Shown: positions 1 through 64,000 of the stretch, piece by piece
Layout: every line of letters begins with the position of its first letter
Numbering within the stretch: position 1 is the stretch's first letter
From: an uncultured Opitutaceae bacterium
GTDB taxonomy: Bacteria; Verrucomicrobiota; Verrucomicrobiia; Opitutales; Opitutaceae
Length of the DNA: 64,000 nucleotides
NCBI GenBank assembly: GCA_937902925.1
Contig: CALFNN010000080.1
Location: 1 to 64,000 of the forward strand
Direction of reading: 5' to 3'
Notes under the pieces: model-generated
Database searches by the model: none
Seen by the model: the letters and a program-made list of their open reading frames with translations, nothing else
Told to the model about the DNA's origin: nothing
Program-made: the position numbers and the translations under genes

Positions 1-855
1 TGCTTGATGATGTCCATCGTGCTCATGGCGAGGCCGGCGCCGTTGACGAGGCAGGCGATGTTGCCGTCGAGCGCGATGTAGTTGAGCGCGTGCCTGGAGG
101 CCTCGATTTCCTTCGGGTCCTCCTCGTTCAGGTCGCGGAGGGCGACGATCTCCGGATGGCGGAACAGCGCGTTGTCGTCGAAGGAAACCTTCGCGTCGAG
201 CGCCAGCACCTCGCCCGTCGGTGTGGTGATGAGCGGGTTGACCTCGACCATCGCCGCATCGGTTTCCCAGAAGCAGGTGTAGAGATTGCGGATGAGCTTG
301 CCGGCGTTCTTCGCCTCGGCGCCGGTGAGACCGAGCTTGAAGATCAGCTCGCGCACCTGGTAGTCGGCGAGGCCGTAGGCGGGATCGACGACGACCTTGG
401 TGATCTTCTCGGGCGTCTCGTGCGCGACCTTCTCGATCTCGACGCCGCCCTCGGTCGAGGCAACGATGACGGGCTTCGACGACGCGCGGTCGAGGAGGAT
501 GGCGAGGTAGTATTCCTTCTTGATGTCGCTCGCGACGGTGAAGTAGACGGTCTGGACCTTGCGGCCGGCGGGGCCGGTCTGGAGCGTGACGAGCGTGTTG
601 CCGAGCATCTTGCCGGCGAGTTCCTTGGCGTCGGCCTTGGTCTTGCAGAATTTCACGCCACCCTTGAAGCCGTCGGTGAACGTGCCCTTGCCGCGGCCGC
701 CGGCGTGGATCTGCGACTTCACCATGGTGGGCCCCTCGGGGAGCTGGGAGAGCGCGTTGATGAACTCCTCCGGCGAAGTTGCGGCGGCGCCCTTGGGGAC
801 CGGCACGCCGAATTTTTCAAAGAGGGCCTTGGCTTGATACTCGTGGATGTTCATC
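1..855 (-). CDS. sucC: succinate--CoA ligase (ADP-forming) beta subunit, N-terminal ~285 aa; gene continues beyond window start
   Basis: Reverse-strand translation from the ATG (complement of cat at 853-855) reads MNIHEYQAKALFEKFGVPVPKG...ATP-grasp fold of SucC. Not in the ORF track because it has no stop in the window. Confidence 0.85.
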
Positions 856-968
856 GGAAAGAAGGACGACCAGTCAGCCATAAACCGGCGGGGTAACGCA
901 CGAAAAAACGGCGGCCGGGACGCGGGGTCCCGGCCGGCCGTGGCAATACGAAGGGTCGCTGATGGCGC

Positions 969-1376
969 CTATGCCAGGTGCTTTTGCAGATCGAGCAGCA
1001 GTTCCTGCTCGGCGGCGGACACGTCGCCATCGGCGGCGAAGATTTTCCGGCAGAGCGCCATGGTGCGGGCCTTGGTGGCGGGCGTCGCGAGGCGTTCGGC
1101 GACCACGGCGAGGAAGTCCGCGCGGGAGGCGGGCGATTCCTTCACCGCGCGGGCGTTGGCGATGGAGCGGGCGGTGAACGCGTCGTAGGAGACGCGCGGG
1201 TCCCAGTTGAACTGGTCGACCGTGCGGGCGATGATCTCGTCCTCCTTGGCCGCGATGCTGTTGTCGGCATACATGCAGTAGAAGAGCAGATCGACCATCG
1301 CTTCGCGCTGGACTTGGGTCAGGCCGTCCTCGCCGAGTTTCGAGGAGCTGAACAGTTTCTTGAAGAGGTTTTTCAT
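969..1376 (-). CDS. TerB-like (tellurite-resistance TerB / DjlA-N-like) domain protein
   Basis: 135 aa ORF with a TerB-like helical pattern (DLLFYCMYADNSIAAKEDEII...AEQELLLDL). Lies 13 nt downstream of the flotillin gene. Confidence 0.55.
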   Translation of the reverse strand: MKNLFKKLFSSSKLGEDGLTQVQREAMVDLLFYCMYADNSIAAKEDEIIARTVDQFNWDPRVSYDAFTARSIANARAVKESPASRADFLAVVAERLATPATKARTMALCRKIFAADGDVSAAEQELLLDLQKHLA

Positions 1377-1388
1377 TGGGACGACAGG

Positions 1389-2906
1389 CTACGCGGAAGG
1401 CTTGTCGGGTTTCACGGCGTTTTTCAAGGCCGGCACCTGCTCGAGGAGTTTTTCGAACTTCACGCCGGTGAGCGCCTCGAGCACGGGCGGGAGCTGCGAG
1501 AGGATGGTGGTGACGTCGCCGGTGAGCTTGCTGGCGCCGCCGCCGGGACCGGAGCCGCCGCTGATGATGACCATCTTCTCCGTCTTCGCGAGCGGCGCGG
1601 AGATCTGGCCGGCGATCTCGGGCAGCGCCCGGACGATGAGCTCGATGATGGCGGCCTGGTTGTATTCCTTGAAGGAGTCGGCCTTCTTGCGCATCGCCTC
1701 GGCGGTCGCGAGGCCCTGCGCCTCGATGACGGTCGCCTCGGCGAGACCGCGCGCCTTGTTGGCGTCGGCCTCGGCGGTGCCGGTGGCCTTGACGACATCG
1801 GCCTGGGCGAAGCCGGTGGCCTTGGTGGCGGAGGCGGCGCCCGCGGCCTCGGTTTCAAGTTGGAATTTACGCGCGGTCGCGAGGGTCTCGACCTTGTAGC
1901 GCTCGGCGTCGGCGGGTTTTTGCACGTTGGCCTCGAGTTCGCGCTGCTTGCGGAGGATTTCCTGCTGCTGCAGCTCGATCTGCTTCTGTTTCTCGATGAT
2001 GCTGACCTGGACTTCCTCCGCCTTGACGAGCTGGTTGGTCTTGAACTTCTGGAGATCGTAGGCGAGTTCGGACTGGGCCTTCTTCTGGTTCACGGACGCG
2101 TTGTAGTCCTGGACATTCATCTGGTAGTCGCGCTGCGCCTCGGCGATTTTCGAATCGGCGGCGAACTTGGCCTCCTGGCCGGCTTGGGAGGCCTGCGCGG
2201 TGCGGATGGCGGCGTCGCGGTCGGCCTCGGCCTGGGCGATCTGCGCGTCGCGCTTGACCTGCGCGATGCGCGGCTTGCCGAGGGCGTCGAGGTAACCCTG
2301 CGTATCGCGGATGTCGCGGATGGTGAAGCTGACGATGCTGAGGCCCATGTTGGCCATGTCGCCGGCGGCGACTTCCTGGACCTTCGAGGCGAACGCGTCG
2401 CGGTTCTGGTAGATCTCCTCGACGGTCATCGTGCCGAGGATGGCGCGCAGGTGGCCCTCGAGGGTCTGCATCGCGATGTTCTTGATGTCGTCGACGCCCT
2501 TGCTGAGGAACTGCTCGGCGGCGGTGGCGATGGAGATGTCGTCGCCCTTGACCTTGATCTGCGCGACGCCATCGACCTTCACCGGCACGCCCTTGCTCGT
2601 ATAGACCTCGGGCGTCTGCACGTCGATGGTGAGGAGCTCGAGCGAGAGGATGTCGGCCTTCTCGACAACGGGGATGATAAACGTGCCGCCGCCCTTCACG
2701 ACGCGGAAGCCGCGGATCGAGCCCTTGCCGTCGGCGCCGACGATCCGGTGCTGGCGCCCGGAGACGATCAGCACCTCGTTGGGGCCGACCTTGGTGTAGC
2801 GGCTGGCCCAAACGATGAGCAGGAAGAATACGACAATGACGATGCCGACGACGGCGATGGCGCCGATGCCGAAGCCGCCGAGTTGAGCGAGGAGTGCAGG
2901 GTTCAT
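1389..2906 (-). CDS. flotillin-like SPFH/band-7 protein (YqiK/FloT type)
   Basis: N-terminal TM helix, SPFH domain (GGGTFIIPVVEKADILSLELLTIDVQTPEVYTSKGVPV), long EA-rich coiled-coil flotillin repeats. Start trimmed to the internal Met (MNPALLAQ); the upstream 39 codons of the ORF are Arg/Ser-rich run-on. Confidence 0.85.
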   Translation of the reverse strand: MNPALLAQLGGFGIGAIAVVGIVIVVFFLLIVWASRYTKVGPNEVLIVSGRQHRIVGADGKGSIRGFRVVKGGGTFIIPVVEKADILSLELLTIDVQTPEVYTSKGVPVKVDGVAQIKVKGDDISIATAAEQFLSKGVDDIKNIAMQTLEGHLRAILGTMTVEEIYQNRDAFASKVQEVAAGDMANMGLSIVSFTIRDIRDTQGYLDALGKPRIAQVKRDAQIAQAEADRDAAIRTAQASQAGQEAKFAADSKIAEAQRDYQMNVQDYNASVNQKKAQSELAYDLQKFKTNQLVKAEEVQVSIIEKQKQIELQQQEILRKQRELEANVQKPADAERYKVETLATARKFQLETEAAGAASATKATGFAQADVVKATGTAEADANKARGLAEATVIEAQGLATAEAMRKKADSFKEYNQAAIIELIVRALPEIAGQISAPLAKTEKMVIISGGSGPGGGASKLTGDVTTILSQLPPVLEALTGVKFEKLLEQVPALKNAVKPDKPSA

Positions 2907-2943
2907 GATAGGGTTAAGCTGGAGGGTTGAAAATCGCAGGGCG

Positions 2944-4323
2944 TCAGTCGGCCGTGACGTAGAATTGCGAGCCGACGACGCGCGTGATGCGGACCGCGCC
3001 GCCGTTGGGATGGGCTGCACCATCGTCGGCGCGGGCGGGCGCGGAGTAGCGCGTCCCGGATTGGACGTAGGCGATCTCGCCGACGCCGTCGGCAGCGATG
3101 GGCGTGATGACGGTGGCGTTGCAGCCGATCACATCGGCGATGCGGCCCTCGCTCGACGCCTGGGTGTTCCGGAAGATCGTCCGAAAAAGCCAAAAAACGC
3201 CCGCCGCGACCGCGAAGCCGCTCAGCGCGGCCAGTGGCGCGCTGACCCACGGGCTGCGGGTGGCATCGATCTCCGCGTAGATCATCCCGAAGCCGCCGAA
3301 CGAGGTGATGAACGTCGCGATGGTCGTCGGGCTCAGCGGCGCGAAGCCCGGCATGTCGCTGGCGCCGCCCCCGCCCTCGGCGTGGCCCTGGGCGTGACCA
3401 CCGCCGCCGTGCCCGGTATCAATGCTGTGCGCGATGTCGCCGTGCCCGCCGAGGACGTGGGCGCCGAGCGCGCTGATCAGCGTGAAGAGCAAGCCGACGC
3501 CGAAACACACGGAGTAGACAAGGAACGCCGTGGTCCCGGTCTGGGCGTCGACCTCCGCGGTGGCGAAACCCGCCGCACCGACACCGGCGAGCGAGAAGAC
3601 GCCCGACGGGACCTTGTTCATCGCGAAAAAATTGGAGAACTTCGCGCAGATGCCCGCGCCTCCGCCCATCGTGGCGGAGTGGGCGAGCGCGCCGCCGGCG
3701 AGCGCGGCGGCGAGGCCGGCGGGCGGCGCCGCGACGGCCTGCGTGGAGATCGCGAGGCCCAGGGCGGCGGCGGTGGACGTAACGCCCTTCTGCGCGAGCG
3801 CCTGCCGGAGTTTTTCGAGCGCACGCTCGGCCCGCATGCGCGCGGAGCTCTCGCCGATGCCGAGTTTTTTGCCCATCTCGGCGAAGGGCTGATCCTCGAA
3901 GTAGCGCATCAAGATGGGCGTGCGGTCGTGTTCGGCGAGATTGCAGAGCGCCGAATCCAGCAGCGGCCGGAGTTGTTCCCAGTCGGCCTCGTGGGCGGAG
4001 TCCCGTTCGATTTCTTCCATGGTGTGTGCCTCCTGTTCGCGGGCGGTGCGGCGCCGGCGTTCGCGCAGCGCCTTGAGCGCCGCAAACCGGGTGCTGGTGT
4101 AAAGCCAGCTCGTCAACACCGGCCGGTCGGCCAGCTCGCCCGCCTTGCGGGCGAGGTCGATGAAGACGCCCTGGCTGACATCCTGCGCGAGCAGCATGTC
4201 GCCGCCGACCTGACGCAGGGCGGCGGAATAAACGAGCCCCGCCTTGCGCCGAACGAGTTCGGTGAAGGCCGCTTCCGACCGCTCGCGAGCGTAGCGGCGG
4301 AGGAGTTCGGAGTCGTCGTTCAT
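2944..4323 (-). CDS. ECF sigma-70 factor (regions 2 and 4) fused through multi-TM segments to a C-terminal NfeD-like OB-fold domain
   Basis: Single uninterrupted frame. aa 1-190 carry sigma region 2 (LVYSAALRQVGGDMLLAQDVSQGVFIDL) and region 4 HTH (QPFAEMGKKLGIGESSARMRAERALEKL). Then 3-4 hydrophobic helices and a His/Gly-rich loop, then a YuaF/NfeD-type beta-barrel (GRIADVIGCNATVITPIAADGVGEIAYVQSGTRYSAPARA...VRITRVVGSQFYV). Start placed at MNDDSELLRRY (cat at 4321-4323). Confidence 0.7.
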   Translation of the reverse strand: MNDDSELLRRYARERSEAAFTELVRRKAGLVYSAALRQVGGDMLLAQDVSQGVFIDLARKAGELADRPVLTSWLYTSTRFAALKALRERRRRTAREQEAHTMEEIERDSAHEADWEQLRPLLDSALCNLAEHDRTPILMRYFEDQPFAEMGKKLGIGESSARMRAERALEKLRQALAQKGVTSTAAALGLAISTQAVAAPPAGLAAALAGGALAHSATMGGGAGICAKFSNFFAMNKVPSGVFSLAGVGAAGFATAEVDAQTGTTAFLVYSVCFGVGLLFTLISALGAHVLGGHGDIAHSIDTGHGGGGHAQGHAEGGGGASDMPGFAPLSPTTIATFITSFGGFGMIYAEIDATRSPWVSAPLAALSGFAVAAGVFWLFRTIFRNTQASSEGRIADVIGCNATVITPIAADGVGEIAYVQSGTRYSAPARADDGAAHPNGGAVRITRVVGSQFYVTAD

Positions 4324-4622
4324 CGCAGGGTTACACCCGCCGCGGAGGCAAATGGCACACGAGCCGGGTGATATTCGGAAAACCCCCGGGGCCGGGAGGC
4401 GGTGTCGAACCGGGATGCCGCCAGTCCAAGCCGGGCGGACCGGGGGCGGATCGGACGGGGGAGCGGAGGGTTCATCGGACGCCACGCATGGAAGCAGGTC
4501 CGCCGGATTAAATCACTTATAATGTCGCCGGAAATTCCCAGCGCCGCAGCGATCTTGCAAAAGCCGCGCCGCCACCGCCGCGGCTTGCCAAGCCGTGGGC
4601 GACTCCGCACGCTGCCGCCACC

Positions 4623-5093
4623 ATGGATTCCCACGAGGTGATGAGGGACGTGTTGAAGAAGACCAGCGCGAAGCAAATCGCCGCCGAGATGGGCCTGTCG
4701 CTGTCGTTGATCTACAAATGGGCGGAGCCGCCCGTGGATGAAAGCGGCAGCGGCACCGGCAGTCCGCTCGACCGCGTGGGCCAGCTCATCCGCATTTCCC
4801 GCGATGTGCGCGTGGCGCAGTGGGTGTGCGAGCAGGCCGGCGGATTCTACATCCGGAATCCGAAGAACCTGCCGACGGGCCAGCCGCTGATCCCGATGAC
4901 CAACGACATCGTGCACGAGTTCGCCGACATGCTGGCGACCATCGCCACGTCCTCGGCGGACAACGTGATCACGCAGGAGGAGGCGGAAAAAATCCGCGCG
5001 CGCTGGGAGGAATTGAAGAGCGTGACGGAAGGATTCGTCACCGCGGCGGAGAGCGGAAATTTCGGGGCGACGAAGGAGCTGGAGAAAAAATAG
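4623..5093 (+). CDS. hypothetical HTH domain protein, divergently transcribed from the sigma-NfeD gene
   Basis: 156 aa with an HTH-like segment KQIAAEMGLSLSLIYKWAE. No confident family assignment. Confidence 0.5.
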   Translation: MDSHEVMRDVLKKTSAKQIAAEMGLSLSLIYKWAEPPVDESGSGTGSPLDRVGQLIRISRDVRVAQWVCEQAGGFYIRNPKNLPTGQPLIPMTNDIVHEFADMLATIATSSADNVITQEEAEKIRARWEELKSVTEGFVTAAESGNFGATKELEKK

Positions 5094-5160
5094 GCCCGAC
5101 GGCGCCGGCCGGCCGGCGCCGGAACGTTGCGGCCATGCGGACCGCGGTCGCCTCCCTCTC

Positions 5161-5790
5161 ATGAATCCATCGTTTGACGCCGCGTTTTGGAACGACCGCT
5201 ACGGCGGCGACGGTTATGTCTACGGCACATCGCCCAACGAATTTCTCGCGTCGGTCGCGGCGGATGTTCCCGCCGGTCCCGTGCTCTGCCTCGCCGAGGG
5301 CGAGGGGCGTAACGCGACTTTTCTCGCCGGACGCGGTCATGCGGTGACCGCCGTCGACCAGTCGTCGGCCGGCCTCGCGAAGGCCGGCGCGCTCGCGCGG
5401 GGGCGCGGCGTGCCGCTCGCGACCGTCGTGGCCGACCTCGCGGATTTTGCGATCGCGCCGCAGGCGTGGTCGGGCGTCGTGGCGATCTTCATGCACCTGC
5501 CGCCGGCACTGCGTCGGGCCGTGCTCGCGCGCGCGGCGGCCGGGCTCCGGCCGGGCGGCGTGTTCGTGATGGAGGCCTATACGCCCGCGCAACCCGCCTA
5601 CGGCACTGGCGGCCCGCGCGACGTCACCCTTTTACCGACACTGGCGGAGCTCCAGGCGGAACTCGGCGACTTGGAGTGGCTGGTCGCCCGCGAACTCGTG
5701 CGTGACGTGCGGGAAGGCGGCGGTCACACCGGCAACTCCGCCGTCGTGCAGGTGCTCGCCCGTCGGCCGACGAGCGTCGACCGGCGCTAA
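5161..5790 (+). CDS. class I SAM-dependent methyltransferase (TehB/TPMT-like)
   Basis: Motif I VLCLAEGEGRNATFLAGRGHAVTAVDQS and post-I acidic residue; typical ~200 aa small-molecule methyltransferase. Confidence 0.8.
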   Translation: MNPSFDAAFWNDRYGGDGYVYGTSPNEFLASVAADVPAGPVLCLAEGEGRNATFLAGRGHAVTAVDQSSAGLAKAGALARGRGVPLATVVADLADFAIAPQAWSGVVAIFMHLPPALRRAVLARAAAGLRPGGVFVMEAYTPAQPAYGTGGPRDVTLLPTLAELQAELGDLEWLVARELVRDVREGGGHTGNSAVVQVLARRPTSVDRR

Positions 5791-6410
5791 GGTTCGTCGT
5801 CCGCGATCTCCGGCGGCTTGATGGCGGTGAGCAGGCGAGCGAGTTCGGCCGGCGTGGGATTGCGGATGGAGCGCACGGTGAGGATGGATTCGCCGGCAGG
5901 AAGCCTGACTTGGTTGGACGCGCCGACTGCGAGGCCGAGCGTGGCGGTGGCGAGCGGGGAATTGTGGGGCAGGCATTCGATGCCCGATTCGGGATCGGTG
6001 GCAGTCTCGCCGTGCGTGGTCACGAGAAACGTGAACCGGTGTTTTCGCTTCGTCGCGACGTCCACCTTTTCGATCGTGGTCACGTGCCCGAGCTGGAGGG
6101 TATCGGTCGGCTTCGTTAGCCACGAGGCGGGATCGACCTCGATGAACGTGTTGCGGGCGACGAAGCGGTCGAGCGCGGTCATCTTGCGGTCGACGGCGCG
6201 GATCGCGTCCTTGGCGGCCTTGAAGCCGAAGTTCTCGCGCAAATCGCCCTGGCTGTGCGCCTCGACCTTGTCCGCGACGAGGCCGACGCGCTTGACCTTG
6301 AGCGCCTCGAATTCCTCGGCCAGCACGCGGTTGTAGCCCGGCCGCACGTAGATCGTGGTGGGAGCGGGCGGGGGGATGCGGAAGATGCGTTTGCGGGCGA
6401 GAGGCATGCG
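5787..6410 (-). CDS. GreA/GreB-family transcription elongation factor
   Basis: N-terminal coiled-coil with DLRENFGFKAAKD (GreA DLSENAEY-like) and C-terminal FKBP-like domain VQLGHVTTIEKVDVATKRKHRFTFLVTTHGE...LGLAVGASNQVRLPAGESILTVRSI. Start uncertain; 6410 or 6449. Confidence 0.7.
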   Translation of the reverse strand, partial: RMPLARKRIFRIPPPAPTTIYVRPGYNRVLAEEFEALKVKRVGLVADKVEAHSQGDLRENFGFKAAKDAIRAVDRKMTALDRFVARNTFIEVDPASWLTKPTDTLQLGHVTTIEKVDVATKRKHRFTFLVTTHGETATDPESGIECLPHNSPLATATLGLAVGASNQVRLPAGESILTVRSIRNPTPAELARLLTAIKPPEIADDEP

Positions 6411-6565
6411 ATGCGGAGCCAACGAAACGCCCCCGAAAGTGAAAGGCAATCCGGTGGTGTCCCGCAGGGCTCGAGGTGGGGCCGCTTCTCCGAAGCGGCC
6501 TGGATTGAAGCCGCCGCTTGACGCACCAACCGGTTGATTTCACTTAACGCGGGTCCTCCTTTCCC

Positions 6566-6919
6566 ATGCCGGCCAAACATCGCATTTTCACGACGAGCGT
6601 CGCGAGGGTCTATCCCTACTACCTCGCCAAGGCGGAAAAAAAGGGGCGGAAGAAAGCGGAAGTGGATGCCGTGATTTGCTGGCTGACCGGTTACACGCCG
6701 CGGCAATTGGGGGGCGAGTTGAGGAAGCAAACCGACTTCGAGACCTTCTTCCGCGAAGCGCCCAAGCCGAATCCGGCACGGAAGTCGATCACCGGGACAA
6801 TCTGCGGCGTCCGCGTGGAAGACATCGAGGAGCCGACGATGCGGGAGATCCGTTACCTCGACAAACTGGTCGACGAACTGGCCAAGGGGAAGCCGATGGA
6901 AAAGATTTTGCGGACGTGA
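6566..6919 (+). CDS. DUF2200 family protein
   Basis: [43 protein letters not shown] matches the conserved DUF2200 N-terminus. Confidence 0.75.
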
Positions 6920-7152
6920 CGGCCGTGCTCCGGCTGAGGGCTGAAGTCAGGCGGCGGTGCTGCGGCAGATTCGAAAGTGGGGCCCGCTCTCCCGGCGGCC
7001 TGGGTTCCAACGAATTCGCGTGAAGAACCGTCGAGGCGGCCTGGGTTTTAGGATGGTTCGCCGAAGGAGCGGGCGGGCCGTAGCGCGAGCAGAGAGGGGT
7101 TGCACTCGTCTCCGCGGTTGGTCTTTAAGGATCGCCTCTACTTCGCACGACC

Positions 7153-7734
7153 ATGGCGACTTCCGATTCCCGTGTAACGCTTCACATGGTGGCGAGCCTC
7201 GACGGCTTCATCGCGCGCAAGGATGGGCGCGTCGACTGGCTCGAGACCGCCGACGAATTCGTCGGCGGGGAGACGATGGCCTCGGGAGCGGTCGAGGCGT
7301 TTCTCAAGACGATCGACTGCTACGTGATGGGCTCGCGCACCTACGAGGTGGCGCTGAACTTCGCCGCCCAGGGGCTGGGCTGGGCATATGGCGAGAAGCC
7401 CACCTTCGTCCTCACCCGGCGCACCTTGCGGCGGTCGCGCGAGACGGTGGAGTTTTGCGCAGGCGATCTCGCGGCGCTCATGACGGAACGCCTGCGGCCC
7501 CGTTTCCGCTCCATCTGGGTGGTCGGCGGCGGGGCCGTCGCCGCTGAATGCCTCCGGCGCGGGCTCGTGGACGAAGTCCGCTACTCGATCATGCCCGTCC
7601 TGATCGGCGAGGGGATTCCCTTCTTCGGCAACCTCGACCGCGATCTCGCCCTCCACCTGGTCGAGGTCAAGGGTTACCAGACCGGCATGGTGGGGTTGCG
7701 CTACGAGGTGAAGTTGCCGCCGGGCCGCCTTTGA
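7153..7734 (+). CDS. dihydrofolate reductase-family protein (RibD C-terminal domain, YwjB-like)
   Basis: RVTLHMVASLDGFIARKDG...CYVMGSRTYEV...IWVVGGGAVAAECLRRGLVDEVRYSIMPVLIGEGIPFF is the RibD_C/DHFR-like fold. Confidence 0.8.
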   Translation: MATSDSRVTLHMVASLDGFIARKDGRVDWLETADEFVGGETMASGAVEAFLKTIDCYVMGSRTYEVALNFAAQGLGWAYGEKPTFVLTRRTLRRSRETVEFCAGDLAALMTERLRPRFRSIWVVGGGAVAAECLRRGLVDEVRYSIMPVLIGEGIPFFGNLDRDLALHLVEVKGYQTGMVGLRYEVKLPPGRL

Positions 7735-7852
7735 CGGTTGCGAGCGACCGCCCGGCTCCGCCAAGGTCGGCCCGAGGGTGGCGTTGCGCTGCGAATATCT
7801 AAAGGATCGGATTTCCGACTGGTGGGGCTCGTTGTTCGTCACGAGGCAGCCG

Positions 7853-8160
7853 TCACTGCTCTTTCGCGCCGCCGTCGTAGCGGATGGCGTGGCCGACGGC
7901 GAGCAGGGAGTTGTTTAGGAAGGCGAAGCCTTCCGGGTGAGAGGTGATGGGTGACGGGTGATGGGCTTCATCCTGACCTTTGGCCTCAGACCCCTGACCT
8001 ATGGCCTGGCGGATGAACGCATCCGCCAAATACCAATCATATTTGTCGGGCTTCGTGGTGCAGACGATCACTTCGTCGCCGGGTCTGAGGAGGGCATCGA
8101 CAAAAGCCTTGGCGTCGCGGCGGGCGGCGGTGGTTGCGGGCCGGCAGTCTTACGGGCCGA
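7853..8160 (-). pseudogene. 3'-terminal remnant (duplicate) of the DUF1016_N-thermonuclease gene
   Basis: ~300 bp is ~90% identical to 8912-9217. The 72-aa ORF MIVCTTKPDKYDWYLADAFIRQAIGQGSEAKGQDEAHHPSPITSHPEGFAFLNN... mirrors the C-terminus of the full gene at 8912-9973. No N-terminal part is present. Confidence 0.65.
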
Positions 8161-8587
8161 TGTTCAGCCGCAGCGTGGTGGCGAGCCTGCGTTGGTTCGC
8201 ATCGAACGACAGAAAGGTCGTCGCTTTCAGCAGCCTCGCGGTGGCGACGTGCAGAATATCGAAGGAGCGGTGCCCGCCGCTCACGGTATGAAGCTCGGAC
8301 AAGCGCGCCGCCTCGGTTACAATGCCCGCCAAATCGCAGGAGGCCGGCTGCAGATGGCCGCTTTTAAGATCGGCCTCGACTGCGGCCAGTGAGGCCCGCG
8401 CGTCGGCAGGGGAGATGGCTTTGCGAAAGGCGGCGAAACGAATCGCGTTGCCCAGTTCGTAACGGCCAAGCGCGGTGACCGTGATCGGCAGTTGGGCCTG
8501 CTGCACCCAATTTTTGGCCGCCGGCGTGTGCGCGTCGTTGCCAAACAGCGAAAAGAGAAAACTCGTGTCGGCGACGGCGGCAGCCAT
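8150..8587 (-). CDS. vapC: PIN-domain toxin VapC
   Basis: MAAAVADTSFLFSLF...D at N-terminus, conserved acidic PIN residues, 145 aa. Start 1 nt after the antitoxin stop. Confidence 0.8.
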   Translation of the reverse strand: MAAAVADTSFLFSLFGNDAHTPAAKNWVQQAQLPITVTALGRYELGNAIRFAAFRKAISPADARASLAAVEADLKSGHLQPASCDLAGIVTEAARLSELHTVSGGHRSFDILHVATARLLKATTFLSFDANQRRLATTLRLNIGP

Positions 8588-8588
8588 G

Positions 8589-8834
8589 TCAGGAGCCCTG
8601 ACTGTCGGCCAGGAGCGCGCCGCTTTCGTCCGCCGTCAGGGTGGTGGCCCAGGCCCGGCGGCTGAGCGCGGCACTCTGCGACCAATCCACCTGCGTCGGT
8701 CTCGCCGCGGAAGGCGGAACGACCTTCGCCACGATTTTGCCCCGGCGCGTCACGTCGACTTCCTCGCCTTTGGCCACCCACTTGAGCACCTTGGAATAAT
8801 TGTTCCGCAGCTCGCGCACCGTTGTCGTTCTCAT
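8589..8834 (-). CDS. Phd/YefM-family antitoxin
   Basis: MRTTTVRELRNNYSKVLKWVAKGEEVDVTRRGKIVAKVVPP is a canonical Phd/YefM N-terminus. Start trimmed from the GTG-initiated ORF to the internal ATG. Confidence 0.75.
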   Translation of the reverse strand: MRTTTVRELRNNYSKVLKWVAKGEEVDVTRRGKIVAKVVPPSAARPTQVDWSQSAALSRRAWATTLTADESGALLADSQGS

Positions 8835-8911
8835 GTGCGACACAGTGTAGCACATCGCGGTCATGTCAATCGGGGAGGCGTCGGGCGACAGGGTCGGCGG
8901 AAGCGTGGCCT

Positions 8912-9973
8912 TCACTCCTCCTTCGTGCCGCCGTCGTAGCGGATGGCGTGGCCGGCGGAGAGGAGGGCGTTGTTGAGGAAGGCGAAGCCTTCCGGGTGAG
9001 AGGTGATGGGTGAAGGGTGATCGGCTTCATCCTGACCTTTGGCTTCAGACCCCTGACCCATGGCCTGGCGGATGAACACATCCGCCAAATAACGATCGTA
9101 TTTGTCGGGCTTCGTGGTGCTGATGATCACGTCGTCGCCGACGCGGAGGAGATTTTCCACGAAAGCCTTGGCGGCGCGGCCGGCGGCGGTCGAAATCTCC
9201 GGACAGTCGATCCCGCGCAGGCGCAGTTTCAACTGGTGCGTGAGGCCCGGCGCGACCGCGAGCGCGACGGCTAGCGTGTCGCCGTCGACGATTTTGCGGA
9301 TGGTGGCGACATAGGTGAAGAGCTGGTCCTTCGTCGCATGTTCCACCTTGCGGACGCCGTCCTCGTTCAACCGCACGATGTCCGTGGTCGTGAGCTTGGA
9401 GGCGGGGCCGAGCGAGCGGTAGAATTTGAACCCGAGATCGACCTCGGGGCCGTCGCCCAGATCGACGATCGGGTGCAGCCCCGGCGTGCCGAAGCGGGGC
9501 GTGAGGAGTCCGACGGGTGGGGCCGGCGCGGCGTCGTCCGAGGCGAGCGCGATGGCGTTGTAGGAGCGCACGCGCGTTTCGAGATCGGACTTGGTCCAGT
9601 TTTTCCGGATGGCCTCGGCTTCGAGCGTTTTTCGCTGCGCGGGGTCGGCGATCTGGATCAGCAATTGGTAGTGCGACCAGATCAATTTGGCATCGCGATG
9701 CCAAATCGGGTAGCACCGGTGGAACTGGGCGCACTGGCGCAGCGAGCGTTCGCTGATGTGGATGTCCGCAGTGAGTTTGGTGTAAACCCGGGCGCCGTAA
9801 TCGGCGCGGTCGCGAAACAGCAGCACGTGTTCGTTGATGAGCCGGCCGGTCTCGTGATAGGTGCCGAGCCACGCGCGATCGATTTCCCCGCGTCCCTGGA
9901 CGACGACGGCGATCACCGCATCGCGCAATTGCGCGTAGGTCTTCGGCGTCGGGGTGAGCGCGCGCGCGGGCAT
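8912..9973 (-). CDS. DUF1016_N (YhcG N-terminal) domain fused to staphylococcal-nuclease-like (SNase/thermonuclease) domain
   Basis: N-terminal half: YHETGRLINEHVLL...ADYGARVYTKLTADIHISERSLRQCAQFHRCYPIW...IWSHYQLLIQIADPAQRKTLEAEAIRKNWTKSDLETRV (YhcG_N pattern). C-terminal half: VDGDTLAVALAV...LRLRGIDCPE...AAKAFVENLL..VIISTTKPDKYDRYLADVFI (SNase fold). The first 211 codons of the ORF track entry are Arg-rich run-on; start set at MPARAL. Confidence 0.7.
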   Translation of the reverse strand: MPARALTPTPKTYAQLRDAVIAVVVQGRGEIDRAWLGTYHETGRLINEHVLLFRDRADYGARVYTKLTADIHISERSLRQCAQFHRCYPIWHRDAKLIWSHYQLLIQIADPAQRKTLEAEAIRKNWTKSDLETRVRSYNAIALASDDAAPAPPVGLLTPRFGTPGLHPIVDLGDGPEVDLGFKFYRSLGPASKLTTTDIVRLNEDGVRKVEHATKDQLFTYVATIRKIVDGDTLAVALAVAPGLTHQLKLRLRGIDCPEISTAAGRAAKAFVENLLRVGDDVIISTTKPDKYDRYLADVFIRQAMGQGSEAKGQDEADHPSPITSHPEGFAFLNNALLSAGHAIRYDGGTKEE

Positions 9974-10054
9974 GGTGGAGGCGGGACGGCGGTTTTTTGG
10001 CCGATCCACGTCGGAAAGTCGCGCGGAAACTGGACGACGCGGACGGGATCGAAG

Positions 10055-10150
10055 AGCACCAAGCACCAGTGAAGCACCAACGTTCAAAACTCCGATGACG
10101 GGAGCTTGAAGTTTCTCTGGGGTCTGGACGTTGATGCTTGGAGTTTTCGG
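10055..10150. repeat. intergenic palindromic repeat element (CCAAGCWCC-unit family), copy A
   Basis: caccaagcaccagtgaagcaccaa...ttgaagtttctctggggtctggacgttgatgcttggag, shared with 11247-11352 and inverted at 36468-36600. Confidence 0.7.
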
Positions 10151-10194
10151 CACGCCGCGCTGCCCCGCCAGACCTCGACGGCGGCGCCGACGCC

Positions 10195-11118
10195 CTATTT
10201 CTTCGGTGCCTGCGCGTCGTAGAATTCCTTGATCAGCCCCATGATTTGCGGGAGTTGCGCCTCGGCCTTCACCGCGTTCAACTGGGACTCCGACAGGAAC
10301 GACTGGGACTGCGCGATCACCTGGTTCCAGTCGGTCGTCTGCGGGGTCACCCTGCCGCCGCTCTGGTAGGTGCTGTTGGCGTTGGCGATCACCTTCAGGA
10401 GTTGATTCGATTGGTCGGGGGTGAATGGCCGGAAAACGGACATCGACGAGATGTCGGTCACGGTCCGCTCCAAGGGTTGCAGGCGGCGGAAATCCTCGAA
10501 GCTCTTGAACCCCTCGTCGCCGAGGATCTGTTTGATCTCGTCGTCCTTCAGGTTCGGGTCGTCCGGATGAACGCTGTTTGGGGTGAGCGCCAGGCTGTTG
10601 ATCCATTTCTCGGCGGTGGCGGTTTCCATGGCGTCGATTTGATCGGCCGTGAGCACGCCCGACCGGATGAGAGAGGAGAAATTCCGCTCAATCTGGGCCC
10701 GGCCGAGGTTCATCAGCATCGGCTTCACCTGGGCACCGTAGGCGGCGACGAAAGCCTGGCCGTCCGCCAGCGATTGCTTCCGCGCGGCTTCGGCGGCGGC
10801 TTTGCCGGGAGCCGGCATCGCGGGCGGACGGGGCCCCGGCGACACGGCGGCGGTTTTTGCCGCCTGCACCGCCGCCTCCTGTTCCTTGAGCTGGGCCTGC
10901 AATTGCGTCTGCCCCTGCTCCGCGGCGCGGGCCCGCCCCGCCATTTCCTGCAACTGTGCGAGGTCGGTCTGATGGACACGCTCCGCGGCGGTCACGGAAT
11001 CCTCCGCCTGCCTCGCCTGGGTAAACTCGTAGACGGCGATCCCAACGGCCAGGACCGTCAGAATTCCAAACAGCTTTAGTAGCGGCGAGGCAGCCCGTGG
11101 GCGATCGACAGGGTTCAT
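10195..11118 (-). CDS. hypothetical membrane-anchored coiled-coil protein
   Basis: N-terminal TM helix (LLKLFGILTVLAVGIAVYEF) then Q/A-rich coiled coil; no family recognised. Confidence 0.5.
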   Translation of the reverse strand: MNPVDRPRAASPLLKLFGILTVLAVGIAVYEFTQARQAEDSVTAAERVHQTDLAQLQEMAGRARAAEQGQTQLQAQLKEQEAAVQAAKTAAVSPGPRPPAMPAPGKAAAEAARKQSLADGQAFVAAYGAQVKPMLMNLGRAQIERNFSSLIRSGVLTADQIDAMETATAEKWINSLALTPNSVHPDDPNLKDDEIKQILGDEGFKSFEDFRRLQPLERTVTDISSMSVFRPFTPDQSNQLLKVIANANSTYQSGGRVTPQTTDWNQVIAQSQSFLSESQLNAVKAEAQLPQIMGLIKEFYDAQAPKK

Positions 11119-11246
11119 GGGGAAAGAAGCAACCGGGGTGACTAAGAGGACGGCGCGATACTCGACGCCGGCGTGACGAGTGACAAGTGACTTGTGACGA
11201 GTCGCCCGGGCATGCGCGGCGATACGGCGAGGCCGCGAAGGCGCCG

Positions 11247-11352
11247 AACACCAAGCTCCAACCTCCAGTGAAGCACCAAACTCCGAAGCCCCGGTAGTGA
11301 GGAATTGAGGTTTGAAGTTTCTCTGGAGCTTGGACGTTGGTGCTTGGAGCTT
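11247..11352. repeat. intergenic palindromic repeat element (CCAAGCWCC-unit family), copy B
   Basis: caccaagctccaacctccagtgaagcaccaaactccga...ttgaagtttctctggagcttggacgttggtgcttggagcttt. Confidence 0.7.
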
Positions 11353-13239
11353 TCAGCGCTCGGCGCCGATGCGCCAGATCTCGAAGGCGGCATCGCCGAA
11401 GCCTTTTAGCTTGGCGCTTTCACGCGCGCTCGTGAGGCCGGACGTGGGTGCGGCGAGGTGGGCGGCGACTTCGCCGTCGGCGTGGACCGCAGCGGAGAGA
11501 ATCAGGTCGGCGCCGGTGCACAGGCCGCAAAGGCGCGCAGTGGTGTTGACCGTCGTGCCGAAGTAATCGAGCCGCTCGTTCTGGTTGATCGCGAGGCACG
11601 GGCCGCAATGAATGCCGGCTTTCAACGCGAGCGGCTTGAGCGAGGAGGGCGGAACCGTCACGCCCTCGGGGAGCGAGAAATCCTGCGGGTGGGCGAGATG
11701 CTGTTGCGCGTGCAGCATCGCGCGGAGCGCGGCCACCGGTCGGGGGAACACCGCCATGATCGCGTCGCCCATCGTCTTTACGATGCAGCCGTTCTCGGCG
11801 GCGACGGCGGCTTTCAGGATTTCGAAATGCGTGAGCACGCGGCCGAAGGCGGGCGCGTCGCCGATGTCCTGGTAGAGTTGCGTGGAATTCTTCAGGTCGG
11901 TGAACACGACCGTCATCGAGCCCACGCTGATTTGCTCGCCGTGGCGCAGCACCTCGCGCGAGAAGAGGTCGCGGAAAAGCTGGAGCGACGTCACCTCGGC
12001 GGCGGTCGTGGATTGATCGCTCCAGGCGACGCGCTCGATGATGGCGAGGTGTTCGTGGCCGTCGGCGTTGACCAGCGTGAGCTGGCCGTCGGGCGCGACG
12101 AGATGCTCGGTCAACGACGAGGCGCCGAGGTCGATGCGCGCAGCGGCGGGCGCACCCGGCGCGGTGCGAAACGTGTGTTGCTCCGGCAGCCGCGGCGTGC
12201 GGACGCGGTAGCGGCCCGGGTCCAGCGCGAGCGGCAACACGCGGCGTTCGCCGGGCCGGAGCGACTGCTGGGCAACGACGTGCGGCGTGACCTGCGGGCC
12301 GCCGACGCAATAGTCCGCGCGCGTGACCGCGCGGATGGCGGGGTTCGGGATGAAGGTGAGCTCGACCGACTGGTCGAAGTTGGCGGTGAAATCGACGTTG
12401 CAGGTGTCGCAGTGCGCCGACGCCTTGACGGCCGAGAGCGAGGACTCGCTGGCCTTGGCGCCACGGCAGTGCGGGCAGACGAGATCCCAACTGAAGTCCA
12501 GGGCGCCGGCGCGCGTGGCGTGGAGGAAAAGCAGCAGCGTGTTTTGCCGGCTCGCGCGCCATTCGTCGGCGAGCGCGTAGGGGCGGATGCGGGCGGCGGC
12601 GAGATCGTCGGCGGTGGTGAGGAATTCCGTGAACCGGCCGACGAGCGGCGGGGGCTGGCTGGCGTCGTCGACCAGCGCGCGGCCGATCCGGGCGAGGCGC
12701 TCGGTGCCGCCGGAGGCGAGCCGGGGCCTTTGCGCGAGCTGCGAGGCCCGCAGGCCACGCTGGGCAAATTCGTCATAGCGGTGGAAGACGCGCCGGGTGG
12801 TGGCGCGCGCCCGCCGGCCGATGGAGAACGGCAGCGCGAGCCGGCCGAGGAAATTCGAGGGCGTCAGCCGCATGTCGTAGACGAGAGTGGTGCCGCCGCC
12901 AGCGCGCGGCGTGAGCTCGCAGAACATCAGCATCTTCGCCACGGGGCCGCTGTAGTAGGTGCGCTCGACACCGTAGCGCGTCGGCGCGAGCCACTCGAAG
13001 GCGAGTTCATCCCACTCGATGGTGACGCCCAGCACCGCGGCGCGGAGCCGGCGGGCGTTGGTGACCGGCGCGATTTTTGCCGCGGCGGCGCCGGGGCCCG
13101 ACGGCGTGACGACGGTGACCGGCGGGTAGCCGCAATCGCGGTTGAAGCGATCGGTATTGGAGACCAGCGGCCAGAGCGCCTCGGGCGGCGAAACGAGATC
13201 CCAGGTCCAGCGGAAATGTTGCTCGGAAAAGGCGGGCAT
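11353..13239 (-). CDS. adenylate/guanylate cyclase domain protein (class III CHD at C-terminus)
   Basis: C-terminal block MTVVFTDLKNSTQLYQDIGD...IVKTMGDAIMAVF...AGIHCGPCLAI...DYFGTTVNTTARL is a class III nucleotidyl cyclase; N-terminal region carries a Cys cluster (CPHCRG...CDTCN). Confidence 0.85.
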   Translation of the reverse strand: MPAFSEQHFRWTWDLVSPPEALWPLVSNTDRFNRDCGYPPVTVVTPSGPGAAAAKIAPVTNARRLRAAVLGVTIEWDELAFEWLAPTRYGVERTYYSGPVAKMLMFCELTPRAGGGTTLVYDMRLTPSNFLGRLALPFSIGRRARATTRRVFHRYDEFAQRGLRASQLAQRPRLASGGTERLARIGRALVDDASQPPPLVGRFTEFLTTADDLAAARIRPYALADEWRASRQNTLLLFLHATRAGALDFSWDLVCPHCRGAKASESSLSAVKASAHCDTCNVDFTANFDQSVELTFIPNPAIRAVTRADYCVGGPQVTPHVVAQQSLRPGERRVLPLALDPGRYRVRTPRLPEQHTFRTAPGAPAAARIDLGASSLTEHLVAPDGQLTLVNADGHEHLAIIERVAWSDQSTTAAEVTSLQLFRDLFSREVLRHGEQISVGSMTVVFTDLKNSTQLYQDIGDAPAFGRVLTHFEILKAAVAAENGCIVKTMGDAIMAVFPRPVAALRAMLHAQQHLAHPQDFSLPEGVTVPPSSLKPLALKAGIHCGPCLAINQNERLDYFGTTVNTTARLCGLCTGADLILSAAVHADGEVAAHLAAPTSGLTSARESAKLKGFGDAAFEIWRIGAER

Positions 13240-13262
13240 GGCGATGCCGAGCTGCTACGTCC

Positions 13263-14015
13263 CTAGAACTTCAACAGATGCTTCGTGAGGAAGGCGGTCT
13301 GGAGCGCGGCGAGTTCCTTGAGGCCTTTTTGCGCGACGCCGAGGAGCGACTGGAGTTGCTCGCCGGAGAACGTCGCCTCCTCGCCGCTGCCCTGCACCTC
13401 GACGAACTGGCCGCGGCCGGTCATGACGATGTTGGCGTCGACCTCGGCGTCCCGGTCCTCGAGGTAGTTCAGGTCGAGCAAGGTCTGCCCGCCGCAGATG
13501 CCGGCGCTGACGGCGGCGACGGAATCGGCGAGCGGATTCTCGGGGATTTTTTTGTCGTCGAGGAGTTTTTGGATGGCGAGGCGGGCGGCGAGGTAGGCGC
13601 CGGTGATCGACGCGGTGCGCGTGCCGCCGTCGGCCTGGAGGACATCGCAGTCGAGCCAGAGGGTGTTCTGGCCGAGTTTCTGGAGATCGATGACGGCGCG
13701 GAGCGAGCGGCCGATGAGACGCTGGATCTCGATGGTGCGACCGTCGATCTTGCCGCGGGAGCTGTCGCGCTGCTTCCGCTCGAGCGTGGAGTAGGGGAGC
13801 ATCGAGTATTCGGCGGTGAGCCAGCCGCCGGGGACGCGCTGCTGTTTCATCCACGTCGGCACGTTGGGCTCGATGGTGGCGGCGCAGATCACGCGCGTGA
13901 GGCCGAACGACACGAGCACGGAGCCGGTGGCGTAGGGAGCGATGTTCGCTTCAAAGGTGACGCGGCGAAGCTGGTCGGCGGAACGACCGTCGGCGCGGGA
14001 GGCGGGGGAAGACAT
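13263..14015 (-). CDS. rph: ribonuclease PH
   Basis: ADQLRRVTFEANIAPYATGSVLVSFGLTRVICAATIE...CDVLQADGGTRTASITGAYLAARLA aligns with RNase PH throughout. ATG at 14015 preferred over the upstream GTG. Confidence 0.85.
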   Translation of the reverse strand: MSSPASRADGRSADQLRRVTFEANIAPYATGSVLVSFGLTRVICAATIEPNVPTWMKQQRVPGGWLTAEYSMLPYSTLERKQRDSSRGKIDGRTIEIQRLIGRSLRAVIDLQKLGQNTLWLDCDVLQADGGTRTASITGAYLAARLAIQKLLDDKKIPENPLADSVAAVSAGICGGQTLLDLNYLEDRDAEVDANIVMTGRGQFVEVQGSGEEATFSGEQLQSLLGVAQKGLKELAALQTAFLTKHLLKF

Positions 14016-14079
14016 GGCCGCGACGGTAGCGGCGGCGCTTCCGACCGCCACTCCGAAAAGCGGGCGCGGGCAGCGGGCG

Positions 14080-15096
14080 TCAGCCGAGGGTCAGCTCGCC
14101 GGAATCGCGTTCCTCGCGCTCGATGGGCTTGATCTTGGTGGCGGGCAGATCGGCCTGCTCGTTCATGAACGAGATCAGCCGGTCGTTGAAATCCTTGGCG
14201 GGATCGTGGCCCATTTTCTTGAGGGCCTGGGTGAGGGCGGCGACCTCGACGAGTCGCGCGATGTCGCGGCCGGGCCGGACGAAGAGCTCGATGTGCGGCA
14301 GCTTCATGCCGAGGATCTCGTAAAAGCTCTGCTCGAGGCCGGTGCGCTCCTCGACGACGTCGGCGCTCCACTCGCGGAGGGAGACGACCATGTCGATGCG
14401 TTTCTCGGAGCGGACGCACTTGATGCCGAACATCTCGGCGATGTTGATGATGCCGATGCCGCGGCACTCCATGTAGCCGCGGTTGAGCGGGCGGCTGGAG
14501 GCGATGAGCTCGCGCTCGTCGAGGAGCTTGATCACCGTGAGGTCGTCGGCGACGAGCGAGTGGCCGCGCTCGATGAGGGCGAGGGCGCACTCGCTCTTGC
14601 CGACGCCGGAGTCGCCGCGGAGCATCACGCCGATGCCCTTGATGTCGAGGGTGGTCGCGTGCTCGGTGCCGCGCGGGGCGAACTCGTTGTCGATGCAGAG
14701 TGTGGCGAGGTTCACGAAATTCATCGTGATCATCGGCGTGCGGAAGAGCGGCAGGTTCATCTCCTCCGCGACGGCGAGCAGGGGATGGGTGGCGATGTAG
14801 TTGCGCGTGAGCACGAGGCACGGGATGCCGCGCTTCACCATCTGCTGGAAAATCTTGATCTGCTGGCGCTGCGACAGCGTCTTCAGGTAGGTCATCTCGG
14901 CGGCGCCGAGGATCTGAATGCGCTTGTTCGCGAAATATTTGAAGAACCCGGTGAGCGCGAGCGCGGGGCGGTTGATGCTGCCCTCGTGGATCAGCCGGTG
15001 CAGCCCCGCCTCGCCCGTGACGAGTTCCAGCTTCAGTTTCTCGCGGTAGGTCTCGAAGAAATGCGCTACGGTGATGCCGTGGATGGCTTTTTGCAT
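14080..15096 (-). CDS. hprK: HPr kinase/phosphorylase
   Basis: Walker A GVMLRGDSGVGKSECALALIERGHSLVADD and the HprK C-terminal signature. Confidence 0.9.
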   Translation of the reverse strand: MQKAIHGITVAHFFETYREKLKLELVTGEAGLHRLIHEGSINRPALALTGFFKYFANKRIQILGAAEMTYLKTLSQRQQIKIFQQMVKRGIPCLVLTRNYIATHPLLAVAEEMNLPLFRTPMITMNFVNLATLCIDNEFAPRGTEHATTLDIKGIGVMLRGDSGVGKSECALALIERGHSLVADDLTVIKLLDERELIASSRPLNRGYMECRGIGIINIAEMFGIKCVRSEKRIDMVVSLREWSADVVEERTGLEQSFYEILGMKLPHIELFVRPGRDIARLVEVAALTQALKKMGHDPAKDFNDRLISFMNEQADLPATKIKPIEREERDSGELTLG

Positions 15097-15112
15097 GGGG
15101 ACGGGCGGGCTG

Positions 15113-15200
15113 GAAGTAGTGAGTAGCGGGGAGCGGGTAGCGAGTAGAGCAGAAACTTTCGCGGGGGCATGCTCGCTACTCGCTACCCGCTACTCGCTGC
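15113..15200. repeat. GTAGCGA-unit palindromic element between lptB stop and hprK start
   Basis: gtagtgagtagcggggagcgggtagcgagtagagc ... gctcgctactcgctacccgctactcgctgc gives a ~30-bp imperfect stem. Confidence 0.6.
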
Positions 15201-15202
15201 TT

Positions 15203-16006
15203 TTATAAATCGAAATCCTCGCCGAGGTAGAATTTCCGGGCCTGCTCGTCGTGGATGAGAAACTCGCCGGTGCCCTCGGACAGGATCTTGCCGCGGTGCA
15301 GGAGATAGGCGCGGTCGACGATGCGGAGTGTCTCGCGGACGTTGTGGTCGGTGACGACGACGCCGATGCCGCGGGCCTTGAGCTGGAGAATCATCTTCTG
15401 CACCTCGGCGACGGAAATCGGGTCGATGGCGGCGAACGGCTCGTCCATCAGCAGGAACTTCGGCCGGGTGACGAGCGCGCGGGCGATCTCGAGCCGGCGG
15501 CGCTCGCCGCCGGAGAGGGTGAACGCCTTCTGCCTGGCGACGTGGGTGAGGTGCAGTTCGCTGAGATGCTGCTCGACCCGGGCCGCACGTTCCCGGCGGG
15601 GCACGCCGACCGCCTCGACGATGGCGAGGATATTCTCGGCCACGGTGAGCTTGCGGAAGACCGACGGCTCCTGCGGCAGGTAGCCGATGCCGCGGCGGGC
15701 GCGCTGGTGCATGCGCAGGCGCGTGATGTCGGCGCCGTCGAGCGACACCCGGCCGGAGGTCGCGGGGATCAGGCCGACGATCATGTAAAACGTGGTGGTC
15801 TTGCCCGCGCCGTTGGGACCGAGGAGCCCGACGACCTCGCCGGCCCGGAAGTGGACGTTCACGCCGTCGACGACCGTGCGGTCGCCGAAGCTCTTGACGA
15901 GGTTCGCGGTGCGAATCTCGGACGAACCGGGGGTGGGCGGGGCGACGACGGCGGCGAGGGGCGGCGCGGACGGCGGGAGGCGCCCGGGCCCGGAGTGGGG
16001 TTCCAT
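15203..16006 (-). CDS. lptB: LPS export ABC transporter ATP-binding protein LptB
   Basis: VKSFGDRTVVDGVNVHFRAGEVVGLLGPNGAGKTTTFYMIVGL, LSGGERRRLEIARAL, LLMDEPFAAIDP; ~20-aa N-terminal extension relative to typical LptB, so the true start may be downstream. Confidence 0.85.
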   Translation of the reverse strand: MEPHSGPGRLPPSAPPLAAVVAPPTPGSSEIRTANLVKSFGDRTVVDGVNVHFRAGEVVGLLGPNGAGKTTTFYMIVGLIPATSGRVSLDGADITRLRMHQRARRGIGYLPQEPSVFRKLTVAENILAIVEAVGVPRRERAARVEQHLSELHLTHVARQKAFTLSGGERRRLEIARALVTRPKFLLMDEPFAAIDPISVAEVQKMILQLKARGIGVVVTDHNVRETLRIVDRAYLLHRGKILSEGTGEFLIHDEQARKFYLGEDFDL

Positions 16007-16013
16007 CGTGGGA

Positions 16014-16577
16014 TTATTTCGGCGGCTCGGGTTTCGGGGCGGCGTCGGCGGCCGGCGGGACCGGTTTGGCCTGCTCGAAGCCGAGATCCTTGATGGTGGG
16101 GCCGACGACGTGCGCCTTGTTGACGATCACGCGGCGATCATGGTGGTCGAGGATGATTTCGTCGCCGGTGTTGGTCAGGTCGGCGCCGTGATCGACGACG
16201 ACCGGGTTTTGGGTGAGGACGACGCGGTCCTCATGCGGGAGCACCTCGGCGCGGCCGCAGGTGGCCTCGCGGTCGCCCTGCACGATCACGACGTGGCCGG
16301 TGGCGAGGAGGGTTTTGAATTTCTCGAGCGTCGGCAGGGTCGAGTTCTTGTCGCCGATGCCGAGCGCGGTGAACTCGAGGCGGTCGCAGGTGATCTTGAG
16401 ATTGGTGCCCGTCAGGGTGACCGAGCCGGTGCAGACGCCGCGGGTCTCCGGGCCGACACTCCACATCTCCGCATGGTCGCAATCGAGGGTGGTTTTTTGC
16501 GGGGTCTCATCGACCGCGAGGACGGGACCTCCGCAACCCAGGAGAAGTGCGGCGAGGAAGGCGGTGGGAAGTTTCAT
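16014..16577 (-). CDS. lptA: LptA/OstA-N-like periplasmic LPS transport protein
   Basis: Signal peptide plus OstA-like beta-jellyroll repeats (VTLTGTNLKITCDRLEF...GHVVIVQGDREATCGRAEV). Position between lptC and lptB. Confidence 0.7.
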   Translation of the reverse strand: MKLPTAFLAALLLGCGGPVLAVDETPQKTTLDCDHAEMWSVGPETRGVCTGSVTLTGTNLKITCDRLEFTALGIGDKNSTLPTLEKFKTLLATGHVVIVQGDREATCGRAEVLPHEDRVVLTQNPVVVDHGADLTNTGDEIILDHHDRRVIVNKAHVVGPTIKDLGFEQAKPVPPAADAAPKPEPPK

Positions 16578-17035
16578 TTCAGGAGATCCTTGAGTTCGGC
16601 GTTGAAGACTATTCGCACGCGGCCATCCAGCGAAACCTTTTTCTGGGCCTGGTCGTAGGTCCAGCGGGTGCCGGAAGCCTCGAGGTCGTCGCGGATGACG
16701 CGGACGGTCTGGTCGCCGCCCGCGCGATTTTCCTTGGTGAAAAAACTCGCGGCGGGACTGAGCAGCATGGTGTCGACGTGAGCGGCGGCGTCGCCGGAAT
16801 AGATCGTGATGCTGAGATCGGTGACGTTGATCTCGCCGGGCCCGGCGGGGTGCACCTCGGAGCCGCGGACGGACATCTGGCGATAACCCTCGGCGTCCGA
16901 AAACACGTGCATCGACCAGTTCTGGGCGGAGCCGCCGCCGCCGGCATCGACGGGCTTGGGGGGGGCGGGCTGGGGCGATTGCGCGCGGCCGGCCACGAGG
17001 GCGAGGAACGCGAAAAGGAGAGCGGGGCGTTTCAC
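16574..17035 (-). CDS. lptC: LptC-like protein (GTG start proposed)
   Basis: C-terminal 150 aa of the track ORF resemble LptC (NWSMHVFSDAEGYRQMSVRGSEV...VSLDGRVRIVF) with a signal-anchor KRPALLFAFLALVAG. The upstream part of the track ORF is Ser/Pro/Arg run-on. GTG at 17033-17035. Overlaps lptA start by 4 nt. Confidence 0.55.
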   Translation of the reverse strand: MKRPALLFAFLALVAGRAQSPQPAPPKPVDAGGGGSAQNWSMHVFSDAEGYRQMSVRGSEVHPAGPGEINVTDLSITIYSGDAAAHVDTMLLSPAASFFTKENRAGGDQTVRVIRDDLEASGTRWTYDQAQKKVSLDGRVRIVFNAELKDLLK

Positions 17036-17045
17036 TGGAGGCGGC

Positions 17046-17543
17046 CTAGACCCCGGAGGCGAGCAGGAGTTCGCAGATTTCGCGCACGGCGCCGCGGCCG
17101 GCGGGCCGGACGGTGACGTGGCCGGCGGCGGCGAGCGCCGCCGGCATCGCGTCGGGGACGCTGATGCCGATGCCGGCCCACGCGATGGCGGGGGCGTCGA
17201 TGTCGTCGTCGCCCATGTAGGCGCACTGCGCAGGCACGAGCTTGAGTTCGGCCGCGAGTTCCTGCAGCACGGCGAGCTTGTCGGTGCGGCCTTGGACGAG
17301 GTGCGGGATGTGCAGTTCGGTCGCGCGCGCAGTGGTCGCTCCGGAAGCGCGGCCGCTGATCCAGGCAAGGGCAACACCGGCCTTGCGGAGACGCACGAGG
17401 CCCATGCCGTCGAGCACGGAGAAGGACTTGGTCTCCGTGCCGTCGGAGGAGATTTTGACCGTGCCGTCGGTGAGGACGCCATCGACATCCATCGCGAAAA
17501 GGCGGATGGCGGCCCAGCGCGCGGATGGAATGGGAGATGGCAT
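17046..17543 (-). CDS. kdsC: KDO 8-phosphate phosphatase (HAD family)
   Basis: RLFAMDVDGVLTDGTV...GDDDIDAPAIAWAGIGISV matches KdsC motifs. Immediately upstream of lptC as in the classical kdsC-lptC-lptA-lptB arrangement. Confidence 0.8.
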   Translation of the reverse strand: MPSPIPSARWAAIRLFAMDVDGVLTDGTVKISSDGTETKSFSVLDGMGLVRLRKAGVALAWISGRASGATTARATELHIPHLVQGRTDKLAVLQELAAELKLVPAQCAYMGDDDIDAPAIAWAGIGISVPDAMPAALAAAGHVTVRPAGRGAVREICELLLASGV

Positions 17544-17546
17544 ATG

Positions 17547-17618
17547 AATCGTTCTCGTTCTTCGTTCTCTTACTCGTTCTCGATTGTAGAACCGCGGGAA
17601 AAAGAGAACGAGAACGAT
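17547..17618. repeat. perfect 15-bp inverted repeat (aatcgttctcgttct / agaacgagaacgatt) with TCGTTCT tandem units, between E1 stop and kdsC start
   Basis: Arms at 17547-17561 and 17604-17618; loop contains further tcgttct units. Confidence 0.65.
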
Positions 17619-19652
17619 TTAGCCCATCCAAACGGCGATTTGTTCGATGACCTTTTCCTTCGTCGGCCGGAAGGCGCCCTCGAGCTCGGGGGCGAAGGGC
17701 ACCGGGAGGTCGAGAGCGGCGATCCGGAGCGGGGCGGCTTTCAGCGTGGCAAAATGTTTCTCGGTCAGCCGCGCGACAAGCTCGGCGCCGAAGCCGTGGG
17801 TGCGGCGGCCCTCGTGCAATACGATCAGCCGACCGGTGCGCGCGAGCGAAGTCTCGATCGAGTCGAGTCGCAGCGGCGAGAGTGCGCGCAGGTCGAAGAG
17901 GTCGAACGTTTTTTCGTATTCGGCGGCGAAGTAATCGCAGGCCTCTCCGGCGAGGAGGGTCATTTCGCCATAGGTCACCATCGTCGCGTGGTTGCCGGAG
18001 CGGAGTTGCTTCGGCTGCCAGATCTCGCGGTAGTTCGGGTCCCACCCGACGGGCGCACGACCGCGGCGATAGAGGGCCTTGTGCTCGAAGAGGAGGACGG
18101 GGTTGTTGTCCTCGTAAGCGGCGAGGAGGGCGTTGAAGGCGTCCTGCGGCGTGCTGGGGTAGAGCGCCTTGAAGCCGGGCATCGAAAGGAACGTGGACTC
18201 GAGCTCCTGCGAATGAAACGAGCCGAACGTCAGCCCGCCGCCGCACGGCAGCCGGAGCACGAGCGGGCAGGTGGCGCCGGAGCGGAAGTGCATCGTGGCG
18301 GCGTTGAGCGTGAGCTGGGTGAACGCCTCCGTCGAAAAATCGGCGAACTGGAATTCCTCGATGGGCCGGTGGCCGTTGAGCGCCAGGCCGATCGCGTAGC
18401 CGGTGCAGGCGCTTTCGGCGAGCGGGGTGTTGAAGACGCGCGGGCGGCCGAAGTCGGCGAGGAGGCCCTCGGTGACCTTGAACGCGCCGCCGTAGGTCGC
18501 GATGTCCTGACCGAGCACGAGCGACTCGGGGCGCTCGGCAAGGATTTTGCGCAGGCCGTGGTTGAGCGCCTGCGCGAGCGTGAGCGATTCGGGCGTGGCG
18601 GGTTCGGGTTTCCACGGGAGCGGTGGCGAGGGCGGGGCGAAGAGACCGGCCTCCATGCCGGCGGGATTGGGGCGCGGCGTGGGGAGGGAAACGTTGACGC
18701 AGGCTTCGAGAAAAGCGTCCAGCTCGGCGTCGAGCGCGTCGAGACGGGCGACGCCGAGCGAAGCGGCGAGGGTGGCGCGGAATTTCGGCAGCGGATCGCG
18801 GGCGAAAAATCCCTCGCTCTCGCCGGGCTTCAGATAATCGCAGGTATCGTAGGCGGCGTGGCCGCGCAGCCGCAGCGTCCGCGCCTCGACGAGGACGGGA
18901 CGAGAAGTCGCGCGGACCTTCGCGATGGCGGCGGCGAGCGTGTGCGCCGTGCCGACGATGTCGGTGGCGTCGACGGCGAAGCCCTCCATCTGGTAGCCGG
19001 CGGCGCGGCGCCAGAGCTCCGTGCCGGCGGCGAACTGTTCGCTGACGGGCGTCGAGTAGGCGTAGGCGTTGTTCTCGATCACGAAGATGACGGGCAGCGA
19101 GAGCAGCGAGGCGAGGTTGAGCGACTCGTGCGTGTCGCCGGTGCTCGAGGCGCCATCGCCGAAAAACGTGAAGCCGACCGCGGGGCGGCCGAGGCGGCGC
19201 TGGGAATCGGTCGCGCCGGCGACGTTGGAGAGCATCGTGCCGAGATGGCTGATCATCGGCAGCGACCGGTGCGAGGGATCGCCGTGGTGGATGTTGCCCT
19301 CTCGGGCGTGGGTCGGGCTGCCGGCGTTGGCGAAATACTGGTTGAGGTGGTCGCAGAGGTGACCGCTCCAGATGAGGTGGCCGCCGAGGCCGCGGTGCGT
19401 GAACGAGACGACGTCGGTCGCCTTGTCGGCGAGGAGCGCGAGCGGGATGACGAGGCCCTCGTTGCCCTGGCCGCCGGTGACGGTGCCGCGAATGAGGCCC
19501 TGGCGAAACAGGTCGAGGATGCGGTTGTCCGCGGTGCGGGCGAGGTGCATCCACGCGTAGAGGCGCAGGAGGGCGGCGGGGGAATTGTTCTCGAGTTCCG
19601 CGGGGCGCAGGTCGCGCTCCGCCAGGACGGCGGGAGGAGTCGGAAAGGCCAT
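17619..19652 (-). CDS. fused 2-oxoacid dehydrogenase E1 component alpha/beta (TPP-dependent)
   Basis: N-terminal half has the E1-alpha TPP motif (GDGASSTGDTHESLNLASLLSLPVIFVIENN); C-terminal half is a transketolase-like E1-beta (VLGQDIATYGGAFKVTEGLLADFG...). Confidence 0.85.
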   Translation of the reverse strand: MAFPTPPAVLAERDLRPAELENNSPAALLRLYAWMHLARTADNRILDLFRQGLIRGTVTGGQGNEGLVIPLALLADKATDVVSFTHRGLGGHLIWSGHLCDHLNQYFANAGSPTHAREGNIHHGDPSHRSLPMISHLGTMLSNVAGATDSQRRLGRPAVGFTFFGDGASSTGDTHESLNLASLLSLPVIFVIENNAYAYSTPVSEQFAAGTELWRRAAGYQMEGFAVDATDIVGTAHTLAAAIAKVRATSRPVLVEARTLRLRGHAAYDTCDYLKPGESEGFFARDPLPKFRATLAASLGVARLDALDAELDAFLEACVNVSLPTPRPNPAGMEAGLFAPPSPPLPWKPEPATPESLTLAQALNHGLRKILAERPESLVLGQDIATYGGAFKVTEGLLADFGRPRVFNTPLAESACTGYAIGLALNGHRPIEEFQFADFSTEAFTQLTLNAATMHFRSGATCPLVLRLPCGGGLTFGSFHSQELESTFLSMPGFKALYPSTPQDAFNALLAAYEDNNPVLLFEHKALYRRGRAPVGWDPNYREIWQPKQLRSGNHATMVTYGEMTLLAGEACDYFAAEYEKTFDLFDLRALSPLRLDSIETSLARTGRLIVLHEGRRTHGFGAELVARLTEKHFATLKAAPLRIAALDLPVPFAPELEGAFRPTKEKVIEQIAVWMG

Positions 19653-19783
19653 GAACTTTGGCGCCGACGGTGAAGGGGCGGTGCGGCGCGGGCAAGCGAG
19701 AGATTTTTCGGCGAGCGGACGCGAGTCACGGGATACCCCGCAAACCGCCCCCGCCCCCGCTCATCGCCGGCCTCCGCTCGGAC

Positions 19784-19810
19784 AGTTTGTCAACTAATAG
19801 TTGACAAACT
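19784..19810. promoter_or_regulatory. palindromic box TTGTCAAC-TAATA-GTTGACAA, copy 1, in the divergent E1 / ABC-exporter intergenic region
   Basis: 11-bp perfect inverted arms with 5-bp AT spacer; the same 21-mer recurs at 46526-46546. Confidence 0.5.
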
Positions 19811-20044
19811 ATTTGGGGCGGATCGGGAAAAAGATGATGCGGACCGGCGTGCTGGCGGGCCAACGAGCCGGCGGGGCGGAGGAAAGTGGGAGCGGAGGGG
19901 CGACGCACCGGCAGGCGGCGGTGGGCGGCGGTGGGCGGCGGGTGGGGCGAAGGGTGGCAGGGTGGCGGGGCGCGGGGAAATGGCCGGGGGGCGGGGAAGC
20001 GGGCGACTTGACGACCGGGGGGCGCGCCCGGAACGTGGCGGCGC

Positions 20045-21922
20045 GTGAAATTCCCGCATCCGCCGCCCGTGAAGAGTCAGCGCAAGGACTCGCCACCGTT
20101 TTTCACGCGTGTGGCGGGAAGTTTTTCCCACACGCCGCGGACGCTGGCGCTCGCGTGGCGTTCATCGCCGGGCGGGCTGGTGTGGGTCGCACTGCTCGTC
20201 GTGGCGTCCTCGGTGCTGCCGGTGAGCGTCGCATGGGTGGGCAAGGTGATCGTCGACGCGGTCGTGGCGGCGCATGGCTCGACCGGGGCGATCCACGATG
20301 CGGCCGTCACGAAGGTGTGGCATTGGGTGCTCGTCGAGTGCGGGCTCGTCGTGGGCATGGGCCTGGTGGAACGCAGCGTCGGGCTCGTGCGCCAGCTCGT
20401 CGGCTCGCGGCTCGCGATCGATCTCGCGGTGATGATCATGGAGAAGGCGCTGACGCTCGACCTGCGGCATTTCGAGGACGCGCCGTTCTACGACAAGCTC
20501 ACGCGCGCGCGGCGGGAGGCGTCGTCGCGGCCGCTGTCGCTCGTGCAGCAGAATTTCCAGATCGTGCGCAGCGTGCTGACGCTGGCGGGCTACGCGGCGC
20601 TGCTGCTGAGCTTCAGCCCGTGGGTGGTGGCGGGCCTGCTGCTCGCGGGCGTGCCGGCGTTCGTGGCGGAGGCGCGGTTCTCCGGTGCCGCCTACCGGTT
20701 GCGCAACTGGCGTTCGCCGGACGCGCGGCGGCTCAACTACCTCGAATACGTGATCGGCAACGACGAGCACGCGAAGGAAGTGAAGCTCTTCGGGCTCGGG
20801 CCGCTGCTGCTGGAACGCTACCAGAAACTCGCGGAGATGTTTTTCGTCGAGGACCGGAAGCTCGCGGTGAGCCGCGCGGGATGGACGTTTCTCCTGTCAC
20901 TGATCAGCACGGCCGCGTTTTACGGATGCTATGTGGCGGTCGCGCTCGGAGCGGCGGCGGGGCGGGTGTCGCTCGGCGAGATGACGCTCTATGTCGTGGC
21001 GTTCCGGCAAGGGCAGGGGGCGTTCCAGTCGATCCTGTCGGCGCTCGGCGGGATGTATGAGGACAACCTGTATATGGCGAATCTGTTCGAGTTTCTGGAC
21101 ATGCCGACCGGGCGGGACGCAGAGCGGTTGACGCCGGCGCGGGTGGCGGCGCAACCGGTGCGGGTGGAGAAAGGCATCCGGTTCGAGGGCGTGGGCTTTC
21201 GGTATCCGGGCAAGACGGAGTGGGCGCTGCGTGGCGTGTCAGTGTTCATCCCCGAGGGTCAGAGCCTAGCCCTCGTCGGGCAGAACGGCGCGGGCAAGAC
21301 GACGTTCATCAAGCTGCTCACGCGCCTCTATGAACCGACCGAAGGCCGGGTATTGCTCGACGGGCGCGACCTGGCGGACTGGGACGAGGCGGCGCTGCGG
21401 CGGCGCGTGGGAGTGATTTTCCAGGATTTCAACCAGTATCAATTCGCGCTGCGGGAAAACGTCGGGTTCGGGAGCGTCGAGCACGTGACGGACGACGCGC
21501 GGATCGGGCGGGCGGTGGACCGCGGCGGGGCGCGCGAGTTCGTGGCGACGCTGGCGGCGGGACTCGAGACGCAGCTTGGACACTGGTTCAACGACGGCGC
21601 GGAGTTGTCGGGCGGGCAATGGCAGCGCGTGGGGCTGGCGCGGGCGTTCATGCGCGAGGAGGCGGACATCCTCGTGCTCGACGAGCCGACGGCGGCGCTC
21701 GACGCGGAGGCGGAGCACGCGATCTTCGAGCGGTTCCGGACGCTGACGCGCGGGCGCACGGCGATTCTGATTTCGCATCGGTTTCCGACTGTGCGCATGG
21801 CGGATCGGATCCTGGTGATCGAAGGCGGCGCCATCCGTGAGCAGGGCACGCACGCGGAGCTGCTGGCAAACGGCGGGATCTACGCGCGGCTGTTTTCGCT
21901 GCAGGCGGAAGGGTATCGGTAG
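20045..21922 (+). CDS. ABC exporter, fused permease/ATP-binding protein (MsbA-like)
   Basis: Six-TM N-terminal domain then Walker A LVGQNGAGKTTFIKLL, LSGGQWQRVGLARAF, Walker B ILVLDEPTAALD. Start may be downstream of 20045. Confidence 0.85.
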   Translation: MKFPHPPPVKSQRKDSPPFFTRVAGSFSHTPRTLALAWRSSPGGLVWVALLVVASSVLPVSVAWVGKVIVDAVVAAHGSTGAIHDAAVTKVWHWVLVECGLVVGMGLVERSVGLVRQLVGSRLAIDLAVMIMEKALTLDLRHFEDAPFYDKLTRARREASSRPLSLVQQNFQIVRSVLTLAGYAALLLSFSPWVVAGLLLAGVPAFVAEARFSGAAYRLRNWRSPDARRLNYLEYVIGNDEHAKEVKLFGLGPLLLERYQKLAEMFFVEDRKLAVSRAGWTFLLSLISTAAFYGCYVAVALGAAAGRVSLGEMTLYVVAFRQGQGAFQSILSALGGMYEDNLYMANLFEFLDMPTGRDAERLTPARVAAQPVRVEKGIRFEGVGFRYPGKTEWALRGVSVFIPEGQSLALVGQNGAGKTTFIKLLTRLYEPTEGRVLLDGRDLADWDEAALRRRVGVIFQDFNQYQFALRENVGFGSVEHVTDDARIGRAVDRGGAREFVATLAAGLETQLGHWFNDGAELSGGQWQRVGLARAFMREEADILVLDEPTAALDAEAEHAIFERFRTLTRGRTAILISHRFPTVRMADRILVIEGGAIREQGTHAELLANGGIYARLFSLQAEGYR

Positions 21923-22013
21923 GGGCCAAGAGAGAGGCGGTGCGACGCTGGAACCCAGGGCGGCTCGGAGAACCGCCCCCACCTTACGGAGTTTCGGTTT
22001 CCATCCGGACGAC

Positions 22014-22901
22014 TTATCCGCGCGGGGTCGTTGCCAGTTCCCTGGCGATTTGTGCGACCGCGTCGGGCGGCACCACGAGTTGCCAATTTGGTCCGTCCCG
22101 GTGAAGGGACAGATAGGTCACACTCGTCCGTTGATCATCAGGTGCGCGCGGCGGCTGGCGCTCGGGATGGGCGGCGCGGTCTGCCTTCTGTTGCAAGGCC
22201 AGGCGCGCTGTTTCTTCCCGACCCAGTGGCAGCGGCGTTTCAGGTTGCGGCACGTCGGGCGCGGCGGCTTCTCCTGGCATTGGCGGACGCTGGAGGAACA
22301 ATCCGACGGTCGCGTCGTTTTCGCCGCGTTGATTGAACCACACGAGCTGAGCCTCACCGAGAGGGATGTTCTTAATCGTGAATGCGGAGATCAGGTCCTC
22401 CGGCGTCGGATAAAGGGCGCGCGTCTCCGCCGGCAATTTCGCCAATAGCGAATCGGCGGCCTGGCGGGTGTCGTCGCCGACCGATAGAAGCCGCCTCAAG
22501 GTGAAGACGTCGCCGCCCGCGGCTGCCCAGAGCGCAGTCTCGACCGCGGCGTGCGGCGTGGCCTGGCCGCGATTCTTCCATTCGCGAGCGGGAGTCCACT
22601 GGCCGATCGGAAGCGCCGCCGGGGGCGTTGACGGCGTCGCGGGCGGCACGTCGATTTCATTTTGCAGTCGGGCGGATTCGGCGGTGGCGCGGCGCTGGGA
22701 CTCGAGTTCGCCGGCGGCCGGTTGCAGTGCGCGCAGCCGGTCCCGCTCGCGTTGCAGGTCGAGCAATTCCCGCTGTTGGCCGCGCTGTGCGTCGATCGCA
22801 GCAGTTAGTTGGCTGGTCGAGAATCGCTCGATGACCCAGGTCGCGGCGAGCGCGACCGACACCGCGAGAAGCAGGATGGTTTTCATCGGCTGCCAAACCA
22901 A
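22014..22901 (-). CDS. hypothetical membrane-anchored protein
   Basis: N-terminal TM helix, coiled-coil segment; downstream partner of the sigma-fusion gene at 22883-24100 and overlaps it slightly. Confidence 0.5.
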   Translation of the reverse strand: MVWQPMKTILLLAVSVALAATWVIERFSTSQLTAAIDAQRGQQRELLDLQRERDRLRALQPAAGELESQRRATAESARLQNEIDVPPATPSTPPAALPIGQWTPAREWKNRGQATPHAAVETALWAAAGGDVFTLRRLLSVGDDTRQAADSLLAKLPAETRALYPTPEDLISAFTIKNIPLGEAQLVWFNQRGENDATVGLFLQRPPMPGEAAAPDVPQPETPLPLGREETARLALQQKADRAAHPERQPPRAPDDQRTSVTYLSLHRDGPNWQLVVPPDAVAQIARELATTPRG

Positions 22902-24100
22902 GAGAAGCCCATCTTCGGATCCGGCGTGGCATCGCTTTCGACGACCACGTGGCTGATCCGGTTCCGACGCGCCTGGTCGATCGCGTAGGCGAGTTGGGAG
23001 AATTCCGAAAGTCCATTGATCCCGAGCGAAGCCCCGCCATCCGGCGCGGTCTGCTGCAGCGCCTTTAAGCGCGCAAGGAACTGCTGCAGATTCACCGGTT
23101 CGGAGCCCCAGCGGAGAGTGCCATTGGCCTGCACCGTGACGGTCGCCTGCGCGGGTGGGTTTAGGGCGGACGCCGTGGCCGTGGGTGCGACCTTGACGGA
23201 CGCGGCCGGGCGCTCCGCGGCGAGGCGGCGCAGATCGTCGGCTTCGGCGACGCGCCGGGCGAGCTCATGGTTTTCCGCCTGCAAGGCTGCGCCCGTGCGT
23301 TGCCCGGATTGGAGCTGGGCGAGTTCGGTTTCGAGTTGGCGGTTGACGCGGTGTTGGTGGGTCACGGCAAACGTGCCGAGGAGCAGCGCCGCGCCGACGG
23401 CGAGACCCGGGCCGAGCAGCGCGGCGAAACCCGAGCCCGCGCCGGCGGCCGCTCCCTGGGCCAGCGCGTGACCGGCGATCCGGGTCGCAAGGCCGGCGGG
23501 CGTGATGCCGGGCGCGAGTTCAACCAGCGCCAGCGTCAGCATCGCGGTCGTGGACGTGACGCCGCGGCGGGCGAGTCCGACGCGCAATTTTTCGAGTGCG
23601 CGGTCGACACGTTTGCGTGCGGCCTCTTCGCTCAGCCGCAAGGCGGCGCCCACTTCGGCGAAACTCCGTTGCTCGAAAAAGCGCAGCGCAATCGCCTCGC
23701 GATCCTCGTCGCGCAGGGTGACGATGGCTTCATCCAGCTCCGGACGCAGGTGGTTCCATTCGGGCGGCGGCGTCGAATCGTCGAGGAGCGTTTGCATGGT
23801 GTGGGCGGCGGCTTCGCGCGCCTTGCGGCGGCGTTCGGTGCGCACGACCTCCGCCGTGGCGACGTGCGTGCTGACGTAGAGCCAGCCGGAGAGACTCGCG
23901 CGGCCGGAGAGGGATGCGGCCTTGCGCGCCAGATCGGCGAAGACTTTTTGGGTGACGTCCTCGGCGAGGTGCGTGTCACCACCGACGCGGCGCAGCGAAG
24001 CGGAATAAACAAGGCCGACATGGCGGTGGACCAATTCGGCGAAAGCGGCCTCCGAGCGATCCTCGGCATAGCGGCGGAGCAGTTCGGCGTCGTGGGTCAT
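22883..24100 (-). CDS. ECF sigma-70 factor fused to TM helix, coiled coil and ExbD/TolR-like C-terminal domain
   Basis: MTHDAELLRRYAEDRSEAAFAELVHRHVGLVYSASLRRVGG (region 2), LRFFEQRSFAEVGAALRLSEEAARKRVDRALEKL (region 4), TM segment, coiled coil, then VTVQANGTLRWGSEPVNLQQFLARLKALQQ...ISHVVVESD resembling ExbD/TolR periplasmic domain. First 150 codons of the track ORF are Arg/Pro run-on; start at cat 24098-24100. Confidence 0.65.
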   Translation of the reverse strand: MTHDAELLRRYAEDRSEAAFAELVHRHVGLVYSASLRRVGGDTHLAEDVTQKVFADLARKAASLSGRASLSGWLYVSTHVATAEVVRTERRRKAREAAAHTMQTLLDDSTPPPEWNHLRPELDEAIVTLRDEDREAIALRFFEQRSFAEVGAALRLSEEAARKRVDRALEKLRVGLARRGVTSTTAMLTLALVELAPGITPAGLATRIAGHALAQGAAAGAGSGFAALLGPGLAVGAALLLGTFAVTHQHRVNRQLETELAQLQSGQRTGAALQAENHELARRVAEADDLRRLAAERPAASVKVAPTATASALNPPAQATVTVQANGTLRWGSEPVNLQQFLARLKALQQTAPDGGASLGINGLSEFSQLAYAIDQARRNRISHVVVESDATPDPKMGFSWFGSR

Positions 24101-24156
24101 GATGGATTGCCCAATGGCTGCCGCCGGGATGAAAACCGGACAAAAAAATCGCGAAA

Positions 24157-24840
24157 TCAGATTTCGATCGTCTCGCCGGCGCCCAGGACGCGGACGGTGT
24201 GGCCCGCAGCGAGGGCGGACTTCGCGAAGGCGTGCGGGTCCTGGCGGATTTTGTCCGTGGTGTCGTAGTGCATCGGCACGGCGAGTTTCGGACGGAGGAG
24301 ATTCAGCGCCTCGACGGCGTCGGCGGGGCCCATCGTGTAACGGTCGCCGATGGGCACGAGCGCCGCGTCGAGGCCGTGGCGGCCGATGAGCCGCATGTCG
24401 CCGAAGAGCGCGGTGTCGCCGGCGTGATAAAGCGATTTGCTGCCGGCGCGGATGAGATAGCCGCCGGGGACGCCCATGGGTTTGTTTTCGCCGCCGGGAA
24501 GCTCGAGCGCCGAGCTGTGGACCGCGGGCGTCATCGTGAGGCGGCCCCACGACAGGTCGATACCGCCGCCGGGCATGAGGTCGAGCGCGGTGGCACCCTG
24601 CGCCGCGAAATGCTCCGCGAGTTCGTAGGGGGCGACGATGGTCGCGCCATGCAGCCGGGCGAGAGCAAGGGCGTCGCAGATGTGATCTTCATGCGCGTGG
24701 GTGCAGAGAATGAAGTCGCACGGCACGCGGTCGAGCGGGACGCGACCGTGGGGGTTGTCGGTCAGATACGGATCGAGGACGAGCCGCGCGCCGGGAACCT
24801 CGACGAGGAAGCAGGAGTGGCCGAAGTAGGTGAGCTTCAT
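24157..24840 (-). CDS. metal-dependent hydrolase, MBL fold (UPF0173 family)
   Basis: MKLTYFGHSCFLVE...DPYL...CTHAHEDH motif typical of the UPF0173 beta-lactamase-fold family. Confidence 0.85.
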   Translation of the reverse strand: MKLTYFGHSCFLVEVPGARLVLDPYLTDNPHGRVPLDRVPCDFILCTHAHEDHICDALALARLHGATIVAPYELAEHFAAQGATALDLMPGGGIDLSWGRLTMTPAVHSSALELPGGENKPMGVPGGYLIRAGSKSLYHAGDTALFGDMRLIGRHGLDAALVPIGDRYTMGPADAVEALNLLRPKLAVPMHYDTTDKIRQDPHAFAKSALAAGHTVRVLGAGETIEI

Positions 24841-24956
24841 CGAAGAATGCTCAAATCACAAAGCGCCAAACGACAAAGGACCCCGGGCGCGGGTTTTCAA
24901 TTGGCGATTGAGAGTTGCGGCTGCTTTGGAATTTGGATCTTTGCTTTCTGGGATTT

Positions 24957-25949
24957 TCAGTCGGCGACGGGCTTGGAGATCGCGTCGAGGCGTTTCAGCA
25001 CGGCGGGGGTGAGCTGGTCGAGGAGGTCGAGCGCGCCGAGGTTTTCCGTGAGCTGCTCCACGCGGGAGGCGCCGAGGATGACGGTGCTCACCTGCGGGTT
25101 CTTCAGGCACCACGCGAGCGCGAGTCGCGGGAGCGACGTGCCGAGCTCGGCGGCGACGGCGGCAAACTTCGGGACGGCGGCGAGTTTTTTCTCGATGCCG
25201 GGCTGCTTGAGAATCAGGTCGCGGAGCCACTCCATGCCGGGCGCATCGAGGCGGGAGTTTTTCGGGACGCCGGCGTTGTATTTGCCGGTGAGGAGGCCGG
25301 AGCCGAGCGGCGACCAGATCGTGGTGCCGAGGCCGGTGGCGGAGGAGTAGAGCGCGGCGTATTCCTTTTCGACGCGCGAGCGGTGGAGGAGATTGTATTG
25401 CGGCTGCTCGACGATGGGCGCGTGGAGATTGTGCTCGGCGCAGGCGCGCTGGGCGGCGGCGATCTGGGCGGAGCTCCATTCGCTCGTGCCCCAGTAGAGC
25501 ACCTTGCCCTGCACGATGAGGTCGTGCATCGCGCGGGCGGTTTCGAGGACCGGCACGCGGTCGTCGGGACGGTGGCAATAGTAGAGATCGAGGTGGTCGA
25601 CCTGGAGACGGCGGAGCGCGTCGTGGCACGCCTCGACAACGTGTTTGCGGGAGAGGCCGGATTGGTTGGGTTTGTCGTCTTCCCAGCCGAAATAGACCTT
25701 GCTGGAGACGAGATAGCTGCTGCGCCGCCAGCCGGATTTTTTGAGGATGGCGCCCATCACGAGTTCGGCCTGGCCGTCGGCATAGGCCTCGGCGTTGTCG
25801 AAGAAATTCACGCCGGCGTCATACGCGGCGTGAAGAAGCTGTTTCGCGACGGGATCGCCGATTTGTTTCCCGAAAGTAACCCAGGCGCCGAAGGACAGCG
25901 CGCTGACTTGCAGGCCGGATTTGCCGAGCGGACGGTAGAGCATGCTCAT
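24957..25949 (-). CDS. aldo/keto reductase (Kv-beta/YajO-like)
   Basis: MLYRPLGKSGLQVSALSFGAW...DNAEAYADGQAE...LYYCHRPD...TSEW are AKR family hallmarks. Confidence 0.9.
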   Translation of the reverse strand: MSMLYRPLGKSGLQVSALSFGAWVTFGKQIGDPVAKQLLHAAYDAGVNFFDNAEAYADGQAELVMGAILKKSGWRRSSYLVSSKVYFGWEDDKPNQSGLSRKHVVEACHDALRRLQVDHLDLYYCHRPDDRVPVLETARAMHDLIVQGKVLYWGTSEWSSAQIAAAQRACAEHNLHAPIVEQPQYNLLHRSRVEKEYAALYSSATGLGTTIWSPLGSGLLTGKYNAGVPKNSRLDAPGMEWLRDLILKQPGIEKKLAAVPKFAAVAAELGTSLPRLALAWCLKNPQVSTVILGASRVEQLTENLGALDLLDQLTPAVLKRLDAISKPVAD

Positions 25950-25980
25950 GCGCGCAGCATGAGCGGCCCCGCCCGATTGT

Positions 25981-26613
25981 CTAACGACTAATGCTCAGGC
26001 CGGCCTGCAACCAATCCTGCGCGGATGCGACATCCGCCGGCGTGAGGGCGTGACTCGCCGGGTGGGTGCGCAGGGTGACCTCGGCGCCGCCGGCGCGAAG
26101 CAGGGCGGCGAGGCGGGGCGGGTGATCGGGCGGGACGAGCGGGTCGGTGGTGCCGCTGGCGAGCAAGGCGCGCTTGCCGGCAAGCGCGCCGGGCGCGGCA
26201 GGCTGGTCGAGGACCACCATCGCCCGGAAGAGCACGGCGGCGCCCAGCGACTCGGGACGGAGAAGGAGGAGCGTCGCAGCGATGTTGGCGCCGTTGGAGA
26301 AGCCGACGGCGGTGAGCCGGGCAGGCTCGAAGCCGTATTGTTTCGCGGCAGCGGCGAGGAAATCGGCGAGTCCGTGCGTGCGCTGCTCGACCTCGGCGGG
26401 ATCGAAGACCCCCTCGGCGAGCCGGGCGAAAAAGCGCCGGGCGCCACCCTCGCTGACATCGCCGCGCGGGCTGAGCAGCGCCGAGCCCGGGGAGAGCGTG
26501 CGGCCGAGGCGCAGGAGATCCTGCTCGTTGCCGCCGGTGCCGTGCAGCAGGAGCAGCGGGGGAGCGGCGGGAACGGTGCCGGGTTCGAAAATATGATGGT
26601 AGGCGAGGGCCAT
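25981..26613 (-). CDS. alpha/beta hydrolase (phospholipase/carboxylesterase family)
   Basis: LLLLHGTGGNEQDL...GFSNGANIAATLLL nucleophile elbow GxSxG context, ~210 aa. Confidence 0.8.
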   Translation of the reverse strand: MALAYHHIFEPGTVPAAPPLLLLHGTGGNEQDLLRLGRTLSPGSALLSPRGDVSEGGARRFFARLAEGVFDPAEVEQRTHGLADFLAAAAKQYGFEPARLTAVGFSNGANIAATLLLLRPESLGAAVLFRAMVVLDQPAAPGALAGKRALLASGTTDPLVPPDHPPRLAALLRAGGAEVTLRTHPASHALTPADVASAQDWLQAGLSISR

Positions 26614-26838
26614 TGTTCGAGAGAGACGGCGGAGCGGTGGAAGAGATGCAAATAAGCCAAAGATGACCCGGAGTCAAAAAACGCCGGGTGGCGGGGACGA
26701 AAACCGGCAAGCTTCGCCGAGGTCCAAGGCCGAAGCGGGCGAACGCGCACGCGGCGCCGGATCGGCGGACCGCAAGGCGTCGGGGTGTCCCCGGTAATTT
26801 TCCCGGCGGAGACGGACGATGACGCCGGTCAAAGCCGA

Positions 26839-27285
26839 TCAGACGCCGTCGATCTTTTTGATCCGGGCGAGATGGCGGCCGCCTTCGAAGTCGGTGGTCA
26901 GCCAGGTGCGCACGATCTGCAGCGCCTCGGGTTCGGTCACGGTGCGCTGGCCGATGGAGAGGACGTTGCCGTCGTTGTGGGCGCGATTCCAGATGGCGAG
27001 CTGGTCGTTCCAGCAGACGCCGCAGCGGATGCCGCGGACACGGTTGGCGACGATGGCCTCGCCGTTGCCGGAGCCGCCGAGCACGATGCCGCGCTCGAAT
27101 TCGCCGCGGGCCACCGCCTCGGCGACGGGGCGGATGAAATCGGGATAGTCGCACGCCGCATCCGAGTTCGTGCCGAAATCGCGCACGGTGTGGCCGGCGG
27201 CGAGCAGCATGGTCTTGATGGCTTCCTTGTAGGCGAAGCCGGCGTGATCGGAGCCGATGGCGATGGAATACAGCGGGGAGGTCAT
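26839..27285 (-). CDS. rpiB: ribose-5-phosphate isomerase B
   Basis: YSIAIGSDHAGFAYKEAIKTML...GIVLGGSGNGEAIVANRVRGIRCGVCW are RpiB/LacAB motifs. Only the C-terminal 148 aa of track ORF 26839-27981 are genic; start at cat 27283-27285. Confidence 0.85.
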   Translation of the reverse strand: MTSPLYSIAIGSDHAGFAYKEAIKTMLLAAGHTVRDFGTNSDAACDYPDFIRPVAEAVARGEFERGIVLGGSGNGEAIVANRVRGIRCGVCWNDQLAIWNRAHNDGNVLSIGQRTVTEPEALQIVRTWLTTDFEGGRHLARIKKIDGV

Positions 27286-27328
27286 GGGCGATGGGTCAAG
27301 GGTGGCGGGCGAGGAAAAGCGGTGGCGG

Positions 27329-28006
27329 TCAACCGACGAGATTCCAGAACGCGGCGGCGTCCGCAAGGTCGGGCAGCGCGGCGTCGGGTGCGTGGGCGCG
27401 GAGCGAGTCGAGCGAATGGCTGCCGGTGGCGAGCGCGAGCGTGCGCGCGCCGATCGCCCGGCCGCAGGCGATGTCGTGCGGGGTGTCGCCGATGACCCAG
27501 ACGCGAGTGGGCTCGAAATCGACGCCGGCGTGTTCGCGCGCGCGACGAAGCGCGTGCGGGCCGAGGTCGTTGCGGTGTTCGCTGTCGTCGGCAAAGGCGC
27601 CGAACGGGAAATGGTCCCAGAGCCCGTGGTGCCCGAGCTTCGCCTGCGCCCCGCGGCGGATGTTGCCGGTGAGCAGGCCCTGGGTGACATCGGGGCGCGC
27701 GGCGGCGGCGGCCAGCAACGCGCGGACGCCGGGCAGCACGCGGGCGTGCGGGTTGGCGAGCGCGGCGGGCAGCGCGGCGACGTAGGCCTCCAGGTAGCGC
27801 GCGAAATTCTCCTCGGTCGCCGGGAGCGAAAATTTCTCGAAAATACGGCGGAGAATCCAGCGGTCGGTGCGACCGGCAAAATCGATGTCGTCGAGCGGGC
27901 CGTCGACCGCGAACACGCGGGCCAGCGCGACCTGCAGCGCCCGCAGGCCCGCGCCGCCGGAGGCGAGGAGGGTGCCGTCAATGTCCCAGAGGAGGAGTGT
28001 TTTCAA
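27329..28006 (-). CDS. HAD-family hydrolase (phosphoglycolate phosphatase-like)
   Basis: Motif I LLLWDIDGTLL near the N-terminus, motif IV VWVIGDTPHD. Start proposed at TTG 28004-28006 (giving MKTLLLWDIDGT); the alternative is ATG at 28090 with a 28-aa leader. Confidence 0.7.
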   Translation of the reverse strand: MKTLLLWDIDGTLLASGGAGLRALQVALARVFAVDGPLDDIDFAGRTDRWILRRIFEKFSLPATEENFARYLEAYVAALPAALANPHARVLPGVRALLAAAAARPDVTQGLLTGNIRRGAQAKLGHHGLWDHFPFGAFADDSEHRNDLGPHALRRAREHAGVDFEPTRVWVIGDTPHDIACGRAIGARTLALATGSHSLDSLRAHAPDAALPDLADAAAFWNLVG

Positions 28007-28088
28007 GATAGCGACGAAACAAAAAGCATCAAGGGGGCGTCTCAACTGGCGAGCAAAACTCGCAACCCTCAGCCAAGGAGAATGTGTC

Positions 28089-28529
28089 ATGAAAACATCC
28101 CGATTTCTCCTACCCCTCGCCGCGGCCGCTGCCGCGATTTCGCTGGCCGGCTGTGCCACACCGGCGACGCGCATCCGGGAAAACCCGGGGCTCTTCGCCA
28201 GTTACGCACCGGCGCAGCAGGACCTGATCAAGCGCGGCCAGGTGGCCGTGGGCTTCGACATGGACATGGTGCGCCTCGCCCTCGGCGATCCCGACCACGT
28301 GCGCACGCGGACGACGCCCGACGGCGTCTCGCAGGTGTGGAGCTACGTCACCTACGAGAGCCCGGACGGCTACCCGCTCTACCGCGGATGGTATCACCGC
28401 TACTACGCGTGGCGCGATCCGTTTTATCCCTGGTATCTGGATTATCCGGCGCGGCGCGAGCACGAGCACATGCGCGTGGTCTTCAACCGCACCGGCCGCG
28501 TGACATCGATCGAGCAGGCGTTGAGCTGA
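28089..28529 (+). CDS. lipoprotein with SmpA/OmlA (BamE-like) domain
   Basis: MKTSRFLLPLAAAAAAISLAGC lipobox, then GQVAVGFDMDMVRLALGDPDHV resembling the BamE fold. Start trimmed to the internal ATG. Confidence 0.55.
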   Translation: MKTSRFLLPLAAAAAAISLAGCATPATRIRENPGLFASYAPAQQDLIKRGQVAVGFDMDMVRLALGDPDHVRTRTTPDGVSQVWSYVTYESPDGYPLYRGWYHRYYAWRDPFYPWYLDYPARREHEHMRVVFNRTGRVTSIEQALS

Positions 28530-28615
28530 ACCCGGGCGCGCCGGCGGCGGGGCCCGCCGCGCGCCGCCGATTTGTGCGACGGGCGCGCTAGGGGATTCCC
28601 CCGGCGCCACGCCGC

Positions 28616-31360
28616 TTGCATTGCCATGGTGCGGCTGTTTGCCTGCGCGCCATGCTGGACTGGCTCGCGGGGAACCTCGATTACCTGCTTTACGTTTTGG
28701 GGTGTGCGATCGTTTTCGGGCTGTTGGAATGGTGGCTGCGGCGGCGGGAACCGCGGGGCCGGCTGCCGCGGTGGACCTGGCCGGCGTTTGCCGCGGTGCT
28801 CGCGGTCGGCTGGTTCATCGTCGACGCGGCGGGCGACGCGGAGCACGCGCGGATCGAGGGCTTCCTGCAAGGGGTGGCGCCGACCTACGCGCAGGAGATC
28901 GAGCGGATGGGGCACGAGCGGATCACGCGCGCCACGCCGCCGGACGATCCCGGCTACCTCGCGATGATCGAGGCGATGAAGCGGTGGAAAAAAGCGAACC
29001 CGGTCATCAGCGACGTCTACACCTACCGCCGGATCGACGGGAAGGTGCGGCTGATGGTCGACAGCGAGACGGACTACGATCACGACGGAAAGATCGCGGG
29101 GACGCGCGAACAGCGCGTGCCGATCGGCAAGGAGTATCCGGAGGCGGATCCGGACATGCTCCGGGCGCTCGACGGCAGGACGACATTTTCGGAGCAACCG
29201 GTGGCGGACGAGTGGGGCGTCTGGGTCAGCGCGCAAGTGCCGTTGCGCGACAGTGCGGGCCGCGTCGAGGGCGCGCTGGGCGTCGACTACCCCGCGGATG
29301 CGTGGCTCCAGGCGATCGCGCTCGGCCGGCAGCGCATGGAGTGGTTCCTCGCGATTCCGCTGCTGATCCTCGGGTTCGCCGGGGCGGTGACGGGGGTGTT
29401 GCGCGCGGAACTGGGGGCGCGGCGCGCCGTGGAAGCGCGACTGGGCGAGAGCGAGGCGCGGCTGCGGACCGCGATCGACAACCTGCCGTGCGATTTTTGG
29501 ATGATGGATGGCTCGCTGCGCTACACGCTGGTCAACGCGGCCTCGCGCGAGCACTGGGGCGACAACGTGGGCCGCGGGCTCGACGACCTGAAAATCGCGC
29601 AGGCGACACGCCTCGAATGGGCGGAGGTGAACCGCCGGGCGTTTGCCGGCGAGGTCGTGCGGCACGAGGTCGTCTACGAGCTGCGCGGCCGGCGGCACCA
29701 CTACTCGAGCATGGTCGCCCCGGTGCGCGTGGACGGGAAGGTGATCGCGATCCTCGGCGTGAATTTCGACATCACGGACCGGGTCGAGACCGAGGCGGCG
29801 CTGCGCCGCTCGGAGGAAAAACTCGCGTTGCACGTCCGCCAGACGCCGCTCGCGGTGATGGAGTGGAACCTCGCCTTCCGGGTCACGGCGTGGAACCCGT
29901 CGGCGGAGCGGATCTTTGGCTTCACCGCGGCGGAGGCGATGGGGCGGCACGCGGTCGGGCTCATCGTCGCGGAGCCCGGCCGCTCGCACGTCGAGCGGAT
30001 CTGGGCGGCGCTGCTGACGCACAAGGGCGGCACGCGCAGCACCAACGAGAACATCACGAAGGACGGCCGCGTGATCCGCTGCGAGTGGTATAACACGCCG
30101 CTCGTCGACGGCTCGGGGGCGGTGATCGGCGTCGCGTCCAGCGTGCAGGACATCACCGAGCGCGAGGTGCTGGAGCGGCAGCTGCACCAGGCGCAGAAGA
30201 TGGAGTCCGTCGGCCAGCTCGCGGGCGGCGTCGCCCACGAGTTCAACAACCTGCTCACGCCAATGCTCGTGCAGACCGACCTGATCGGGTTTCACTATGC
30301 ACAGGACGCGAAGCTGCTCGCCATGCTGCACCCGGTGCAGGAGGCGATCCAGCAGGCGGCGCAGCTGAACCAGCGCATCCTGGCCGTGGGGCGGCGCGGG
30401 ACGGAGCAGCGGGAATTCCAGCCGCTCAACCCGCTGGTGGAAAACGCCGTCGCCCTGCTGCGCCCCGCGCTCGACCGCCGGGTCGAGCTCACGATGGCGC
30501 TGACCCCCGGCCTGCCGGCGGTGCTGGTCGACCGGGCCCAGATCACGCAGGTCGTGATGAACCTCGTGCTCAACGCGCGCGACACAGTGCTCGAGCGCCA
30601 CCAGAAGCACATCGCGCCCGGCTGGGTTCCGCGGATCACGATCGCCACCGCGGCGGCGACCTCGGCGGAACGGCGCGACGGCGCCTCGGCGTCGCCGTTT
30701 GCGCAACCGTGCGAGCGGCTGACCGTGACCGACAACGGCTGCGGGATTTCCCCGGAACTCGGGACGCGGATCTTCGAACCGTTCGTGACGACGAAAGCCC
30801 CGGGCCAGGGCACGGGCCTCGGGCTTTCCGTGGTGTGGAGCGTGGTGCACAGTCTCGACGGATGGATCGAGTTCGAGCCGGGTCCGGCGGGCGAAGGCAC
30901 GAGCTTTCATGTGTTCCTGCCGTTGCTCGAACCGCCCGCGGCGCTGGTCGGCGGCACGATGAAAACGGCGGCGGGCGAATTCAGGCTGGGCCGCGCGGCG
31001 GCGCGACCCCTGCGCGTGCTGCTGGTCGAGGACAACGCACTGGTGGCGGACACGTTCGCCGCGCTGCTCACGACGGCGGGGCACACGGTCACGGCGGCGG
31101 TCGACGGCCAGGAAGGCTGGGAACTGTTCAAGACTCCTGGCGCGCACCACGATTTGGTGCTGGCCGACTACAATATGCCGCGACTGAACGGCGCCGAGCT
31201 GCTGGAACGCATCAAGGGCTCGGGCTTCGCCGGCCGGGTCGTGATTGTCAGCGGTTACCTGACCAGCGACAAAGTCGAAGAGCTGACGCGGCTCGGCGCG
31301 GACGCGGTGCTGAAAAAGCCCGTGACACCGGCGAAGCTGCTGGCGGCGCTCGAGGGGTAG
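28616..31360 (+). CDS. hybrid sensor histidine kinase/response regulator with periplasmic sensor and PAS domains
   Basis: Two TM helices flanking a periplasmic domain, two PAS-like segments, HisKA (GVAHEFNNLLTP), HATPase (DNGCGISPE...GTGLGLSVV), C-terminal REC (LLVEDNALV...DLVLADYNMPRLNG). Confidence 0.85.
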   Translation: MHCHGAAVCLRAMLDWLAGNLDYLLYVLGCAIVFGLLEWWLRRREPRGRLPRWTWPAFAAVLAVGWFIVDAAGDAEHARIEGFLQGVAPTYAQEIERMGHERITRATPPDDPGYLAMIEAMKRWKKANPVISDVYTYRRIDGKVRLMVDSETDYDHDGKIAGTREQRVPIGKEYPEADPDMLRALDGRTTFSEQPVADEWGVWVSAQVPLRDSAGRVEGALGVDYPADAWLQAIALGRQRMEWFLAIPLLILGFAGAVTGVLRAELGARRAVEARLGESEARLRTAIDNLPCDFWMMDGSLRYTLVNAASREHWGDNVGRGLDDLKIAQATRLEWAEVNRRAFAGEVVRHEVVYELRGRRHHYSSMVAPVRVDGKVIAILGVNFDITDRVETEAALRRSEEKLALHVRQTPLAVMEWNLAFRVTAWNPSAERIFGFTAAEAMGRHAVGLIVAEPGRSHVERIWAALLTHKGGTRSTNENITKDGRVIRCEWYNTPLVDGSGAVIGVASSVQDITEREVLERQLHQAQKMESVGQLAGGVAHEFNNLLTPMLVQTDLIGFHYAQDAKLLAMLHPVQEAIQQAAQLNQRILAVGRRGTEQREFQPLNPLVENAVALLRPALDRRVELTMALTPGLPAVLVDRAQITQVVMNLVLNARDTVLERHQKHIAPGWVPRITIATAAATSAERRDGASASPFAQPCERLTVTDNGCGISPELGTRIFEPFVTTKAPGQGTGLGLSVVWSVVHSLDGWIEFEPGPAGEGTSFHVFLPLLEPPAALVGGTMKTAAGEFRLGRAAARPLRVLLVEDNALVADTFAALLTTAGHTVTAAVDGQEGWELFKTPGAHHDLVLADYNMPRLNGAELLERIKGSGFAGRVVIVSGYLTSDKVEELTRLGADAVLKKPVTPAKLLAALEG

Positions 31361-31423
31361 GGGCGCGGCGAAGGAATCCCCGGCGCGCCTCGATTCGGAG
31401 CGTGAAGCCGCCCGTCCCGCCGG

Positions 31424-33586
31424 TCAGCGCGCCTGCGCCGGGTAGCGCCGGAGATCGAGGGTGTAGCGGCTCTCGGGCGGGAAATCGATTTTGGGAATGA
31501 AACGCTCCTGGCCGAGCGTTTTCTTCCACGGCTCCCAGCGCTCGGCGCGACGGGCGGCGGCCTCGGCGTCGTCGGCGGGGACGGCGGCGTAGTCGGCGTT
31601 GCGGGGATTCCAGACGTGCCAGCGGGCGGCGGCCACGACGCGCAGCGTGGCGCGATCGACCCATTCGAGCAGCAGCGGCGCGTGCACGGGGACGTGCGGC
31701 TGGAGCGACGGCGTGAGATAAAACGCGCGATAGCGGATGCCGCAGGCGCAGCCCCCGTCGGCCGTCGGGCGGAATTCGCAGGGGAGGCCGTTGACGAGGA
31801 GGAGGCCGCCCTCGAGGAACTTTTTATCGGAGAGACGCGCCTCGAGGCGGTCGACGCTCGAGTCGACGGTGCGGGCGACGGTGCCGGCGTTGGGCGACTC
31901 GCCGAGGAGCGGCCACGCTTCGAGCGCCTGGCGAAACTCGAGGGCGAACTCGCCGTTTTTTTTGTCGCCCAAGGCGAACTCACCGAGTTTCGGGAAACGA
32001 AATTCCCACGGCGGGCGGAGCCATGCGGGGTCGAACGCGATGGCGTGTTTTTTCAGATCCTCGCAGATCGCGACGAGGTCCTCCCGGACAAAGGCGGGGA
32101 GAAAGAACCGGTCGTGGAGTTCGCCGGCCCAGCGGACGAAGGGCGCCGGGAACGGCGCGGCGCAGAGGCGCGCGAGGATGGCACGGACGAAGAGAGCGGT
32201 GACGGATTGGACGGCGGGCGCGGGATGGGTCTCGAACGCGCGGAACTCGACGAGGCCGAGACGGCCGTTCGGCGCCCAAGGGTTCCAGAGCTTGTCGACG
32301 CTGATCTCGGCGCGGTGGGTGTTGCCCGAGCGATCCATCAGCAGGTCGCGGAAGAGCAGATCGAAGAGCGCGAGATTTTGCGGCGAGCCGAGATTTTCGG
32401 CGCCGGCGCAGGCAAGCTCGAGTTCGTAGAGCGCCTCGAAGGTGGACTCGTCGATCCGCGGTGCCTGCGAGCTCGGGCCCATGTAGGCGCCGGTGAAGGC
32501 GTAACTGAGCGCCGGGTGGTGCTGCCAGTAGCGGATGATCGACGGGAGCAGCGCGGGGAACGCGAAGAACGGCGAGAGCAGGCCGGCGGGTCCGCCGAAA
32601 ACAAGGTGCGCGCCGCCGCCGGTGCCGACCTCGCGGCCGTCGAACTGGAGCTTCCGCGCGCAGAGGCCGCAGGTTTGCGCCGCGGCGAAAAGTTGGGCGA
32701 GCTGCCGGTCGAAGTCGACCCAGGTCGCGCAGGGCGAGACGTTGATCTCAAGCACGCCCGGATCGCTGGCGAGGCCGACGGTCGGCAGCGCGGCGTCGGC
32801 CGGCGGCGCGTAGCCGGCGAGCACGACGTCGGCGAGTTTCAGTTTGGCGAGGGTCTTTTCGATCTGCGGGAGCAGGTCGCAATAAGCGGGGAGCAGCAGC
32901 GGCGGGATGAAAATCGTCAGGGTGCCGGCGCGGATTTCGGCGGTGAGGGCGCGGCGGAGATTTTTCTCGCCGAGCTTCGCGAGCGGCAGGCGGAGGCCGG
33001 CGGGGCTTTCGCCGGGAAAAAGCGGCAGCGGGCCGGCGCCGAGCGCGGGCGTCCAGTCGTCGGTGAGCCAGCGCGTGCCGTCGTGGTCGAGCGGGAGGAC
33101 GCAGCCCGTGACAGCGTCGGGGGCCGCCGTCTCGGCGAACGGGAGGCAGTGCGTAGAGTCGACGGCGAGGGATTTGGCGAGGGCGACCGCGAATTTTTTC
33201 GCATCGGCCGGAGTGTGCGGGCCGGGTTCGGTGTCGGCGCGGAGGCGGGTGATATCGCGCCAGAGCCGCGTGCCGTCAGCGCGATGCTGGATGAGCAGCG
33301 CCCAGCGCGGCAGCGGTTCGCCGGGATAATGTTTGCCGGAAGTCTCGAGGATGACGGAGCCGGGAAACGCGGAGCGAACGAGTTCGCGAGCCAGGCGGCG
33401 CGCATAGGCGAGTTTCGTGGGGCCGAGTGCGGCGGTCTGCCACTCGGCGCCGCTGGGAGCGGCGGGAACGAAGGTGGGCTCGCCGCCCATCGTGAGCGAG
33501 ACGTGGTGGCGGTGGAGCGAGGACTCGACGGCGCGGCCGCACGCGAGGATTTTCTTCCAGACGGGAGCGGCGTAGGGCGTGGTCAT
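31424..33586 (-). CDS. DUF2126-like large protein of the cpATP-grasp/alpha-E/transglutaminase cluster
   Basis: 720 aa with no TM; the pattern (PTFVPAAPSGAEW...) and position 3' of two transglutaminase genes fit the DUF2126 family member of this conserved cluster. Assignment from memory of family features only. Confidence 0.55.
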   Translation of the reverse strand: MTTPYAAPVWKKILACGRAVESSLHRHHVSLTMGGEPTFVPAAPSGAEWQTAALGPTKLAYARRLARELVRSAFPGSVILETSGKHYPGEPLPRWALLIQHRADGTRLWRDITRLRADTEPGPHTPADAKKFAVALAKSLAVDSTHCLPFAETAAPDAVTGCVLPLDHDGTRWLTDDWTPALGAGPLPLFPGESPAGLRLPLAKLGEKNLRRALTAEIRAGTLTIFIPPLLLPAYCDLLPQIEKTLAKLKLADVVLAGYAPPADAALPTVGLASDPGVLEINVSPCATWVDFDRQLAQLFAAAQTCGLCARKLQFDGREVGTGGGAHLVFGGPAGLLSPFFAFPALLPSIIRYWQHHPALSYAFTGAYMGPSSQAPRIDESTFEALYELELACAGAENLGSPQNLALFDLLFRDLLMDRSGNTHRAEISVDKLWNPWAPNGRLGLVEFRAFETHPAPAVQSVTALFVRAILARLCAAPFPAPFVRWAGELHDRFFLPAFVREDLVAICEDLKKHAIAFDPAWLRPPWEFRFPKLGEFALGDKKNGEFALEFRQALEAWPLLGESPNAGTVARTVDSSVDRLEARLSDKKFLEGGLLLVNGLPCEFRPTADGGCACGIRYRAFYLTPSLQPHVPVHAPLLLEWVDRATLRVVAAARWHVWNPRNADYAAVPADDAEAAARRAERWEPWKKTLGQERFIPKIDFPPESRYTLDLRRYPAQAR

Positions 33587-33595
33587 GGCGGCGGA

Positions 33596-34465
33596 CTACA
33601 ATTTGTCGACGGTCAGCGTGGCATGCAGGTTCGACGCCACCGGGCCGGAGCTGTAGAAATTGCCCTGGATCGGGTTGACGCTTTCGGCGAGGGCGGAATG
33701 GGCGAGGGGAACGAAGTTGTCGTCGCAAAAAATCCCGCGCGTCGGATCGAGGCCGCGCCAGCCGGCGCCGGGCAGATAGACCTCGGCCCACGCGTGGAGC
33801 GCCGGGGGCAGCGGCGAGGCGAGGTCGGGGGCGGGCGGTTCGTGGAGGTAGCCGCTGACGAAGCGGGCGGCGAGGCCGAGTGTGCGGCAGAGGGCGATGA
33901 AAAACACGGCGTAGTCGCGACACGAGCCGCCGCCGCGCGCGAGCGTGCCGGCCGGCGTCTGGATGCCGGGTTCGTCGCGGCGCGCGTAGACGAGCGCCTG
34001 GCGGACGGCGGAGTTCAGTGCGGAAAGAAAAGCGACGGTGTCGGCCGGCGGCGAGGGCAGGTGGGCGGCGAGCCAGGCGCGGAGCTGGGTTTCGTCGGAG
34101 CCGGCCGGCGGCACGAGGCAGGGCGAGAGCGCGTAAAGCTCGGCGGGCTCGTAGGCGAAGGGAAAGGAGAGCGCGGACGACTTGAGAAAGAAATCGAACG
34201 GGTTGGCGTCGAGCGTCTCGGCGAGGATTTCCGAGCGAAACTCAAGGACGGTGGCGGGCGTGTCGGCGGCGAAAAACGCCCACTCGAGGGCGTTGCCCTC
34301 GACGTCGCTGGTGGCGACGCGGCGGGCGGCGGGGCTGACGTCGAGCTTGAACTCGTGCAGCCGCTGGCGCGGCGTCTCCCGCGGGCGGAGGTAAATCGCA
34401 TGCGGCGCAAACGTCACCGGCTGCGCGTAGGTGTAGCGCGTGAGATGGTGGATGCGGAGAAACAT
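33596..34465 (-). CDS. transglutaminase-family protein (Bact_transglu_N + TGase core)
   Basis: MFLRIHHLTRYTYAQPV N-terminal domain and catalytic Cys context GGGSCRDYAVFFIALCRTLGLAARFVSGY, with His/Asp downstream. Confidence 0.8.
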   Translation of the reverse strand: MFLRIHHLTRYTYAQPVTFAPHAIYLRPRETPRQRLHEFKLDVSPAARRVATSDVEGNALEWAFFAADTPATVLEFRSEILAETLDANPFDFFLKSSALSFPFAYEPAELYALSPCLVPPAGSDETQLRAWLAAHLPSPPADTVAFLSALNSAVRQALVYARRDEPGIQTPAGTLARGGGSCRDYAVFFIALCRTLGLAARFVSGYLHEPPAPDLASPLPPALHAWAEVYLPGAGWRGLDPTRGIFCDDNFVPLAHSALAESVNPIQGNFYSSGPVASNLHATLTVDKL

Positions 34466-34492
34466 GGGCGGACGGGCGGCGGCGCGCCGCGG

Positions 34493-35353
34493 CTAGACGG
34501 CGACGGGCGCGGCCGTCTCGCGGACGGTGACCTCGACCTTGAGCGAACGCGTGGGCGCGCCGCGGTAGGTGCCGTTGACGGGGCGGATGTCCGCGTAGTC
34601 GCGACCGACCGCGACCTTGACGTAACGATCGTCGGCGGCGCGGTTGTGCGTCGGGTCGAACGCGGCCCAGCCGTGGCCGGGCACGTAGGCCTCGATCCAC
34701 GCGTGCGAGGCCTCGATCTCGCGCGGACGGCGGGTGTCGTTGAAAAAATAACCGCTCACGTAGCGGGCGGGAATGCCGACGCTGCGGCAGAGACCGAGGA
34801 GCACGTGGGCGAAATCCTGGCAGACGCCCGTGCGCAGCTTGAGCGCCTCGGGGGCGCGCGTGTTCACGCCGGTGGAGTTCGGTTTGTAGGCGAAGGTCTT
34901 GTAGATGTGTTCGCCGAGGCGGCGGACATCGCTCCACACATCGGCACGGCCCACCGCGAGCGCGTCCTGGGCCTCGCGCCAGAGTTCGACGTCGAGCGGG
35001 ACGTAGTTGGAACTCGTGTAGAACTCGGCGAGCATCTCACGCTCCGGGGCGACCTCGAGCGCGGCGGCGGAGACGACGGGCACGGCGGGGCGCTCGGCCG
35101 TCGGCACCGTGTCGACCATGGACGTGGCCTCGATGATCAACTTGGTGTGCGGTGCGGCGACGTCGAAGTAGTGGATGGTGTTGCCGTAAAAGTCCTCGTA
35201 TTCGCGGGTCGCGGCCGACGGCGTGAGCTCGAGCTGGAACTCGCGGCAATGCTGCAGCGGATCGCGCAACGGCTGGAGGCGGACCTCGTTGAAGCTGTCG
35301 TGCGCCTTGCCGGCGTAGGTGAAGGTGGTGCGATGGACAACGCGAAGATTCAT
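34493..35353 (-). CDS. transglutaminase-family protein (paralog)
   Basis: MNLRVVHRTTFTYAG...TGVCQDFAHVLLGLCRSVGIPARYVSGY...ASHAWIEAY. Start at cat 35351-35353; upstream 73 codons are run-on. Confidence 0.8.
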   Translation of the reverse strand: MNLRVVHRTTFTYAGKAHDSFNEVRLQPLRDPLQHCREFQLELTPSAATREYEDFYGNTIHYFDVAAPHTKLIIEATSMVDTVPTAERPAVPVVSAAALEVAPEREMLAEFYTSSNYVPLDVELWREAQDALAVGRADVWSDVRRLGEHIYKTFAYKPNSTGVNTRAPEALKLRTGVCQDFAHVLLGLCRSVGIPARYVSGYFFNDTRRPREIEASHAWIEAYVPGHGWAAFDPTHNRAADDRYVKVAVGRDYADIRPVNGTYRGAPTRSLKVEVTVRETAAPVAV

Positions 35354-35414
35354 GGCGTCGGGCCGGGTGGGCGGGGCGCGGCGGAAGGGGAGCGGGAACG
35401 GAACGAGGCGACAG

Positions 35415-36467
35415 CTATTGCTGCTGCTGTTGCTGCTGCTGTTCCTCGATCGAGGACTCCGCGGGGTAAAACATGGTCGTCTGGACGACTTCGTCGCCGA
35501 TGGTGTCGAGGGTGGCTTGGATATCCATGAGGAATTCGTGCAGGCCTTGGTCCAGCACATCGGTGATGGCAAGCGATTGCAGGTCGGCGAGGAGGCGGCG
35601 CGAGGCGCGGCCGGCGGCGGTGCGGGGGCGGGCGCCGGTCTCGCCGAGGATGCGGCGGAGAAACTCGTCGACCTGCGCGACGCAGAAATGCAGCGAGCGG
35701 GGGAAGGAGTCGGAAAAAATGAGAAACTCGCCGACCTTCCACGGAAGGATTTCGCGGACGTAGAAACGGCGGTAGGCCTCGAGCGCGCTGGCGGAGCGGA
35801 GCACGGCCTGCCATTGCGCGGTGTCGACCGCGCCGCCGACGTCGGTCGCGCTGGGAAGCAGGATGTGGTATTTGACGTCGAGGATGCGGGTGGTCTTGTC
35901 GGCGCGCTCGAGGTATTTGCCGAACTCGATGAATTCCCAGCCCTCGCTGCGCGAATAGGTCGAGGTCGTGAGGCCCTGGAAGAGATGGGCGGCGCGCTTG
36001 ACGTTGTTGAAGAACTCGCCGGCGCCCGTCGCCCAGATCTCCTCGGAGCTGCGGTCGTGGAGGTAGAGGTAGAGCTCGTTGATCGTCTCCCACATCTCGG
36101 CGGAGATCTGGTCGCGGATCATGCGGGCGTTCTCGCGCGCGGCGTTGACGCAGCCGCGGATGGAGTTCGGATTACGCAGGTCGAACGCGAAATACTCGGT
36201 GACGTTGTGGCTGTCGGCGATGTCGTAGTGCTTCGCGAATAATTCCTCGTCGCCCGAGCTGAGCAGGATCGAGCCCCAGTGCTCCTTGATGGTGGTGTCG
36301 GTGAAGCCCTGGAAATCGAGCAGGAGCTGGAGGTTGACGTCGAGGAGGCGCGAGAGGTTTTCGGCGCGCTCGATGTAACGGCTCATCCAATAGAGCGAGT
36401 GCGCGACGCGGGACAGCATCACGGTCGCCTGCGGGCGGAGGAGGGGGGCGTTGGCGGGGGTGGGCAT
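35415..36467 (-). CDS. alpha-E domain protein (DUF403), with C-terminal poly-Gln tail
   Basis: MLSRVAHSLYWMSRYIERAENLSRLLDV is the canonical alpha-E N-terminus. Ends EEQQQQQQQQ, encoded by (CAG/CAA)8. Confidence 0.8.
   Translation of the reverse strand: MPTPANAPLLRPQATVMLSRVAHSLYWMSRYIERAENLSRLLDVNLQLLLDFQGFTDTTIKEHWGSILLSSGDEELFAKHYDIADSHNVTEYFAFDLRNPNSIRGCVNAARENARMIRDQISAEMWETINELYLYLHDRSSEEIWATGAGEFFNNVKRAAHLFQGLTTSTYSRSEGWEFIEFGKYLERADKTTRILDVKYHILLPSATDVGGAVDTAQWQAVLRSASALEAYRRFYVREILPWKVGEFLIFSDSFPRSLHFCVAQVDEFLRRILGETGARPRTAAGRASRRLLADLQSLAITDVLDQGLHEFLMDIQATLDTIGDEVVQTTMFYPAESSIEEQQQQQQQQ
35418..35446. repeat. (CAG/CAA)8 trinucleotide repeat encoding a poly-Q tail
   Basis: ttgctgctgctgttgctgctgctg on plus strand, in frame at the 3' end of the alpha-E gene. 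Confidence 0.8.
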
Positions 36468-36600
36468 GCTTTTCAGAAGCTCCAGACTTCAAGCGCCAAG
36501 CTCCAGAGAAACCTCGAAAATCGAAGTCGGGAAAATCAGGAGCTGGGAGGTTGGGAGCTTCATGGGAGCTTGGAGATTGGTGCCGGGAGCTTCCGGCTCG
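36468..36600. repeat. intergenic palindromic repeat element (CCAAGCWCC-unit family), copy C (inverted)
   Basis: caagcgccaagctccagagaaacctcgaaa is the reverse complement of tttgaagtttctctggagcttgg in copies A/B; also ggagcttggagattggtgccgggagctt. Confidence 0.65.
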
Positions 36601-36606
36601 TCCGGC

Positions 36607-38067
36607 TCATTCGTCGCCCTGGAGCACCCAGGTGTCCTTCGAGCCGCCGCCCTGGGAGGAGTTGACGACGAGCGAACCCTTGCGGAGCGCGACGCGCGTG
36701 AGGCCGCCGGGTGTGACGGTGATCTTTTCGCCGTAGAGGATGTAGGGGCGCAGGTCGATGTGGCGGCCCTCGAGGTGGCCGTCGCACCAGGTCGGCGAAC
36801 GCGAGAGATTGATGGGATCCTGCGCGATGAAGTTGCGGGGATTGGCGGCGACCTGGGCACGGAAGGCCTCGCACTCCGCCTTGGTCGACGCGGGGCCGAT
36901 CAGCATGCCGTAGCCGCCGGCCTCGTTGGCGGATTTCACGACGAGCTTCTCGATGTTCTCCAGGATGTATTTCCGCTGGAGCGGCTCGGAGGCGAGATAC
37001 GTGTTCACGTTCGCGAGGATCGGCTCCTGGTCGAGGTAGTATTTGATGAGCTGGGGGACGTAGGCGTAGATGACCTTGTCGTCGGCGACGCCGGTGCCGA
37101 TGGAATTGGCGAGCGCGACATGGCCGGAGCGGTAGGCGTTCACGAGGCCGGGCACGCCGAGCATCGAGTCGGGCCGGAAGACGGACGGGTCGAGAAAATC
37201 GTCGTCGATGCGCCGGTAGATGACATCGACCCGCACGAGCCCGGCGGTCGTGCGCATGAACACGCGGTCGTCGCGGACGACGAGATCGCGGCCCTCGACG
37301 ATGGGGATGCCCATCTGGCGCGCGAGGAAGCTGTGCTCGAAATAGGCGCTGTTGAAGACGCCGGGCGTGAGGAGGACGACGCTGGGCTTGTCGCTGCGGG
37401 CCGGGGCGAGGTGGAGAAGCGCCTTGAGGAGATCGTCCGCGTAGGTCTCGACCGGGCGGACGCCGTAGCTCTGAAACAAATTCGGAAAGGCGCGGCGCAT
37501 CGCGCTGCGATTTTCCACCATGTAACTCGCGCCGGACGGACAGCGGAGGTTGTCCTCGAGCACGAGGTAGTTGCCGCGGGCGTCGCGAATCAGGTCGGTG
37601 CCGCAGATGTGAACGTAGATGCCGCGCGGCACCTTGCAGTTCATGAACTCGCGGCGGAAATGCTTCGCGCCGAGGATGAGCGCGGGCGGCACGAGTTTGT
37701 CCTTGAGGACCTTCTGGCCGTGATAGACGTCGTCGAGAAACAGGTTGAGCGCCGTGATGCGCTGCACGAGGCCGGCCTCGATGCGGGACCACTCGGCGTT
37801 CGGGATGACGCGGGGGACGAGATCGAACGGGAAGATGCGCTCGGTGCCCTGCGAATCGCTGTAGACCGTGAAGGTGACGCCGCGCCGCAGAAACGCGAGG
37901 TCGACGGCGCCGCGCCGCTGCTCGAACTCGTCCCGGGCCAGCGTGCCCAGCCGCTCCGCGAGGCGGCGGTAGTGGGGGCGCACGTCGGTGGACGACGTGA
38001 ACATCTCGTCGAAATAGTCGGCGGTTTCGTAGCTGGGATTGAGGATCGACAAGGAGGGTTTTGACAC
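36607..38067 (-). CDS. circularly permuted type-2 ATP-grasp protein
   Basis: Conserved family signature throughout ([11 protein letters not shown]...[34 protein letters not shown]...). GTG start (cac 38065-38067). Confidence 0.85.
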
Positions 38068-38125
38068 GGGCCCGCTGGTTGAGCAGTTCCCTTGCCAGAC
38101 AGGCTCGCCGGGCGGCCGGGGGTCG

Positions 38126-39001
38126 TCAACGACGCAGCACGGTAAACACCGTGCCCGCCAGGATCAGCGCGGCGCCGGCCAGTTCGTGGACGGTGAAATG
38201 CTCGTGGAAAAACGCCGCGCCGCCCGCGGCGACACCGAGCGGCACCAGCATTTGCAGCAACGATCCCTCGCCGACCGGCAGGTCGCGGAACGCCCGGGTC
38301 ATGGTGAGTTGACCGCTGCCGGCGGTCAGGCTGGCCAGGAGCAGGACGCCCCAGGCGGCGGGGGAAAGCGGCGCGAAGGTGGCCACGGCCGGCACGGTGC
38401 AGATCAGGAGGCCGTAGACGCATTGCGCGGAGAAGATCGTCGAGGTGTGCTCGGTCGCGTGCAATTGTCGGATCATCACGACCACGTAGGCCGAGCCAAA
38501 GGCGGAAAGGATGGCGACGAGATCGTAGAAGCCGGGCCGGGCATCGAGGGCGAGGAGGTTCGTGAGCAGGGCGAGCCCGGCCAGCGCGGCGGCGCTCCCG
38601 GCGAGCAGGGCGGGTCGGAGCCGTTCGCGCAGGATCCACGCGGCAAGCAGCGCACCCCAGATCACGTAGGTGTTGTTGATGAAAATCGCGCGGCCGGCGC
38701 CGAGGTGGATGACGGCGAGGTAAGTGAGGTAGACCCCGAAGCCGCCGACGAGCCCGCGCTCGGCGAGCTTGCGGCGGCGGAAGAGATGCGACGGCTCGAA
38801 CTCGCGCCAGTAGACGGCGGCGATCAGCCCGAGGCCGACGACGAACCGGCTGCACGAGACGAGCCAGAGATTGGCGGCGTGCATCTCGCCGAGCGCCCGC
38901 ACCAGGAGGACATTCGCCGTGAAACACGCGGTCGAAACGAGCATGAGCACCACACCGCGGGCGTGGTGCGACGAGCTGGGCGGCGACGGTTGGTCGGTCA
39001 T
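38126..39001 (-). CDS. DMT-superfamily (EamA-like) transporter
   Basis: Ten predicted TM helices in two EamA-like halves. Confidence 0.75.
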
Positions 39002-39102
39002 CGGGAAGGCGCCCCGATGCTCGGCTGCCGCAAAGACGAACGGCAATGGGAAACGCGGGCGGCTGCCCAGGCCGGCCGAATTGGATCAATCCGCTGCGCG
39101 AC

Positions 39103-40479
39103 TCACAACGCGTGCAGTGCGGACTTGCTGACGGCGAGCGCGGCTTCCTTGACGGCCTCGCTCATCGTCGGGTGGGCGTGGATCGTGCGCGCGAGGTCCT
39201 CGGCGCTGCCGCCGTATTCCATGTGCGTGACGACCTCGCTGATGAGCTCGCCCGCGCCGCGGCCGAGAATCTGCGCCCCGAGGATTTTGTCGGTCTTCGC
39301 GTCCGCGACGATCTTCACGTAGCCGTCGGTGGCGTCGGCGGCGATGGCGCGGCCGTTGGCGGCGAAATTGAACTTGCCGACGTTGACGGCGATCCCCGCG
39401 GCCTTCGCAGCGTCCTCGCCGAGGCCGACGCTCGCGACCTCGGGGTCGGTGTAGACGATGGCGGGGACGAGATCCCAGTTCACGTGGCCGGCCTTGCCCG
39501 CAATCCATTCGGCGACGGCCACGCCGTCTTCCTCGGCCTTGTGGGCCAGCATCGGACCGGCGACGACATCGCCGATCGCCCAGACGCCGGGGGCGGACGT
39601 GCGCAGGTGGTTGTCGACCTTGATGCGCTTCTTGTCGTCGAGTTGGACGCCGGCCCGGTCGAGCGCGAGGCCGTCGGTGAACGGGCGGCGGCCGACGGCG
39701 ACGAGGACCTTGTCGGCGGGAATGGAAAGTTTTTCGCTGGCGCGCGCGGCGGTGAGGACGCCCTTGGCGAAGCCGGTGACCTTGGCGCCGACCTCGATCT
39801 TCATGCCTTGTTTCTGGATCAGGCGGGTGAAATTCCGGACGATGTCGGCATCGTAGGTCGCGATGATGCTGGGCAGGAATTCGACGACGGTCACGTCGCT
39901 GCCGAGCCGCGACCAGACGGAGCCGAGCTCGACGCCGATGACACCGCCGCCGACGACCACGAGTTTCTTCGGCACGGAATCGAAGGCGATGGCGTCGTCG
40001 CTCGAGACGACCGTCTGGCCGTCGAACTTCAGAAACGGCAGCTCGACCGGGGCGGAGCCGGTGGCGATGACGATGTTTTTCGCGGTGAGCTTTTGATCGC
40101 CGATGGCCATCGTGCCGGCCGAGACGAACGACGCGGCGCCGGTGACGACGGTGATCTTGCGGGCCTTGGCGAGCTGGGCGACGCCACCGGTGAGCTTCGC
40201 GACGACGGCGTCCTTCTTTTTGAGGAGCGTGGCGAGGTCGAGCTCGATGGAGCCGAGTTTTACGCCATGATCGGCGGCGTGCTGCCTGGCGAAGACGTAG
40301 TGCTCGGAAGAGGAGAGCAGGGCCTTGCTCGGGATGCAGCCGACATTGAGGCAGGTGCCGCCGAGCGTGGCGCGTTTCTCGACGAGCGCGACCTTGAGGC
40401 CGAGCTGCGCGGCGCGAAACGCGCAGACATAGCCGCCGGGGCCGGCGCCGATGACGATGAGATCGAATTCGGAGGGCAT
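39103..40479 (-). CDS. lpdA: dihydrolipoyl dehydrogenase (E3)
   Basis: [26 protein letters not shown] motif, redox-active [16 protein letters not shown]-binding and dimerisation domains. Confidence 0.9.
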
Positions 40480-40546
40480 GAGGAGAGTTGAATTCAGAAG
40501 CCAGGAAACCAGGAAACAAGTCTTGGCTTCATGGCTTTTGAATTCG

Positions 40547-41782
40547 TCAGATTCCGATCACGAGACGCGCGGGATCCTCGATCGCCTGTTTCACTTTCAC
40601 GAGGAAAGTGACGGCTTCCTTGCCGTCAACGAGGCGGTGGTCGTAGCTCAGGGCGACATACATCATCGGGCGGATGACGACCTGGCCGGCGATCGCGATG
40701 GGGCGGTCGTTGATCGCGTGGAGGCCGAGGATGGCGCTTTGCGGCGGGTTGATGATCGGGGTCGAGAGCAGCGAGCCGAACGTGCCGCCGTTCGTGATCG
40801 TGAAGACGCCGCCCTCGAGATCGGCGAGCGTGATCTTGCCCTCGCGGGCGCGCTTCGCGACGTCGGCGATGGATTTTTCGATGTCCGCCATGCCGAGCGT
40901 GTCGCAACCGCGAATGACCGGGACCATGAGGCCCTTGTCGGTCGAGACGGCGATGCCGATGTCGTAGAAATGATTTTCGACGATGCTGTCGCCGTCGAGC
41001 TGGGCGTTGACCGCCGGGACTTCGCGCAGGGCGTGGACGACGGCCTTCGCGAAGAACGACATGAAGCCGAGCTTGAGGCCGTTTTTCTTGACGAAGTCGT
41101 CCTGATATTTCGCCCGGAGCGCCATGACGGCGGACATATCGACCTCGTTGAACGTGGTGAGCATGGCGGCCTCGTGCTGGGCGGCGACGAGGCGCTGGGC
41201 GATCTTGGCGCGGAGCGGGGAGAGCTTTTTGCGCGTCTGGCGCTCCCCGGTGACGACAGGCGCGGAAACTTTTTGAACGGGCGCCGGCGTTGCAGCCGGG
41301 CCCGTTGCGCCCGGCCCGGAACTGGCGGCGCCGGCGGCAACGGCGGGTTTCGCCTCGGCGGCGGCAAGCATGTCGCCTTTTGTGACGCGGCCGGCCTTGC
41401 CGGTGCCGGCGACGGTGGCGGGGTCGAGGCCGGTCTCGGCAGCGAGGCGGCGGACGGCGGGGGAAACAGTGGCGGAGTCGCCGGTCCGAGATGATGTGGC
41501 CGGGCTCGCTGAGCCCGGGCCGGGGTCAGCGACCCCGGCTACAACTGCGGGATCGATCGTGGCGACGACCTGGCCGATTTTCACCTCGTCGCCGACGGCG
41601 GCCTTGAACGAGATTTTTCCCGCGGCCTCCGCCGTGCCCTCGCTCGTGATCTTGTCGGTCTCCAGCTCGAAGAGCGGCTGGTCCTTTTTGACGACGTCGC
41701 CGTCGTTGACGTGCCACTTGGCGAGAATACCGGAGGTGATGGATTCACCCATCGGCGGGATTTTTACTTCGAGGAGGGGCAT
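40547..41782 (-). CDS. sucB: dihydrolipoyllysine-residue succinyltransferase (E2 of 2-oxoglutarate dehydrogenase)
   Basis: Lipoyl domain ETDKITSE, E3-binding domain, catalytic domain with DHRLVDG. Confidence 0.85.
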
Positions 41783-41825
41783 GGGAAAAATTGCGGTGTG
41801 ATGGGTGGCGTGGGACGAAACAGAA

Positions 41826-44612
41826 TCAGAGACTGAAGGCGTCGTTGAGGAGAGCGGCGACCTCGAAACGATGGAGGGCGAGGGTGCCGACGGCGGGCGA
41901 GGCGGCGGCGTCGCGGCCGGCGTAGAGCGGGAGGAAGCCGAAGATCTCGGCGAACTGCGGGCAGACGTAGGACCAGGCGCCCATGTTCTGCGGCTCCTCC
42001 TGGCACCAGACGACGCGGGCGCCGGCGTAGCGGTCGGCGAGCTCGGCGAGGTGATTGCGATGAAGCGGATAGAGCTGTTCGAGGCGCACGATGGCCGTGT
42101 CGGTGAGCTGCTTCTTCGTGCGATAGTCGATGAGATCGTAGTAGACCTTGCCGGAACAGAAGATCAACCGGGCGGGCTTCGCGTCGGCGAACGACGGATC
42201 GTCGATGACTTCCTGAAACGCGCCGGCCGTGAATTCGGCGAGTTTCGAAACCGCGGCGGGATGGCGGAGGAGCGACTTGGGCGACATGACGACGAGCGGC
42301 TTCTTGACGTCGCGCTTCACCTGGCGGCGGAGGGCGTGAAAGAAATTGGCGGGCGTCGTGATGTTGGCGACCTGGATGTTGTCCTCGGCGCAGAGCTGGA
42401 GGAAGCGCTCGAGGCGCGCGGAGGAATGCTCGGGGCCCTGGCCCTCGTAGCCGTGCGGGAGCAGCAGCACGATGCCGCTCGTGCGCTGCCATTTCGATTC
42501 GCCGCTGGCGATGAACTGGTCGATCACGACCTGCGCGCCGTTGGCAAAATCGCCGAACTGCGCCTCCCACAGGCAGAGCATGTTGGGGAAATCGAGCGAG
42601 TAGCCGTAGTCGAACCCGAGCACCGCGGCCTCGGAGAGGAGCGAGTTGTAGACGCAGAAGCGCGCCTGCTGCGGGTCGAGATTTTTCAACGGCGCGTAGG
42701 TGTTGCCGTTGTCCATATCGTGCAGCACGGCATGCCGGTGGCTGAAGGTGCCGCGCTCGCAATCCTGGCCGCTGAGCCGGATCGGCTCGCCCTCGAGGAC
42801 GAGCGTGCCAAACGCGAGCGCCTCGGCGAAGCCCCAGTCGATCGGGCCGCCGTCGCGATGGGCGTTCACGCGGGCGTCGAGGAAGCGCTTGATCTTCGGG
42901 TTGGGCTTGAAGCCGGCGGGCAGCGTCGTGAGGCCGCGAACCACGCGGTCGATGAGTTCGGACGAGACGCCGGTCGGCACGGGTTTGAAATGGAAATCCG
43001 GCTGGAAGACGGCGGTAGAGCCTGCGAATTTTTTCGCCTCGGCGGCGGCGGCGCGCTTGGCGGACTTGGCGGTCTCGGTGGCCTTGGCCATCTCGAGGTT
43101 CTTCTCGAGCGCCTCCGAATACTCCGCGCGAATCGCCTCGGCCTTGGCCTCCGTGATGGTGCCCTCGGCGATGAGCTTGCGCGTGAGCACGGCGGAGATC
43201 GCCGGGTGGGCGGCGATTTTCTTGTAGAGGAGCGGCTGGGTGAAGGCGGGCTCGTCGGTCTCGTTGTGCCCGTGCTTGCGGTAACAGAACATGTCGATGA
43301 CGACGTCGCGCTGCCATTTCTCACGGAATTCGAGGGCGAGGCGGGCGACCAGGCAGACGGCCTCGGGGTCGTCGCCGTTCACATGGAAGATCGGCGCCTC
43401 GATCATTTTCGCGACGTCGGTGCAATAGAGCGTCGAGCGCGAGTCGCTCGGATCGGTCGTGAAACCGATCTGGTTGTTGATGACGAAATGCAGCGTGCCG
43501 CCGGTTTGGTAGCCGGGGAGTTGGGAGAAATTGAGCGTCTCGGCGACGACGCCCTGGCCGGCGAACGCGGCGTCGCCGTGGATGAGGAGCGGCAGGACGG
43601 TGGTGCGGCGCTCCATGTCGCCGCGGGCGCGCTGGCGGGCGCGGGCGCGGCCTTCGACGACGGGGTTGACGATCTCGAGGTGCGAGGGATTCGAGGTGAG
43701 GCGGACCTCGACCTGCTTGCCCGAGGCGGTGTCGAGGACGGCGTGGTAGCCGAGGTGGTATTTCACGTCGCCGTCGCCGCCCACGGCGTCGGGGAGGTAG
43801 TTTTCGGAAAACTGCTCGAAGAGGACATCGAAGTGTTTCCGCATGACGCTGGTGAGGATGTTGAGCCGGCCGCGGTGGGCCATGCCCATGACGACCTCGG
43901 CGACGCCGGCGCGCGGGCAGTGCTCGATGATCGAGTCGATCGCGGCGATCATGGTCTCGCCGCCCTCGAGCGAGAAGCGTTTCTGGCCGACGTATTTCGT
44001 GTGGAGAAAGCGCTCGAAGAGCTCGGCCTTGTGGATGCGGCGGAGGATGCGGATTTTCTCGGCCTTGGAAAAATCGGGCTGGTTGCGCGTCGTCTCCATT
44101 TTTTCCTGGAGCCAGCGGCGGACGTCGACGTCCTGGATGTGGGTGTATTCGACGCCGATATGGTCGCAATAGGTCGTGCGGAGCGCGATGAGGATGTCGC
44201 GCAGCTTCATCTGGCCGCCGCCAAGGTAGGTGCCGATGTCGAAGAACGTGTCGAGGTCGGCGTCGGAGAGGTTGAACGCGGCGAGGGCGAGCTTGGGATG
44301 GGGCTCGGGCGGCTCGCCGAGGGGATCGAGGTGGGCCTCGAGGTGCCCGAGCGCGCGATAGGTGTTGATGAGATGGTGGACGTGCGACTGCTTGAGGCTG
44401 TCGATGATGGGAGTCGCGGCGGCGGGATGGGTCGATTCGGCGAGCGCCGCGGAAGGCGTGGCGCCGGAGTTGCCGAGGGTGAAGCCCTGAAAGAACGCGC
44501 GCCACGTCGGGTCGACCGAGTCGGGATTTTGCAGCCACGATTCGTAGGCCGCCTCAATGACGGCGGCATTGGCGGCGGTGGGCAGCGAGGAGGAAGATTT
44601 GACGGGAGACAT
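41826..44612 (-). CDS. sucA: 2-oxoglutarate dehydrogenase E1 component
   Basis: ~930 aa with the E1o N-terminal [18 protein letters not shown] and TPP-binding regions. Start at cat 44610-44612; upstream 34 codons run-on. Confidence 0.9.
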
Positions 44613-44748
44613 GCGGATGGTCGCGCGCGGCGCGGGAGCAAAGAAACGGAGGGTCAACGAAACACGGCGGCCGCGCAGACTCAAGTGCGGCGCGGACCGC
44701 GACAGGGATTGCAAAGAGCCTTAACGTGGGTAACAGCGGGATTAGTAT

Positions 44749-45015
44749 TTGCTCCCGACGATCATGGAAACCCAGATAAAAGCGTCCCTTAACTCGCTCC
44801 TTGCGGCCATCAAAGCGGCTGATGGCCAGACGATTGCCGACGAAATGGCGAAATTGGATGGCATGTTGGAGCACGGGCGGGCGGGGCTGCATCCGCAACT
44901 GGCTCATTTTCTGGAGAACCGGAGCTACGCGAAGGCGCTGATGTTTTTGGGCGGCGAGAGCGACATTCCGGTCGGAGTGTGCGGCGGGCGGGCAGGGAAA
45001 ACGGGAGGAGCCTGA
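44749..45015 (+). CDS. small hypothetical protein, translationally coupled to yciH
   Basis: 88-aa ORF ending TGA 3 nt before the yciH ATG. No family recognised, coding status uncertain. Confidence 0.35.
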   Translation: MLPTIMETQIKASLNSLLAAIKAADGQTIADEMAKLDGMLEHGRAGLHPQLAHFLENRSYAKALMFLGGESDIPVGVCGGRAGKTGGA

Positions 45016-45017
45016 AT

Positions 45018-45443
45018 ATGGCCGGCGGCGGAAAGATTCCGACGGATGGCGGCGGCGGCCTTGGGCAGAATCCGTTTGGCGCGCTGAGCGCCGCGGGGTT
45101 GCCGGTCGCTCCGAAGGTGGTTTTGGAGCAGGCGGCGGCGAAGCTGGCCGGGAACCCGGGGCGGCCGGGGACAGTCGCGACCGCCGCTCAGACGAAGAAT
45201 CGTGGACGCGTGGATATCCGGCGCGAGACGGGAAACCGCGGCGGAAAGACGGTCACGGTCGTCGACGGATTCGTGGGGATCGGGCTGCCGGAAAAGGAGC
45301 AGCTCGCGAAGAAAATGCGCGCGGCGTGCGGCTGTGGCGGAACGGTGAAGGACGGCGCGATCGAGATCCAAGGCGACCAGCGGGAAAAAATCGCGGCGAT
45401 TTTGAGCGCGGCGGGATTCCGGCCGGTATTCGCGGGCGGATGA
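45018..45443 (+). CDS. yciH: translation initiation factor SUI1-family protein (YciH-like)
   Basis: RRETGNRGGKTVTVVDGF...CGCGGTVKDGAIEIQGDQREKIAAIL matches SUI1/YciH. GGGAGGAG SD-like sequence 7 nt upstream. Confidence 0.8.
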   Translation: MAGGGKIPTDGGGGLGQNPFGALSAAGLPVAPKVVLEQAAAKLAGNPGRPGTVATAAQTKNRGRVDIRRETGNRGGKTVTVVDGFVGIGLPEKEQLAKKMRAACGCGGTVKDGAIEIQGDQREKIAAILSAAGFRPVFAGG

Positions 45444-45542
45444 AGAAATGGGTCTCGCGAAGGACGCGAAGGAAACGAAGGGAAGCAAAGGGGCAGGGAG
45501 AAGGACCGGGGGCTGTCTCCGACGCGCCTTTCGCGAAGCGAT

Positions 45543-46421
45543 TCAGGCGGCCAGGCCGGCCGTGAGGGCGAGGGCGCCTTTGGCCCGGTTGAGAATGTAG
45601 AGGTGGTAACCGGGCGCGCCGTTGGCGAGCAGGCCGCGAATCTGGTTGAGCGCCCAGTCGACGCCGACGATCTCGACGACCTCGGGGCTCTCGGCGGCGA
45701 CCTCGAGGCGGGTGGTGAGCGGCGCGGGGAGCGTCGTGCCGCAGATCGAGGTGAACCGGCGGATCTGTTTCAACGACAGCACGGGCATGATGCCGGGGAC
45801 GATCGGCACGGTGATGCCGGCCGCGCGGCATTTTTCGACGAAGCGGTAATAGACGGCGTTGTCGAAGAAGAGCTGCGTCGTGATGAAATCGGCGCCGGCG
45901 TCGACCTTGCGCTTGAGATGGGTGAGGTCGGCGTCGAGCGACGGTGCCTCGGGGTGTTTCTCCGGATAGCCGCCAACCCCGAGGCAGAAATCGGCGTGGC
46001 GCGACTTGAGCAGGGCGACGAGGTCGCTCGCGTAACGAAGACCGTCCAGATAGGGCGTGAACGTGGTCTCACCCTTCGGCGGATCGCCGCGCAGCGTCAT
46101 GATGTTCCGGAAACCGCTCGCGTGAATCCGGTCGGCGACCTCGGCGAGCTCGGCGCGCGAATGGCCGACACAGGTGAGGTGGGGCATGACCGTGAAGTTG
46201 AACTCCGACTTGAGCAGCGCGCTGACCTGCGCGGTGCGTTCGCGGGTCGAGCCGCCGGCGCCGTAGGTGACGGACACGAAATCGGGATTCATGCGCCGGA
46301 GCGCGGCCGCGGTGGCGCGGAGGGCCTCGACGCCGGCATCGTCCTTGGGCGGAAAAAACTCCAGCGAGCGCAGCGGGCGGCGTTGCGCGAAGAGTTCGGA
46401 GATGGGCCGGTCGGGCGTCAT
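45543..46421 (-). CDS. metF: 5,10-methylenetetrahydrofolate reductase
   Basis: SLEFFPPK...FVSVTYGAGGSTRERT...LTCVG...IMTLRGDPP...GVGGYPEKHPEA are MetF hallmarks. Start 46421 preferred over 46499. Confidence 0.85.
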   Translation of the reverse strand: MTPDRPISELFAQRRPLRSLEFFPPKDDAGVEALRATAAALRRMNPDFVSVTYGAGGSTRERTAQVSALLKSEFNFTVMPHLTCVGHSRAELAEVADRIHASGFRNIMTLRGDPPKGETTFTPYLDGLRYASDLVALLKSRHADFCLGVGGYPEKHPEAPSLDADLTHLKRKVDAGADFITTQLFFDNAVYYRFVEKCRAAGITVPIVPGIMPVLSLKQIRRFTSICGTTLPAPLTTRLEVAAESPEVVEIVGVDWALNQIRGLLANGAPGYHLYILNRAKGALALTAGLAA

Positions 46422-46522
46422 GCGTGGCGGCGACGGAAAGCGAAAGGCGGCCGGTCGTAAAGCGGCGAGTGCGGCATGCGTGGCGGACGGCGCGGGCACG
46501 CTGGGGTCCGGGGGGCCGGAGA

Positions 46523-46549
46523 GGTTGTCAACTAATAGTTGACAACCGG
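46523..46549. promoter_or_regulatory. palindromic box TTGTCAAC-TAATA-GTTGACAA, copy 2, upstream of metF
   Basis: Identical 21-nt core to 19787-19807, ~100 bp upstream of the metF ATG. Confidence 0.5.
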
Positions 46550-46677
46550 CGCTTTGCCCGGCGGAGCGGGGACCGTCGACGGGCGATTCCGGTCGCCGAG
46601 ACGGGAGCGTCGACGGGCGGTTCCGATCTACGAGGTAGGCCCGTCGACAAGGTGGGGCCGTTGACGGGGCGGGGCGA

Positions 46678-48477
46678 TTAGACGGAGCGGGCGAGGTAGG
46701 CGCGCCAGCCGCCGAAACGCGTGATGTCCTCGGCGCCGGCGAGGGCGGCGGGTTCGCAGAGGAAACCTTTCACGGATTCGCCCGTGGCGAGGACCACGGT
46801 GCCGATGCAGAGCGGCGATGGCACGGCGGCAACAAAACTGCCGAAAGCGGCAACGGGGAGTTCCCACACTTCCACGGCGATGGATGCACCGCCGTCGGCG
46901 ACACGGACGAGGCCGGGTTTCGGCGGGGTTGAGTTGGGCAGGGCGTGGAGACGGTAGACCGGCGCGGTGTTGCCCGACCAGACGAGGCGAGCGCCACGGT
47001 CGGTGAGTTGATGATTGAGGGGCAGACCGGAGAGATGGGCGCCGACGACGGCGAGCTGGATGGTCGTTGGTGCGGCCGTAGTGGCGGTGGGCGGCGATGA
47101 CGGCGCGGGCGGGAGCGGATGCGAGGTGGCGCCGAGTTTGCCGCCGATGGCGGCGTGCCAACGGGCGGCAAGGGCGAGGAGAGTGGGCTCGCTCCACGCG
47201 GGTGCGATGAACGTGACGCCCCACGGGGCGCCGTCGCGGCGGATGCCGGCGGGCACGGCGAGGGCGGCGAGGTCGAGGAGGTTAACGAAGTTGGTGTAGG
47301 TGCCGAGGCGGGTGTTGAGGAGCAACGGCTCGGCGGCGACCTCGGCGACGGTGTAGGGGCGCGGCGCAGTGGGGACGAGGAGCACATCCATTTTCTCCCA
47401 CTCGGCGGCGGCGCGGCGGGCGAGGGCGGCGAGGCGATAAAAGCCTTCGAACGTGTCGGCGGCGCTGAGATTCGCGGCGCCCTCGACGATCTTGCGCGTG
47501 ACGGGGAAAAACGCGTCCGCGTTTTTCTGGTGAAATGCGCGGAGCGCGGCCCAGCGCTCAGCGACCCACGGACCCTGGTAGAGCAAGGCGGCGGCTTCGC
47601 GGAAAGGGGAAAAGTCGATCTCGACGAGCTGGGCGCCGAGGGCGGTAATGCGGGAGAGATTTTCGCGGAAGAGGCGTTCGGCTTCGGCGTCACCGAAGAA
47701 CTCGAGCGCGGTGGGTTCGGGAACGCCGACGCGAAGCGACGCGGGAGCGGAGGTGGTGGTTGCGCGCGAGCGGGAAAACGAATCCTCGGGATCGAAGGCC
47801 TCGGCGACGCGGGCGACATCGGCGGCGTCGCCGCAGGTGAGCGCGAAGATCGAAACGCAGTCGAGCGAGCGGCAGGCGGGGACGACGCCGCGGGTGCTGA
47901 GGGCGCCCTTGGTGAGCTTGAAGCCGACGAGGTTGTTCAGGCCGGCGGGGATGCGGCCGGAGCCGGCGGTGTCGGTGCCGAGGGAAAACGAGGCGAGGCC
48001 GGCGGCGACGGCGACGGCGGAGCCGCTGCTGGAGCCGCCGGGGATCAGGTCGGCGCGAAACGGATTGCGCGGGACGCCATAGGGCGAGCGGACGCCAACG
48101 AGGCCGGTGGCGAACTGGTCGAGGTTGGTCTTGCCCACGGGAATCGCGCCGGCGTCGAGGAGACGCTGGACGACGGGCGCGGAGTCGGCGGGCGTGTAGG
48201 CGAACTCCGGGCAGCCGGCGGTGGTGGGGACGCCGGTGAGGTCGATGTTGTCCTTGATCGCGAAGGGAACGCCGTAGAGCGGCAACGTGGAGCGGTCGAG
48301 CGATTCGAGACGGCGGGCGTGGACGAGGAGTTCGTCGCGCGAGAGGAGACGAATCCAGACGGCGGGATCGGCGTGCGTGGCGATGCGACGGAGAAGTTCG
48401 TCGACGAGAGCGGTCGGCGTGAGGGAGCCGTCGGCGTAGGCGGCACGGAGGGCGGCGAGGTCGAGGGAGAAAGGCAT
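46678..48477 (-). CDS. atzF: allophanate hydrolase
   Basis: Amidase-signature domain (GGSSSGSAVAVAAGLASFSLGTDTAGSGRIPA) and the AtzF C-terminal domain. Start at cat 48475-48477. Confidence 0.85.
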   Translation of the reverse strand: MPFSLDLAALRAAYADGSLTPTALVDELLRRIATHADPAVWIRLLSRDELLVHARRLESLDRSTLPLYGVPFAIKDNIDLTGVPTTAGCPEFAYTPADSAPVVQRLLDAGAIPVGKTNLDQFATGLVGVRSPYGVPRNPFRADLIPGGSSSGSAVAVAAGLASFSLGTDTAGSGRIPAGLNNLVGFKLTKGALSTRGVVPACRSLDCVSIFALTCGDAADVARVAEAFDPEDSFSRSRATTTSAPASLRVGVPEPTALEFFGDAEAERLFRENLSRITALGAQLVEIDFSPFREAAALLYQGPWVAERWAALRAFHQKNADAFFPVTRKIVEGAANLSAADTFEGFYRLAALARRAAAEWEKMDVLLVPTAPRPYTVAEVAAEPLLLNTRLGTYTNFVNLLDLAALAVPAGIRRDGAPWGVTFIAPAWSEPTLLALAARWHAAIGGKLGATSHPLPPAPSSPPTATTAAPTTIQLAVVGAHLSGLPLNHQLTDRGARLVWSGNTAPVYRLHALPNSTPPKPGLVRVADGGASIAVEVWELPVAAFGSFVAAVPSPLCIGTVVLATGESVKGFLCEPAALAGAEDITRFGGWRAYLARSV

Positions 48478-48486
48478 TTCGGAAGA

Positions 48487-48590
48487 GTGTCTCGCGAAGG
48501 ATTGGAAGGGAGCGAAGGATAAAACCAAAGGAAGGAAAAGGTTGGAGCTGGGATGGATTGGGCCTTCGCTTCCTTCGAATCCTTCGCGGG
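48487..48590. repeat. CGAAGG-unit imperfect hairpin element between uca stop and atzF start
   Basis: Arms cgcgaaggattggaagggagcgaagg and ccttcgcttccttcgaatccttcgcg, ~26 bp, separated by a ~30-nt loop. Confidence 0.65.
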
Positions 48591-48604
48591 AAATTTGGAT
48601 TGGA

Positions 48605-51600
48605 TCAGCTTTCCAGGACGATGAGGGTTTCGCCGGCGTTGACGGGGCGGCCTTCGGCGCAGCGGATTTCGCGGACTTTGCCTGCGCGGCTGGCGACGAC
48701 GGTGATTTCCATCTTCATCGATTCGAGGATCACGAGCGCGTCACCCTCGTTGACGGCGGCGCCGGCGGCGACGGCGATTTTCCAGACGTTGCCGGGGATA
48801 TGGGCGATCACGGCGGTGCAGCCGGCGGGAATCGCCTGCTCGTCGACGGCGGCGGCCGAATCGGATTCGGAGGAGAAGTTGAGCTGGCCGGAAATCTCCC
48901 AGCGATGGCGCTCGGCCTCGAAGGCGGCCTGCTGGCGGGATTTGGCGGCGGCGATCGTAGCGGCGTTGGCGGCGAGAAATTTTTCGTAGTCGCGGAGACG
49001 GAAGGTCGTTTGCTCGATTTTCAGCTGCGCGCGACCGTGGGTAAAATCTTCACGGAACTTCGTGAGCTCGGCGTTCGTGACCGGATAGAAACGAATCTGG
49101 TCGAAGAAGCGGAGGAGCCACGGGTGGCCGTCGGTGAACTCGGCGGTTTGCTTGTAGCGGTTCCACATCTGGCAGGTGCGGCCGATGAACTGGTAGCCAC
49201 CGGGGCCCTCCATGCCGTAGACGCAGAGGTAGGCGCCGCCGATGCCGACGGCGTTTTCCGGCGTCCAGGTGCGGGCAGGATTGTATTTCGTGGTGACGAG
49301 ACGGTGGCGCGGATCGACCGGGGTGGCGACGGGGGCGCCGAGGTAAACGTCGCCGAGCGCGAGGACGAGGTAGCTTGCCTCGAAGGCGATGCGGTGGACG
49401 TCGGCGACGGAATCGAGGCCGTTGATGCGGCGGATGAACTCGATGTTGCTGGGGCACCACGGCGCGTCCTTGCGGACGATCTGCATGTATTTGCGGATCG
49501 CGAGAAGGGTGGACTCGTCCTCCCAGGAGAGCGGCAGGTGAACGATGCGCGAGGGCACCTCGATGTCGTCGACGGCGGGGAGTTCGGACTCGGCGCGGAG
49601 CAGAATCTCCATCAGGCGTTCGAGCGGAAGCAGGCGGGCGTCGAAATGAATTTGGAGCGAGCGGATGCCGGGCGTGAGGTCGACGATGCCGGGGAGGTGG
49701 TGGCGTTCGAGCCAGGTTTGGAGCGCGTGGACGCGCATCCGGAGCGCGATGTCGAGGACGAGCGGACCGTATTCGACGAGGAGGTAGGCGTCGCCGGCGC
49801 GGCGGTAGACGACCGCGGGGGCGGCGGGGCGGGCGGGGATGGCGTGGAGGATGGCGGGTTCGGAGGGCGAGGAATGACGAATGACGGATGACGAATGACG
49901 AATGGCGGAGAGGCGGAGGGATTCGATTTCGGCGTCCTGGGCGGTCGCGATGATCCGGGCTTGTTCGGCGGTGAGGGCACGGAAGCGGACCTTGTCGCCG
50001 GGCTTGAGCTGGCCGATTTTCCAGAGTTCGCCGCTGGCGATCGTCGCGGGACAGACGAAGCCGCCGCAACTCGGGCCGTCGGGGCCGAGGATGATCGGCA
50101 TGTCGCCGGTGAAATCGATCGCGCCGATCGCGTAGGCGTTGTCGTGGATGTTCGAAGGGTGCAGGCCGGCCTCGCCGCCGTCGCGGCGCGCCCACTGCGG
50201 TTTCGGGCCGATGAGGCGGACGCCGGTCCGGGCGGAGTTGTAGTGGACTTCGTAGATGGCGCTGAAGAGAGCGGCGATGTCGTCGTTGGTGAAAAAATCT
50301 GGCGCGCCGTGCGGGCCGTAGAGGACGCCGATATCCCAGTCGCGCGTGAGCGGCGAGTGGATCGAGGCGGGTGCGCGGAGGAGCGGAGCGGCGTCGGTCA
50401 CGCCGGCGGGCGTGGCGCGATTGACGCGAAGGACATCGCCGGTGCGGAGGGCGCGGCCGGAGTGACCGCCGAAGAGGCCGAGCGTGAAGGTGGATTTGCT
50501 GCCGAGGTAATCCGGGACGTCGAGGCCGTGGCGGATGGCGAGGTAGGCGCGGAGGCCGGGGCCGTCGACGGAAGCGAGTTGGAGGGTCTGGCCGCGTTTG
50601 ATGCGAAAGGCGCGATGAAAGGCGATGGGTTTGCCGTCGAGCGTCGCGGGCATGTGCGCGCCGGTGAGCGCGACGACGGCGGCCGTGTTGAAGCGGAGCC
50701 TGGGGCCGTTGACGGTGAGTTCGAGGCCGGCGGCGGTGTCGGGGTTGCCAACGAGACGGTTGGCGAGGCGGAACGAGCGGCCATCCATCGGGCCGGAGGG
50801 TGGAACACCGACGTCCCAATAGCCGAGGCGGCCGGGATAATCCTGCACGGTGGTCTGGGTGCCGCCCTCGAGGACGTCGATCGTCGAGGCGGCGTAGGGC
50901 AGCGTGGCGAGGTATTTGGTGGTGACGCCGCCGGCGCGAAACCCGGTGGAGGCGGCGATCTGGCGAAGGTAGTCGAGATTGGTTTCGAGGCCGTGGAGGC
51001 GGGTGTCGGCGAGGGCGGCGTCGAGGCGGGCGAGGGCATCGGCGCGGTCGGAACCGCGGACGATGATTTTCGCGAGGAGCGGATCGTAGAACGCGGAGAC
51101 CTCGGTGCCGCGCTCGATCCACGTCTCGATGCGGGCGGACGTGGCGAAATGGACGTCGGTGAGGGTGCCGGCGGCAGGTTGAAAGTTTTTGCCGGGATCC
51201 TCGGCGTAGACGCGGACCTGGATCGAGGCGCCGGTGGAGGCGGGCGTGAAGTTGGAAAGATCAAGTTCGCCGGCGGCGGCGCGAAGCATCCATTCGACAA
51301 GATCGATGCCGGTGACTTCCTCGGTGACGCCGTGCTCGACCTGGAGGCGCGTGTTGACTTCGAGAAAATAGAATTCGCCGGTGGCGTTGTCGTAGACGAA
51401 TTCGACGGTGCCGGCGTTCTGGTAGCCGGCGGCGGCGCCGAGGCGGGCGGCGCAATCGAGGAGGCGCGTGCGCTGCGCGGGCGACAGGCCGGGAGCGGGC
51501 GTCTCCTCGATGACCTTCTGGTTGCGGCGCTGGACGGAGCAGTCGCGTTCGCCGACGGCGACGACGTGGCCGCGGCCGTCGCCGAAAATCTGGACCTCGA

Positions 51601-52222
51601 TGTGGCGGGCGTGCTCGACGAATTTCTCGAGGAAGATGCCGCCCTCCTTGAAATTGTTTTTCGCGAGGCGGCCGACGGCGGCGAAGGCGGCGGAGAGCTC
51701 GGCGGGCTGGCGGATGAGCGACATGCCGATGCCGCCGCCGCCGGCGGTGGACTTGAGCATGACGGGGTAGCCGATGCGCGCGGCCTCGGCGCGGGCGTGA
51801 GCCTCGTCGCGGAGAAGTTCGGAGCCGGGGAGGAGGGGGACGTTTTGTTTTTGCGCGATGGCGCGGGCGGCGTGCTTGAGCCCGAACATGCGCATCTGGT
51901 CGCCAGTGGGGCCGATGAAGACGAGGCCGGCGGCGGCGCAGGCGTCGGCGAAGGCGGGATTTTCGGAGAGGAAACCGTAGCCGGGATGGATGGCTTGAGC
52001 GCCGGTGGCTTTGGCGGCGGCGATGATCTTGTCGGCGTCGAGGTAAGACTGAGCGGCAGGAGCGGGGCCGAGGTGGACGGATTCGTCGGCTTGCTGGACG
52101 TGGAGGGAGTGCCGGTCGGCGTCGGAGTAAACGGCGACGGACGCGATGCCCATGTGCCGCAAGGTGCGAATCACACGGCAGGCGATGGCGCCGCGGTTGG
52201 CGATGAGGACTTTGGAAAACAT
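48605..52222 (-). CDS. uca: urea carboxylase (biotin carboxylase + carboxyltransferase/AHS domains + biotinyl domain)
   Basis: N-terminal biotin carboxylase (MFSKVLIANRGAIACRVIRT), central allophanate-hydrolase-subunit-like domains, C-terminal biotin attachment motif EAMKM variant ESMKMEI. Confidence 0.9.
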   Translation of the reverse strand: MFSKVLIANRGAIACRVIRTLRHMGIASVAVYSDADRHSLHVQQADESVHLGPAPAAQSYLDADKIIAAAKATGAQAIHPGYGFLSENPAFADACAAAGLVFIGPTGDQMRMFGLKHAARAIAQKQNVPLLPGSELLRDEAHARAEAARIGYPVMLKSTAGGGGIGMSLIRQPAELSAAFAAVGRLAKNNFKEGGIFLEKFVEHARHIEVQIFGDGRGHVVAVGERDCSVQRRNQKVIEETPAPGLSPAQRTRLLDCAARLGAAAGYQNAGTVEFVYDNATGEFYFLEVNTRLQVEHGVTEEVTGIDLVEWMLRAAAGELDLSNFTPASTGASIQVRVYAEDPGKNFQPAAGTLTDVHFATSARIETWIERGTEVSAFYDPLLAKIIVRGSDRADALARLDAALADTRLHGLETNLDYLRQIAASTGFRAGGVTTKYLATLPYAASTIDVLEGGTQTTVQDYPGRLGYWDVGVPPSGPMDGRSFRLANRLVGNPDTAAGLELTVNGPRLRFNTAAVVALTGAHMPATLDGKPIAFHRAFRIKRGQTLQLASVDGPGLRAYLAIRHGLDVPDYLGSKSTFTLGLFGGHSGRALRTGDVLRVNRATPAGVTDAAPLLRAPASIHSPLTRDWDIGVLYGPHGAPDFFTNDDIAALFSAIYEVHYNSARTGVRLIGPKPQWARRDGGEAGLHPSNIHDNAYAIGAIDFTGDMPIILGPDGPSCGGFVCPATIASGELWKIGQLKPGDKVRFRALTAEQARIIATAQDAEIESLRLSAIRHSSSVIRHSSPSEPAILHAIPARPAAPAVVYRRAGDAYLLVEYGPLVLDIALRMRVHALQTWLERHHLPGIVDLTPGIRSLQIHFDARLLPLERLMEILLRAESELPAVDDIEVPSRIVHLPLSWEDESTLLAIRKYMQIVRKDAPWCPSNIEFIRRINGLDSVADVHRIAFEASYLVLALGDVYLGAPVATPVDPRHRLVTTKYNPARTWTPENAVGIGGAYLCVYGMEGPGGYQFIGRTCQMWNRYKQTAEFTDGHPWLLRFFDQIRFYPVTNAELTKFREDFTHGRAQLKIEQTTFRLRDYEKFLAANAATIAAAKSRQQAAFEAERHRWEISGQLNFSSESDSAAAVDEQAIPAGCTAVIAHIPGNVWKIAVAAGAAVNEGDALVILESMKMEITVVASRAGKVREIRCAEGRPVNAGETLIVLES

Positions 52223-52228
52223 CGGAAA

Positions 52229-52332
52229 GGTGTCTCGCGAAGGATTCGAAGGGGACGAAGGTTCGAAAAAAGGAGAGCCGGAATATCTCTACTGGATTGG
52301 ACGTTCGCTTCCTTCGTATCCCTCGCGAGACA
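52229..52332. repeat. CGAAGG-unit imperfect hairpin element immediately upstream of uca start
   Basis: Arms gtgtctcgcgaaggattcgaaggggacgaagg and cgttcgcttccttcgtatccctcgcgagacat; same family as 48487-48590; single arms at 52743-52780, 54805-54837, 45450-45500. Confidence 0.65.
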
Positions 52333-52340
52333 TGGGATTA

Positions 52341-52742
52341 TCAGGCGAAGAAATCTTTTCCCTCGGCTCCGTTCGTGACGCGCGTGATGCCGTTTTTGAG
52401 ATGAACTTCGTTGAAGTTGATGAGGAACCCGAGCTGGAGCGGGATCAGGCGAAGGTAATTCCAAGTCGTCTTCTTGAAGAGGTCGGTGACTTGAGCCACG
52501 GACTTCAGCTCGACCAAGACGAGATTGTCGATGATGAGGTCGGCGCGAAAGCCGACTTCCTCCAGCAGTTCACCATCGTAAAAAACAGGAATCGGTTTCT
52601 GTCGTTCGATTTGGTGACCAAGCTTTCGGAGTTCCTTCGCCATCGCGGTTTCGCAAGCGGACTCCAGCAGACCCGGCCCGAGTTTCGTGTGGGCTTTGAA
52701 CGCGGCATCTAACGCGGCTTTTCCAACGATCTCTTGGTTCAT
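52341..52742 (-). CDS. GxxExxY protein (PD-(D/E)XK-like small protein)
   Basis: LGPGLLESACETAMAKELRKLGH...FRADLIIDNLVLVELKSV...LQLGFLINFN is the GxxExxY family pattern. Only the C-terminal 133 aa of track ORF 52341-53351 are genic. Confidence 0.8.
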   Translation of the reverse strand: MNQEIVGKAALDAAFKAHTKLGPGLLESACETAMAKELRKLGHQIERQKPIPVFYDGELLEEVGFRADLIIDNLVLVELKSVAQVTDLFKKTTWNYLRLIPLQLGFLINFNEVHLKNGITRVTNGAEGKDFFA

Positions 52743-52780
52743 GATTCCTTCGTTTCCTTCGGACCCTTCGCGAGACACCC

Positions 52781-53416
52781 TCAGGGATTCCAGATCAGGA
52801 CCTCGATCGGCGTCGGGTTGTAGGCGTTGCAGGGGTTGTTGAGCTGGGGGCAGTTCGAGATCACGCAGACGACGTCGCGCTCGGCGCGGAGTTCGACGTA
52901 GTAGCCCGGGGCGCTGACGCCGTCGGCGAAGGTGAGGCGGCCGTCGGGCGTCACAGGGACGTTCATGAAGAAATTGATGTTCGGGGCGACGTCGCGCTTG
53001 CCGAGATCGGGGCGCCAGGCGTGGACGCCGCAAATGAAGCTGTCGCGACAGGCGTGCATGAACTCCTTGTCGTGGGCGTAGCGCATCGTGTTGCTCTCGC
53101 GGGAGCAGGCGCCGCCGAGCGTGTCGTGTCGGCCGCAGGTGTCGGCGACGATGGTAAGAAGCGGGTCGCCGAGCTGGGAGTAGAGCGTTGTCCCGGTGCT
53201 GAGATAGAGCGCGGCCTGACGCTGGACGGTGTCGCTCGCGCTGTAGCGGTTGAACGGATCGTGCGCGTCGTAGAAGAGAGTGTCCGCGGCCTGGTTGCCC
53301 TCGAGGTCGACGATGCGGAGGATCTGGCCGCGTTTGATTTCGTGCGACCACGGATCGCCGGCGGGGATGACATGGCGATAAAGAGCCACGGTTGGATCGA
53401 GCGTGCTGGTGGTCAT
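52781..53416 (-). CDS. urea carboxylase-associated protein (DUF1989 family), copy 2
   Basis: 211 aa ([40 protein letters not shown]...) with the cupin-like DUF1989 pattern. Paired with the adjacent paralog next to urea carboxylase, as in the known uca cluster. Confidence 0.75.
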
Positions 53417-53421
53417 GGCGA

Positions 53422-54177
53422 TCAATCGCGGAGGGCGTGGTAGGTTTCGGTGTTCGCGAAGGCGCGGACGTTTTCGGGGCGGGAGCGGCGGCACGCGTCG
53501 TCGGGAGCGGGAGGCGAAGTGCGGAAGACCTCGAGGCGGACGGAGCGCGGGTGATAGGCGGGATCGGGATCGAGCGGATGCTGGCAGGTGTTGAGGACGA
53601 CGAGCGTGTCGAGTTCGAAGCGCAGGTCGACGTGGGCGCCGGGTGGCGAGTTGTCGGGCACGAAGGTGAGGCGGCCGGTATCGTCGGCGACGACCTTGCT
53701 GAAAAGATTGAGGTTGGGGACGAGGTCGCGCGGGCCGAGGCCCCATTTCGCCAGTTCGATGAGAAAGCAGTCGCGGGCGTTGCGATGCCAGTCGTTGCGG
53801 GCGGTCTGATAGTTTTTCAGGCCGTATTTTTTCGCGACGAGGCTGGCGTCGGAGCAGCCGCAGACGGTGTCGTGCCAGCCGGCGGTGTCCGCGGTGATCG
53901 AGGCGAGGATGCGGCCCATGTCGGAGTGGAGGCAGTAGGGCGCGCGGAGATAGAAAATGTGCTGGCCCTTGAGCGTGTCGGGGAGGTTGTAGCGCTCGGT
54001 CGGAACGTCGGCGTGATAGAGGAGGAGGCCGACGTTGGCGCCGCCGTCGAGATCGGTGAGGCGGAGGGTCTTGCCGCGGGAGAGCACGGCGGACCACATG
54101 CCGGCGTGGGTGAGCGTGCGGGCGAAGATCGGGGCGGCGGGCGCGGGGTCGATGATGAGGTCGGGAGCGGCGGGCAT
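53422..54177 (-). CDS. urea carboxylase-associated protein (DUF1989 family), copy 1
   Basis: 251 aa, paralog of the downstream gene ([19 protein letters not shown]...). Stop 5 nt upstream of the copy-2 start. Confidence 0.75.
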
Positions 54178-54359
54178 GGCGGGCGGGGGAGGAATGGGAC
54201 CGACGGGACGAATGGGACCAATGGGACGGATAGGGTGGGTGGAGATGGCGGATGGAAACGGGAGGATGTTACGATTATTTATATTCGTGTGCTGACAAGA
54301 GCAGAGCGCGGGCCAAACCCGAGACGGCGTGCGGCGGGCAAGACCGTGCGAGCGAGGCG

Positions 54360-54797
54360 CTACAGGAGCGGCGGCATCGCGGTGGCGGTGAGGTTCAGGC
54401 GGGCGTGCTTCACGCCCTTGCAGGCGGCGAGCGTGTCGGCAAGGCTGCGCAGATCGCGGGCGGGACCCTGCACGAGGAGCACCTCGAGATAGTGATGGTG
54501 CTCGAGATGGACGTGGGTCGAGGTGACGACCATGAGATAATTCTGGTGCTGGATGTCGGCGAGCTTCCGCTGGAGATTTCGTTTCCGATAGTCGTAAACG
54601 AGGCTGATCGTGCCGGCCATCGACTTGGTGCCGAGCTCCTGCGCGTGCTCGATCAATTGCTCGCGGGCCATCTCGGCGATGGCGTGGGAGCGGTTGGGGA
54701 GCTGACGACGGGTGACCATGTCGTCGAGCTCGTCGAGGAGGTCGGCGGGGAGCGAGACGCTGAAGCGGGCGAGCTGGGGGCGGCGGGCGGCGGTCAT
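54360..54797 (-). CDS. nikR: nickel-responsive transcriptional regulator NikR
   Basis: Ribbon-helix-helix N-terminus ([38 protein letters not shown]) plus C-terminal ACT-like domain with the His/Cys nickel site ([21 protein letters not shown]...[10 protein letters not shown]). Confidence 0.8.
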
Positions 54798-54884
54798 GGG
54801 CGGGGTGTCTCGCGAAGGGAGCGAAGGGCGGAGGAGGCAGACTTCATGGCCGGGAGGGTTTGCGCAAGACGTGGCGGTCGCGGG

Positions 54885-55793
54885 CTATTCGACATCATCG
54901 CCGACCTGCGTCAGGCGGACGATGGGAAGTTTTTCCACGGCGGATTCGGTGCGGGGGTGGATGAGTTCGTCGATGCGACGGCGGGTGGCGAGGAACTCGG
55001 GCGCGGTGAACTGGTCGGCGTGACGCGGGCGCGGGACGGAGACCTCGATGAGTTCCTGCACCTCGCCCGGGTGCGCCTTGAGCACGAGGATGCGGTCGGC
55101 AAGCAGCACGGCCTCGTCGAGGTCGTGCGTGATGAAGAGGATGGTGACGTCGACGTTGCGCCAGATTTCCATCAGGTGCATCTGCATCTGGCAGCGGGTC
55201 TGGGCGTCGAGGGCGCCGAACGGTTCGTCCATGAGCAGAATCCGGGGCTGGGCGGCGAGGGCGCGGGCGATGGCGGTGCGTTGCTTCATCCCGCCGGAGA
55301 GTTGCGCGGGATAGGAATCCTGAAAACGCGAGAGGCCGACGAGATCGATCCACTGGCGGGCCTCGCTGTCGGCCTGACTGAGCGACATGCCTTTCATCGT
55401 GAGCCCGAACATCACGTTGCGCTTTACGGTGAGCCACGGGAAGAGCGTGTAGCCCTGAAACACCATGCCGCGATCGGGGCCGGGGCCGTGGACCTCGTGG
55501 CCGTCGAGCAGGATCCGGCCCGAGGTCGGCTGCTCGAGGCCGGCGACGAGGCGGATGAGGGTGGACTTGCCGCAGCCCGAGGGCCCGATCACGCAGATGA
55601 ATTCGCGCCGATGGACGCGAAACGAAACGTCGCGCAGCGCGGTGACGATGCCGCCATCGTTGCCGGCGAACTGGCGGCCGAGGTGCTCGACGTCGAGAAC
55701 GACGGGGCGTTCCTTCAGCCGGCGGAAACGATCGGCGACCGCGGGCGATTGCGCGCGATAGTCGGGCAGGAAATCTTCGACCGGAGCGCTCAC
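54885..55793 (-). CDS. ABC transporter ATP-binding protein (NitT/TauT family)
   Basis: Walker [31 protein letters not shown], Walker [16 protein letters not shown] start overlapping the permease stop (GTGA). Confidence 0.85.
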
Positions 55794-56836
55794 GATCCCG
55801 TGGGAGGTTGGTCGTTGTCCGGGAACAGCAGCACGTCGCGCCCGGCGAAGAGCCGCTGGAAGAAATTGCGAATGCCGGTCGGGCGGGGATCCTTCCAGAC
55901 GAAGATCTGGCGGCCGAGAAACGCGAGGGCCTGGTCGGTGGTGAGCCCGATCACGCCGATGATGATGATGGCGGCGTAGACGTTGTCGAAGTTGCGGTAT
56001 TTGGCCTGCTGGTTGATGAAAAACGTGATTCCGCTGCTGACGCCGACGACCTCGGCGACGATGAGGTAGGTCCACGCCCAGCCGAGGAGGATGCGCTGGT
56101 CGTTGTAGATGTCGACAAGGCAGCTCGGGACGATGACGCGAAGCAGGAGCTGGCCGGGGCGGGCGCCGAGGGTTTGCGCGGCCTCGACGAGCGCGGGGTC
56201 GTGGCGGCGGACGGTGTTGGCGATGACGAGGACCTGTTGAAAAAACGTGCCGAGGACGATGATGGCGATCTTCGGCGCGTCGTAGATGCCGAGGACGGCG
56301 ACGGCGAGCGCGCCGAACGCCGGCGCTGGCATGTAGCGAACGAAATCGATCACCGGCTCGAAGAGGCGCGAGACCGGGCCATAGGCGCCGCAGACGATGC
56401 CGAGAGGGACGCCGACGAGCGACGAGATGACGAAGCCCCAGAAGATGGTCTTGATGCTGAGCGCGAGACTCTGGTGAAGCCACGGCTCGCCGCGGAGAAT
56501 CGGCGGCGTCGTGAAGGCGGTCCAGAATGCGCGACCGACCTCGTGCGGCGCGGGGAGAAAAACGGGATTCGCCGGCCGGCCGGTGGCGGCGTGGCCGCCG
56601 GCGGCGACGGCCTTCGCATTTTCCTCGGCGAAGGCCGGGCGCTCCACGAGGAGGCCCGGCTTGAACCACGCGACGTCACCCGGCGAATCGATCCGCATCA
56701 GCGGGTGCCAGATCCACGGCACGTAGCTGACGAGCGCCCAAAGCGCCAGCGGCAGGAGGAACGAGCAGGTCGTCAGGACCGCACGCAGGCGAGGCGAGGG
56801 CTCCCTGCCGATGGCCACCCAGCGGGCGCGAGACAT
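55790..56836 (-). CDS. ABC transporter permease (NitT/TauT family)
   Basis: Six TM helices with EAA-like loop ([23 protein letters not shown]). Confidence 0.8.
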
Positions 56837-56872
56837 GAACGCGAGGTTGAACGGGCGCCGGTGGCCCGGGAA

Positions 56873-57868
56873 TTATTTTTTCGCGGCGGCGATGGCCTCG
56901 GCGGTGAGCTTGGCGTCGAAGTAAGTGGTGACGTTCTGCGACTCCTTGTAGACGCTGTTTTTCACGTTGAAATCGTTGGCGACGGCGGAGGAGCCGGCGA
57001 GCGAATTGAAGCCGGGGCCCTTCCTGGCGATGATTTTCGCGCTGTCCGCGAGCGTGAGAAAATGGGTGCCGCCGATGAACGCCGCATAGTCGGCGGGCGT
57101 GGAGCCGGTGCGCGCGGCCATGATCTTCAGGGCGTCGTCCTTCGTGGCCGGGTCGGTGATGTAGGCGAGGACCTTGTCCCAGACCGAGACGAGCTTCACC
57201 CATTCGGCGCGATGCTGCGCGAGGCTCTGCGGGGAGACGGCGATGGTGTCGTAGATGAGGCCGGGCTCGTTGGCGCTGGTGTAGATGGCGGTCGAGCCGG
57301 CGACGGCCTTGAGCGCCTGGCCGGCGTTGGGATTCCAGGCGGCGATGGCGTCGACCTGGCCCGAGGCGAAGACCTGCGGCGTCTGGTTGGTCGGCGTGTT
57401 GACGATGGTGAGATCGGCCTCGCTCATCCCGATTTTCTTGAGGGCGTTGAGCAGCATGAGGTGCTCGACGAGGCCGACCTCGAGGCCGATCTTCCTGCCC
57501 TTGAGCTCGGCGAGCGACTTGATGCCGGGCTTCGCGACGATCATGTCGTTGCCGTTCGAATAGTCGGTCAGCATGATGACGACGTTCTTCGCGCCGTTGG
57601 CGCCGGTGACGAGCGAGTCGCCGTTGGTGACCATGACGGCGTCGACCTTGCCGGCGGTGAACGCGTCCATCGACGGGGCGTATTCGAACCATGAAAATTC
57701 GGCGTCGACGCCGGCGTCCTTGAGCCAGCCCTTCTGGATGGCGACCTCCCACGCAACCCAGCCGGGCCAGTCGCTATAGGCGATTTTAAGCGGGGCGGCC
57801 GGCAGGATGGAAGGCAGCGCGGCGAGCACCGGAAGGGCGAGGCAGAGAAGGCGGCGGAGGAGCTTCAT
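56873..57868 (-). CDS. ABC transporter substrate-binding protein (NMT1/THI5-like, NitT/TauT family)
   Basis: Signal peptide then periplasmic binding fold (LKIAYSDWPGWVAWEVA...). Belongs with the permease/ATPase and the urea carboxylase region. Confidence 0.8.
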   Translation of the reverse strand: MKLLRRLLCLALPVLAALPSILPAAPLKIAYSDWPGWVAWEVAIQKGWLKDAGVDAEFSWFEYAPSMDAFTAGKVDAVMVTNGDSLVTGANGAKNVVIMLTDYSNGNDMIVAKPGIKSLAELKGRKIGLEVGLVEHLMLLNALKKIGMSEADLTIVNTPTNQTPQVFASGQVDAIAAWNPNAGQALKAVAGSTAIYTSANEPGLIYDTIAVSPQSLAQHRAEWVKLVSVWDKVLAYITDPATKDDALKIMAARTGSTPADYAAFIGGTHFLTLADSAKIIARKGPGFNSLAGSSAVANDFNVKNSVYKESQNVTTYFDAKLTAEAIAAAKK

Positions 57869-58018
57869 GGCGGGATCGTGTTACGAATGTTTTCGGGTGT
57901 GTTACGCCTCGGTTTCAGCACGTAGTGTGCCGGGCCATCGAGAATTTGCCCATGGGGTGGAGGCAGCGGCGCGGGCATCGATAGCGGCGCCGTGTCTGCC
58001 GGATGCCGCGCGGACGAC

Positions 58019-58044
58019 AAAAAAAGCCCGGCGGGTGGCCGGGC
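58019..58044 (-). terminator. rho-independent terminator after the DUF4340 gene
   Basis: Minus-strand RNA reads AGCCCGGCCACCCGCCGGGCU followed by UUUUUUU; 10 nt after the stop at 58054-58056. Confidence 0.6.
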
Positions 58045-58053
58045 TGGGAGGAA

Positions 58054-59283
58054 TCAGGGCTTGGCCGGGACGGCGGCGGGCGGCTTGGCCCCGGCCTTCT
58101 TGTCGTCCGCCTTGGCGGGGGCGGGCGGCGGCGGGGGCGGGGCGGGCTCGAAAAGTTCGTCCGTCTTTTGCGGGAGGCCGGTGAAGATGTAGTCGGAAAT
58201 CTGGAAGGCCCGTTTCTGCATGAGCGCGTTCACCGGCGCGGCGGCGTCGCTGCTGGAGACGACGACGAAGACGGGACCGGCGGGAATGGTTTCGTATTCG
58301 GGTGCGAGGGGTTTCTTTTCGTCCGGCTTCTTGTCGTCGGCGGCCTTGGGTTCGCTTTCCTTGGGGGCGGTTTCCTTCTTGGCGAGATCGGTCACGGAGC
58401 CCAGGGAGGCCGGACCGGTCTTGCCGTCGGTGGTCGGCGCGGGCGGCTTGAGTTTCTTCTCCTCGGGCTTGCGGCCCATCGCGACGGTGTAGGTCTTGCC
58501 GTCAAAAGTCGTGAGCTTGAAAACGCGTTCGTTCGCCTTGGCCGCGGCGAAGTTCGGATCGGTGAGGTCGTTGGTGTCGGAAAAGCGAATGTTTCCGAGC
58601 GAGGAGAGAACCGAGGAGACCTTGTCGGCTTTCACTTTTTGCCCCGCCGGTGTCTTGCCGGCGGTCCACGGGTCATCCTTCTTGGCGCGGGAAACCGTGA
58701 CCGGTCCGCCGTCGGTGAAAGGAATTTCGACCTTCGCGATATCCTCGGGCTTGAGATTCAGGAGTTCGGCGTTGGCCCAGTTCTTCGATTCGGAGTCGAT
58801 CCAAGCGCTGACATTGGCGAGGTAACCTTTCTGTTCGGTGCCGTAGCGCACGTAGCGGCCGCCGCTGTCGGCGGTCTTGCCGAGGGTGACGGACCAGAGT
58901 TCCTTGCCGGCCGCGTCGAGGAGCGCGACCTTGGTGTCCTTGAACTCGAGACGCGCGAGGCGTTCGGCGTTGCTCGTGACGAGACGCTGGATCTTGGCGT
59001 CGGTGAGATTGCCGATGAAACCGGAGAGCTTGGTGAAATCGGCGGGAAGGTCGTAGTAGGACGTGACGCGCCAGGTGCCGTCGGATTGGCGCGCGAGGTC
59101 GACGGTCTTGCCCTGGTCGGAGAGACGAAGCTTGGCGGCTTTTTCCACCACAGCCTGGTCGACGAGCGACTGGCCGAGGCGCGGGTCGGTCGACGGCGGC
59201 GGGGCGGGACGACGGGCGATGAAGGCGGCGACGGACAACGCGGCGAGGACGGCGACGGTGATGATCAGGGAGCGGAGTTTCAT
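58054..59283 (-). CDS. DUF4340 domain protein (GldG-associated)
   Basis: N-terminal TM anchor, large periplasmic domain, Pro/Lys/Ala-rich C-terminal tail; directly downstream of the GldG-like gene as is typical for DUF4340. Confidence 0.75.
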   Translation of the reverse strand: MKLRSLIITVAVLAALSVAAFIARRPAPPPSTDPRLGQSLVDQAVVEKAAKLRLSDQGKTVDLARQSDGTWRVTSYYDLPADFTKLSGFIGNLTDAKIQRLVTSNAERLARLEFKDTKVALLDAAGKELWSVTLGKTADSGGRYVRYGTEQKGYLANVSAWIDSESKNWANAELLNLKPEDIAKVEIPFTDGGPVTVSRAKKDDPWTAGKTPAGQKVKADKVSSVLSSLGNIRFSDTNDLTDPNFAAAKANERVFKLTTFDGKTYTVAMGRKPEEKKLKPPAPTTDGKTGPASLGSVTDLAKKETAPKESEPKAADDKKPDEKKPLAPEYETIPAGPVFVVVSSSDAAAPVNALMQKRAFQISDYIFTGLPQKTDELFEPAPPPPPPAPAKADDKKAGAKPPAAVPAKP

Positions 59284-59377
59284 CGCGAAGAAGCGGGAAA
59301 GTCGAAAGTGAGTGGGAAGGGAGGGTCGCGAGAGAGGTGGAATCCAGCCGGGACGCGAGGCCGGGCGGAGGTTGGCG

Positions 59378-61291
59378 CTACTTTTTGCGGGCGCGGTAGA
59401 ACCAGAGGCCGAAACCGCAGACGAGCAGCGGGCTGGCGAGCAGGTTGAGGATCAGCAGGTGATTTTCGAGGGCGTCGATGTCCTCGCGGAGCGCGCGGCG
59501 GATTTCGCGGCGCTGCCCGCGGAGGTCGGCCTGCTGCTTTTGGAAATCCTCGATGGCCTTGGCCATCTCGGGCGTGGCGACGAGGCGGTTGCCTTCGGTC
59601 TTCTTGCCCTGGATGTCGCTCAATTTTTTCTGCACATCGGAAAGGCGGGCATCGAGCTCGGTGAGCTTGTCCTGGTATTTCTTCTGGGCCGTCGCCTCCA
59701 TCTTGCGCACGACGGTGAACGGCCGGATCGAGCTGCCCTTGCCGCGAATGGAGATGAGGTCCTCGGAGCCGCCGAGGAACTCCATGGTGTTGGCGGCGAG
59801 GGCGAGGTTGTCGTTGAACGGCTCGGCGGCGGTCTGGCCGAAGAAGTTGTATTTGCGAACGCTGTAGTCGTCGAAGAGCCAGTCGGTGTCCGCGATGACG
59901 AAGAGCGTCGAGGTCGTCTTCGATTCCTTGAGCGCGGGCGCGGCGGGTTTTTCCTCGGGCTTTTTCTCGTCCTTCTTGTCGGCCGTCTTCGCGGCGTCGT
60001 CCTTTTTCTCCTCCTCCTTCGGCGGACCGTCGGGGAACGCGGACTTGAACTTGCCGGTGACGAGCGCGGCGATGGTTTTCTCGCCGCTCGGCGTGATCTG
60101 CCGCGAAACGTCGTCGGGCTGGGCGAATTGCAGCATCATGCTCGCGACGGTGCCGGCCTGCGCGGAGGTGCGGATGAGCGGCGTGAAGGTGAGGCTGCTG
60201 CCGGCCTTGGGGGCGATGGCGCCCGCCTCGATGAACATCGCGGAGTTGAGTTGCGCGGTCGCCATCGCCTGCTGGTTGAAGGCGTCCTTCTGCAGGCTGA
60301 GCCAGATGGGATAACGGGCGACGCCGCCGTTGCCGGTCGAGACCTGGGTCGCGTTGTTGAGGTCGCCGACGACCTTCTGCGGATCGTAGTCGACGCCGTA
60401 AGCGTTGAGCAGCGTCGGCAGATCGCTCGAGACGTTGGGCTGCGGGCCGCCCATCATGGCCTGCTGGCCGCCCTGGCGCTTGAAGTATTGCGAGGCGGGA
60501 TCGACGGCGAGGAAGACGGGCTTGCCGCCGAGGAGGAACTGGTCGATGGCGAACTGGAGCTTGGGCGTGACGTTCTCCGGATGGATCACCGCGAGGGCGT
60601 CGAGGCCGGCGGGGAGTTCGGTCGCGGTGGGTTCGACGGTGACGATGTCGAAAGTATCCTTCCATTCCTCGATGATGAACTGGCCGGGCTGAGGCTGCTG
60701 CCGCATCATCATCATCATTTGCACGTCCTGCGGATTGCTGCCCTGGAGCGGCAGGCTGGTGAGCAGGCCGAGCTTCCGCTTGTCGAGTTGCTGCACGCTG
60801 TAGATGAGCTTCGAGAGGTCGTATTCGAGGAACTGCTCGCGTTGCGGCGTGAAGGCCGGGACGGTTTTCTGCTGGTCGGCCTGGATCACGACCAGGCCGA
60901 AGTAGAACTGGTCGCCGCCCTGCTGCGAAACCTGGGGCGTGAGGCCGGCGGCGGTCGCCTTCTCCTCCTCGGGCGTGTCGGGACCCGGGTTGATGACGTT
61001 GAGCGTGAGGTGGCCATGCCCGGCGCGGACGTATTGGCGGAGCATCTCCTCGACGCGCGCGGCGTAGTTCTTGTAGGCGATGGGGAGGCCGTTCGCGTCC
61101 TTGGAAAAATAAAGCTCGAGCGAGACCGGTTCCTCGATCTTGCCGAGCATCGCCTTGGTGCCGGGCGAGAGCGAATAGATGGACTCGGCCGTCGCGTCGA
61201 GCCGCACAGGGATCGACGAGGCGAGGTAGTTGACGAGCACGAGGCCGACGAAAAGGAGCGCGATGGCGAGGGCTTTGCTGCCGAATTTCAT
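59378..61291 (-). CDS. gldG: GldG-like auxiliary component of ABC-2 transporter
   Basis: N-terminal TM, large periplasmic domain, C-terminal coiled coil and TM anchor (LLILNLLASPLLVCGFGLWFY). Lies after the ABC-2 permease and ATPase genes. Confidence 0.8.
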   Translation of the reverse strand: MKFGSKALAIALLFVGLVLVNYLASSIPVRLDATAESIYSLSPGTKAMLGKIEEPVSLELYFSKDANGLPIAYKNYAARVEEMLRQYVRAGHGHLTLNVINPGPDTPEEEKATAAGLTPQVSQQGGDQFYFGLVVIQADQQKTVPAFTPQREQFLEYDLSKLIYSVQQLDKRKLGLLTSLPLQGSNPQDVQMMMMMRQQPQPGQFIIEEWKDTFDIVTVEPTATELPAGLDALAVIHPENVTPKLQFAIDQFLLGGKPVFLAVDPASQYFKRQGGQQAMMGGPQPNVSSDLPTLLNAYGVDYDPQKVVGDLNNATQVSTGNGGVARYPIWLSLQKDAFNQQAMATAQLNSAMFIEAGAIAPKAGSSLTFTPLIRTSAQAGTVASMMLQFAQPDDVSRQITPSGEKTIAALVTGKFKSAFPDGPPKEEEKKDDAAKTADKKDEKKPEEKPAAPALKESKTTSTLFVIADTDWLFDDYSVRKYNFFGQTAAEPFNDNLALAANTMEFLGGSEDLISIRGKGSSIRPFTVVRKMEATAQKKYQDKLTELDARLSDVQKKLSDIQGKKTEGNRLVATPEMAKAIEDFQKQQADLRGQRREIRRALREDIDALENHLLILNLLASPLLVCGFGLWFYRARKK

Positions 61292-61309
61292 GGTGGGGCG
61301 GCGAAGGGT

Positions 61310-62035
61310 TTAGCGTTCGAGGGCGACGACGTTAAGGAAGAGCGTGAAGCCCATCAGCGACAGGAAGAACACGACGTCCTTTGGGTCGATGATGCCCTTG
61401 GTGAACGCATCGAAATGCGTGATGAAGCTGAAATTCGCGAATGCGTCCGCGACCGCGACCGGCAGGAAGCCCTCGAGCGTGTCGGTGAAGCTGCTGAAAC
61501 CGAGAAACAGGACGATCGCGCAGGCGCCGAGACTGAGCACGAAGCTGATGACCTGGTTTTTCGTGAGCGCCGACGTGAGCGCGCAGACGCCGAGGTAGCC
61601 GCCGGCCATCAGGATCGCGCCGAGATAGGTCGTGACGATGACGCCCCAATCGGGGTCGCCGAGATAGGCGAGCGTGAGCGTCATCGGAAAACTCAGCAGC
61701 ACGGCGAGCGAGAGGAACGCCCAGCCGGCGAGAAATTTGCCGAGCACCGCCTCGAGCGTCGTGACGGGCAGAGTGAAGAGCAACTCGACGGTGCCGGAGC
61801 GCTTTTCCTCGGACCAGAGCCGCATGCCGACGGCGGGGACGATGAAGAGAAAAAGCCACGGGAAAAACGTGAAGTAGCTCTCCATGCTCGCGACGCCGCC
61901 CTTGAAGAAGCCGCCGTAGCGCGAAAAGGCGAGCGACACAGAGATGACGAGAAAGGCGACGAGGAAGACGTAGGCGACGGGCGCGCGGAAATAGCCGAGG
62001 AACTCGCGCTTGAAGACGGGGGGAATCTGTTTCAT
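61310..62035 (-). CDS. ABC-2 type transporter permease (GldF-like)
   Basis: Six TM helices, 241 aa, between the ATPase and gldG. Confidence 0.8.
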   Translation of the reverse strand: MKQIPPVFKREFLGYFRAPVAYVFLVAFLVISVSLAFSRYGGFFKGGVASMESYFTFFPWLFLFIVPAVGMRLWSEEKRSGTVELLFTLPVTTLEAVLGKFLAGWAFLSLAVLLSFPMTLTLAYLGDPDWGVIVTTYLGAILMAGGYLGVCALTSALTKNQVISFVLSLGACAIVLFLGFSSFTDTLEGFLPVAVADAFANFSFITHFDAFTKGIIDPKDVVFFLSLMGFTLFLNVVALER

Positions 62036-62054
62036 GGGCGGGAACGGGGCGGGC

Positions 62055-62777
62055 TTACACGTCGGACGCGGTCAGCGCGCGGAAAACTTCATCCAAGCGC
62101 GCCCCGGGCTTGCGCGCGTGAAGCTGGGCCGGGGTCTCGTCGGCGACGACCTTGCCCTGCGAGATGATGATCACGCGGGTGCAGATGGCGTCGACCTCCT
62201 CGAGGATGTGCGTCGAGAGGATGACCGCCTTTTCGACCGCCATGTTCTTGATGAGCGAGCGGACCTCGTTCTTCTGGTTGGGGTCGAGGCCGTCGGTCGG
62301 TTCGTCGAGCACCAGCGCCGGCGGGTCGTGGAGGAGCGCCTGCGCGAAGCCGACGCGCTGCTTGAAACCCTTCGAGAGCGTCTCGATCGTCTGCGCGCGG
62401 ACCGGCGCGAGATGGGTCAGGCCGATGGCGCGGTCGACCGCGGCGCGCCGGGCGTCGTGGGCGCGAAAGCCGCGCACCTCGGCAATGAACGCGAGAAACT
62501 CCTCGACGGTCATCTCGGGATAGGCGGGCGCGCTCTCCGGGAGGTAGCCGAGCTTGCGTTTGACGGCGACGGGATCGGCCGTGACATCGATGCCGTCGAC
62601 GGTGGCGGTGCCGGCGTCGGGCCGCAGGAAGCCCGTGATCATCTTCATCGTGGTCGACTTGCCGGCGCCGTTGGGGCCGAGGAAGCCGAGGATATCGCCG
62701 CGTTTCACGGCGAAGCTGACGCCGTCGACTGCGCGTTTGGGGCCGTATGTTTTAACCAGACCTTTGACTTCAATCAT
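62055..62777 (-). CDS. ABC transporter ATP-binding protein (GldA-like)
   Basis: Walker A FLGPNGAGKSTTMKMI, LSKGFKQRVGFAQAL, Walker B LVLDEPTDGLD. Start at MIEVKGL (cat 62775-62777). Confidence 0.85.
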   Translation of the reverse strand: MIEVKGLVKTYGPKRAVDGVSFAVKRGDILGFLGPNGAGKSTTMKMITGFLRPDAGTATVDGIDVTADPVAVKRKLGYLPESAPAYPEMTVEEFLAFIAEVRGFRAHDARRAAVDRAIGLTHLAPVRAQTIETLSKGFKQRVGFAQALLHDPPALVLDEPTDGLDPNQKNEVRSLIKNMAVEKAVILSTHILEEVDAICTRVIIISQGKVVADETPAQLHARKPGARLDEVFRALTASDV

Positions 62778-62909
62778 GATTGGGCGAAGCGGGAGGGAAC
62801 AAAACGGTTCTGACAAACGCGACGGAAAAGGTTCCGTTTTAAATTTGCGGGCGAGTGGCGTAAAAAATCGCGGGGCGCCGGGGCAAGGGAAATTTTCTGG
62901 CGCGGAGAT

Positions 62910-63983
62910 TTATGACGAAGGTGCGTCGACGCCCAATATCATAAAACCGGGATTTTCGCCGAGGACTTGCAGTCGGAACGGCGGGCCGCCCCAGCGGGCG
63001 TGGCGGTTCACGAAGGCGACCGCCGGGGCGAATTTCGAGAGCACGACGACGTGCAGCCCCGACTCACGCCACCGGCGGGCGGCGTCGGCGGGGGACAGTT
63101 GCGGGTCGAACAACCACGCCGCCTGCGGGCTCCAGAACGGAATCGCGGAGACGCCGTGGGGCGCGAGCAGCGGTTGAAAGCCGGGGCTGTCGGTGAGCAC
63201 GACCGAGGGATGCTGCGCAAGAATCGCGGGCACAATTTGTTCGCCACCGCCGGGCGCGGCCGGCGGCGCGAGGCGCCATGGCGCGGGCCAGTCGCGGAGA
63301 GGGATACGTGCGGGATTCTGCGGCAACAGCAGCGTGAACGGGAGCGTGACGAGAACCAGCGCGGCGGGCAACGCGGACCGAACGGCGACGAACCGCGCGC
63401 GGGCAACGAGAACTCCCGCGGCAACCGCACCGAGGGCGAGCGCCGGACTCGCCACGCGCAGGGAATAGAACAATCCGCCGATGGTATAGGGGACCGAGAG
63501 AAACCAGAGGCCAAGCAGAGTCGCGATCGCCACCCCGGCAAATGCGGCGCGACGCTGCCGGCGGGCCGCTACCAGCAAGACGATCCATCCGGTGAGCGCG
63601 GGGGCGGCGCCAAGGGCGAGCCAGCGCAGCACGTAGAGCCAGCCGGCGCGGTCGGCGAGCGCGGCGCCGAAGACTGCCCGGTGGTGGTTGAGCCATGCGA
63701 CGAAGACGGCGTTGACCGGCAGCAGCCCCGCGAAATCGAGACTGTAGAAGGGGTTTCCGGTGCGGAGAACGCAACGCGCGGGCCACGCCAGCGCGAGCGG
63801 GAGCGCCGCGAGTGCGAACGCGATCCACGTCGCACGCGTCGCGCGTCCGAAAAGCAGTGCCGCGACCGCCAGCGCGGGGAAAACGAGACCGTATTCGCGC
63901 GTCATCGCGCCGAGCACGGCGACGAGTCCGGCGGCGGCGGCCCAGGCAGGACGGGAGGTCGACCGCCACCGCAGGAGCGCCAA
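62910..63983 (-). CDS. hypothetical polytopic membrane protein (possibly continues upstream of window end)
   Basis: 357 aa with at least 8 hydrophobic helices, Ala/Leu/Arg-rich. No family assigned. Only 17 nt remain to the window edge, so the N-terminus may be truncated. Confidence 0.45.
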   Translation of the reverse strand: MALLRWRSTSRPAWAAAAGLVAVLGAMTREYGLVFPALAVAALLFGRATRATWIAFALAALPLALAWPARCVLRTGNPFYSLDFAGLLPVNAVFVAWLNHHRAVFGAALADRAGWLYVLRWLALGAAPALTGWIVLLVAARRQRRAAFAGVAIATLLGLWFLSVPYTIGGLFYSLRVASPALALGAVAAGVLVARARFVAVRSALPAALVLVTLPFTLLLPQNPARIPLRDWPAPWRLAPPAAPGGGEQIVPAILAQHPSVVLTDSPGFQPLLAPHGVSAIPFWSPQAAWLFDPQLSPADAARRWRESGLHVVVLSKFAPAVAFVNRHARWGGPPFRLQVLGENPGFMILGVDAPSS

Positions 63984-64000
63984 CGCGAGTCCGAGCGCAG

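Follow-up and report, generated by a model that had tools for sequence, protein, structure and literature searches.

What reaction is carried out by one of the most widespread bacterial gene clusters lacking a known one, and does its copy in an uncultured Opitutaceae bacterium depart from the rest? The cpATP-grasp/alpha-E/transglutaminase system, found with or without DUF2126 and Anbu, is such a cluster. In the literature searchable up to 2026 no characterisation of it was found, and Rv2411c and Rv2567 are still uncharacterised. The Opitutaceae copy lies in a 64-kb stretch of DNA (the window), where it had been singled out for an apparent transglutaminase duplication and a short DUF2126 protein. 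The present analysis leaves the identity of the system unchanged; the supposed peculiarities are ordinary.

Gene content and order

Five co-directional, non-overlapping genes occupy the minus strand, in agreement with the original prediction, and Pfam searches place all five in the claimed families, far above the cut-offs. They encode cpATP-grasp (36607–38067; CP_ATPgrasp_2, PF14403, E 8e-166, 552 bits against a cut-off of 32, profile positions 1–374 of 374), alpha-E (35415–36467; Alpha-E, PF04168, E 7e-97, 325 bits against 20.8), the transglutaminase-fold proteins TG1 (34493–35353) and TG2 (33596–34465), both with the Bact_transglu_N and Transglut_core domains, and a stand-alone DUF2126 protein (31424–33586; PF09899, E 2e-198, 662 bits against 27). 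A GC3 of 0.87–0.90 in the cluster frames favours them over long plus-strand shadow ORFs. TG1 starts at ATG 35353 (286 aa); a longer ORF of 359 aa from TTG 35572 would overlap alpha-E. The start of cpATP-grasp is probably TTG 38052 (MSILN...) rather than GTG 38067, because the former is aligned with the conserved GTG of relatives.

Between cpATP-grasp and alpha-E lies a 139-nt intercistronic spacer (36468–36606, minus strand) with AGCTCC-type inverted repeats and a predicted minimum free energy of -49.7 kcal/mol (z -2.4). In four relatives (L012–L015) the spacer measures ∼150–230 nt, lengths that are approximate as they are taken from tblastn match coordinates. Most others have little or none, and the structured spacer is therefore optional.

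The five-gene order recurs in the Opitutaceae loci having enough flank, and the proposed match to a conserved, uncharacterised system with a predicted role in forming or remodelling peptide or amide bonds is supported. PADLOC models of anti-phage defence gave no match for any of six proteins. The locus is the known four-gene cluster of Burkholderia cenocepacia (BCAM1233–1236; I35_5080–5083 in strain H111) with its last gene split and without Anbu. In Burkholderia, four protein types follow each other in the order seen here, namely cpATP-grasp (DUF404/407), alpha-E (DUF403), a transglutaminase and a transglutaminase–DUF2126 protein, and DUF2126 is 37–42% identical to its counterpart over two aligned segments. 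Burkholderia has in addition a second set downstream, made of a cpATP-grasp–alpha-E fusion (882 aa) and a transglutaminase. The Anbu operon of Pseudomonas putida (PP_2685–2688) and Yersinia bercovieri shares the cpATP-grasp, alpha-E and transglutaminase core with the Opitutaceae locus but, unlike it, has neither the DUF2126 ligase nor the second transglutaminase. Searches by tblastn with two Anbu proteins gave no match in the window or across 19 Opitutaceae loci, and no Proteasome domain was detected in the cluster genes or in the neighbouring genes covered, those from 20 to 52 kb.

Two transglutaminase-fold enzymes and a split last gene

The two transglutaminase genes had been taken for a tandem duplication, a view that does not hold. 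TG1 and TG2 are 28% identical (97 bits), and TG2 matches the N-termini of fused transglutaminase–DUF2126 proteins, scoring 98–169 bits against 27 of 28 such N-terminal modules (98–172 bits for nearly all fused homologues tested), with 40.5% identity to the N-terminus of the large Burkholderia protein. TG1 scores 49–87 bits against these modules and finds its best match in the stand-alone Burkholderia transglutaminase (174 bits). As judged by sequence comparison, the orthologue of TG2 is the N-terminal module of the ‘large transglutaminase–DUF2126’ protein, fused in Burkholderia (1148 aa) and in Ponticaulis (ORF of 1109–1113 aa). In the Opitutaceae locus this protein corresponds to two separate products, TG2 (289 aa) and DUF2126 (720 aa), which taken together are collinear with fused proteins 980–1033 aa long. 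The short DUF2126 member is thus no oddity, TG2 being its detached N-terminal module: the split form is common (86 split against 28 fused among the best 150 cluster representatives) and present in all 17 Opitutaceae loci examined.

Since TG2 and DUF2126 share a frame and are parted by one TAG (33596–33598) and three codons, a fused gene recently broken by a nonsense mutation or a sequencing error, or re-joined by TAG read-through, had to be considered. In-frame ORFs parted by a single stop occur in seven of the 17 loci, and in a pattern noticed post hoc the four TAG cases are all in frame and no TAA case permits single-stop read-through. However, the frame is shared in 8/17 loci, not significantly more than the 5.7 that chance would give, and the spacer peptides are not conserved. 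Moreover, all 120 of the 120 closest homologues are DUF2126-only proteins (693–764 aa), and TG2 ends at 288–290 aa with a real stop codon in 17/17 loci, despite spacers of -4 to 165 nt and the use of all three stop codons. A broken or read-through gene appears largely refuted by these comparisons and is given hardly any credence.

In both enzymes the Cys-His-Asp triad is intact, namely C178/H217/D233 in TG1 (kept in 16/16 orthologues) and C182/H224/D240 in TG2 (kept in 18/18). TG1 matches PDB 3isr over its full length (E 7e-20), with the triads aligned.

Two candidate amide ligases

The closest structure to cpATP-grasp is PDB 3n6x (E 9e-171), a structural-genomics entry that bears the name ‘putative glutathionylspermidine synthase’. 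In Yersinia, a homologous ATP-grasp encoded in the operon frees phosphate from ATP (PMC6376114); no interactions were detected among the proteins of that operon.

For DUF2126, a confident structural model predicts a glutamine-synthetase/Glu-Cys-ligase/PafA-type core and puts the protein among the GS-type ligases by fold. Metabolite ligases (glutamine synthetase, Glu-Cys ligase and YbdK-like) score above PafA and Dop. The Pfam profile matches in three stretches because the protein belongs to a subfamily without an insert of ∼80–100 aa before residue 210. The canonical metal- and ATP-binding residues of GS-fold ligases are an E-x-E on the first strand and an E-x-R near the C-terminal strand. In DUF2126, E447-x-R449, E90, E280 and H424 are invariant. 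The first motif, GGE36-P-T38 (GGEPTF), has the form E-x-T in place of the E-x-E found in many of these ligases, and the exact chemistry of DUF2126 may therefore differ from theirs.

Two known systems invite comparison. PafA, the Pup ligase, and Dop, the depupylase/deamidase, share the GS fold and have the C-terminal Gln/Glu of Pup as their target. DUF2126 is only 10–12% identical to them in sequence and has E-x-T in place of their E-x-E; in contrast to pupylation, the locus has no Pup and no Mpa/proteasome, and its hydrolytic step would fall to the thiol (transglutaminase-fold) enzymes. Glutathionylspermidine synthetase/amidase (GspSA) carries a papain-like thiol amidase at its N-terminus and an ATP-dependent ligase at its C-terminus; the ligase forms the bond that the amidase cleaves. 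Its logic and domain order parallel those of the fused transglutaminase–DUF2126 protein, but both folds differ (CHAP versus transglutaminase, ATP-grasp-like versus GS-fold). The parallel is one of logic and order and does not imply glutathione or polyamine substrates in the Opitutaceae locus.

A sigma-54-type element upstream of the cluster

Just upstream of the cpATP-grasp gene lies a 16-nt element of the -24/-12 type, TGGCAAGGGAACTGCT (38082–38097, minus strand), of the form TGGCAAG-N4-CTGCT, with the -24 GG at 38095–38096 and the -12 GC at 38083–38084. It has the spacing, context and distance of a sigma-54-dependent promoter, that is GG and GC exactly 10 nt apart, a TGGCAC-N5-TTGCW-like context and a location 20–40 nt upstream of a start codon. 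The pattern TGGCANNNNNNYTGCT matches once in the 64-kb window, against 0.12 expected, and once in each of 14 related Opitutaceae loci, invariably directly upstream of the cpATP-grasp gene. Sequence and position of the element are invariant in 15/15 loci, within non-conserved flanks. No sigma-70-like site was found in 31000–39300.

The element departs from the proteobacterial consensus (TGGCAA versus TGGCAC and CTGCT versus TTGCT), and the 16-mer could be the operator of some other regulator. Neither an enhancer-binding protein gene (GAFTGA-type) nor rpoN was found in the window or in the loci of relatives; Verrucomicrobia usually encode RpoN (PMC3372290).

Nitrogen regulation is documented in the proteobacterial counterparts. 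The Burkholderia cluster, described as ‘transglutaminase-like’, is activated by sigma-54/NtrC and induced under nitrogen limitation; upstream of its genes lie, as in Opitutaceae, a sigma-54-type promoter (GGCACGTTCCTTGCA) and also an NtrC-like TGCACC-N5-GGTGCG site. Expression of I35_5080–83 is 6- to 9.4-fold lower in an ntrC mutant (PMC5491218). The Anbu operon likewise responds to nitrogen limitation: the P. putida operon is among the most induced genes in this condition (PMC3235984), and growth on nitrate rather than ammonium induces PP_2688 and PP_2685 (PMC8050072).

The oligo-Gln tail of alpha-E

The alpha-E gene directly follows that of cpATP-grasp here and in related loci, and the AF2 model of the protein is all-helical. 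At its extreme C-terminus alpha-E ends in Glu-Glu-(Gln)8 (...AESSIEEQQQQQQQQ*), the eight Gln codons lying at 35418–35441 (minus strand). This is the sole run of at least four Gln among ∼15,700 predicted residues of the window, where the Gln frequency is 3.2%. The tail is disordered according to the model, because pLDDT is <50 there. It is conserved in all Opitutaceae alpha-E orthologues and recurs in distant alpha-E lineages; the Burkholderia protein lacks it, and it is almost never present in sampled alpha-E genes with Anbu next downstream.

It is tempting, if speculative, to see in this tail a working substrate or primer, a proposal that we hold to be rather unlikely. Its Gln side chains would be attacked by the transglutaminase-fold enzymes, which would either deamidate them or pass them on via a thioester; the Glu side chains so formed, or else the C-terminal carboxylate, would next be taken up by the ATP-dependent ligases. 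Alpha-E would then serve as carrier, tag or sensor and not just as a passive subunit, and the balance of Gln and Glu in its tail could signal nitrogen status or take advantage of it. Such a course would recall Pup, whose Gln is deamidated by Dop before ligation by PafA. Glu-Glu-(Gln)8 also resembles the acidic C-terminal tails modified by ATP-grasp enzymes of the RimK, TTL and LysX type, the last acting on LysW.

A proposed make-and-break amide cycle and its alternatives

With somewhat better than even confidence, the region is read as one sigma-54-dependent operon, an Anbu-less, split-gene version of the cpATP-grasp/alpha-E/transglutaminase/DUF2126 system that would run a nitrogen-induced make-and-break amide cycle. 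One module would unite TG1, the stand-alone enzyme, with the cpATP-grasp ligase and the helical protein alpha-E, the obligate partner of that ligase; the other would comprise TG2 and the GS-fold ligase DUF2126, which form one polypeptide in many other bacteria. From the proteobacterial counterparts we infer that an enhancer-binding protein would switch the operon on under nitrogen limitation. The two ligases would spend ATP to form amide bonds via acyl-phosphate intermediates, and bonds of that kind, gamma-glutamyl or peptide amides, would be cleaved or transferred by the two Cys-His-Asp enzymes via a thioester. Together they would constitute a cycle acting on a Glu/Gln-type substrate.

Iyer and Aravind proposed instead, in a hypothesis restated in PMC3495828, a protein tagging akin to pupylation or to tubulin tyrosination/glutamylation, in which ligases add an amino-acid or peptide tag to target proteins and transglutaminase-like peptidases remove it. 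Homologous genes indeed adjoin the proteasome-like Anbu in other lineages, but neither the window nor any of the 19 Opitutaceae loci yielded Anbu, and no tag gene (a small Pup-like ORF of 25–130 aa ending in Gly-Gly-Gln/Glu or similar) was found in 27–42 kb. The likeness of the alpha-E tail to those modified by RimK, TTL and LysX-type enzymes favours tagging, whereas the higher scores of DUF2126 with metabolite ligases than with PafA/Dop, and recurrent transporter neighbours (EamA, APC permease, porin) better suited to a small-molecule substrate, make it improbable. Still less probably, the genes make a peptide or amide natural product for secretion and the EamA/DMT transporter encoded upstream exports it, as the original prediction suggested. 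The transporter gene does lie immediately upstream (38126–39046, minus strand; EamA, PF00892), its membership of the cluster being uncertain, and two amide ligases are encoded. An orthologue is adjacent in 7/15 related loci, five times upstream and twice moved to the downstream side of DUF2126 without a change of strand, and is found ∼2.7 kb upstream in an eighth; yet about half of the relatives have no EamA in their flanks. Here the sigma-54-type element lies between EamA and the cluster, and EamA is therefore outside the transcription unit, although an exporter role is possible. Against a natural product also speak the failure to find a precursor ORF in 27–42 kb, the very wide spread of the system (3094 cluster representatives at 50% identity match DUF2126) and the nitrogen regulation seen in proteobacteria, unusual for natural-product clusters.

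Significance

New here are the sigma-54-type element, the DUF2126 fold model, the triads kept in every orthologue and the conserved Gln tail of alpha-E. DUF2126 is now supported by its predicted fold as a GS-type ligase. A conserved oligo-Gln tail beside Gln-directed enzyme folds is a cheap, specific and testable candidate substrate; if it does serve as one, the near-exclusion between Gln tail and Anbu would mark two alternative ways to run one pathway. Both the tail, made of Gln only, and the sigma-54-type element suggest concrete experiments. In a system whose induction ranks among the strongest of any gene set in nitrogen-limited Pseudomonas and which depends on NtrC/sigma-54 in Burkholderia, the promoter footprint indicates a regulatory logic reaching from Proteobacteria to Verrucomicrobiota.

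Gene identities and predicted enzymes

The original prediction placed five co-directional genes with named domains between positions 31424 and 38067; Pfam matches agree, the genes lie on the minus strand, and the gene naming is correct. The genes encode a cpATP-grasp protein of type 2 (36607-38067, E 8e-166), an Alpha-E protein (35415-36467, E 7e-97), the transglutaminases TG1 (34493-35572 as first called) and TG2 (33596-34465), both with Bact_transglu_N and Transglut_core domains, and a DUF2126 protein (31424-33586, E 2e-198). An EamA transporter gene, also identified by Pfam, lies upstream of the cluster (38126-39046). At a window GC content of about 67%, the frames of the five genes are backed by codon-position GC. 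The refined start of TG1 is the ATG at 35353, for a product of 286 aa, and that of the cpATP-grasp gene is most likely the TTG at 38052. No NCBIfam model matches any of the five proteins, PADLOC gives no defence association for them, and a literature search on DUF2126 found no paper.

The cpATP-grasp protein matches the structural-genomics entry 3n6x (E 9e-171); for alpha-E and DUF2126, no solved relatives are detectable by sequence. A DUF2126 model built from a 56-sequence alignment is confident (pLDDT 94.2, pTM 0.94). Invariant residues of this protein include E36, E90, D275, E280, H424, E447 and R449, and the motif of its first strand, GGEPTF, reads E-x-T, not E-x-E. Alpha-E is modelled as an all-helical protein (pLDDT 76); its fold search returned only generic four-helix bundles, which are uninformative, and its profile search only close relatives with little added diversity. 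Alignment to 3isr answers the question whether both transglutaminases keep a catalytic triad: the predicted Cys-His-Asp residues are intact in TG1 and TG2, and are kept in 16/16 TG1 and 18/18 TG2 orthologues.

A detached module of the large transglutaminase-like protein

TG2 and DUF2126 share one reading frame, with only a TAG and three codons between them. This might suggest a gene broken by a nonsense mutation or expressed by programmed read-through, a possibility that is essentially refuted. The best 120 database homologues of the read-through product, from Opitutaceae/Verrucomicrobiota, are all DUF2126-only proteins (693-764 aa, 72-100% identity), and in 17/17 Opitutaceae loci from the genome scan TG2 ends at 288-290 aa with a real stop (TGA, TAA or TAG). 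A split kept in all these homologues and loci rules out a pseudogene. Between the end of TG2 and the start of DUF2126, these loci show anything from an overlap of 4 nt to a gap of 165 nt. The two genes share a frame in 8/17 of them, not a significant excess, and the peptides that the spacers would encode are unconserved, which argues against read-through of the TAG.

In other lineages, transglutaminase and DUF2126 form a single ORF, of 1109-1113 aa in Ponticaulis/Hyphomonadaceae and 1148 aa in Burkholderia cenocepacia. TG2 scores 172 bits against the large Burkholderia protein and 158 bits against that of Ponticaulis; against the N-terminal modules of 28 fused representatives it reaches 98-169 bits in 27 and 55 bits in the remaining one. 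TG1 reaches 49-87 bits against the same 27 modules, and its best match is the stand-alone Burkholderia transglutaminase (174 bits). The two paralogues are 28% identical (97 bits). TG2 followed by DUF2126 is collinear with fused proteins of 980-1033 aa. Altogether, 3094 cluster representatives (50% identity) match at E < 0.001; the best 150 of them comprise 86 DUF2126-only proteins (640-870 aa), 28 fused proteins (at least 940 aa), 2 of intermediate length and 34 fragments. Because of these bit scores, the collinear alignment and the counts, sequence comparison identifies TG2 as a detached form of the N-terminal module in the ‘large transglutaminase-like protein’; such a split layout is common. 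The tandem duplication of the transglutaminase gene, at least as a recent event, is ruled out by the scores of TG1, TG2 and the fused modules, and among the best 150 representatives DUF2126 proteins of this shorter kind outnumber the fused form. Both supposed peculiarities of the cluster are thus ordinary.

A predicted sigma-54-type promoter

Directly upstream of the cpATP-grasp gene, a -24/-12 element of sigma-54 type, TGGCAAGGGAACTGCT, occupies positions 38082-38097 on the minus strand, with GG and GC spaced as in such promoters. A single match to TGGCANNNNNNYTGCT lies in the 64-kb window, against 0.12 expected, and each of 14 related loci has exactly one, its position unchanged. In an anchored comparison of 15 Opitutaceae loci, C-TGGCAAG-N4-CTGCT-A is invariant and its flanks vary. 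A search of the cluster for sigma-70-like sites gave none. These features constitute strong sequence-based grounds for a sigma-54 promoter. About 30-45 nt further upstream, a second and weaker motif, GCGNC-N2-TTGAC, is seen in roughly half of the 15 loci.

The Burkholderia copy carries GGCACGTTCCTTGCA and an NtrC-like TGCACC-N5-GGTGCG site. Published evidence agrees with a sigma-54 promoter. The Burkholderia cluster is sigma-54-dependent, and its expression drops 6- to 9.4-fold when ntrC is mutated (PMC5491218). In P. putida, PP_2688 and PP_2685 are up on nitrate relative to ammonium (PMC8050072); in marine metagenomes, the cluster domains and those of urea metabolism co-vary (PMC3597751); and RpoN is general in Verrucomicrobia (PMC3372290). 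A note in PMC3235984 names the Anbu operon as the gene set with the strongest up-regulation under nitrogen limitation. By analogy, we infer that nitrogen limitation would be the inducing signal here. A strict sigma-54 regular expression gave no match upstream of the Ponticaulis and Acidithiobacillus caldus copies, and no gene for an enhancer-binding protein (GAFTGA) was found in the window or the loci.

Genomic neighbourhood

Directly upstream of EamA and the cluster is a complete 2-oxoglutarate dehydrogenase operon (39103-44714, minus strand), with sucA at 41826-44714, sucB at 40547-41782 and lpd at 39103-40479, all on the minus strand; lpd is also found near the cluster in several relatives. 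About 10 kb upstream of the cluster, a urea carboxylase of 1227 aa (48605-52288, minus strand; biotin carboxylase, CT_A_B, CT_C_D and biotinyl domains) has a nitrogen-scavenging function, and the Burkholderia NtrC regulon also includes urea carboxylase. On the other side, a hybrid histidine kinase of 914 aa with PAS domains, HATPase_c and a receiver (28616-31360, plus strand) is convergent with the 3' end of DUF2126.

Within the cluster, the 139-nt spacer between cpATP-grasp and alpha-E (36468-36606, minus strand) contains inverted repeats of AGCTCC type and folds at -49.7 kcal/mol (z -2.4). Match coordinates from tblastn point to a similar spacer in about four relatives and to a short one or none in most others; it may therefore represent a small inserted repeat or a hairpin that serves mRNA processing.

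Related clusters

The cluster shares with B. cenocepacia I35_5080-5083 (BCAM1233-1236) the gene order cpATP-grasp, alpha-E, transglutaminase and [transglutaminase-DUF2126]. In other lineages this gene set also includes the proteasome-like Anbu, which was found neither in the window nor in 19 Opitutaceae loci. In Ponticaulis, Anbu follows alpha-E, opposite the fused transglutaminase-DUF2126 gene. The A. caldus megaplasmid (NZ_CP005987.1, 16651-32867) has the order Anbu, TG2-like, DUF2126, cpATP-grasp and alpha-E, then a porin and an APC permease, with glnL (NtrB) adjoining. At this locus the DUF2126-only protein has 842 aa, the porin is OmpL-like, about 1.4 kb without annotation separates TG2-like from DUF2126, and a further Anbu paralogue lies nearby, as do IS elements.

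Two Opitutaceae loci (L009 and L017) have a TG2-DUF2126 pair and, across 20 kb, no cpATP-grasp, alpha-E or TG1, which supports the view that the system may consist of two modules. Upstream of these stand-alone pairs are weaker sigma-54-like sites that are not convincing, that of L009 being GGCACG-N4-CCGCT.

The glutamine tail of alpha-E

Alpha-E ends in ...AESSIEEQQQQQQQQ, with eight Gln codons (a mix of CAG and CAA; 35418-35441, minus strand) followed by TAG. Nowhere else among the roughly 15,700 residues predicted for the window, 3.2% of which are Gln, do four or more Gln stand in a row. All Opitutaceae orthologues carry a similar tail rich in Gln, with 6-10 of these residues, sometimes interrupted and usually at the very end of the protein. 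A metagenome scan with the alpha-E alignment gave 80 further loci (40-77% identity), and 55/98 complete alpha-E ORFs have at least four consecutive Gln within the last 40 residues, among them distant groups with the recurring motif [VL]QQE[EM]QQQQ. Proteins without a tail stop about 28 residues past the GLHE[FY]L motif; in Opitutaceae-related lineages, where this motif is locatable, tailed ones have 7-13 extra residues (54-89% Gln), and some other alpha-E proteins end in Q-x-Q-x-Q tails.

The neighbour-joining tree of alpha-E has two groups, one tail-less and mostly Anbu-linked, the other with at least three deep Gln-tail sublineages mixed with tail-less or Q-alternating forms. A transglutaminase gene is next in 39 of the 49 informative loci with a tailed alpha-E and Anbu in 1, against 7 and 19 of the 34 tail-less ones; seven Opitutaceae ‘TG2’ calls in these data are really TG1, an artefact of an over-long TG1 query. 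Tail and following gene are strongly associated (Fisher, about 1e-8), though the roughly 100 loci behind this result are phylogenetically non-independent. The searchable literature holds no mention of the tail that could be found. It is tempting, albeit doubtful, to see in the oligo-Gln tail the system's own substrate or primer.

Proposed function

Best supported is the reading of the cluster as an operon under sigma-54 control that pairs amide ligases with thiol enzymes. The operon would probably respond to nitrogen limitation, and each of two ATP-dependent amide ligases would be partnered by one thiol enzyme of transglutaminase fold, ligases and thiol enzymes jointly making and breaking gamma-glutamyl or peptide-type amide bonds.

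Protein tagging in the style of pupylation or TTL would account for the similarity to PafA/Dop and the Anbu linkage of other lineages, but it is unlikely: Anbu and a tag gene are absent here, no Pup-like or precursor small ORFs were found in 27-42 kb, and transporters recur as neighbours. A secreted natural product for which EamA, as once proposed, would be the exporter is a weak reading, because the sigma-54-type promoter separates EamA from the cluster and EamA adjoins it in only part of the related loci.

The cluster is a further copy of an already known, uncharacterised kind, to which its promoter element, the fold assigned to DUF2126 and the glutamine tail are modest, testable additions.

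Follow-up and report, generated by a model that had tools for sequence, protein, structure and literature searches.

The locus raises the question of what a family of CGAAGG-unit hairpins is doing in and around a urea/guanidine carboxylase operon. The first-pass annotation considered two answers: translational control, with the elements forming part of 5' leaders, or REP-like structured elements. We analysed the whole stretch of 64 kb from an uncultured Opitutaceae bacterium (the window), together with related loci from other genomes. The CGAAGG hairpins do not serve as start-codon or anti-Shine-Dalgarno controls. We interpret them as the ORF-less form of a selfish cassette family that resembles both IVS and REP elements.

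In the window, GTCTCGCGAAGG has exact matches at 45452, 48489, 52232 and 54807 on the plus strand and at 52765 on the minus strand. When up to one mismatch is allowed, there are seven matches (1.2 expected), a number reached in none of 100 shuffles. A 9-nt unit period (GTCTCGCGAAGG-N4-GAAGG) fits all five exact sites, and the window arm consensus is tGTCTCGCGAAGG-atN-CGAAGG-gaG-CGAAGG, which consists of three 9-nt units. An arm HMM run over the 64 kb found seven arms, every one within 45450-54830 and zero outside. Four of them make up the two full hairpins at 48486-48593 and 52229-52332, and the other three are solo arms. The features are as follows.

45450-45482, plus strand: solo arm, GAAGG-type, three units (arm HMM 31 bits, E 1.6e-7)
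48486-48593, unstranded: full ORF-less hairpin, arms 48486-48525 (+) and 48557-48593 (-), loop of 31 nt
52229-52332, unstranded: full ORF-less hairpin, arms 52229-52267 (+) and 52296-52332 (-), loop of 28 nt
52341-52742, minus strand: GxxExxY cargo gene, 133 aa, PD-(D/E)XK nuclease superfamily (PF13366 E 7.5e-31; TIGR04256 E 6e-31)
52745-52779, minus strand: arm directly 5' of the GxxExxY start (arm HMM 35.5 bits)
54805-54830, plus strand: solo arm, truncated, two units (arm HMM 23 bits, E 4e-5)

Exact matches, arm HMM and folding agree on the motif copies and on the hairpins of ~26-30 bp that had been reported at these sites. For both full hairpins, the predicted folding energy is between -43 and -58 kcal/mol, with a z of about -6 for each strand, and none of 200 shuffles was equally stable. 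The one at 48486-48593 has 38-nt arms with a complementarity of 82% (fold z -6.5 and -6.9) and fills the spacer from the stop codon of urea carboxylase (48605) to the start of allophanate hydrolase (atzF, 48477). The one at 52229-52332 is located in the gap from the GxxExxY stop (52341) to the start of urea carboxylase (52222) (fold z -5.7 and -5.9). Its arm 52229-52267 has a second inverted partner in the arm 52745-52779 (33 nt, 88% complementary, 485 nt apart), and the GxxExxY gene (52341-52742) is bracketed by these two inverted arms. The arm 52745-52779 adjoins the stop codon of the second DUF1989 gene (52781), and in the mRNA it reads GUGUCUCGCGAAGGGUCCGAAGGAAACGAAGGAAUC-AUG. The arm 54805-54830 is 7 nt 5' of nikR, which starts at 54797 on the minus strand. 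The arm 45450-45482 is located in a convergent spacer, between the stop codons of SUI1 (44979-45443, plus strand) and MTHFR (45543-46499, minus strand). It has a weak, degenerate partner at ~45519-45540, and its fold z is -3.5 on the minus strand and -0.95 on the plus strand.

Do the elements control translation initiation? It had been suggested that the CCUUCG/CCCUUCC repeats of the transcripts are anti-Shine-Dalgarno mimics or, when inverted, Shine-Dalgarno donors. The gaps to the minus-strand start codons are indeed short (atzF, 9 nt; urea carboxylase, 7 nt; nikR, 7 nt; GxxExxY, 2 nt, its start being 52742, one position from that given before), and the GxxExxY leader is GAAGGAAUC-AUG. The description as abutting start codons thus holds for four copies, 2-9 nt off, but not for the copy at 45450 with its two flanking stops. 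Nor does it hold beyond the window. A count on 86 elements of related loci, with genes called by a crude gene caller, gave 44 element ends facing a stop codon, 26 facing a start codon and 48 with nothing closer than 200 nt, the kind of outcome that the first-pass annotation had named as refuting its reading. The genome hardly uses Shine-Dalgarno sequences. An SD-like motif was found at 6 of the 56 window starts, and the other 50 genes lack one, with leaders that are C/U-rich regardless (e.g. ctttccgATG). Thus, a CCUUC adjoining an AUG is not special. We read the adjacency to start codons in the window as a by-product of the elements filling short operon spacers. Full hairpins, moreover, read 5'-GAAGG...CCUUC-3' in both orientations. 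With the excess of stop-facing ends, the convergent and in-coding copies and no consistent folding advantage on the sense strand, we regard control of translation initiation as highly improbable. The other half of the first-pass annotation fared better: the elements are REP-like in being structured, repeated, palindromic, extragenic and present in many genomes.

The same arms were found in at least 71 Verrucomicrobiota loci, mainly from Opitutaceae (71 of the 120 loci of the genome scan). The fetched loci contain 34 full hairpins and ~98 solo arms, and the consensus of 150 unique arms begins with tGTCTCGCGAAGG. The cassette has two inverted arms of ~33-38 nt, each consisting of GTCTCGCGAAGG followed by two further 9-nt GCGAAGG units. 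They enclose either a short loop (2-119 nt; the ORF-less and majority form) or a GxxExxY gene of ~133 aa, and there are many solo arms besides. Elements are extragenic in 79 of 86 cases, with 76% of the DNA called as coding. Between genera, arm identity is 88-97% and that of the flanking coding sequence 75-81%, while the loops are unalignable. We consider it rather likely that the hairpins are one palindromic cassette family of Opitutaceae and other Verrucomicrobiota, which encloses a loop or a GxxExxY nuclease gene.

The seven window arms are confined to 9.4 kb around the carboxylase operon, and this operon is also arm-rich in three other loci (L041, L118, L121). An operator or riboswitch of a urea/guanidine carboxylase regulon, e.g. 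sites for the NikR-like regulator of the operon, would account for this clustering. The same arms, however, flank genes from 114 unrelated Pfam families, and the occupied spacers differ between orthologous operons. Rfam, including the guanidine-I (ykkC) riboswitch that is usual for this operon type, gave no window match at the gathering score; an E-value scan of the window returned only sub-threshold miRNA-precursor noise (26-31 bits). A role as operator or riboswitch is therefore hardly conceivable.

The hairpins might alternatively serve the host as processing or stability structures that set cistron ratios in operons such as that for urea/guanidine carboxylase, with any selfish origin being irrelevant today. 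Their stems are very stable, different genera retain them, with conserved arms, in the same spacers, and they lie inside co-oriented operons without a terminator or promoter consensus. Against this stands the variable occupancy of the spacers. The urea carboxylase-atzF spacer holds one hairpin in the window, in L033 and in L118, two in L122 and none in L124, where it is 25 nt long. Occupancy varies likewise elsewhere between orthologous operons, and a full hairpin is found upstream of nikR in L129. What is kept is the arm sequence rather than base pairing: complementarity between partner arms at variable columns is 0.604, slightly higher than the 0.542 for shuffled partners, and this small excess indicates that arm pairing comes mainly from the shared units and not from compensatory change. 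A strand bias as expected for RNA-level selection was absent, the sense strand being more stable in 8 cases and the antisense strand in 12. Some copies, moreover, separate convergent genes, and one arm lies in-frame within a coding region, where it replaces a same-length stretch of a urea carboxylase linker. Taken together, a host-serving RNA structure is improbable.

The GxxExxY neighbour is cargo of the same element, a link that was missed in the first-pass annotation. Its protein scores 107 bits in HMM searches, above both cut-offs (35 for TIGR04256, 22 for PF13366). The GC content of the gene is 53.7%, compared to 66.9% for the window. The D...E-x-K motif is present, with D68, E78 and K80 invariant across GxxExxY subfamilies. 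In the window copy, Cys stands at the position of the Tyr that is conserved in the GxxExxY motif (Y30 to C). The attempted structure model was poor. The median dN/dS among orthologs is 0.09, and the ORF is under purifying selection. In all GxxExxY genes with at least 64% identity, a GAAGG arm precedes the ATG (gap mostly 2-15 nt, ~55 nt at most), and nearly all that have downstream sequence carry a CCTTC arm 0-40 nt 3' of the stop codon; this count covers 16 of 16 metagenome loci plus L041, L055, L061, L118 and L121-126. Among the loci examined, only GxxExxY occurs as cargo directly between these arms. Bracketed genes were found in at least six genomic contexts (the uca operon, L132/138, L139, L140/141, L055 and L061), and thus also outside the urea carboxylase operon. 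In other sites (fabD/GxxExxY/fabG, radA/GxxExxY), the gene is wedged between conserved co-oriented host genes.

Two modules from one MAG bin, L055 and L061, are 90% identical from 3 nt outside the outer arm, with unrelated flanks; as they are from a MAG, they may represent two strains. In the operon of the same MAG (L033), the spacer holds only an ORF-less hairpin of 93 nt. Independent events are few because the GxxExxY copies are for the most part orthologs that share synteny in a single operon. The fetched loci contained no transposition or homing event, no target-site duplication and no clean pair of empty and filled sites.

Several GxxExxY subfamilies that are more distant have other bracketing repeats, which are mostly inverted and built from 9-10-nt units. 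Inverted unit-built repeats were found at L140, L172, L173 and L174, in Bacteroides (L176) and in Bernardetia (L177), and the bracketing repeats align with scores of 36-66 (shuffled maximum ~20-26). In Prevotella, Fusobacteria, Treponema and Sphingomonas, some GxxExxY genes lack inverted arms and are accompanied by direct repeats, by weak repeats or by one arm only.

These data bear on a further explanation, namely that the hairpins are an ordinary REP/MITE family moved by an unseen transposase (RAYT/HUH or DDE), and that GxxExxY is an unrelated selfish ORF, e.g. a free-standing homing endonuclease, with a preference for landing in the loops of hairpins already present. Insertion into such repeats has a precedent, as IS1397 inserts preferentially in REPs. 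Like REP/REPIN-RAYT systems (REPtrons), the elements are multicopy, imperfect palindromes outside genes that lack target-site duplications, they occur as singlets and doublets, and a single gene is found between inverted repeats. ORF-less copies outnumber GxxExxY copies by ~25 to 1 (in loci selected by their arms), and the same spacer can carry other cargo with other arms. The differences are that the arms are longer, have 9-nt tandem units, are conserved across genera, and flank a PD-(D/E)XK gene and not a Y1 HUH transposase. The tag that marks REPs, a GTAG or CGTC tetranucleotide at one end (PMC3733652), is absent from the arm consensus. Y1_Tnp was absent among 66 neighbouring proteins of the fetched loci. 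A single Y2_Tnp gene adjoins an element, and within this set neither a Y1/RAYT nor a DDE transposase is recurrent (one transposase among the 66 neighbours). As in MITEs, there are terminal inverted repeats, and the similarity between L055 and L061 begins at the arm. Direct repeats do not flank the listed copies, matching flanks being extensions of the palindrome, and a parent IS with these termini was absent from ~0.9 Mb of loci. The unit-built arms are particular to each GxxExxY subfamily and directly abut the start and stop codons, which is hard to obtain by insertion into arbitrary hairpins. We thus consider it rather unlikely that an ordinary REP/MITE family and an unrelated ORF have met here.

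Other palindromic repeats are also comparable to the cassette family. ERIC/IRU, Correia (NEMIS) and Rickettsia palindromic elements (RPE) are co-transcribed, intergenic, imperfect palindromes of ~70-130 nt, and ERIC is conserved between related genera. Correia RNA hairpins can be RNase III substrates. RPE occasionally insert in-frame into genes, with which positions 649-687 of L041 may be compared. The CGAAGG elements have no sequence relationship to any of these, and their unit-repeat arm architecture is distinctive. To our knowledge, no ERIC/IRU, Correia element or RPE encloses a nuclease ORF. A further parallel is to free-standing phage homing endonuclease genes with hairpins that sequester the RBS. 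GxxExxY resembles them as a small nuclease gene wedged between conserved co-oriented genes, the RBS region of which can be sequestered by pairing. Abundant ORF-less hairpin derivatives are, as far as we know, not a feature of the phage genes.

In structure, the elements also resemble the intervening sequences (IVS) of 23S rRNA that carry an S23p/four-helix-bundle ORF, as known from Coxiella and Leptospira (PF05635, TIGR02436), both having terminal inverted repeats that form a stem of ~28 bp or more. In the Coxiella IVS, a terminal-repeat stem of 28 bp is cleaved by RNase III, and tandem heptamers lie 5' of the ORF (PMC4990558). Shared with the IVS are a small ORF in the loop along with ORF-less hairpin versions, short tandem repeats with an AG-rich, SD-like stretch just 5' of the ORF start, and a transcribed insertion site where the element is tolerated (PMC4990558). 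In L027, the DUF1989-uca spacer, which holds GxxExxY in the window, contains an ORF for a four-helix-bundle "23S rRNA IVS protein" (PF05635/TIGR02436) between 42-nt unit-built arms. These arms differ from those of the window, and the next spacer carries an ORF-less hairpin of the L027 arm type; PF05635 was found only in L027. The elements differ from the rRNA IVS in their sites, which are operon spacers of mRNA and not helix 25/45 of 23S rRNA (a scan of the window gave no rRNA, and all copies there lie in spacers of protein-coding genes). They also differ in their cargo, which is a PD-(D/E)XK protein (PF13366/TIGR04256) and not a four-helix bundle (PF05635), and in being high-copy with many ORF-less or solo-arm copies. 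Excision by RNase III would here be an analogy to the IVS.

Based on these comparisons, we propose the following for the cassette family. The spacers would be transcribed, and the arms would pair in the RNA to stems of ~26-35 bp, which may be cut by RNase III as in the 23S rRNA IVS. Such a cut could make the insertion tolerable to the host, and it may also keep down the expression of the nuclease inside, the sole SD-like sequence of which sits in the 5' arm. The predicted nuclease may recognise the unit-repeat arms, and the ORF-less hairpins would either derive from the nuclease-carrying form as non-autonomous copies or be its targets. It is tempting to speculate more broadly, and only tentatively, that GxxExxY genes and, in parallel, the four-helix-bundle genes of the 23S rRNA IVS are cargo of an unrecognised class of hairpin cassettes in transcribed spacers of many phyla. 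The nuclease would recognise its own arms and drive homing or copying, and ORF-less REP-like families such as the CGAAGG hairpins would be non-autonomous offspring.

TIGR04256 and TIGR02436 are families of small proteins with annotated members in a great many bacterial genomes, and for neither GxxExxY (TIGR04256) nor TIGR02436 is a function described in the literature searched. The hairpin-bracketed architecture links both families to each other, to rRNA IVS and to REP-like repeats. For genome annotation, it accounts for spacers that are long and structured, and for small stray ORFs, in conserved operons (urea/guanidine carboxylase; fabD-fabG), and pyrimidine repeats should not be taken as translational signals in an SD-poor lineage. 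If the cassette class is real, it would provide a function for two widespread orphan families and an origin for the intervening sequences of rRNA.

In the window, the operon at 44979-57900 comprises an ABC transporter, a NikR-like regulator, two DUF1989 genes, urea carboxylase and allophanate hydrolase. Its spacers are almost wholly occupied by CGAAGG-type repeat elements.

Genes and repeat elements of the region (elements by arm HMM, full hairpins also by fold)
SUI1, plus strand, the sole such gene in this list
45543-46499, minus strand, MTHFR
46678-48477, minus strand, allophanate hydrolase
48605-52222, minus strand, urea carboxylase
52341-52742, minus strand, GxxExxY / PD-(D/E)XK protein, 133 aa, also TIGR04256
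52781-54183, minus strand, two DUF1989 genes
54360-54797, minus strand, NikR-like regulator
ABC transporter genes, minus strand
48486-48525 / 48557-48593, arms of a full hairpin
52229-52267 / 52296-52332, arms of a full hairpin
45450, 52745-52779 and 54805, solo arms

The exact 12-mer GTCTCGCGAAGG has five sites in the window (45452, 48489, 52232 and 54807 on the plus strand; 52765 on the minus strand), all of which continue as N4-GAAGG. With at most one mismatch there are seven sites against 1.2 expected, and no shuffle equals seven. The arm HMM, which was built from the arms themselves, finds seven arms, all within 45450-54830, and none in the remaining 54 kb of the window. Both full hairpins are very stable (-43 to -58 kcal/mol, about 6 SD below shuffled sequences on either strand). 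The hairpin family described in the first-pass annotation is thus confirmed. Across all loci, 150 unique arms give the consensus tGTCTCGCGAAGG-atN-CGAAGG-gaG-CGAAGG, in which three tandem 9-nt units follow a GTCTCGCGA terminus.

A scan of one genome per species with GTCTCGCGAAGGNNNNGAAGG returned at least 120 loci. Verrucomicrobiota account for 71 among the 120 matches listed, mostly Opitutaceae/Opitutia (Rariglobus, Nibricoccus, Opitutus and many MAGs); the listed matches outside this phylum are single and low-scoring. Among the matches listed, the arm HMM identified at least 34 full hairpins (loop length 2-119 nt) and at least about 98 solo arms. In the same set, 79 of 86 confident elements are extragenic, despite about 76% of the DNA being called coding, their neighbours belong to 114 unrelated Pfam families, and only one of 66 neighbour proteins is a transposase (Y2_Tnp). 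Between genera, arms are 88-97% identical, flanking coding sequence is 75-81% identical, and loops cannot be aligned.

Occupancy is variable, as occupied spacers differ between orthologous operons (L numbers denote comparison loci from other genomes or metagenomes; the sequences behind the cassette comparison are MAG-derived). The urea carboxylase-allophanate hydrolase spacer holds one hairpin in the window, in L033 and in L118. L122 has two there; in L124 the spacer is 25 nt long and has none. This empty spacer is not alignable to the filled ones and offers no clean insertion site. In Rariglobus L041, every operon spacer has a hairpin, and an in-frame arm (649-687, read as ...PNLRSLRILRETT...) lies in the urea carboxylase linker, where it replaces an equal-length stretch of the window's linker rather than forming a clean insertion. 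Neither target-site duplications nor a mobility event were seen at the loci compared.

Repeat sequence recurs in this inter-domain linker, which is a hot spot: L118 (about 3416-3523) carries a tandem repeat of TCAGAT type where L041 has its arm. At the start of the L041 MAG contig (1-240), the sequence folds back perfectly around a hairpin element, an assembly artefact to which such palindromes can give rise; the first 120 nt were left out of the analysis.

Sequence comparison indicates that the GxxExxY gene belongs to the element. In the window, its ATG follows the arm 52779-52745 by 2 nt, and downstream of the gene comes this arm's inverted partner (52229-52261, 88% complementary). L122 shows the minimal form: DUF1989 TGA, TGTCTCGCGAAGGATCGAAGTAGACGAAGGTTCT, ATG...GxxExxY...TAA, CTTCGCCCCCTTCGCTCCTTCGCGAGAAAC, 6 nt, urea carboxylase ATG. 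The gene is likewise bracketed by arms in L041, L055, L061, L118 and L121-126. Among metagenome loci with a GxxExxY protein at least 64% identical, the upstream arm is present in 16 of 16, and the downstream arm in nearly all that have downstream sequence (in L133 it is sub-threshold, at 12.7 bits). Conversely, the ORF between a plus-arm/minus-arm pair (130-1500 nt apart, no arm between) is always GxxExxY. Most copies are syntenic orthologs in the urea carboxylase operon, and independent contexts are few (L132/L138, L139, L140/141, L055, L061). Two of these, L055 and L061, belong to one MAG bin; from 3 nt before the outer arm they share 90% identity, their flanks are unrelated, and the module boundaries coincide with arms. 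The corresponding spacer in the same MAG's own operon (L033) holds just a 93-nt ORF-less hairpin.

The GxxExxY ORF is under purifying selection (median dN/dS 0.09, with dS saturated), and the D...E-x-K motif is kept. The window copy has an atypically low GC content (53.7% vs 66.9%; GC3 0.68 vs about 0.85 in neighbouring genes). It reads GLLESACE where orthologs have GLLESVYE, the name-giving Tyr being replaced by Cys, and it may be weakened or have been acquired recently. The AlphaFold model of the nuclease is poor (pLDDT 60, below 50 in the C-terminal third); a Foldseek search of the PDB had no hit below E 0.7, and a PDB sequence search gave nothing. Only two GxxExxY loci were found on viral contigs.

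More distant GxxExxY genes have other inverted repeats on either side, which also consist of 9-10-nt tandem units; their alignment scores are 36-66, and the highest score of shuffled sequence is about 20-26.

Bracketing repeats of other GxxExxY subfamilies
L140, GAGTCGCGCGAAGGACGCGAAGGCAGCGAAGG
L172, GCCACAAATGAACACGAATGAACACAAAT
L173, CCGCAGATAGACGCAGATAAAC
L174, CACAAAGAA units
Soil group (about 50% identity), GCAAAGAC / GCCAAGG / GCTAAGG units
Bacteroides finegoldii (between radA and FAD protein), CACAGAGGA units
Bernardetia, CACAGAGAA units

Such bracketing is not universal. Sphingomonas fabD|GxxExxY|fabG has a GCGAAGG-type arm upstream only, Treponema has a short inverted repeat, and Prevotella and Fusobacteria have direct repeats. 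Co-oriented GxxExxY genes are also wedged, with spacers of 2-60 nt, into highly conserved gene pairs: fabD|fabG-acpP (L178, a Sphingomonas parapaucimobilis plasmid), radA|FAD protein (L176) and ade|mannose-1-P guanylyltransferase (L177). In L075 (960-1500), another unit-repeat block (CACGAAACAC / AAAACACACGAAAT) precedes each CCTTC arm. These repeats may be composite or hybrid, because the block resembles the arm type of the L174 subfamily.

The first-pass annotation had noted that several copies abut start codons, had called their transcript repeats anti-Shine-Dalgarno-like, and had named translational control as one possible role and REP-like structured elements as the other. In the window, elements do end 2-9 nt from four start codons, since they nearly fill the spacers; the stop codons on their other side are equally near, and the 45450 copy has a stop codon on either side. 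Among the element ends, 44 face a stop codon and 26 a start codon, while 48 have no gene within 200 nt, so that there is no start-codon preference (genes were called by codon log-odds, which is crude, especially for start codons). The gap to a neighbouring start is often 6-18 nt, as are gaps to stops; the elements simply occupy short spacers. The genome is nearly SD-free: with starts from the crude caller, an SD-like motif precedes only 6 of 56 window genes, and typical leaders are C/U-rich (e.g., ctttccgATG). A CCUUC arm before an AUG is therefore unremarkable, and an anti-SD role would have no SD to oppose. After the geometry census and the leader survey, the start-codon and anti-SD reading was rejected as not supported. 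A CTTTCC(G/C)-like motif often stands at the end of window leaders, immediately 5' of the ATG.

Whichever strand is transcribed, the RNA of a full hairpin reads 5'-GAAGG...CCUUC-3'. For 20 hairpins with known gene direction, there is no consistent sense-strand fold advantage (sense 8, antisense 12). Complementarity to the partner arm is 0.604 vs 0.542 with shuffled partners (50 arm pairs), and because this excess is small we claim no structural covariation. No Rfam family was found in the window, neither at gathering score nor by E-value, and in a scan the elements showed neither a promoter nor a terminator consensus.

A second palindromic intergenic family, unrelated to the CGAAGG arms, occurs at 10058-10150, 11245-11350 and 36470-36600 (two direct copies and one inverted). 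It is built of CACCAAGC / GCTTGGAGC-type units (example TTGAAGTTTCTCTGGAGCTTGGACGTTGGTGCTTGGAGCTTT), and no cargo ORF was identified in the window copies. A 283-nt direct repeat (7849-8131 and 8908-9190, 89% identity, 1059 nt apart) probably represents two paralogous coding segments.

Operons of this type are controlled elsewhere by guanidine-I (ykkC) riboswitches; the Rfam scan found none in the window. Across Opitutaceae the operon retains its NikR-like gene, a conservation that suggests protein-based regulation.

One site carries alternative cargo. In L027 (an Opitutaceae MAG), the DUF1989-urea carboxylase spacer, which corresponds to the window's GxxExxY spacer, holds an ORF (1842-2242) assigned to PF05635/TIGR02436 (E 1e-13), the "23S rRNA intervening sequence protein" or four-helix-bundle family. 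Inverted 42-nt arms of TAGTTGGTA units lie on either side of this ORF, and the next spacer (2907-3029) has an ORF-less hairpin with arms of the same units. The Coxiella IVS is described as a selfish element with a 28-bp terminal-inverted-repeat stem, an S23p ORF in the loop, and an AG-rich SD-like stretch plus three tandem heptamers just upstream of the ATG; its stem is cut internally by RNase III (PMC4990558). The cassettes share this architecture but differ in their mRNA-spacer location, nuclease cargo and copy number. In a 2012 survey, PF13366 is among the families of unknown function. O. terrae is reported to be rich in GTAG-tagged REPs, a family distinct from the CGAAGG arms. Searches of the freely accessible full-text literature turned up no account of the hairpin-bracketed GxxExxY/IVS-protein architecture. 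The REP-like reading of the repeated, palindromic, mostly extragenic elements is supported, and it can be narrowed to an IVS-like hairpin cassette whose cargo is a predicted GxxExxY nuclease.

We envisage that cassettes are transcribed along with their operons and that the arms pair into 26-35 bp stems, which RNase III could cut. The periodic units may be recognised by the nuclease, and ORF-less hairpins would derive from the nuclease-carrying form or serve as its targets. The nuclease gene's only SD-like sequence lies in the 5' arm. The window has a single CCUUC arm (52267-52229) for which two GAAGG-type arms (52779-52745 and 52332-52296, mRNA sense) compete, and therefore one could speculate that the local hairpin leaves the GxxExxY leader free. 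RNase III cutting would separate the cistrons and limit translation of the nuclease.

Follow-up and report, generated by a model that had tools for sequence, protein, structure and literature searches.

The window, that is, the whole 64,000-nucleotide stretch of DNA analysed here, appears to hold a guanidine-assimilation regulon of an Opitutaceae-like verrucomicrobium under a NikR-family repressor without a nickel site, with two transcription units, sigma-54-type promoters and guanidine as the putative effector; we consider this reading probable. As far as the sequence can tell, the regulator is best read as a repressor devoted to guanidine catabolism, insensitive to nickel and probably with guanidine as its effector.

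A gene block for a predicted guanidine carboxylase pathway

All nine genes of the original prediction were found, on the minus strand and at or near the coordinates it gave (Table 1). The NikR-like gene is the final gene of the transporter operon, while the cluster's upstream boundary is marked by a terminator-like hairpin that closes the preceding DUF4340/ABC-2 gene set. About 150 independent loci share this gene order, and the block is not a product of chance. The GxxExxY ORF is found at the equivalent spot in only 8 related loci, and in the two inspected loci that lack it (L003 and L029) its place is taken by an ORF on the opposite strand; it is a sporadic insertion and probably lies outside the pathway. 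When the importer was checked against the TIGRFAM models for uca-associated transporters, as had been proposed, the SBP did match TIGR03427 but stayed below the cut-off (147.9 versus 333.9 bits), as a divergent member.

Table 1. Genes of the block and predicted control elements (positions in the window).
Feature	Position	Strand	Evidence or remark
Periplasmic SBP, NitT/TauT (SsuA-like) family; putative guanidine importer component	56873..57868	-	TIGR03427 147.9 bits, TIGR01728 130 bits
ABC transporter permease	55790..56836	-	Family profile match
ABC transporter ATPase	54885..55793	-	GTG start overlaps permease stop codon
NikR-family regulator without nickel-site Cys; ribbon-helix-helix (RHH) domain and NikR_C domain	54360..54797	-	
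Carboxyguanidine deiminase subunit homologue, DUF1989, TIGR03425 'UAAP1'	53422..54177	-	324 bits, cut-off 206
Carboxyguanidine deiminase subunit homologue, DUF1989, TIGR03424 'UAAP2'	52781..53416	-	330 bits, cut-off 285
GxxExxY (PD-(D/E)XK-like) small ORF	52341..52742	-	Profile match
Biotin-dependent carboxylase, TIGR02712, guanidine-carboxylase signature	48605..52222	-	Above TIGR02712 cut-off; signature residues
Allophanate hydrolase	46678..48477	-	TIGR02713 812 bits, above cut-off
Intrinsic-terminator-like hairpin and T-run	58025..58045	-	8-bp stem, 7 GC pairs, then TTTTTTTG
Predicted operator O1	57878..57905	-	GTAACAC (57905-57899), 14-nt spacer, GTAACAC (57884-57878)
Predicted operator O2	54266..54293	-	Weak half-site AGCACAC (54293-54287), 14-nt spacer, GTAACAT (54272-54266)
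Sigma-54-type promoter-like P1, cGGCAC-N6-TGCT	57917..57932	-	GG 57931-57930, GC 57919-57918; cGGCACactacgTGCT
Sigma-54-type promoter-like P2, TTGGCCC-N6-CTGCT	54300..54315	-	GG 54314-54313, GC 54302-54301; TGGCCCgcgctcTGCT

The enzymes had been assigned to the urea amidolyase route, an assignment that does not hold. When the carboxylase is aligned to 5I8I/3VA7, its GAIDFTGD and LGDVYLG motifs place Asp at K. lactis positions 1330 and 1584, respectively, and Asp at both positions is the criterion for a guanidine carboxylase (PMC11410670). The Asp motif is present in all 48 related loci with a readable carboxylase region. TIGR02712, TIGR03424, TIGR03425 and TIGR02713 are all matched above their own cut-offs; two paralogous DUF1989 subunit genes neighbour that of the carboxylase, and the cluster also holds an allophanate hydrolase and a NitT/TauT-type ABC importer. 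Urea amidolyase and urea carboxylase systems (yeast DUR1,2; Oleomonas sagaranensis) likewise combine a biotin carboxylase of the TIGR02712 family with allophanate hydrolase. However, the specificity residue at 1330 is Asp rather than Asn in the window, and the DUF1989 pair are carboxyguanidine deiminase homologues, which the urea route does not need; for these two reasons we rejected the urea route in favour of the guanidine route. Judged by its residues and profile matches, the cluster is a guanidine carboxylase pathway, made up of guanidine carboxylase, CgdAB and allophanate hydrolase.

Linkage of the regulator to the pathway in relatives

A cgd homologue lies directly downstream of the regulator in 78 of the 81 genome loci (L001-L081), the contigs of the other three ending earlier. 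In the metagenome set, 62 of 80 loci carry cgd, carboxylase or hydrolase genes, and most of the remainder are truncated contigs. In every locus with enough flanking DNA, the regulator adjoins the cgd and carboxylase genes or the cluster transporter. The original prediction was to fall if orthologous clusters never contained nikR; the opposite is seen, with all relatives of the regulator located in such clusters. The linkage spans Verrucomicrobiota, a Phycisphaeraceae MAG, Novosphingobium, Acinetobacter baumannii and diverse metagenomes. Creatininase-family genes immediately precede the regulator gene in 52 loci, and GS-like genes do so in 68.

A NikR-family branch with an altered nickel site

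Homologues of the NikR-like protein match PF01402 and PF08753, its residues 8-140 align with P. horikoshii NikR (2BJ1; E = 7e-31), and it can be aligned end to end with the solved NikRs. With the canonical proteins of E. coli, H. pylori and P. horikoshii (PDB 1Q5V, 2HZV, 2CA9 and 2BJ1) it shares the two-domain architecture, the length and the conserved beta-strand Arg of the RHH domain. It scores above the cut-offs of NF003381 (139.4 versus 105) and NF002815 (103.8 versus 83) and below those of TIGR02793 (91.8 versus 175.45), NF002169 and NF001884. The NF003381 cut-off is not discriminating, since it is also exceeded by P0134, a member with the ligand pattern RHQR and no possible nickel site.

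The high-affinity square-planar site of NikR consists of His76', His87, His89 and Cys95 (E. coli numbering). It is on this His3Cys site that the nickel response rests (PMC7055735). At the four positions the window protein has H, H, H and Y, with Tyr in place of Cys97 of P. horikoshii NikR, and the Cys is kept in none of 161 cluster-linked relatives. The 81 genome loci show HHHY (45), HHHS (12), HNHY (8), HRHS (8) and other patterns, while among the 80 metagenome loci only 14 keep all three His and 20 have RHQR; Cys occurs in neither set. Even close orthologues replace His87 by N, R, S or Q and His89 by Y or F, and the wider subfamily includes RHQR, YHLT and RQQI sites, all with the gene context unchanged.

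Among the nearest 150 family representatives, HHHC is the pattern of 106 aligned sequences, which include the NikRs of E. coli and P. horikoshii. At E. coli position 102, Gln is found in 39 of 45 non-HHHC representatives versus 3 of 104 HHHC ones, and in every protein of the genome (82/82) and metagenome (80/80) sets; in these alignments this Gln marks the regulator subfamily. Compared with canonical NikR, the subfamily has Tyr, Ser or Thr for Cys95, variable His ligands, Tyr or His for E. coli H62, Glu for D91, the invariant Gln for R/K102 and a C-terminal Pro-Pro tail. Across relatives down to about 50% identity, the RHH residues and many positions of the C-domain do not vary, which points to clear purifying selection on the regulator. 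On the evidence of these positions, the regulator belongs to a widespread branch of the NikR family that has lost the high-affinity nickel site. The three ligands kept by the window protein, along with its His-rich loop HVHLEHHHY, may still permit some metal binding.

It had been suggested that nickel switches the cell between urea-degradation routes. Applied to the present cluster, a true Ni(II)-responsive NikR would repress the ATP-costly nickel-free route whenever nickel serves urease or a nickel guanidinase. The protein does pass the NF003381 NikR equivalog cut-off, retains equivalents of H76, H87 and H89 with extra His residues beside the missing Cys, and is accompanied by predicted operators of NikR type. 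In Chthoniobacterales relatives, and only there, a trace of the nickel idea survives: the divergent operon encodes urease (ureABCFGD) and the HupE/UreJ nickel permease, and the box is the E. coli-type GTATGA-N16-TCATAC. Nevertheless, we regard nickel switching as improbable, because the Cys ligand on which the response depends is Tyr in the window protein and the site is absent or degenerate across the subfamily, down to RHQR, YHLT and RQQI sites that are unable to coordinate nickel. Absence of the nickel-binding residues was a condition that the original prediction had itself set for its refutation, and the missing Cys fulfils it. Moreover, no urease or nickel gene is among the window's 50 ORFs scanned against Pfam or NCBIfam, which come from outside segments such as 4.5-10 kb, 16-17.6 kb and 22-24 kb.

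Predicted operators behind sigma-54-like promoters

A position weight matrix (PWM) was built from orthologous cgd-upstream sites, the window excluded. Across the 64-kb window it matches O1 and O2 only, and these precede the transporter operon and the enzyme operon, respectively, both of them guanidine-pathway operons. O1 is a zero-mismatch motif match (27.7 bits) whose end lies 9 nt upstream of the SBP start codon, which supports the part of the earlier alternative that puts the transporter under NikR control. O2 matches ACACG-N12-CGTAACA exactly and is the best match in the window (28.1 bits), even with its weak first half-site. Each thus scores about 28 bits, whereas the median among relatives is 41. 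The 87-nt gap in front of the NikR-like gene has no operator.

O2 is orthologous to sites in 53 loci in which the motif is conserved, and in nearly all Opitutaceae loci the matrix also detects a site on which it was not trained, 7-100 nt ahead of the SBP gene. The motif comparison across related genomes that had been called for yields conserved boxes before both cgd and SBP genes, and the regulator, as originally proposed, is functionally tied to the cluster by synteny and by operators at both operons.

The motif consists of two near-palindromic 7-bp half-sites resembling GTAACAC, 21 bp apart from centre to centre. Published NikR boxes read GTGTTAC-N13/14-GTAACAC and GTATGA-N16-TCATAC, and the window's heptamer and spacing are those of published boxes. 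The design is that of canonical NikR operators, with a pair of 6-7 bp half-sites spaced by about two helical turns, and GTAACAC itself is the half-site of the predicted delta-proteobacterial NikR box. The original prediction was right that the window has no E. coli-type GTATGA-N16-TCATAC, but two NikR-type boxes of the GTAACAC heptamer are present.

Both P1 and P2 fit the sigma-54 pattern, with GG at -24 and GC at -12, 10 bp apart, and we infer from this match that they depend on sigma-54. Of 96 operators, 60 (62%) have such a pattern in the 45 nt that precede them, compared with 0.7% of random positions, a strong enrichment. In this position after sigma-54-like promoters the subfamily's operators differ from those of canonical NikR, as they do in their regulon, which is guanidine catabolism rather than nickel uptake.

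We infer that the regulator itself binds the boxes and represses. Conceivably, another factor binds the heptamer pair instead, or the pair belongs to the promoter, and the NikR-like protein is a ligand-free or decaying passenger. Binding of the regulator is a prediction, and the boxes do adjoin sigma-54-like elements. However, their sequence and spacing match known NikR operators, and they are confined to regulator-encoding loci, being present in L162 and L163 and absent from the regulator-less loci of Pantoea and Rhizobium. The box variant also differs by lineage (GTAACAC in Opitutaceae, GTATGA or GTATTAC in Chthoniobacterales), and the protein is under evident purifying selection. This alternative is hence very improbable.

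A model of guanidine-responsive repression

In the model that we favour, P1 would drive the genes of the ABC importer (SBP, permease, ATPase) together with that of the regulator, and P2 those of the carboxyguanidine deiminase homologue pair, the guanidine carboxylase and the allophanate hydrolase. These enzymes would convert guanidine to carboxyguanidine, then to allophanate, and finally to ammonia and CO2. The regulator would retain the DNA-reading mode of NikR without the high-affinity nickel site. As O1 and O2 are both placed downstream of the -12 element and ahead of the start codon, its binding there should block transcription, and at P1 this would repress its own gene too. Release would most likely come from a small molecule that occupies the ACT-like domain, which formerly bound metal; guanidine suggests itself first and is probably the effector. 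The protein would thereby take the role held by guanidine-I riboswitches in Pantoea and Rhizobium. Canonical NikR binds DNA when liganded, and the inducer model hence needs reversed allostery.

More tentatively, we propose that the NikR-derived regulator senses free guanidinium, as the first transcription factor to do so, its Ni(II) pocket having been remodelled so that the ligand frees the tetramer from NikR-type boxes over sigma-54 promoters. As the apparent repressor of its own cluster, the regulator is a candidate first protein sensor of guanidine. If the proposal is true, an analogue of the guanidine-I riboswitch is widespread in Verrucomicrobiota, a Phycisphaeraceae MAG, Sphingomonadales, Acinetobacter and many uncultured lineages, and a guanidine sensor is now annotated as 'NikR' or 'CopG family protein'.

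Guanidine riboswitches and the identity of the effector

A scan of the window with Rfam found no riboswitch, whether at the gathering score or with E allowed up to 10. Among 19 regulator-bearing sources scanned in the same way, only three have riboswitches: Guanidine-II precedes the carboxylase gene in L130 and L141, and Guanidine-I precedes cgd in A. baumannii (L163), where it stands in series with the regulator box. None of the 19 has a riboswitch before the transporter operon.

Since regulator and guanidine riboswitches coexist in these three, the regulator could sense a different signal. The same repressor and operators would then respond to a pathway or nitrogen-status metabolite other than guanidine (urea, carboxyguanidine, allophanate, a substituted guanidine, or the product of a creatininase-like or GS-like gene), forming an AND gate with the guanidine riboswitches where these are present. 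The creatininase-family and GS-like genes next to the regulator, and the urease linkage in Chthoniobacterales, would fit such an effector. On the other hand, among pathway genes only the cgd pair and the carboxylase nearly always adjoin the regulator, and minimal clusters (the window, Novosphingobium) have neither a riboswitch nor another substrate sensor. It is also normal here for an operon to have two sensors for one ligand, as enterobacterial clusters carry both Guanidine-I and Guanidine-II. We therefore rate an effector other than guanidine as unlikely, though as a more serious contender than nickel.

The regulator-less operons of Pantoea and Rhizobium, which are controlled by RNA aptamers, have Guanidine-I before the SBP gene, plus Guanidine-II. 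Their order of SBP, permease, ATPase, UAAP1, UAAP2 and carboxylase genes is that of the window, and Rhizobium also has the allophanate hydrolase. In these operons, as in those described in the literature for Raoultella, Klebsiella and P. syringae, one control element precedes the SBP gene and another the enzyme genes, and the window's are placed likewise. The window differs in having no aptamer, with a regulator gene between the ATPase and UAAP1 genes and DNA operators instead. The syntenic counterparts of its SBP in Pantoea and Rhizobium are the SBPs of the 'putative urea ABC transporter', which are under riboswitch control.

The gene block and its predicted pathway

Nine co-directional minus-strand genes make up the block under study (see table). 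Its upstream boundary is a strong terminator that closes a DUF4340/ABC-2 gene set; MTHFR and 2-oxoglutarate dehydrogenase genes flank it downstream. The NikR-containing block described in the original prediction is real, all nine genes being recovered by their NCBIfam scores: a NitT/TauT-type SBP, permease and ATPase, the NikR-like regulator (NF003381, 139.4 bits against a cut-off of 105), two DUF1989 proteins (TIGR03425 at 324 bits and TIGR03424 at 330 bits), a GxxExxY protein, a 'urea carboxylase' (TIGR02712, 1892 bits) and an allophanate hydrolase. No urease or nickel genes were found by Pfam or NCBIfam among the 50 window ORFs scanned, all of them outside stretches such as about 4.5-10, 16-17.6 and 22-24 kb. 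Elsewhere, the window holds a conserved gene set (circularly permuted ATP-grasp, Alpha-E, transglutaminase-like and DUF2126, a putative amidoligase) that is unrelated to the block.

Clusters of such composition have recently been reassigned to the guanidine carboxylase pathway. The sequence criteria given for its carboxylase are Asp in place of Asn at K. lactis position 1330, together with Asp at 1584 (PMC11410670). In this pathway, guanidine carboxylase is followed by the heteromeric carboxyguanidine deiminase CgdAB, consisting of two DUF1989 proteins, and then by allophanate hydrolase. When aligned to K. lactis urea amidolyase (5I8I) in its native numbering, the window carboxylase reads GAIDFTGD versus GAINFTGD around 1330 and LGDVYLG versus LGDVFLG around 1584; this Asp motif recurs in each of the 48 related loci whose sequence could be read there. 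Given the guanidine-type Asp at 1330 and the two adjoining cgd homologues, the urea amidolyase pathway proposed for this block is not borne out, and we reassign its predicted function from urea to guanidine degradation. The A. baumannii mum operon (PMC5050338) was set aside as a different urea carboxylase locus with a LysR-type regulator, MumR.

Coordinates of features in the window and in related loci
Feature	Location	Strand	Remarks
Nine-gene block	window 46678-57868	-	
Regulator gene	window 54360-54797	-	
Operator O2	window 54264-54295	-	28.1 bits; extent of the matrix match
Operator O1	window 57876-57907	-	27.7 bits; extent of the matrix match
Tandem repeat	window 54187-54228		9/18 nt, GGTCCCATT-like, about 4 copies
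GxxExxY ORF	window 52341-52742	-	
Carboxylase linker repeat	window 49872-49904		7 nt, 4.7 copies, encoding IRHSSSVIRHSS
ATP-grasp/DUF2126 set	window 31424-38163		
Perfect box before cgd	L163 (A. baumannii, NZ_CP077849.1) 1845-1872		
Guanidine-I riboswitch	L163 1907-2002		
Box	L163 8823-8850		
Box	L163 14177-14204		
Extra genes	L001 (genome locus) 3155-9923		
Urease operon	L062 (Chthoniobacterales) 778-9674		SBP, permease, ATPase, HupE/UreJ, ureA, ureB, GxxExxY, ureC, ureF, ureG, ureD; divergent from regulator
'5_ureB_sRNA' match	L062 4570-4862		100 bits; strand opposite urease alpha-subunit CDS
GxxExxY ORF	L062 5118-5531	-	
Opposite-strand gap ORF	L003 (genome locus) 12160-12450	-	
Opposite-strand gap ORF	L029 (genome locus) 12079-12522	-	

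The regulator has lost the nickel site

Residues 8-140 of the regulator, whose nearest relatives occur in Opitutaceae, Lacunisphaera and Opitutus MAGs, align with P. horikoshii NikR (E = 7e-31) and also with H. pylori and E. coli NikR. The high-affinity site of E. coli NikR consists of His87, His89 and Cys95 plus His76 of the neighbouring subunit, and its square-planar His3Cys geometry is thought to be the basis of the nickel response (PMC7055735). At these positions the window protein has His, His, His and Tyr. Among close homologues (80-94% identity), His87 is frequently Asn, Gln or Ser, and in one group His89 is Tyr, with the neighbouring His residues gone too.

The comparison set of 81 genome loci (L001-L081) is made up of 80 that came from scanning 185,579 species genomes and one contig obtained by an exact-protein look-up. 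Their ligand patterns are HHHY (45), HHHS (12), HNHY (8), HRHS (8) and others, with Cys in none of the 81. By comparison, HHHC is found in 106 sequences of an alignment of the 150 nearest family representatives (clustered at 50% identity) with E. coli and P. horikoshii NikR. Relative to canonical NikR, the cluster-linked proteins have Tyr or His for E. coli H62, Glu for D91 (81 of 82), Tyr or Ser for C95, Gln for R/K102 (82 of 82) and Cys at residue 118 (75 of 82), and have gained a C-terminal Pro-Pro tail. Gln102 tracks ligand loss, occurring in 39 of 45 non-HHHC versus 3 of 104 HHHC representatives. In a further 80 metagenome loci, found with an 8-sequence alignment of more distant non-canonical members, Gln102 is invariant and Cys95 never occurs; all three His are kept in 14 loci, while 38 keep one or none.

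The proposed nickel-dependent switch is thus not supported, as the Cys ligand is missing from the regulator and its relatives and the His ligands decay. The main argument against nickel sensing is that the association with cgd and carboxylase genes persists while the site decays to non-metal-binding forms; nickel as the effector is improbable. The branch appears to have lost its metal site and kept its DNA code, re-using a metal-sensor scaffold, and we regard the regulator as probably a functionally new kind of NikR-family protein whose predicted regulon is well supported.

Synteny and spread

A cgd homologue lies directly downstream of the regulator in 78 of the 81 genome loci, the contigs of the other three ending first; on the longer contigs the second cgd gene and the carboxylase come next. 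These loci span Opitutaceae (60-91% identity), Chthoniobacterales and Verrucomicrobiaceae (50-55%) and one Phycisphaeraceae MAG. Of the metagenome loci (G+C 39 to 69%), 62 of 80 carry cgd, carboxylase or hydrolase genes, 11 have only the cluster-type transporter, 7 of those being cut within 400 nt, and the remaining 7 are short contigs. On a plasmid of Novosphingobium sp. EMRT-2, the order is SBP, permease, ATPase, 'CopG family ribbon-helix-helix protein', UAAP1, UAAP2, uca, atzF; in A. baumannii, the regulator sits between the carboxylase and hydrolase genes. PLSDB has 238 records with UAAP2 genes and about 15 with the regulator, the latter from Novosphingobium, Acinetobacter, Sphingobium and Asticcacaulis. 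The regulator is lineage-specific but recurrent.

Most relatives, such as L001 and many of L006-L161, carry extra genes between transporter and regulator that are absent from the window: a creatininase-family gene (52 loci), a highly conserved glutamine-synthetase-like gene (68 loci) and a frequent module of polysaccharide deacetylase-like, Rieske oxygenase, SDR, FGE-sulfatase-like and AP_endonuc_2 genes. These may feed substituted guanidines into the pathway. In the Chthoniobacterales variant (L062; also L059, L061, L063 and L070), a divergent operon combines the transporter with urease genes, no allophanate hydrolase was found near it, and a branched-chain-type ABC transporter, possibly for urea, lies downstream. 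The box of this variant is the E. coli-type GTATGA-N16-TCATAC. In such genomes urease may stand in for allophanate hydrolase. The Rfam '5_ureB_sRNA' match in L062 most likely reflects coding-sequence conservation rather than an sRNA.

Predicted operators and promoters

In 53 Opitutaceae loci, GT(A/C)A(C/T)AC-N14-GTAACAC precedes the first cgd gene with fixed spacing. The half-site is a near-palindrome (GTAnTAC), so arrangements that look direct or inverted amount to the same for a symmetric RHH dimer. A weight matrix trained on the cgd-upstream sites, with the window left out, gives only two matches of at least 8 bits in the whole 64-kb window: O2, before the first cgd gene, and O1, before the SBP gene. 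Each falls within one of the two intergenic regions singled out earlier (54178-54359 and 57869-58053). In nearly all Opitutaceae loci the matrix also has a match outside its training sites, 7-100 nt upstream of the SBP gene, with hardly any further ones in 20 kb. Pattern matches with 2-3 mismatches in the window do not exceed chance (3 versus 2.0 expected; 1 versus 1.1); the significance of the operators comes from position, orthology and the matrix scan.

The earlier remark that the window lacks an E. coli-type NikR box holds; GTAACAC-type boxes are present instead. The divergent SBP-regulator region of Chthoniobacterales has GTATTAC-N14-GTAATAC or GTATGA-N16-TCATAC, the latter identical to the E. 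coli NikR box, and the delta-proteobacterial NikR box predicted by Rodionov et al. is GTGTTAC-N13/14-GTAACAC, one species having its half-sites reversed (PMC545781). Boxes were also found in the regulator-bearing Novosphingobium and A. baumannii loci, and none in the regulator-less Pantoea and Rhizobium loci. Of the three boxes in A. baumannii two are perfect, and all three open an operon; besides the cgd box, they precede a regulator-hydrolase-SBP unit and a divergent permease/ATPase unit. Its record is labelled a plasmid but measures 3.66 Mb, and is therefore probably a chromosome. In the metagenome loci the box precedes the SBP gene and none was found between regulator and cgd, which are probably co-transcribed there.

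The window's tandem repeat sits in an insertion of ~85 nt between O2 and the cgd start codon, which in orthologous loci lies 0-30 nt past the operator. Another genome locus, L002, has short repeats of a similar kind.

Sigma-54-like elements precede both O1 and O2. A clear TGGCAC-N5-TTGC element stands immediately before the box in the metagenome loci. For 60 of 96 operators, GGC(A/C)(C/T)-N6-(T/C)GC(A/T) occurs at most 45 nt upstream, versus 0.7% of random positions in the same loci. A TTGAC before the operator was considered as a sigma-70 -35 box, but a generic sigma-70 scan was blank at both promoters; the TTGAC-containing element appears to fit a sigma-54 -12 region better. Since the elements precede the boxes, the operators would begin around the -12 element or the start site and reach roughly +30, a putative repressor position. 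This promoter type suggests added control by nitrogen limitation.

Riboswitches and the probable effector

Rfam returned no relevant riboswitch at gathering score over the 64 kb, or at E up to 10 over 52.2-58.3 kb. Clusters of Pantoea vagans and Rhizobium johnstonii, with the gene order of the window but no regulator, carry a Guanidine-I riboswitch in front of the SBP gene and a Guanidine-II riboswitch deeper in the cluster, in agreement with the published enterobacterial arrangement (PMC12186494). None of 19 regulator-bearing sources scanned has a riboswitch before the transporter operon, and two (metagenome loci L130 and L141) have Guanidine-II before the carboxylase. In A. baumannii, Guanidine-I precedes cgd just downstream of a perfect box, and the cgd genes there would be under protein and RNA control in series. 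The presence of guanidine riboswitches in regulator-bearing clusters ties these clusters to guanidine, and their distribution suggests that the regulator takes the place of Guanidine-I at the transporter promoter.

We propose that the regulator would act as a tetrameric NikR-like repressor binding O1 and O2, thereby repressing the importer operon, its own gene and the enzyme operon, and that a small molecule in the former metal-binding domain would release it. Guanidine is an attractive candidate and the most likely effector, with a probability we place at or somewhat under one half. Sensing of guanidine itself or of a second signal would both be compatible with the riboswitch distribution, and a related metabolite is the main rival, although distinctly less probable than guanidine.

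[quoted passage not shown] Full-text searches pairing NikR or ribbon-helix-helix with guanidine, urea carboxylase or allophanate hydrolase gave coincidental co-mentions only. The subfamily thus offers a concrete guanidine-sensor candidate, with predicted operators and members in the tractable A. baumannii and Novosphingobium; if confirmed, regulator and operator would form a guanidine-responsive protein switch for synthetic biology. Its members score 92-139 bits, straddling the NF003381 equivalog cut-off of 105, so that NikR is the name given to the window protein and even to a member with RHQR, and CopG family the name given to others. The automatic name 'nickel-responsive regulator NikR' just above this cut-off is misleading, as the nickel site cannot form, and 'urea carboxylase' clusters of this type are predicted guanidine pathways; the two misnamings skew inferences on nickel and urea metabolism in MAGs.

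Inserted ORFs and repeats

Between the second cgd gene and the carboxylase lies a gap that is a hot spot for the insertion of small ORFs. It holds the GxxExxY ORF in the window and 7 relatives, and an opposite-strand ORF in L003 and L029, which we take to resemble the four-helix-bundle '23S rRNA intervening sequence' protein family (ARGSLYEV motif). A GxxExxY ORF is also present between ureB and ureC in L059 and L062. Palindromic AGTTGGTAGTTGG...CCAACTACCAACT elements occur in Opitutaceae intergenic regions (L003, L021, L023, L037 and L038), and in-frame copies encoding '...TTNYQLP...' lie within the carboxylase linkers of L003 and L029; the matching linker of the window carboxylase carries the short repeat listed in the table.
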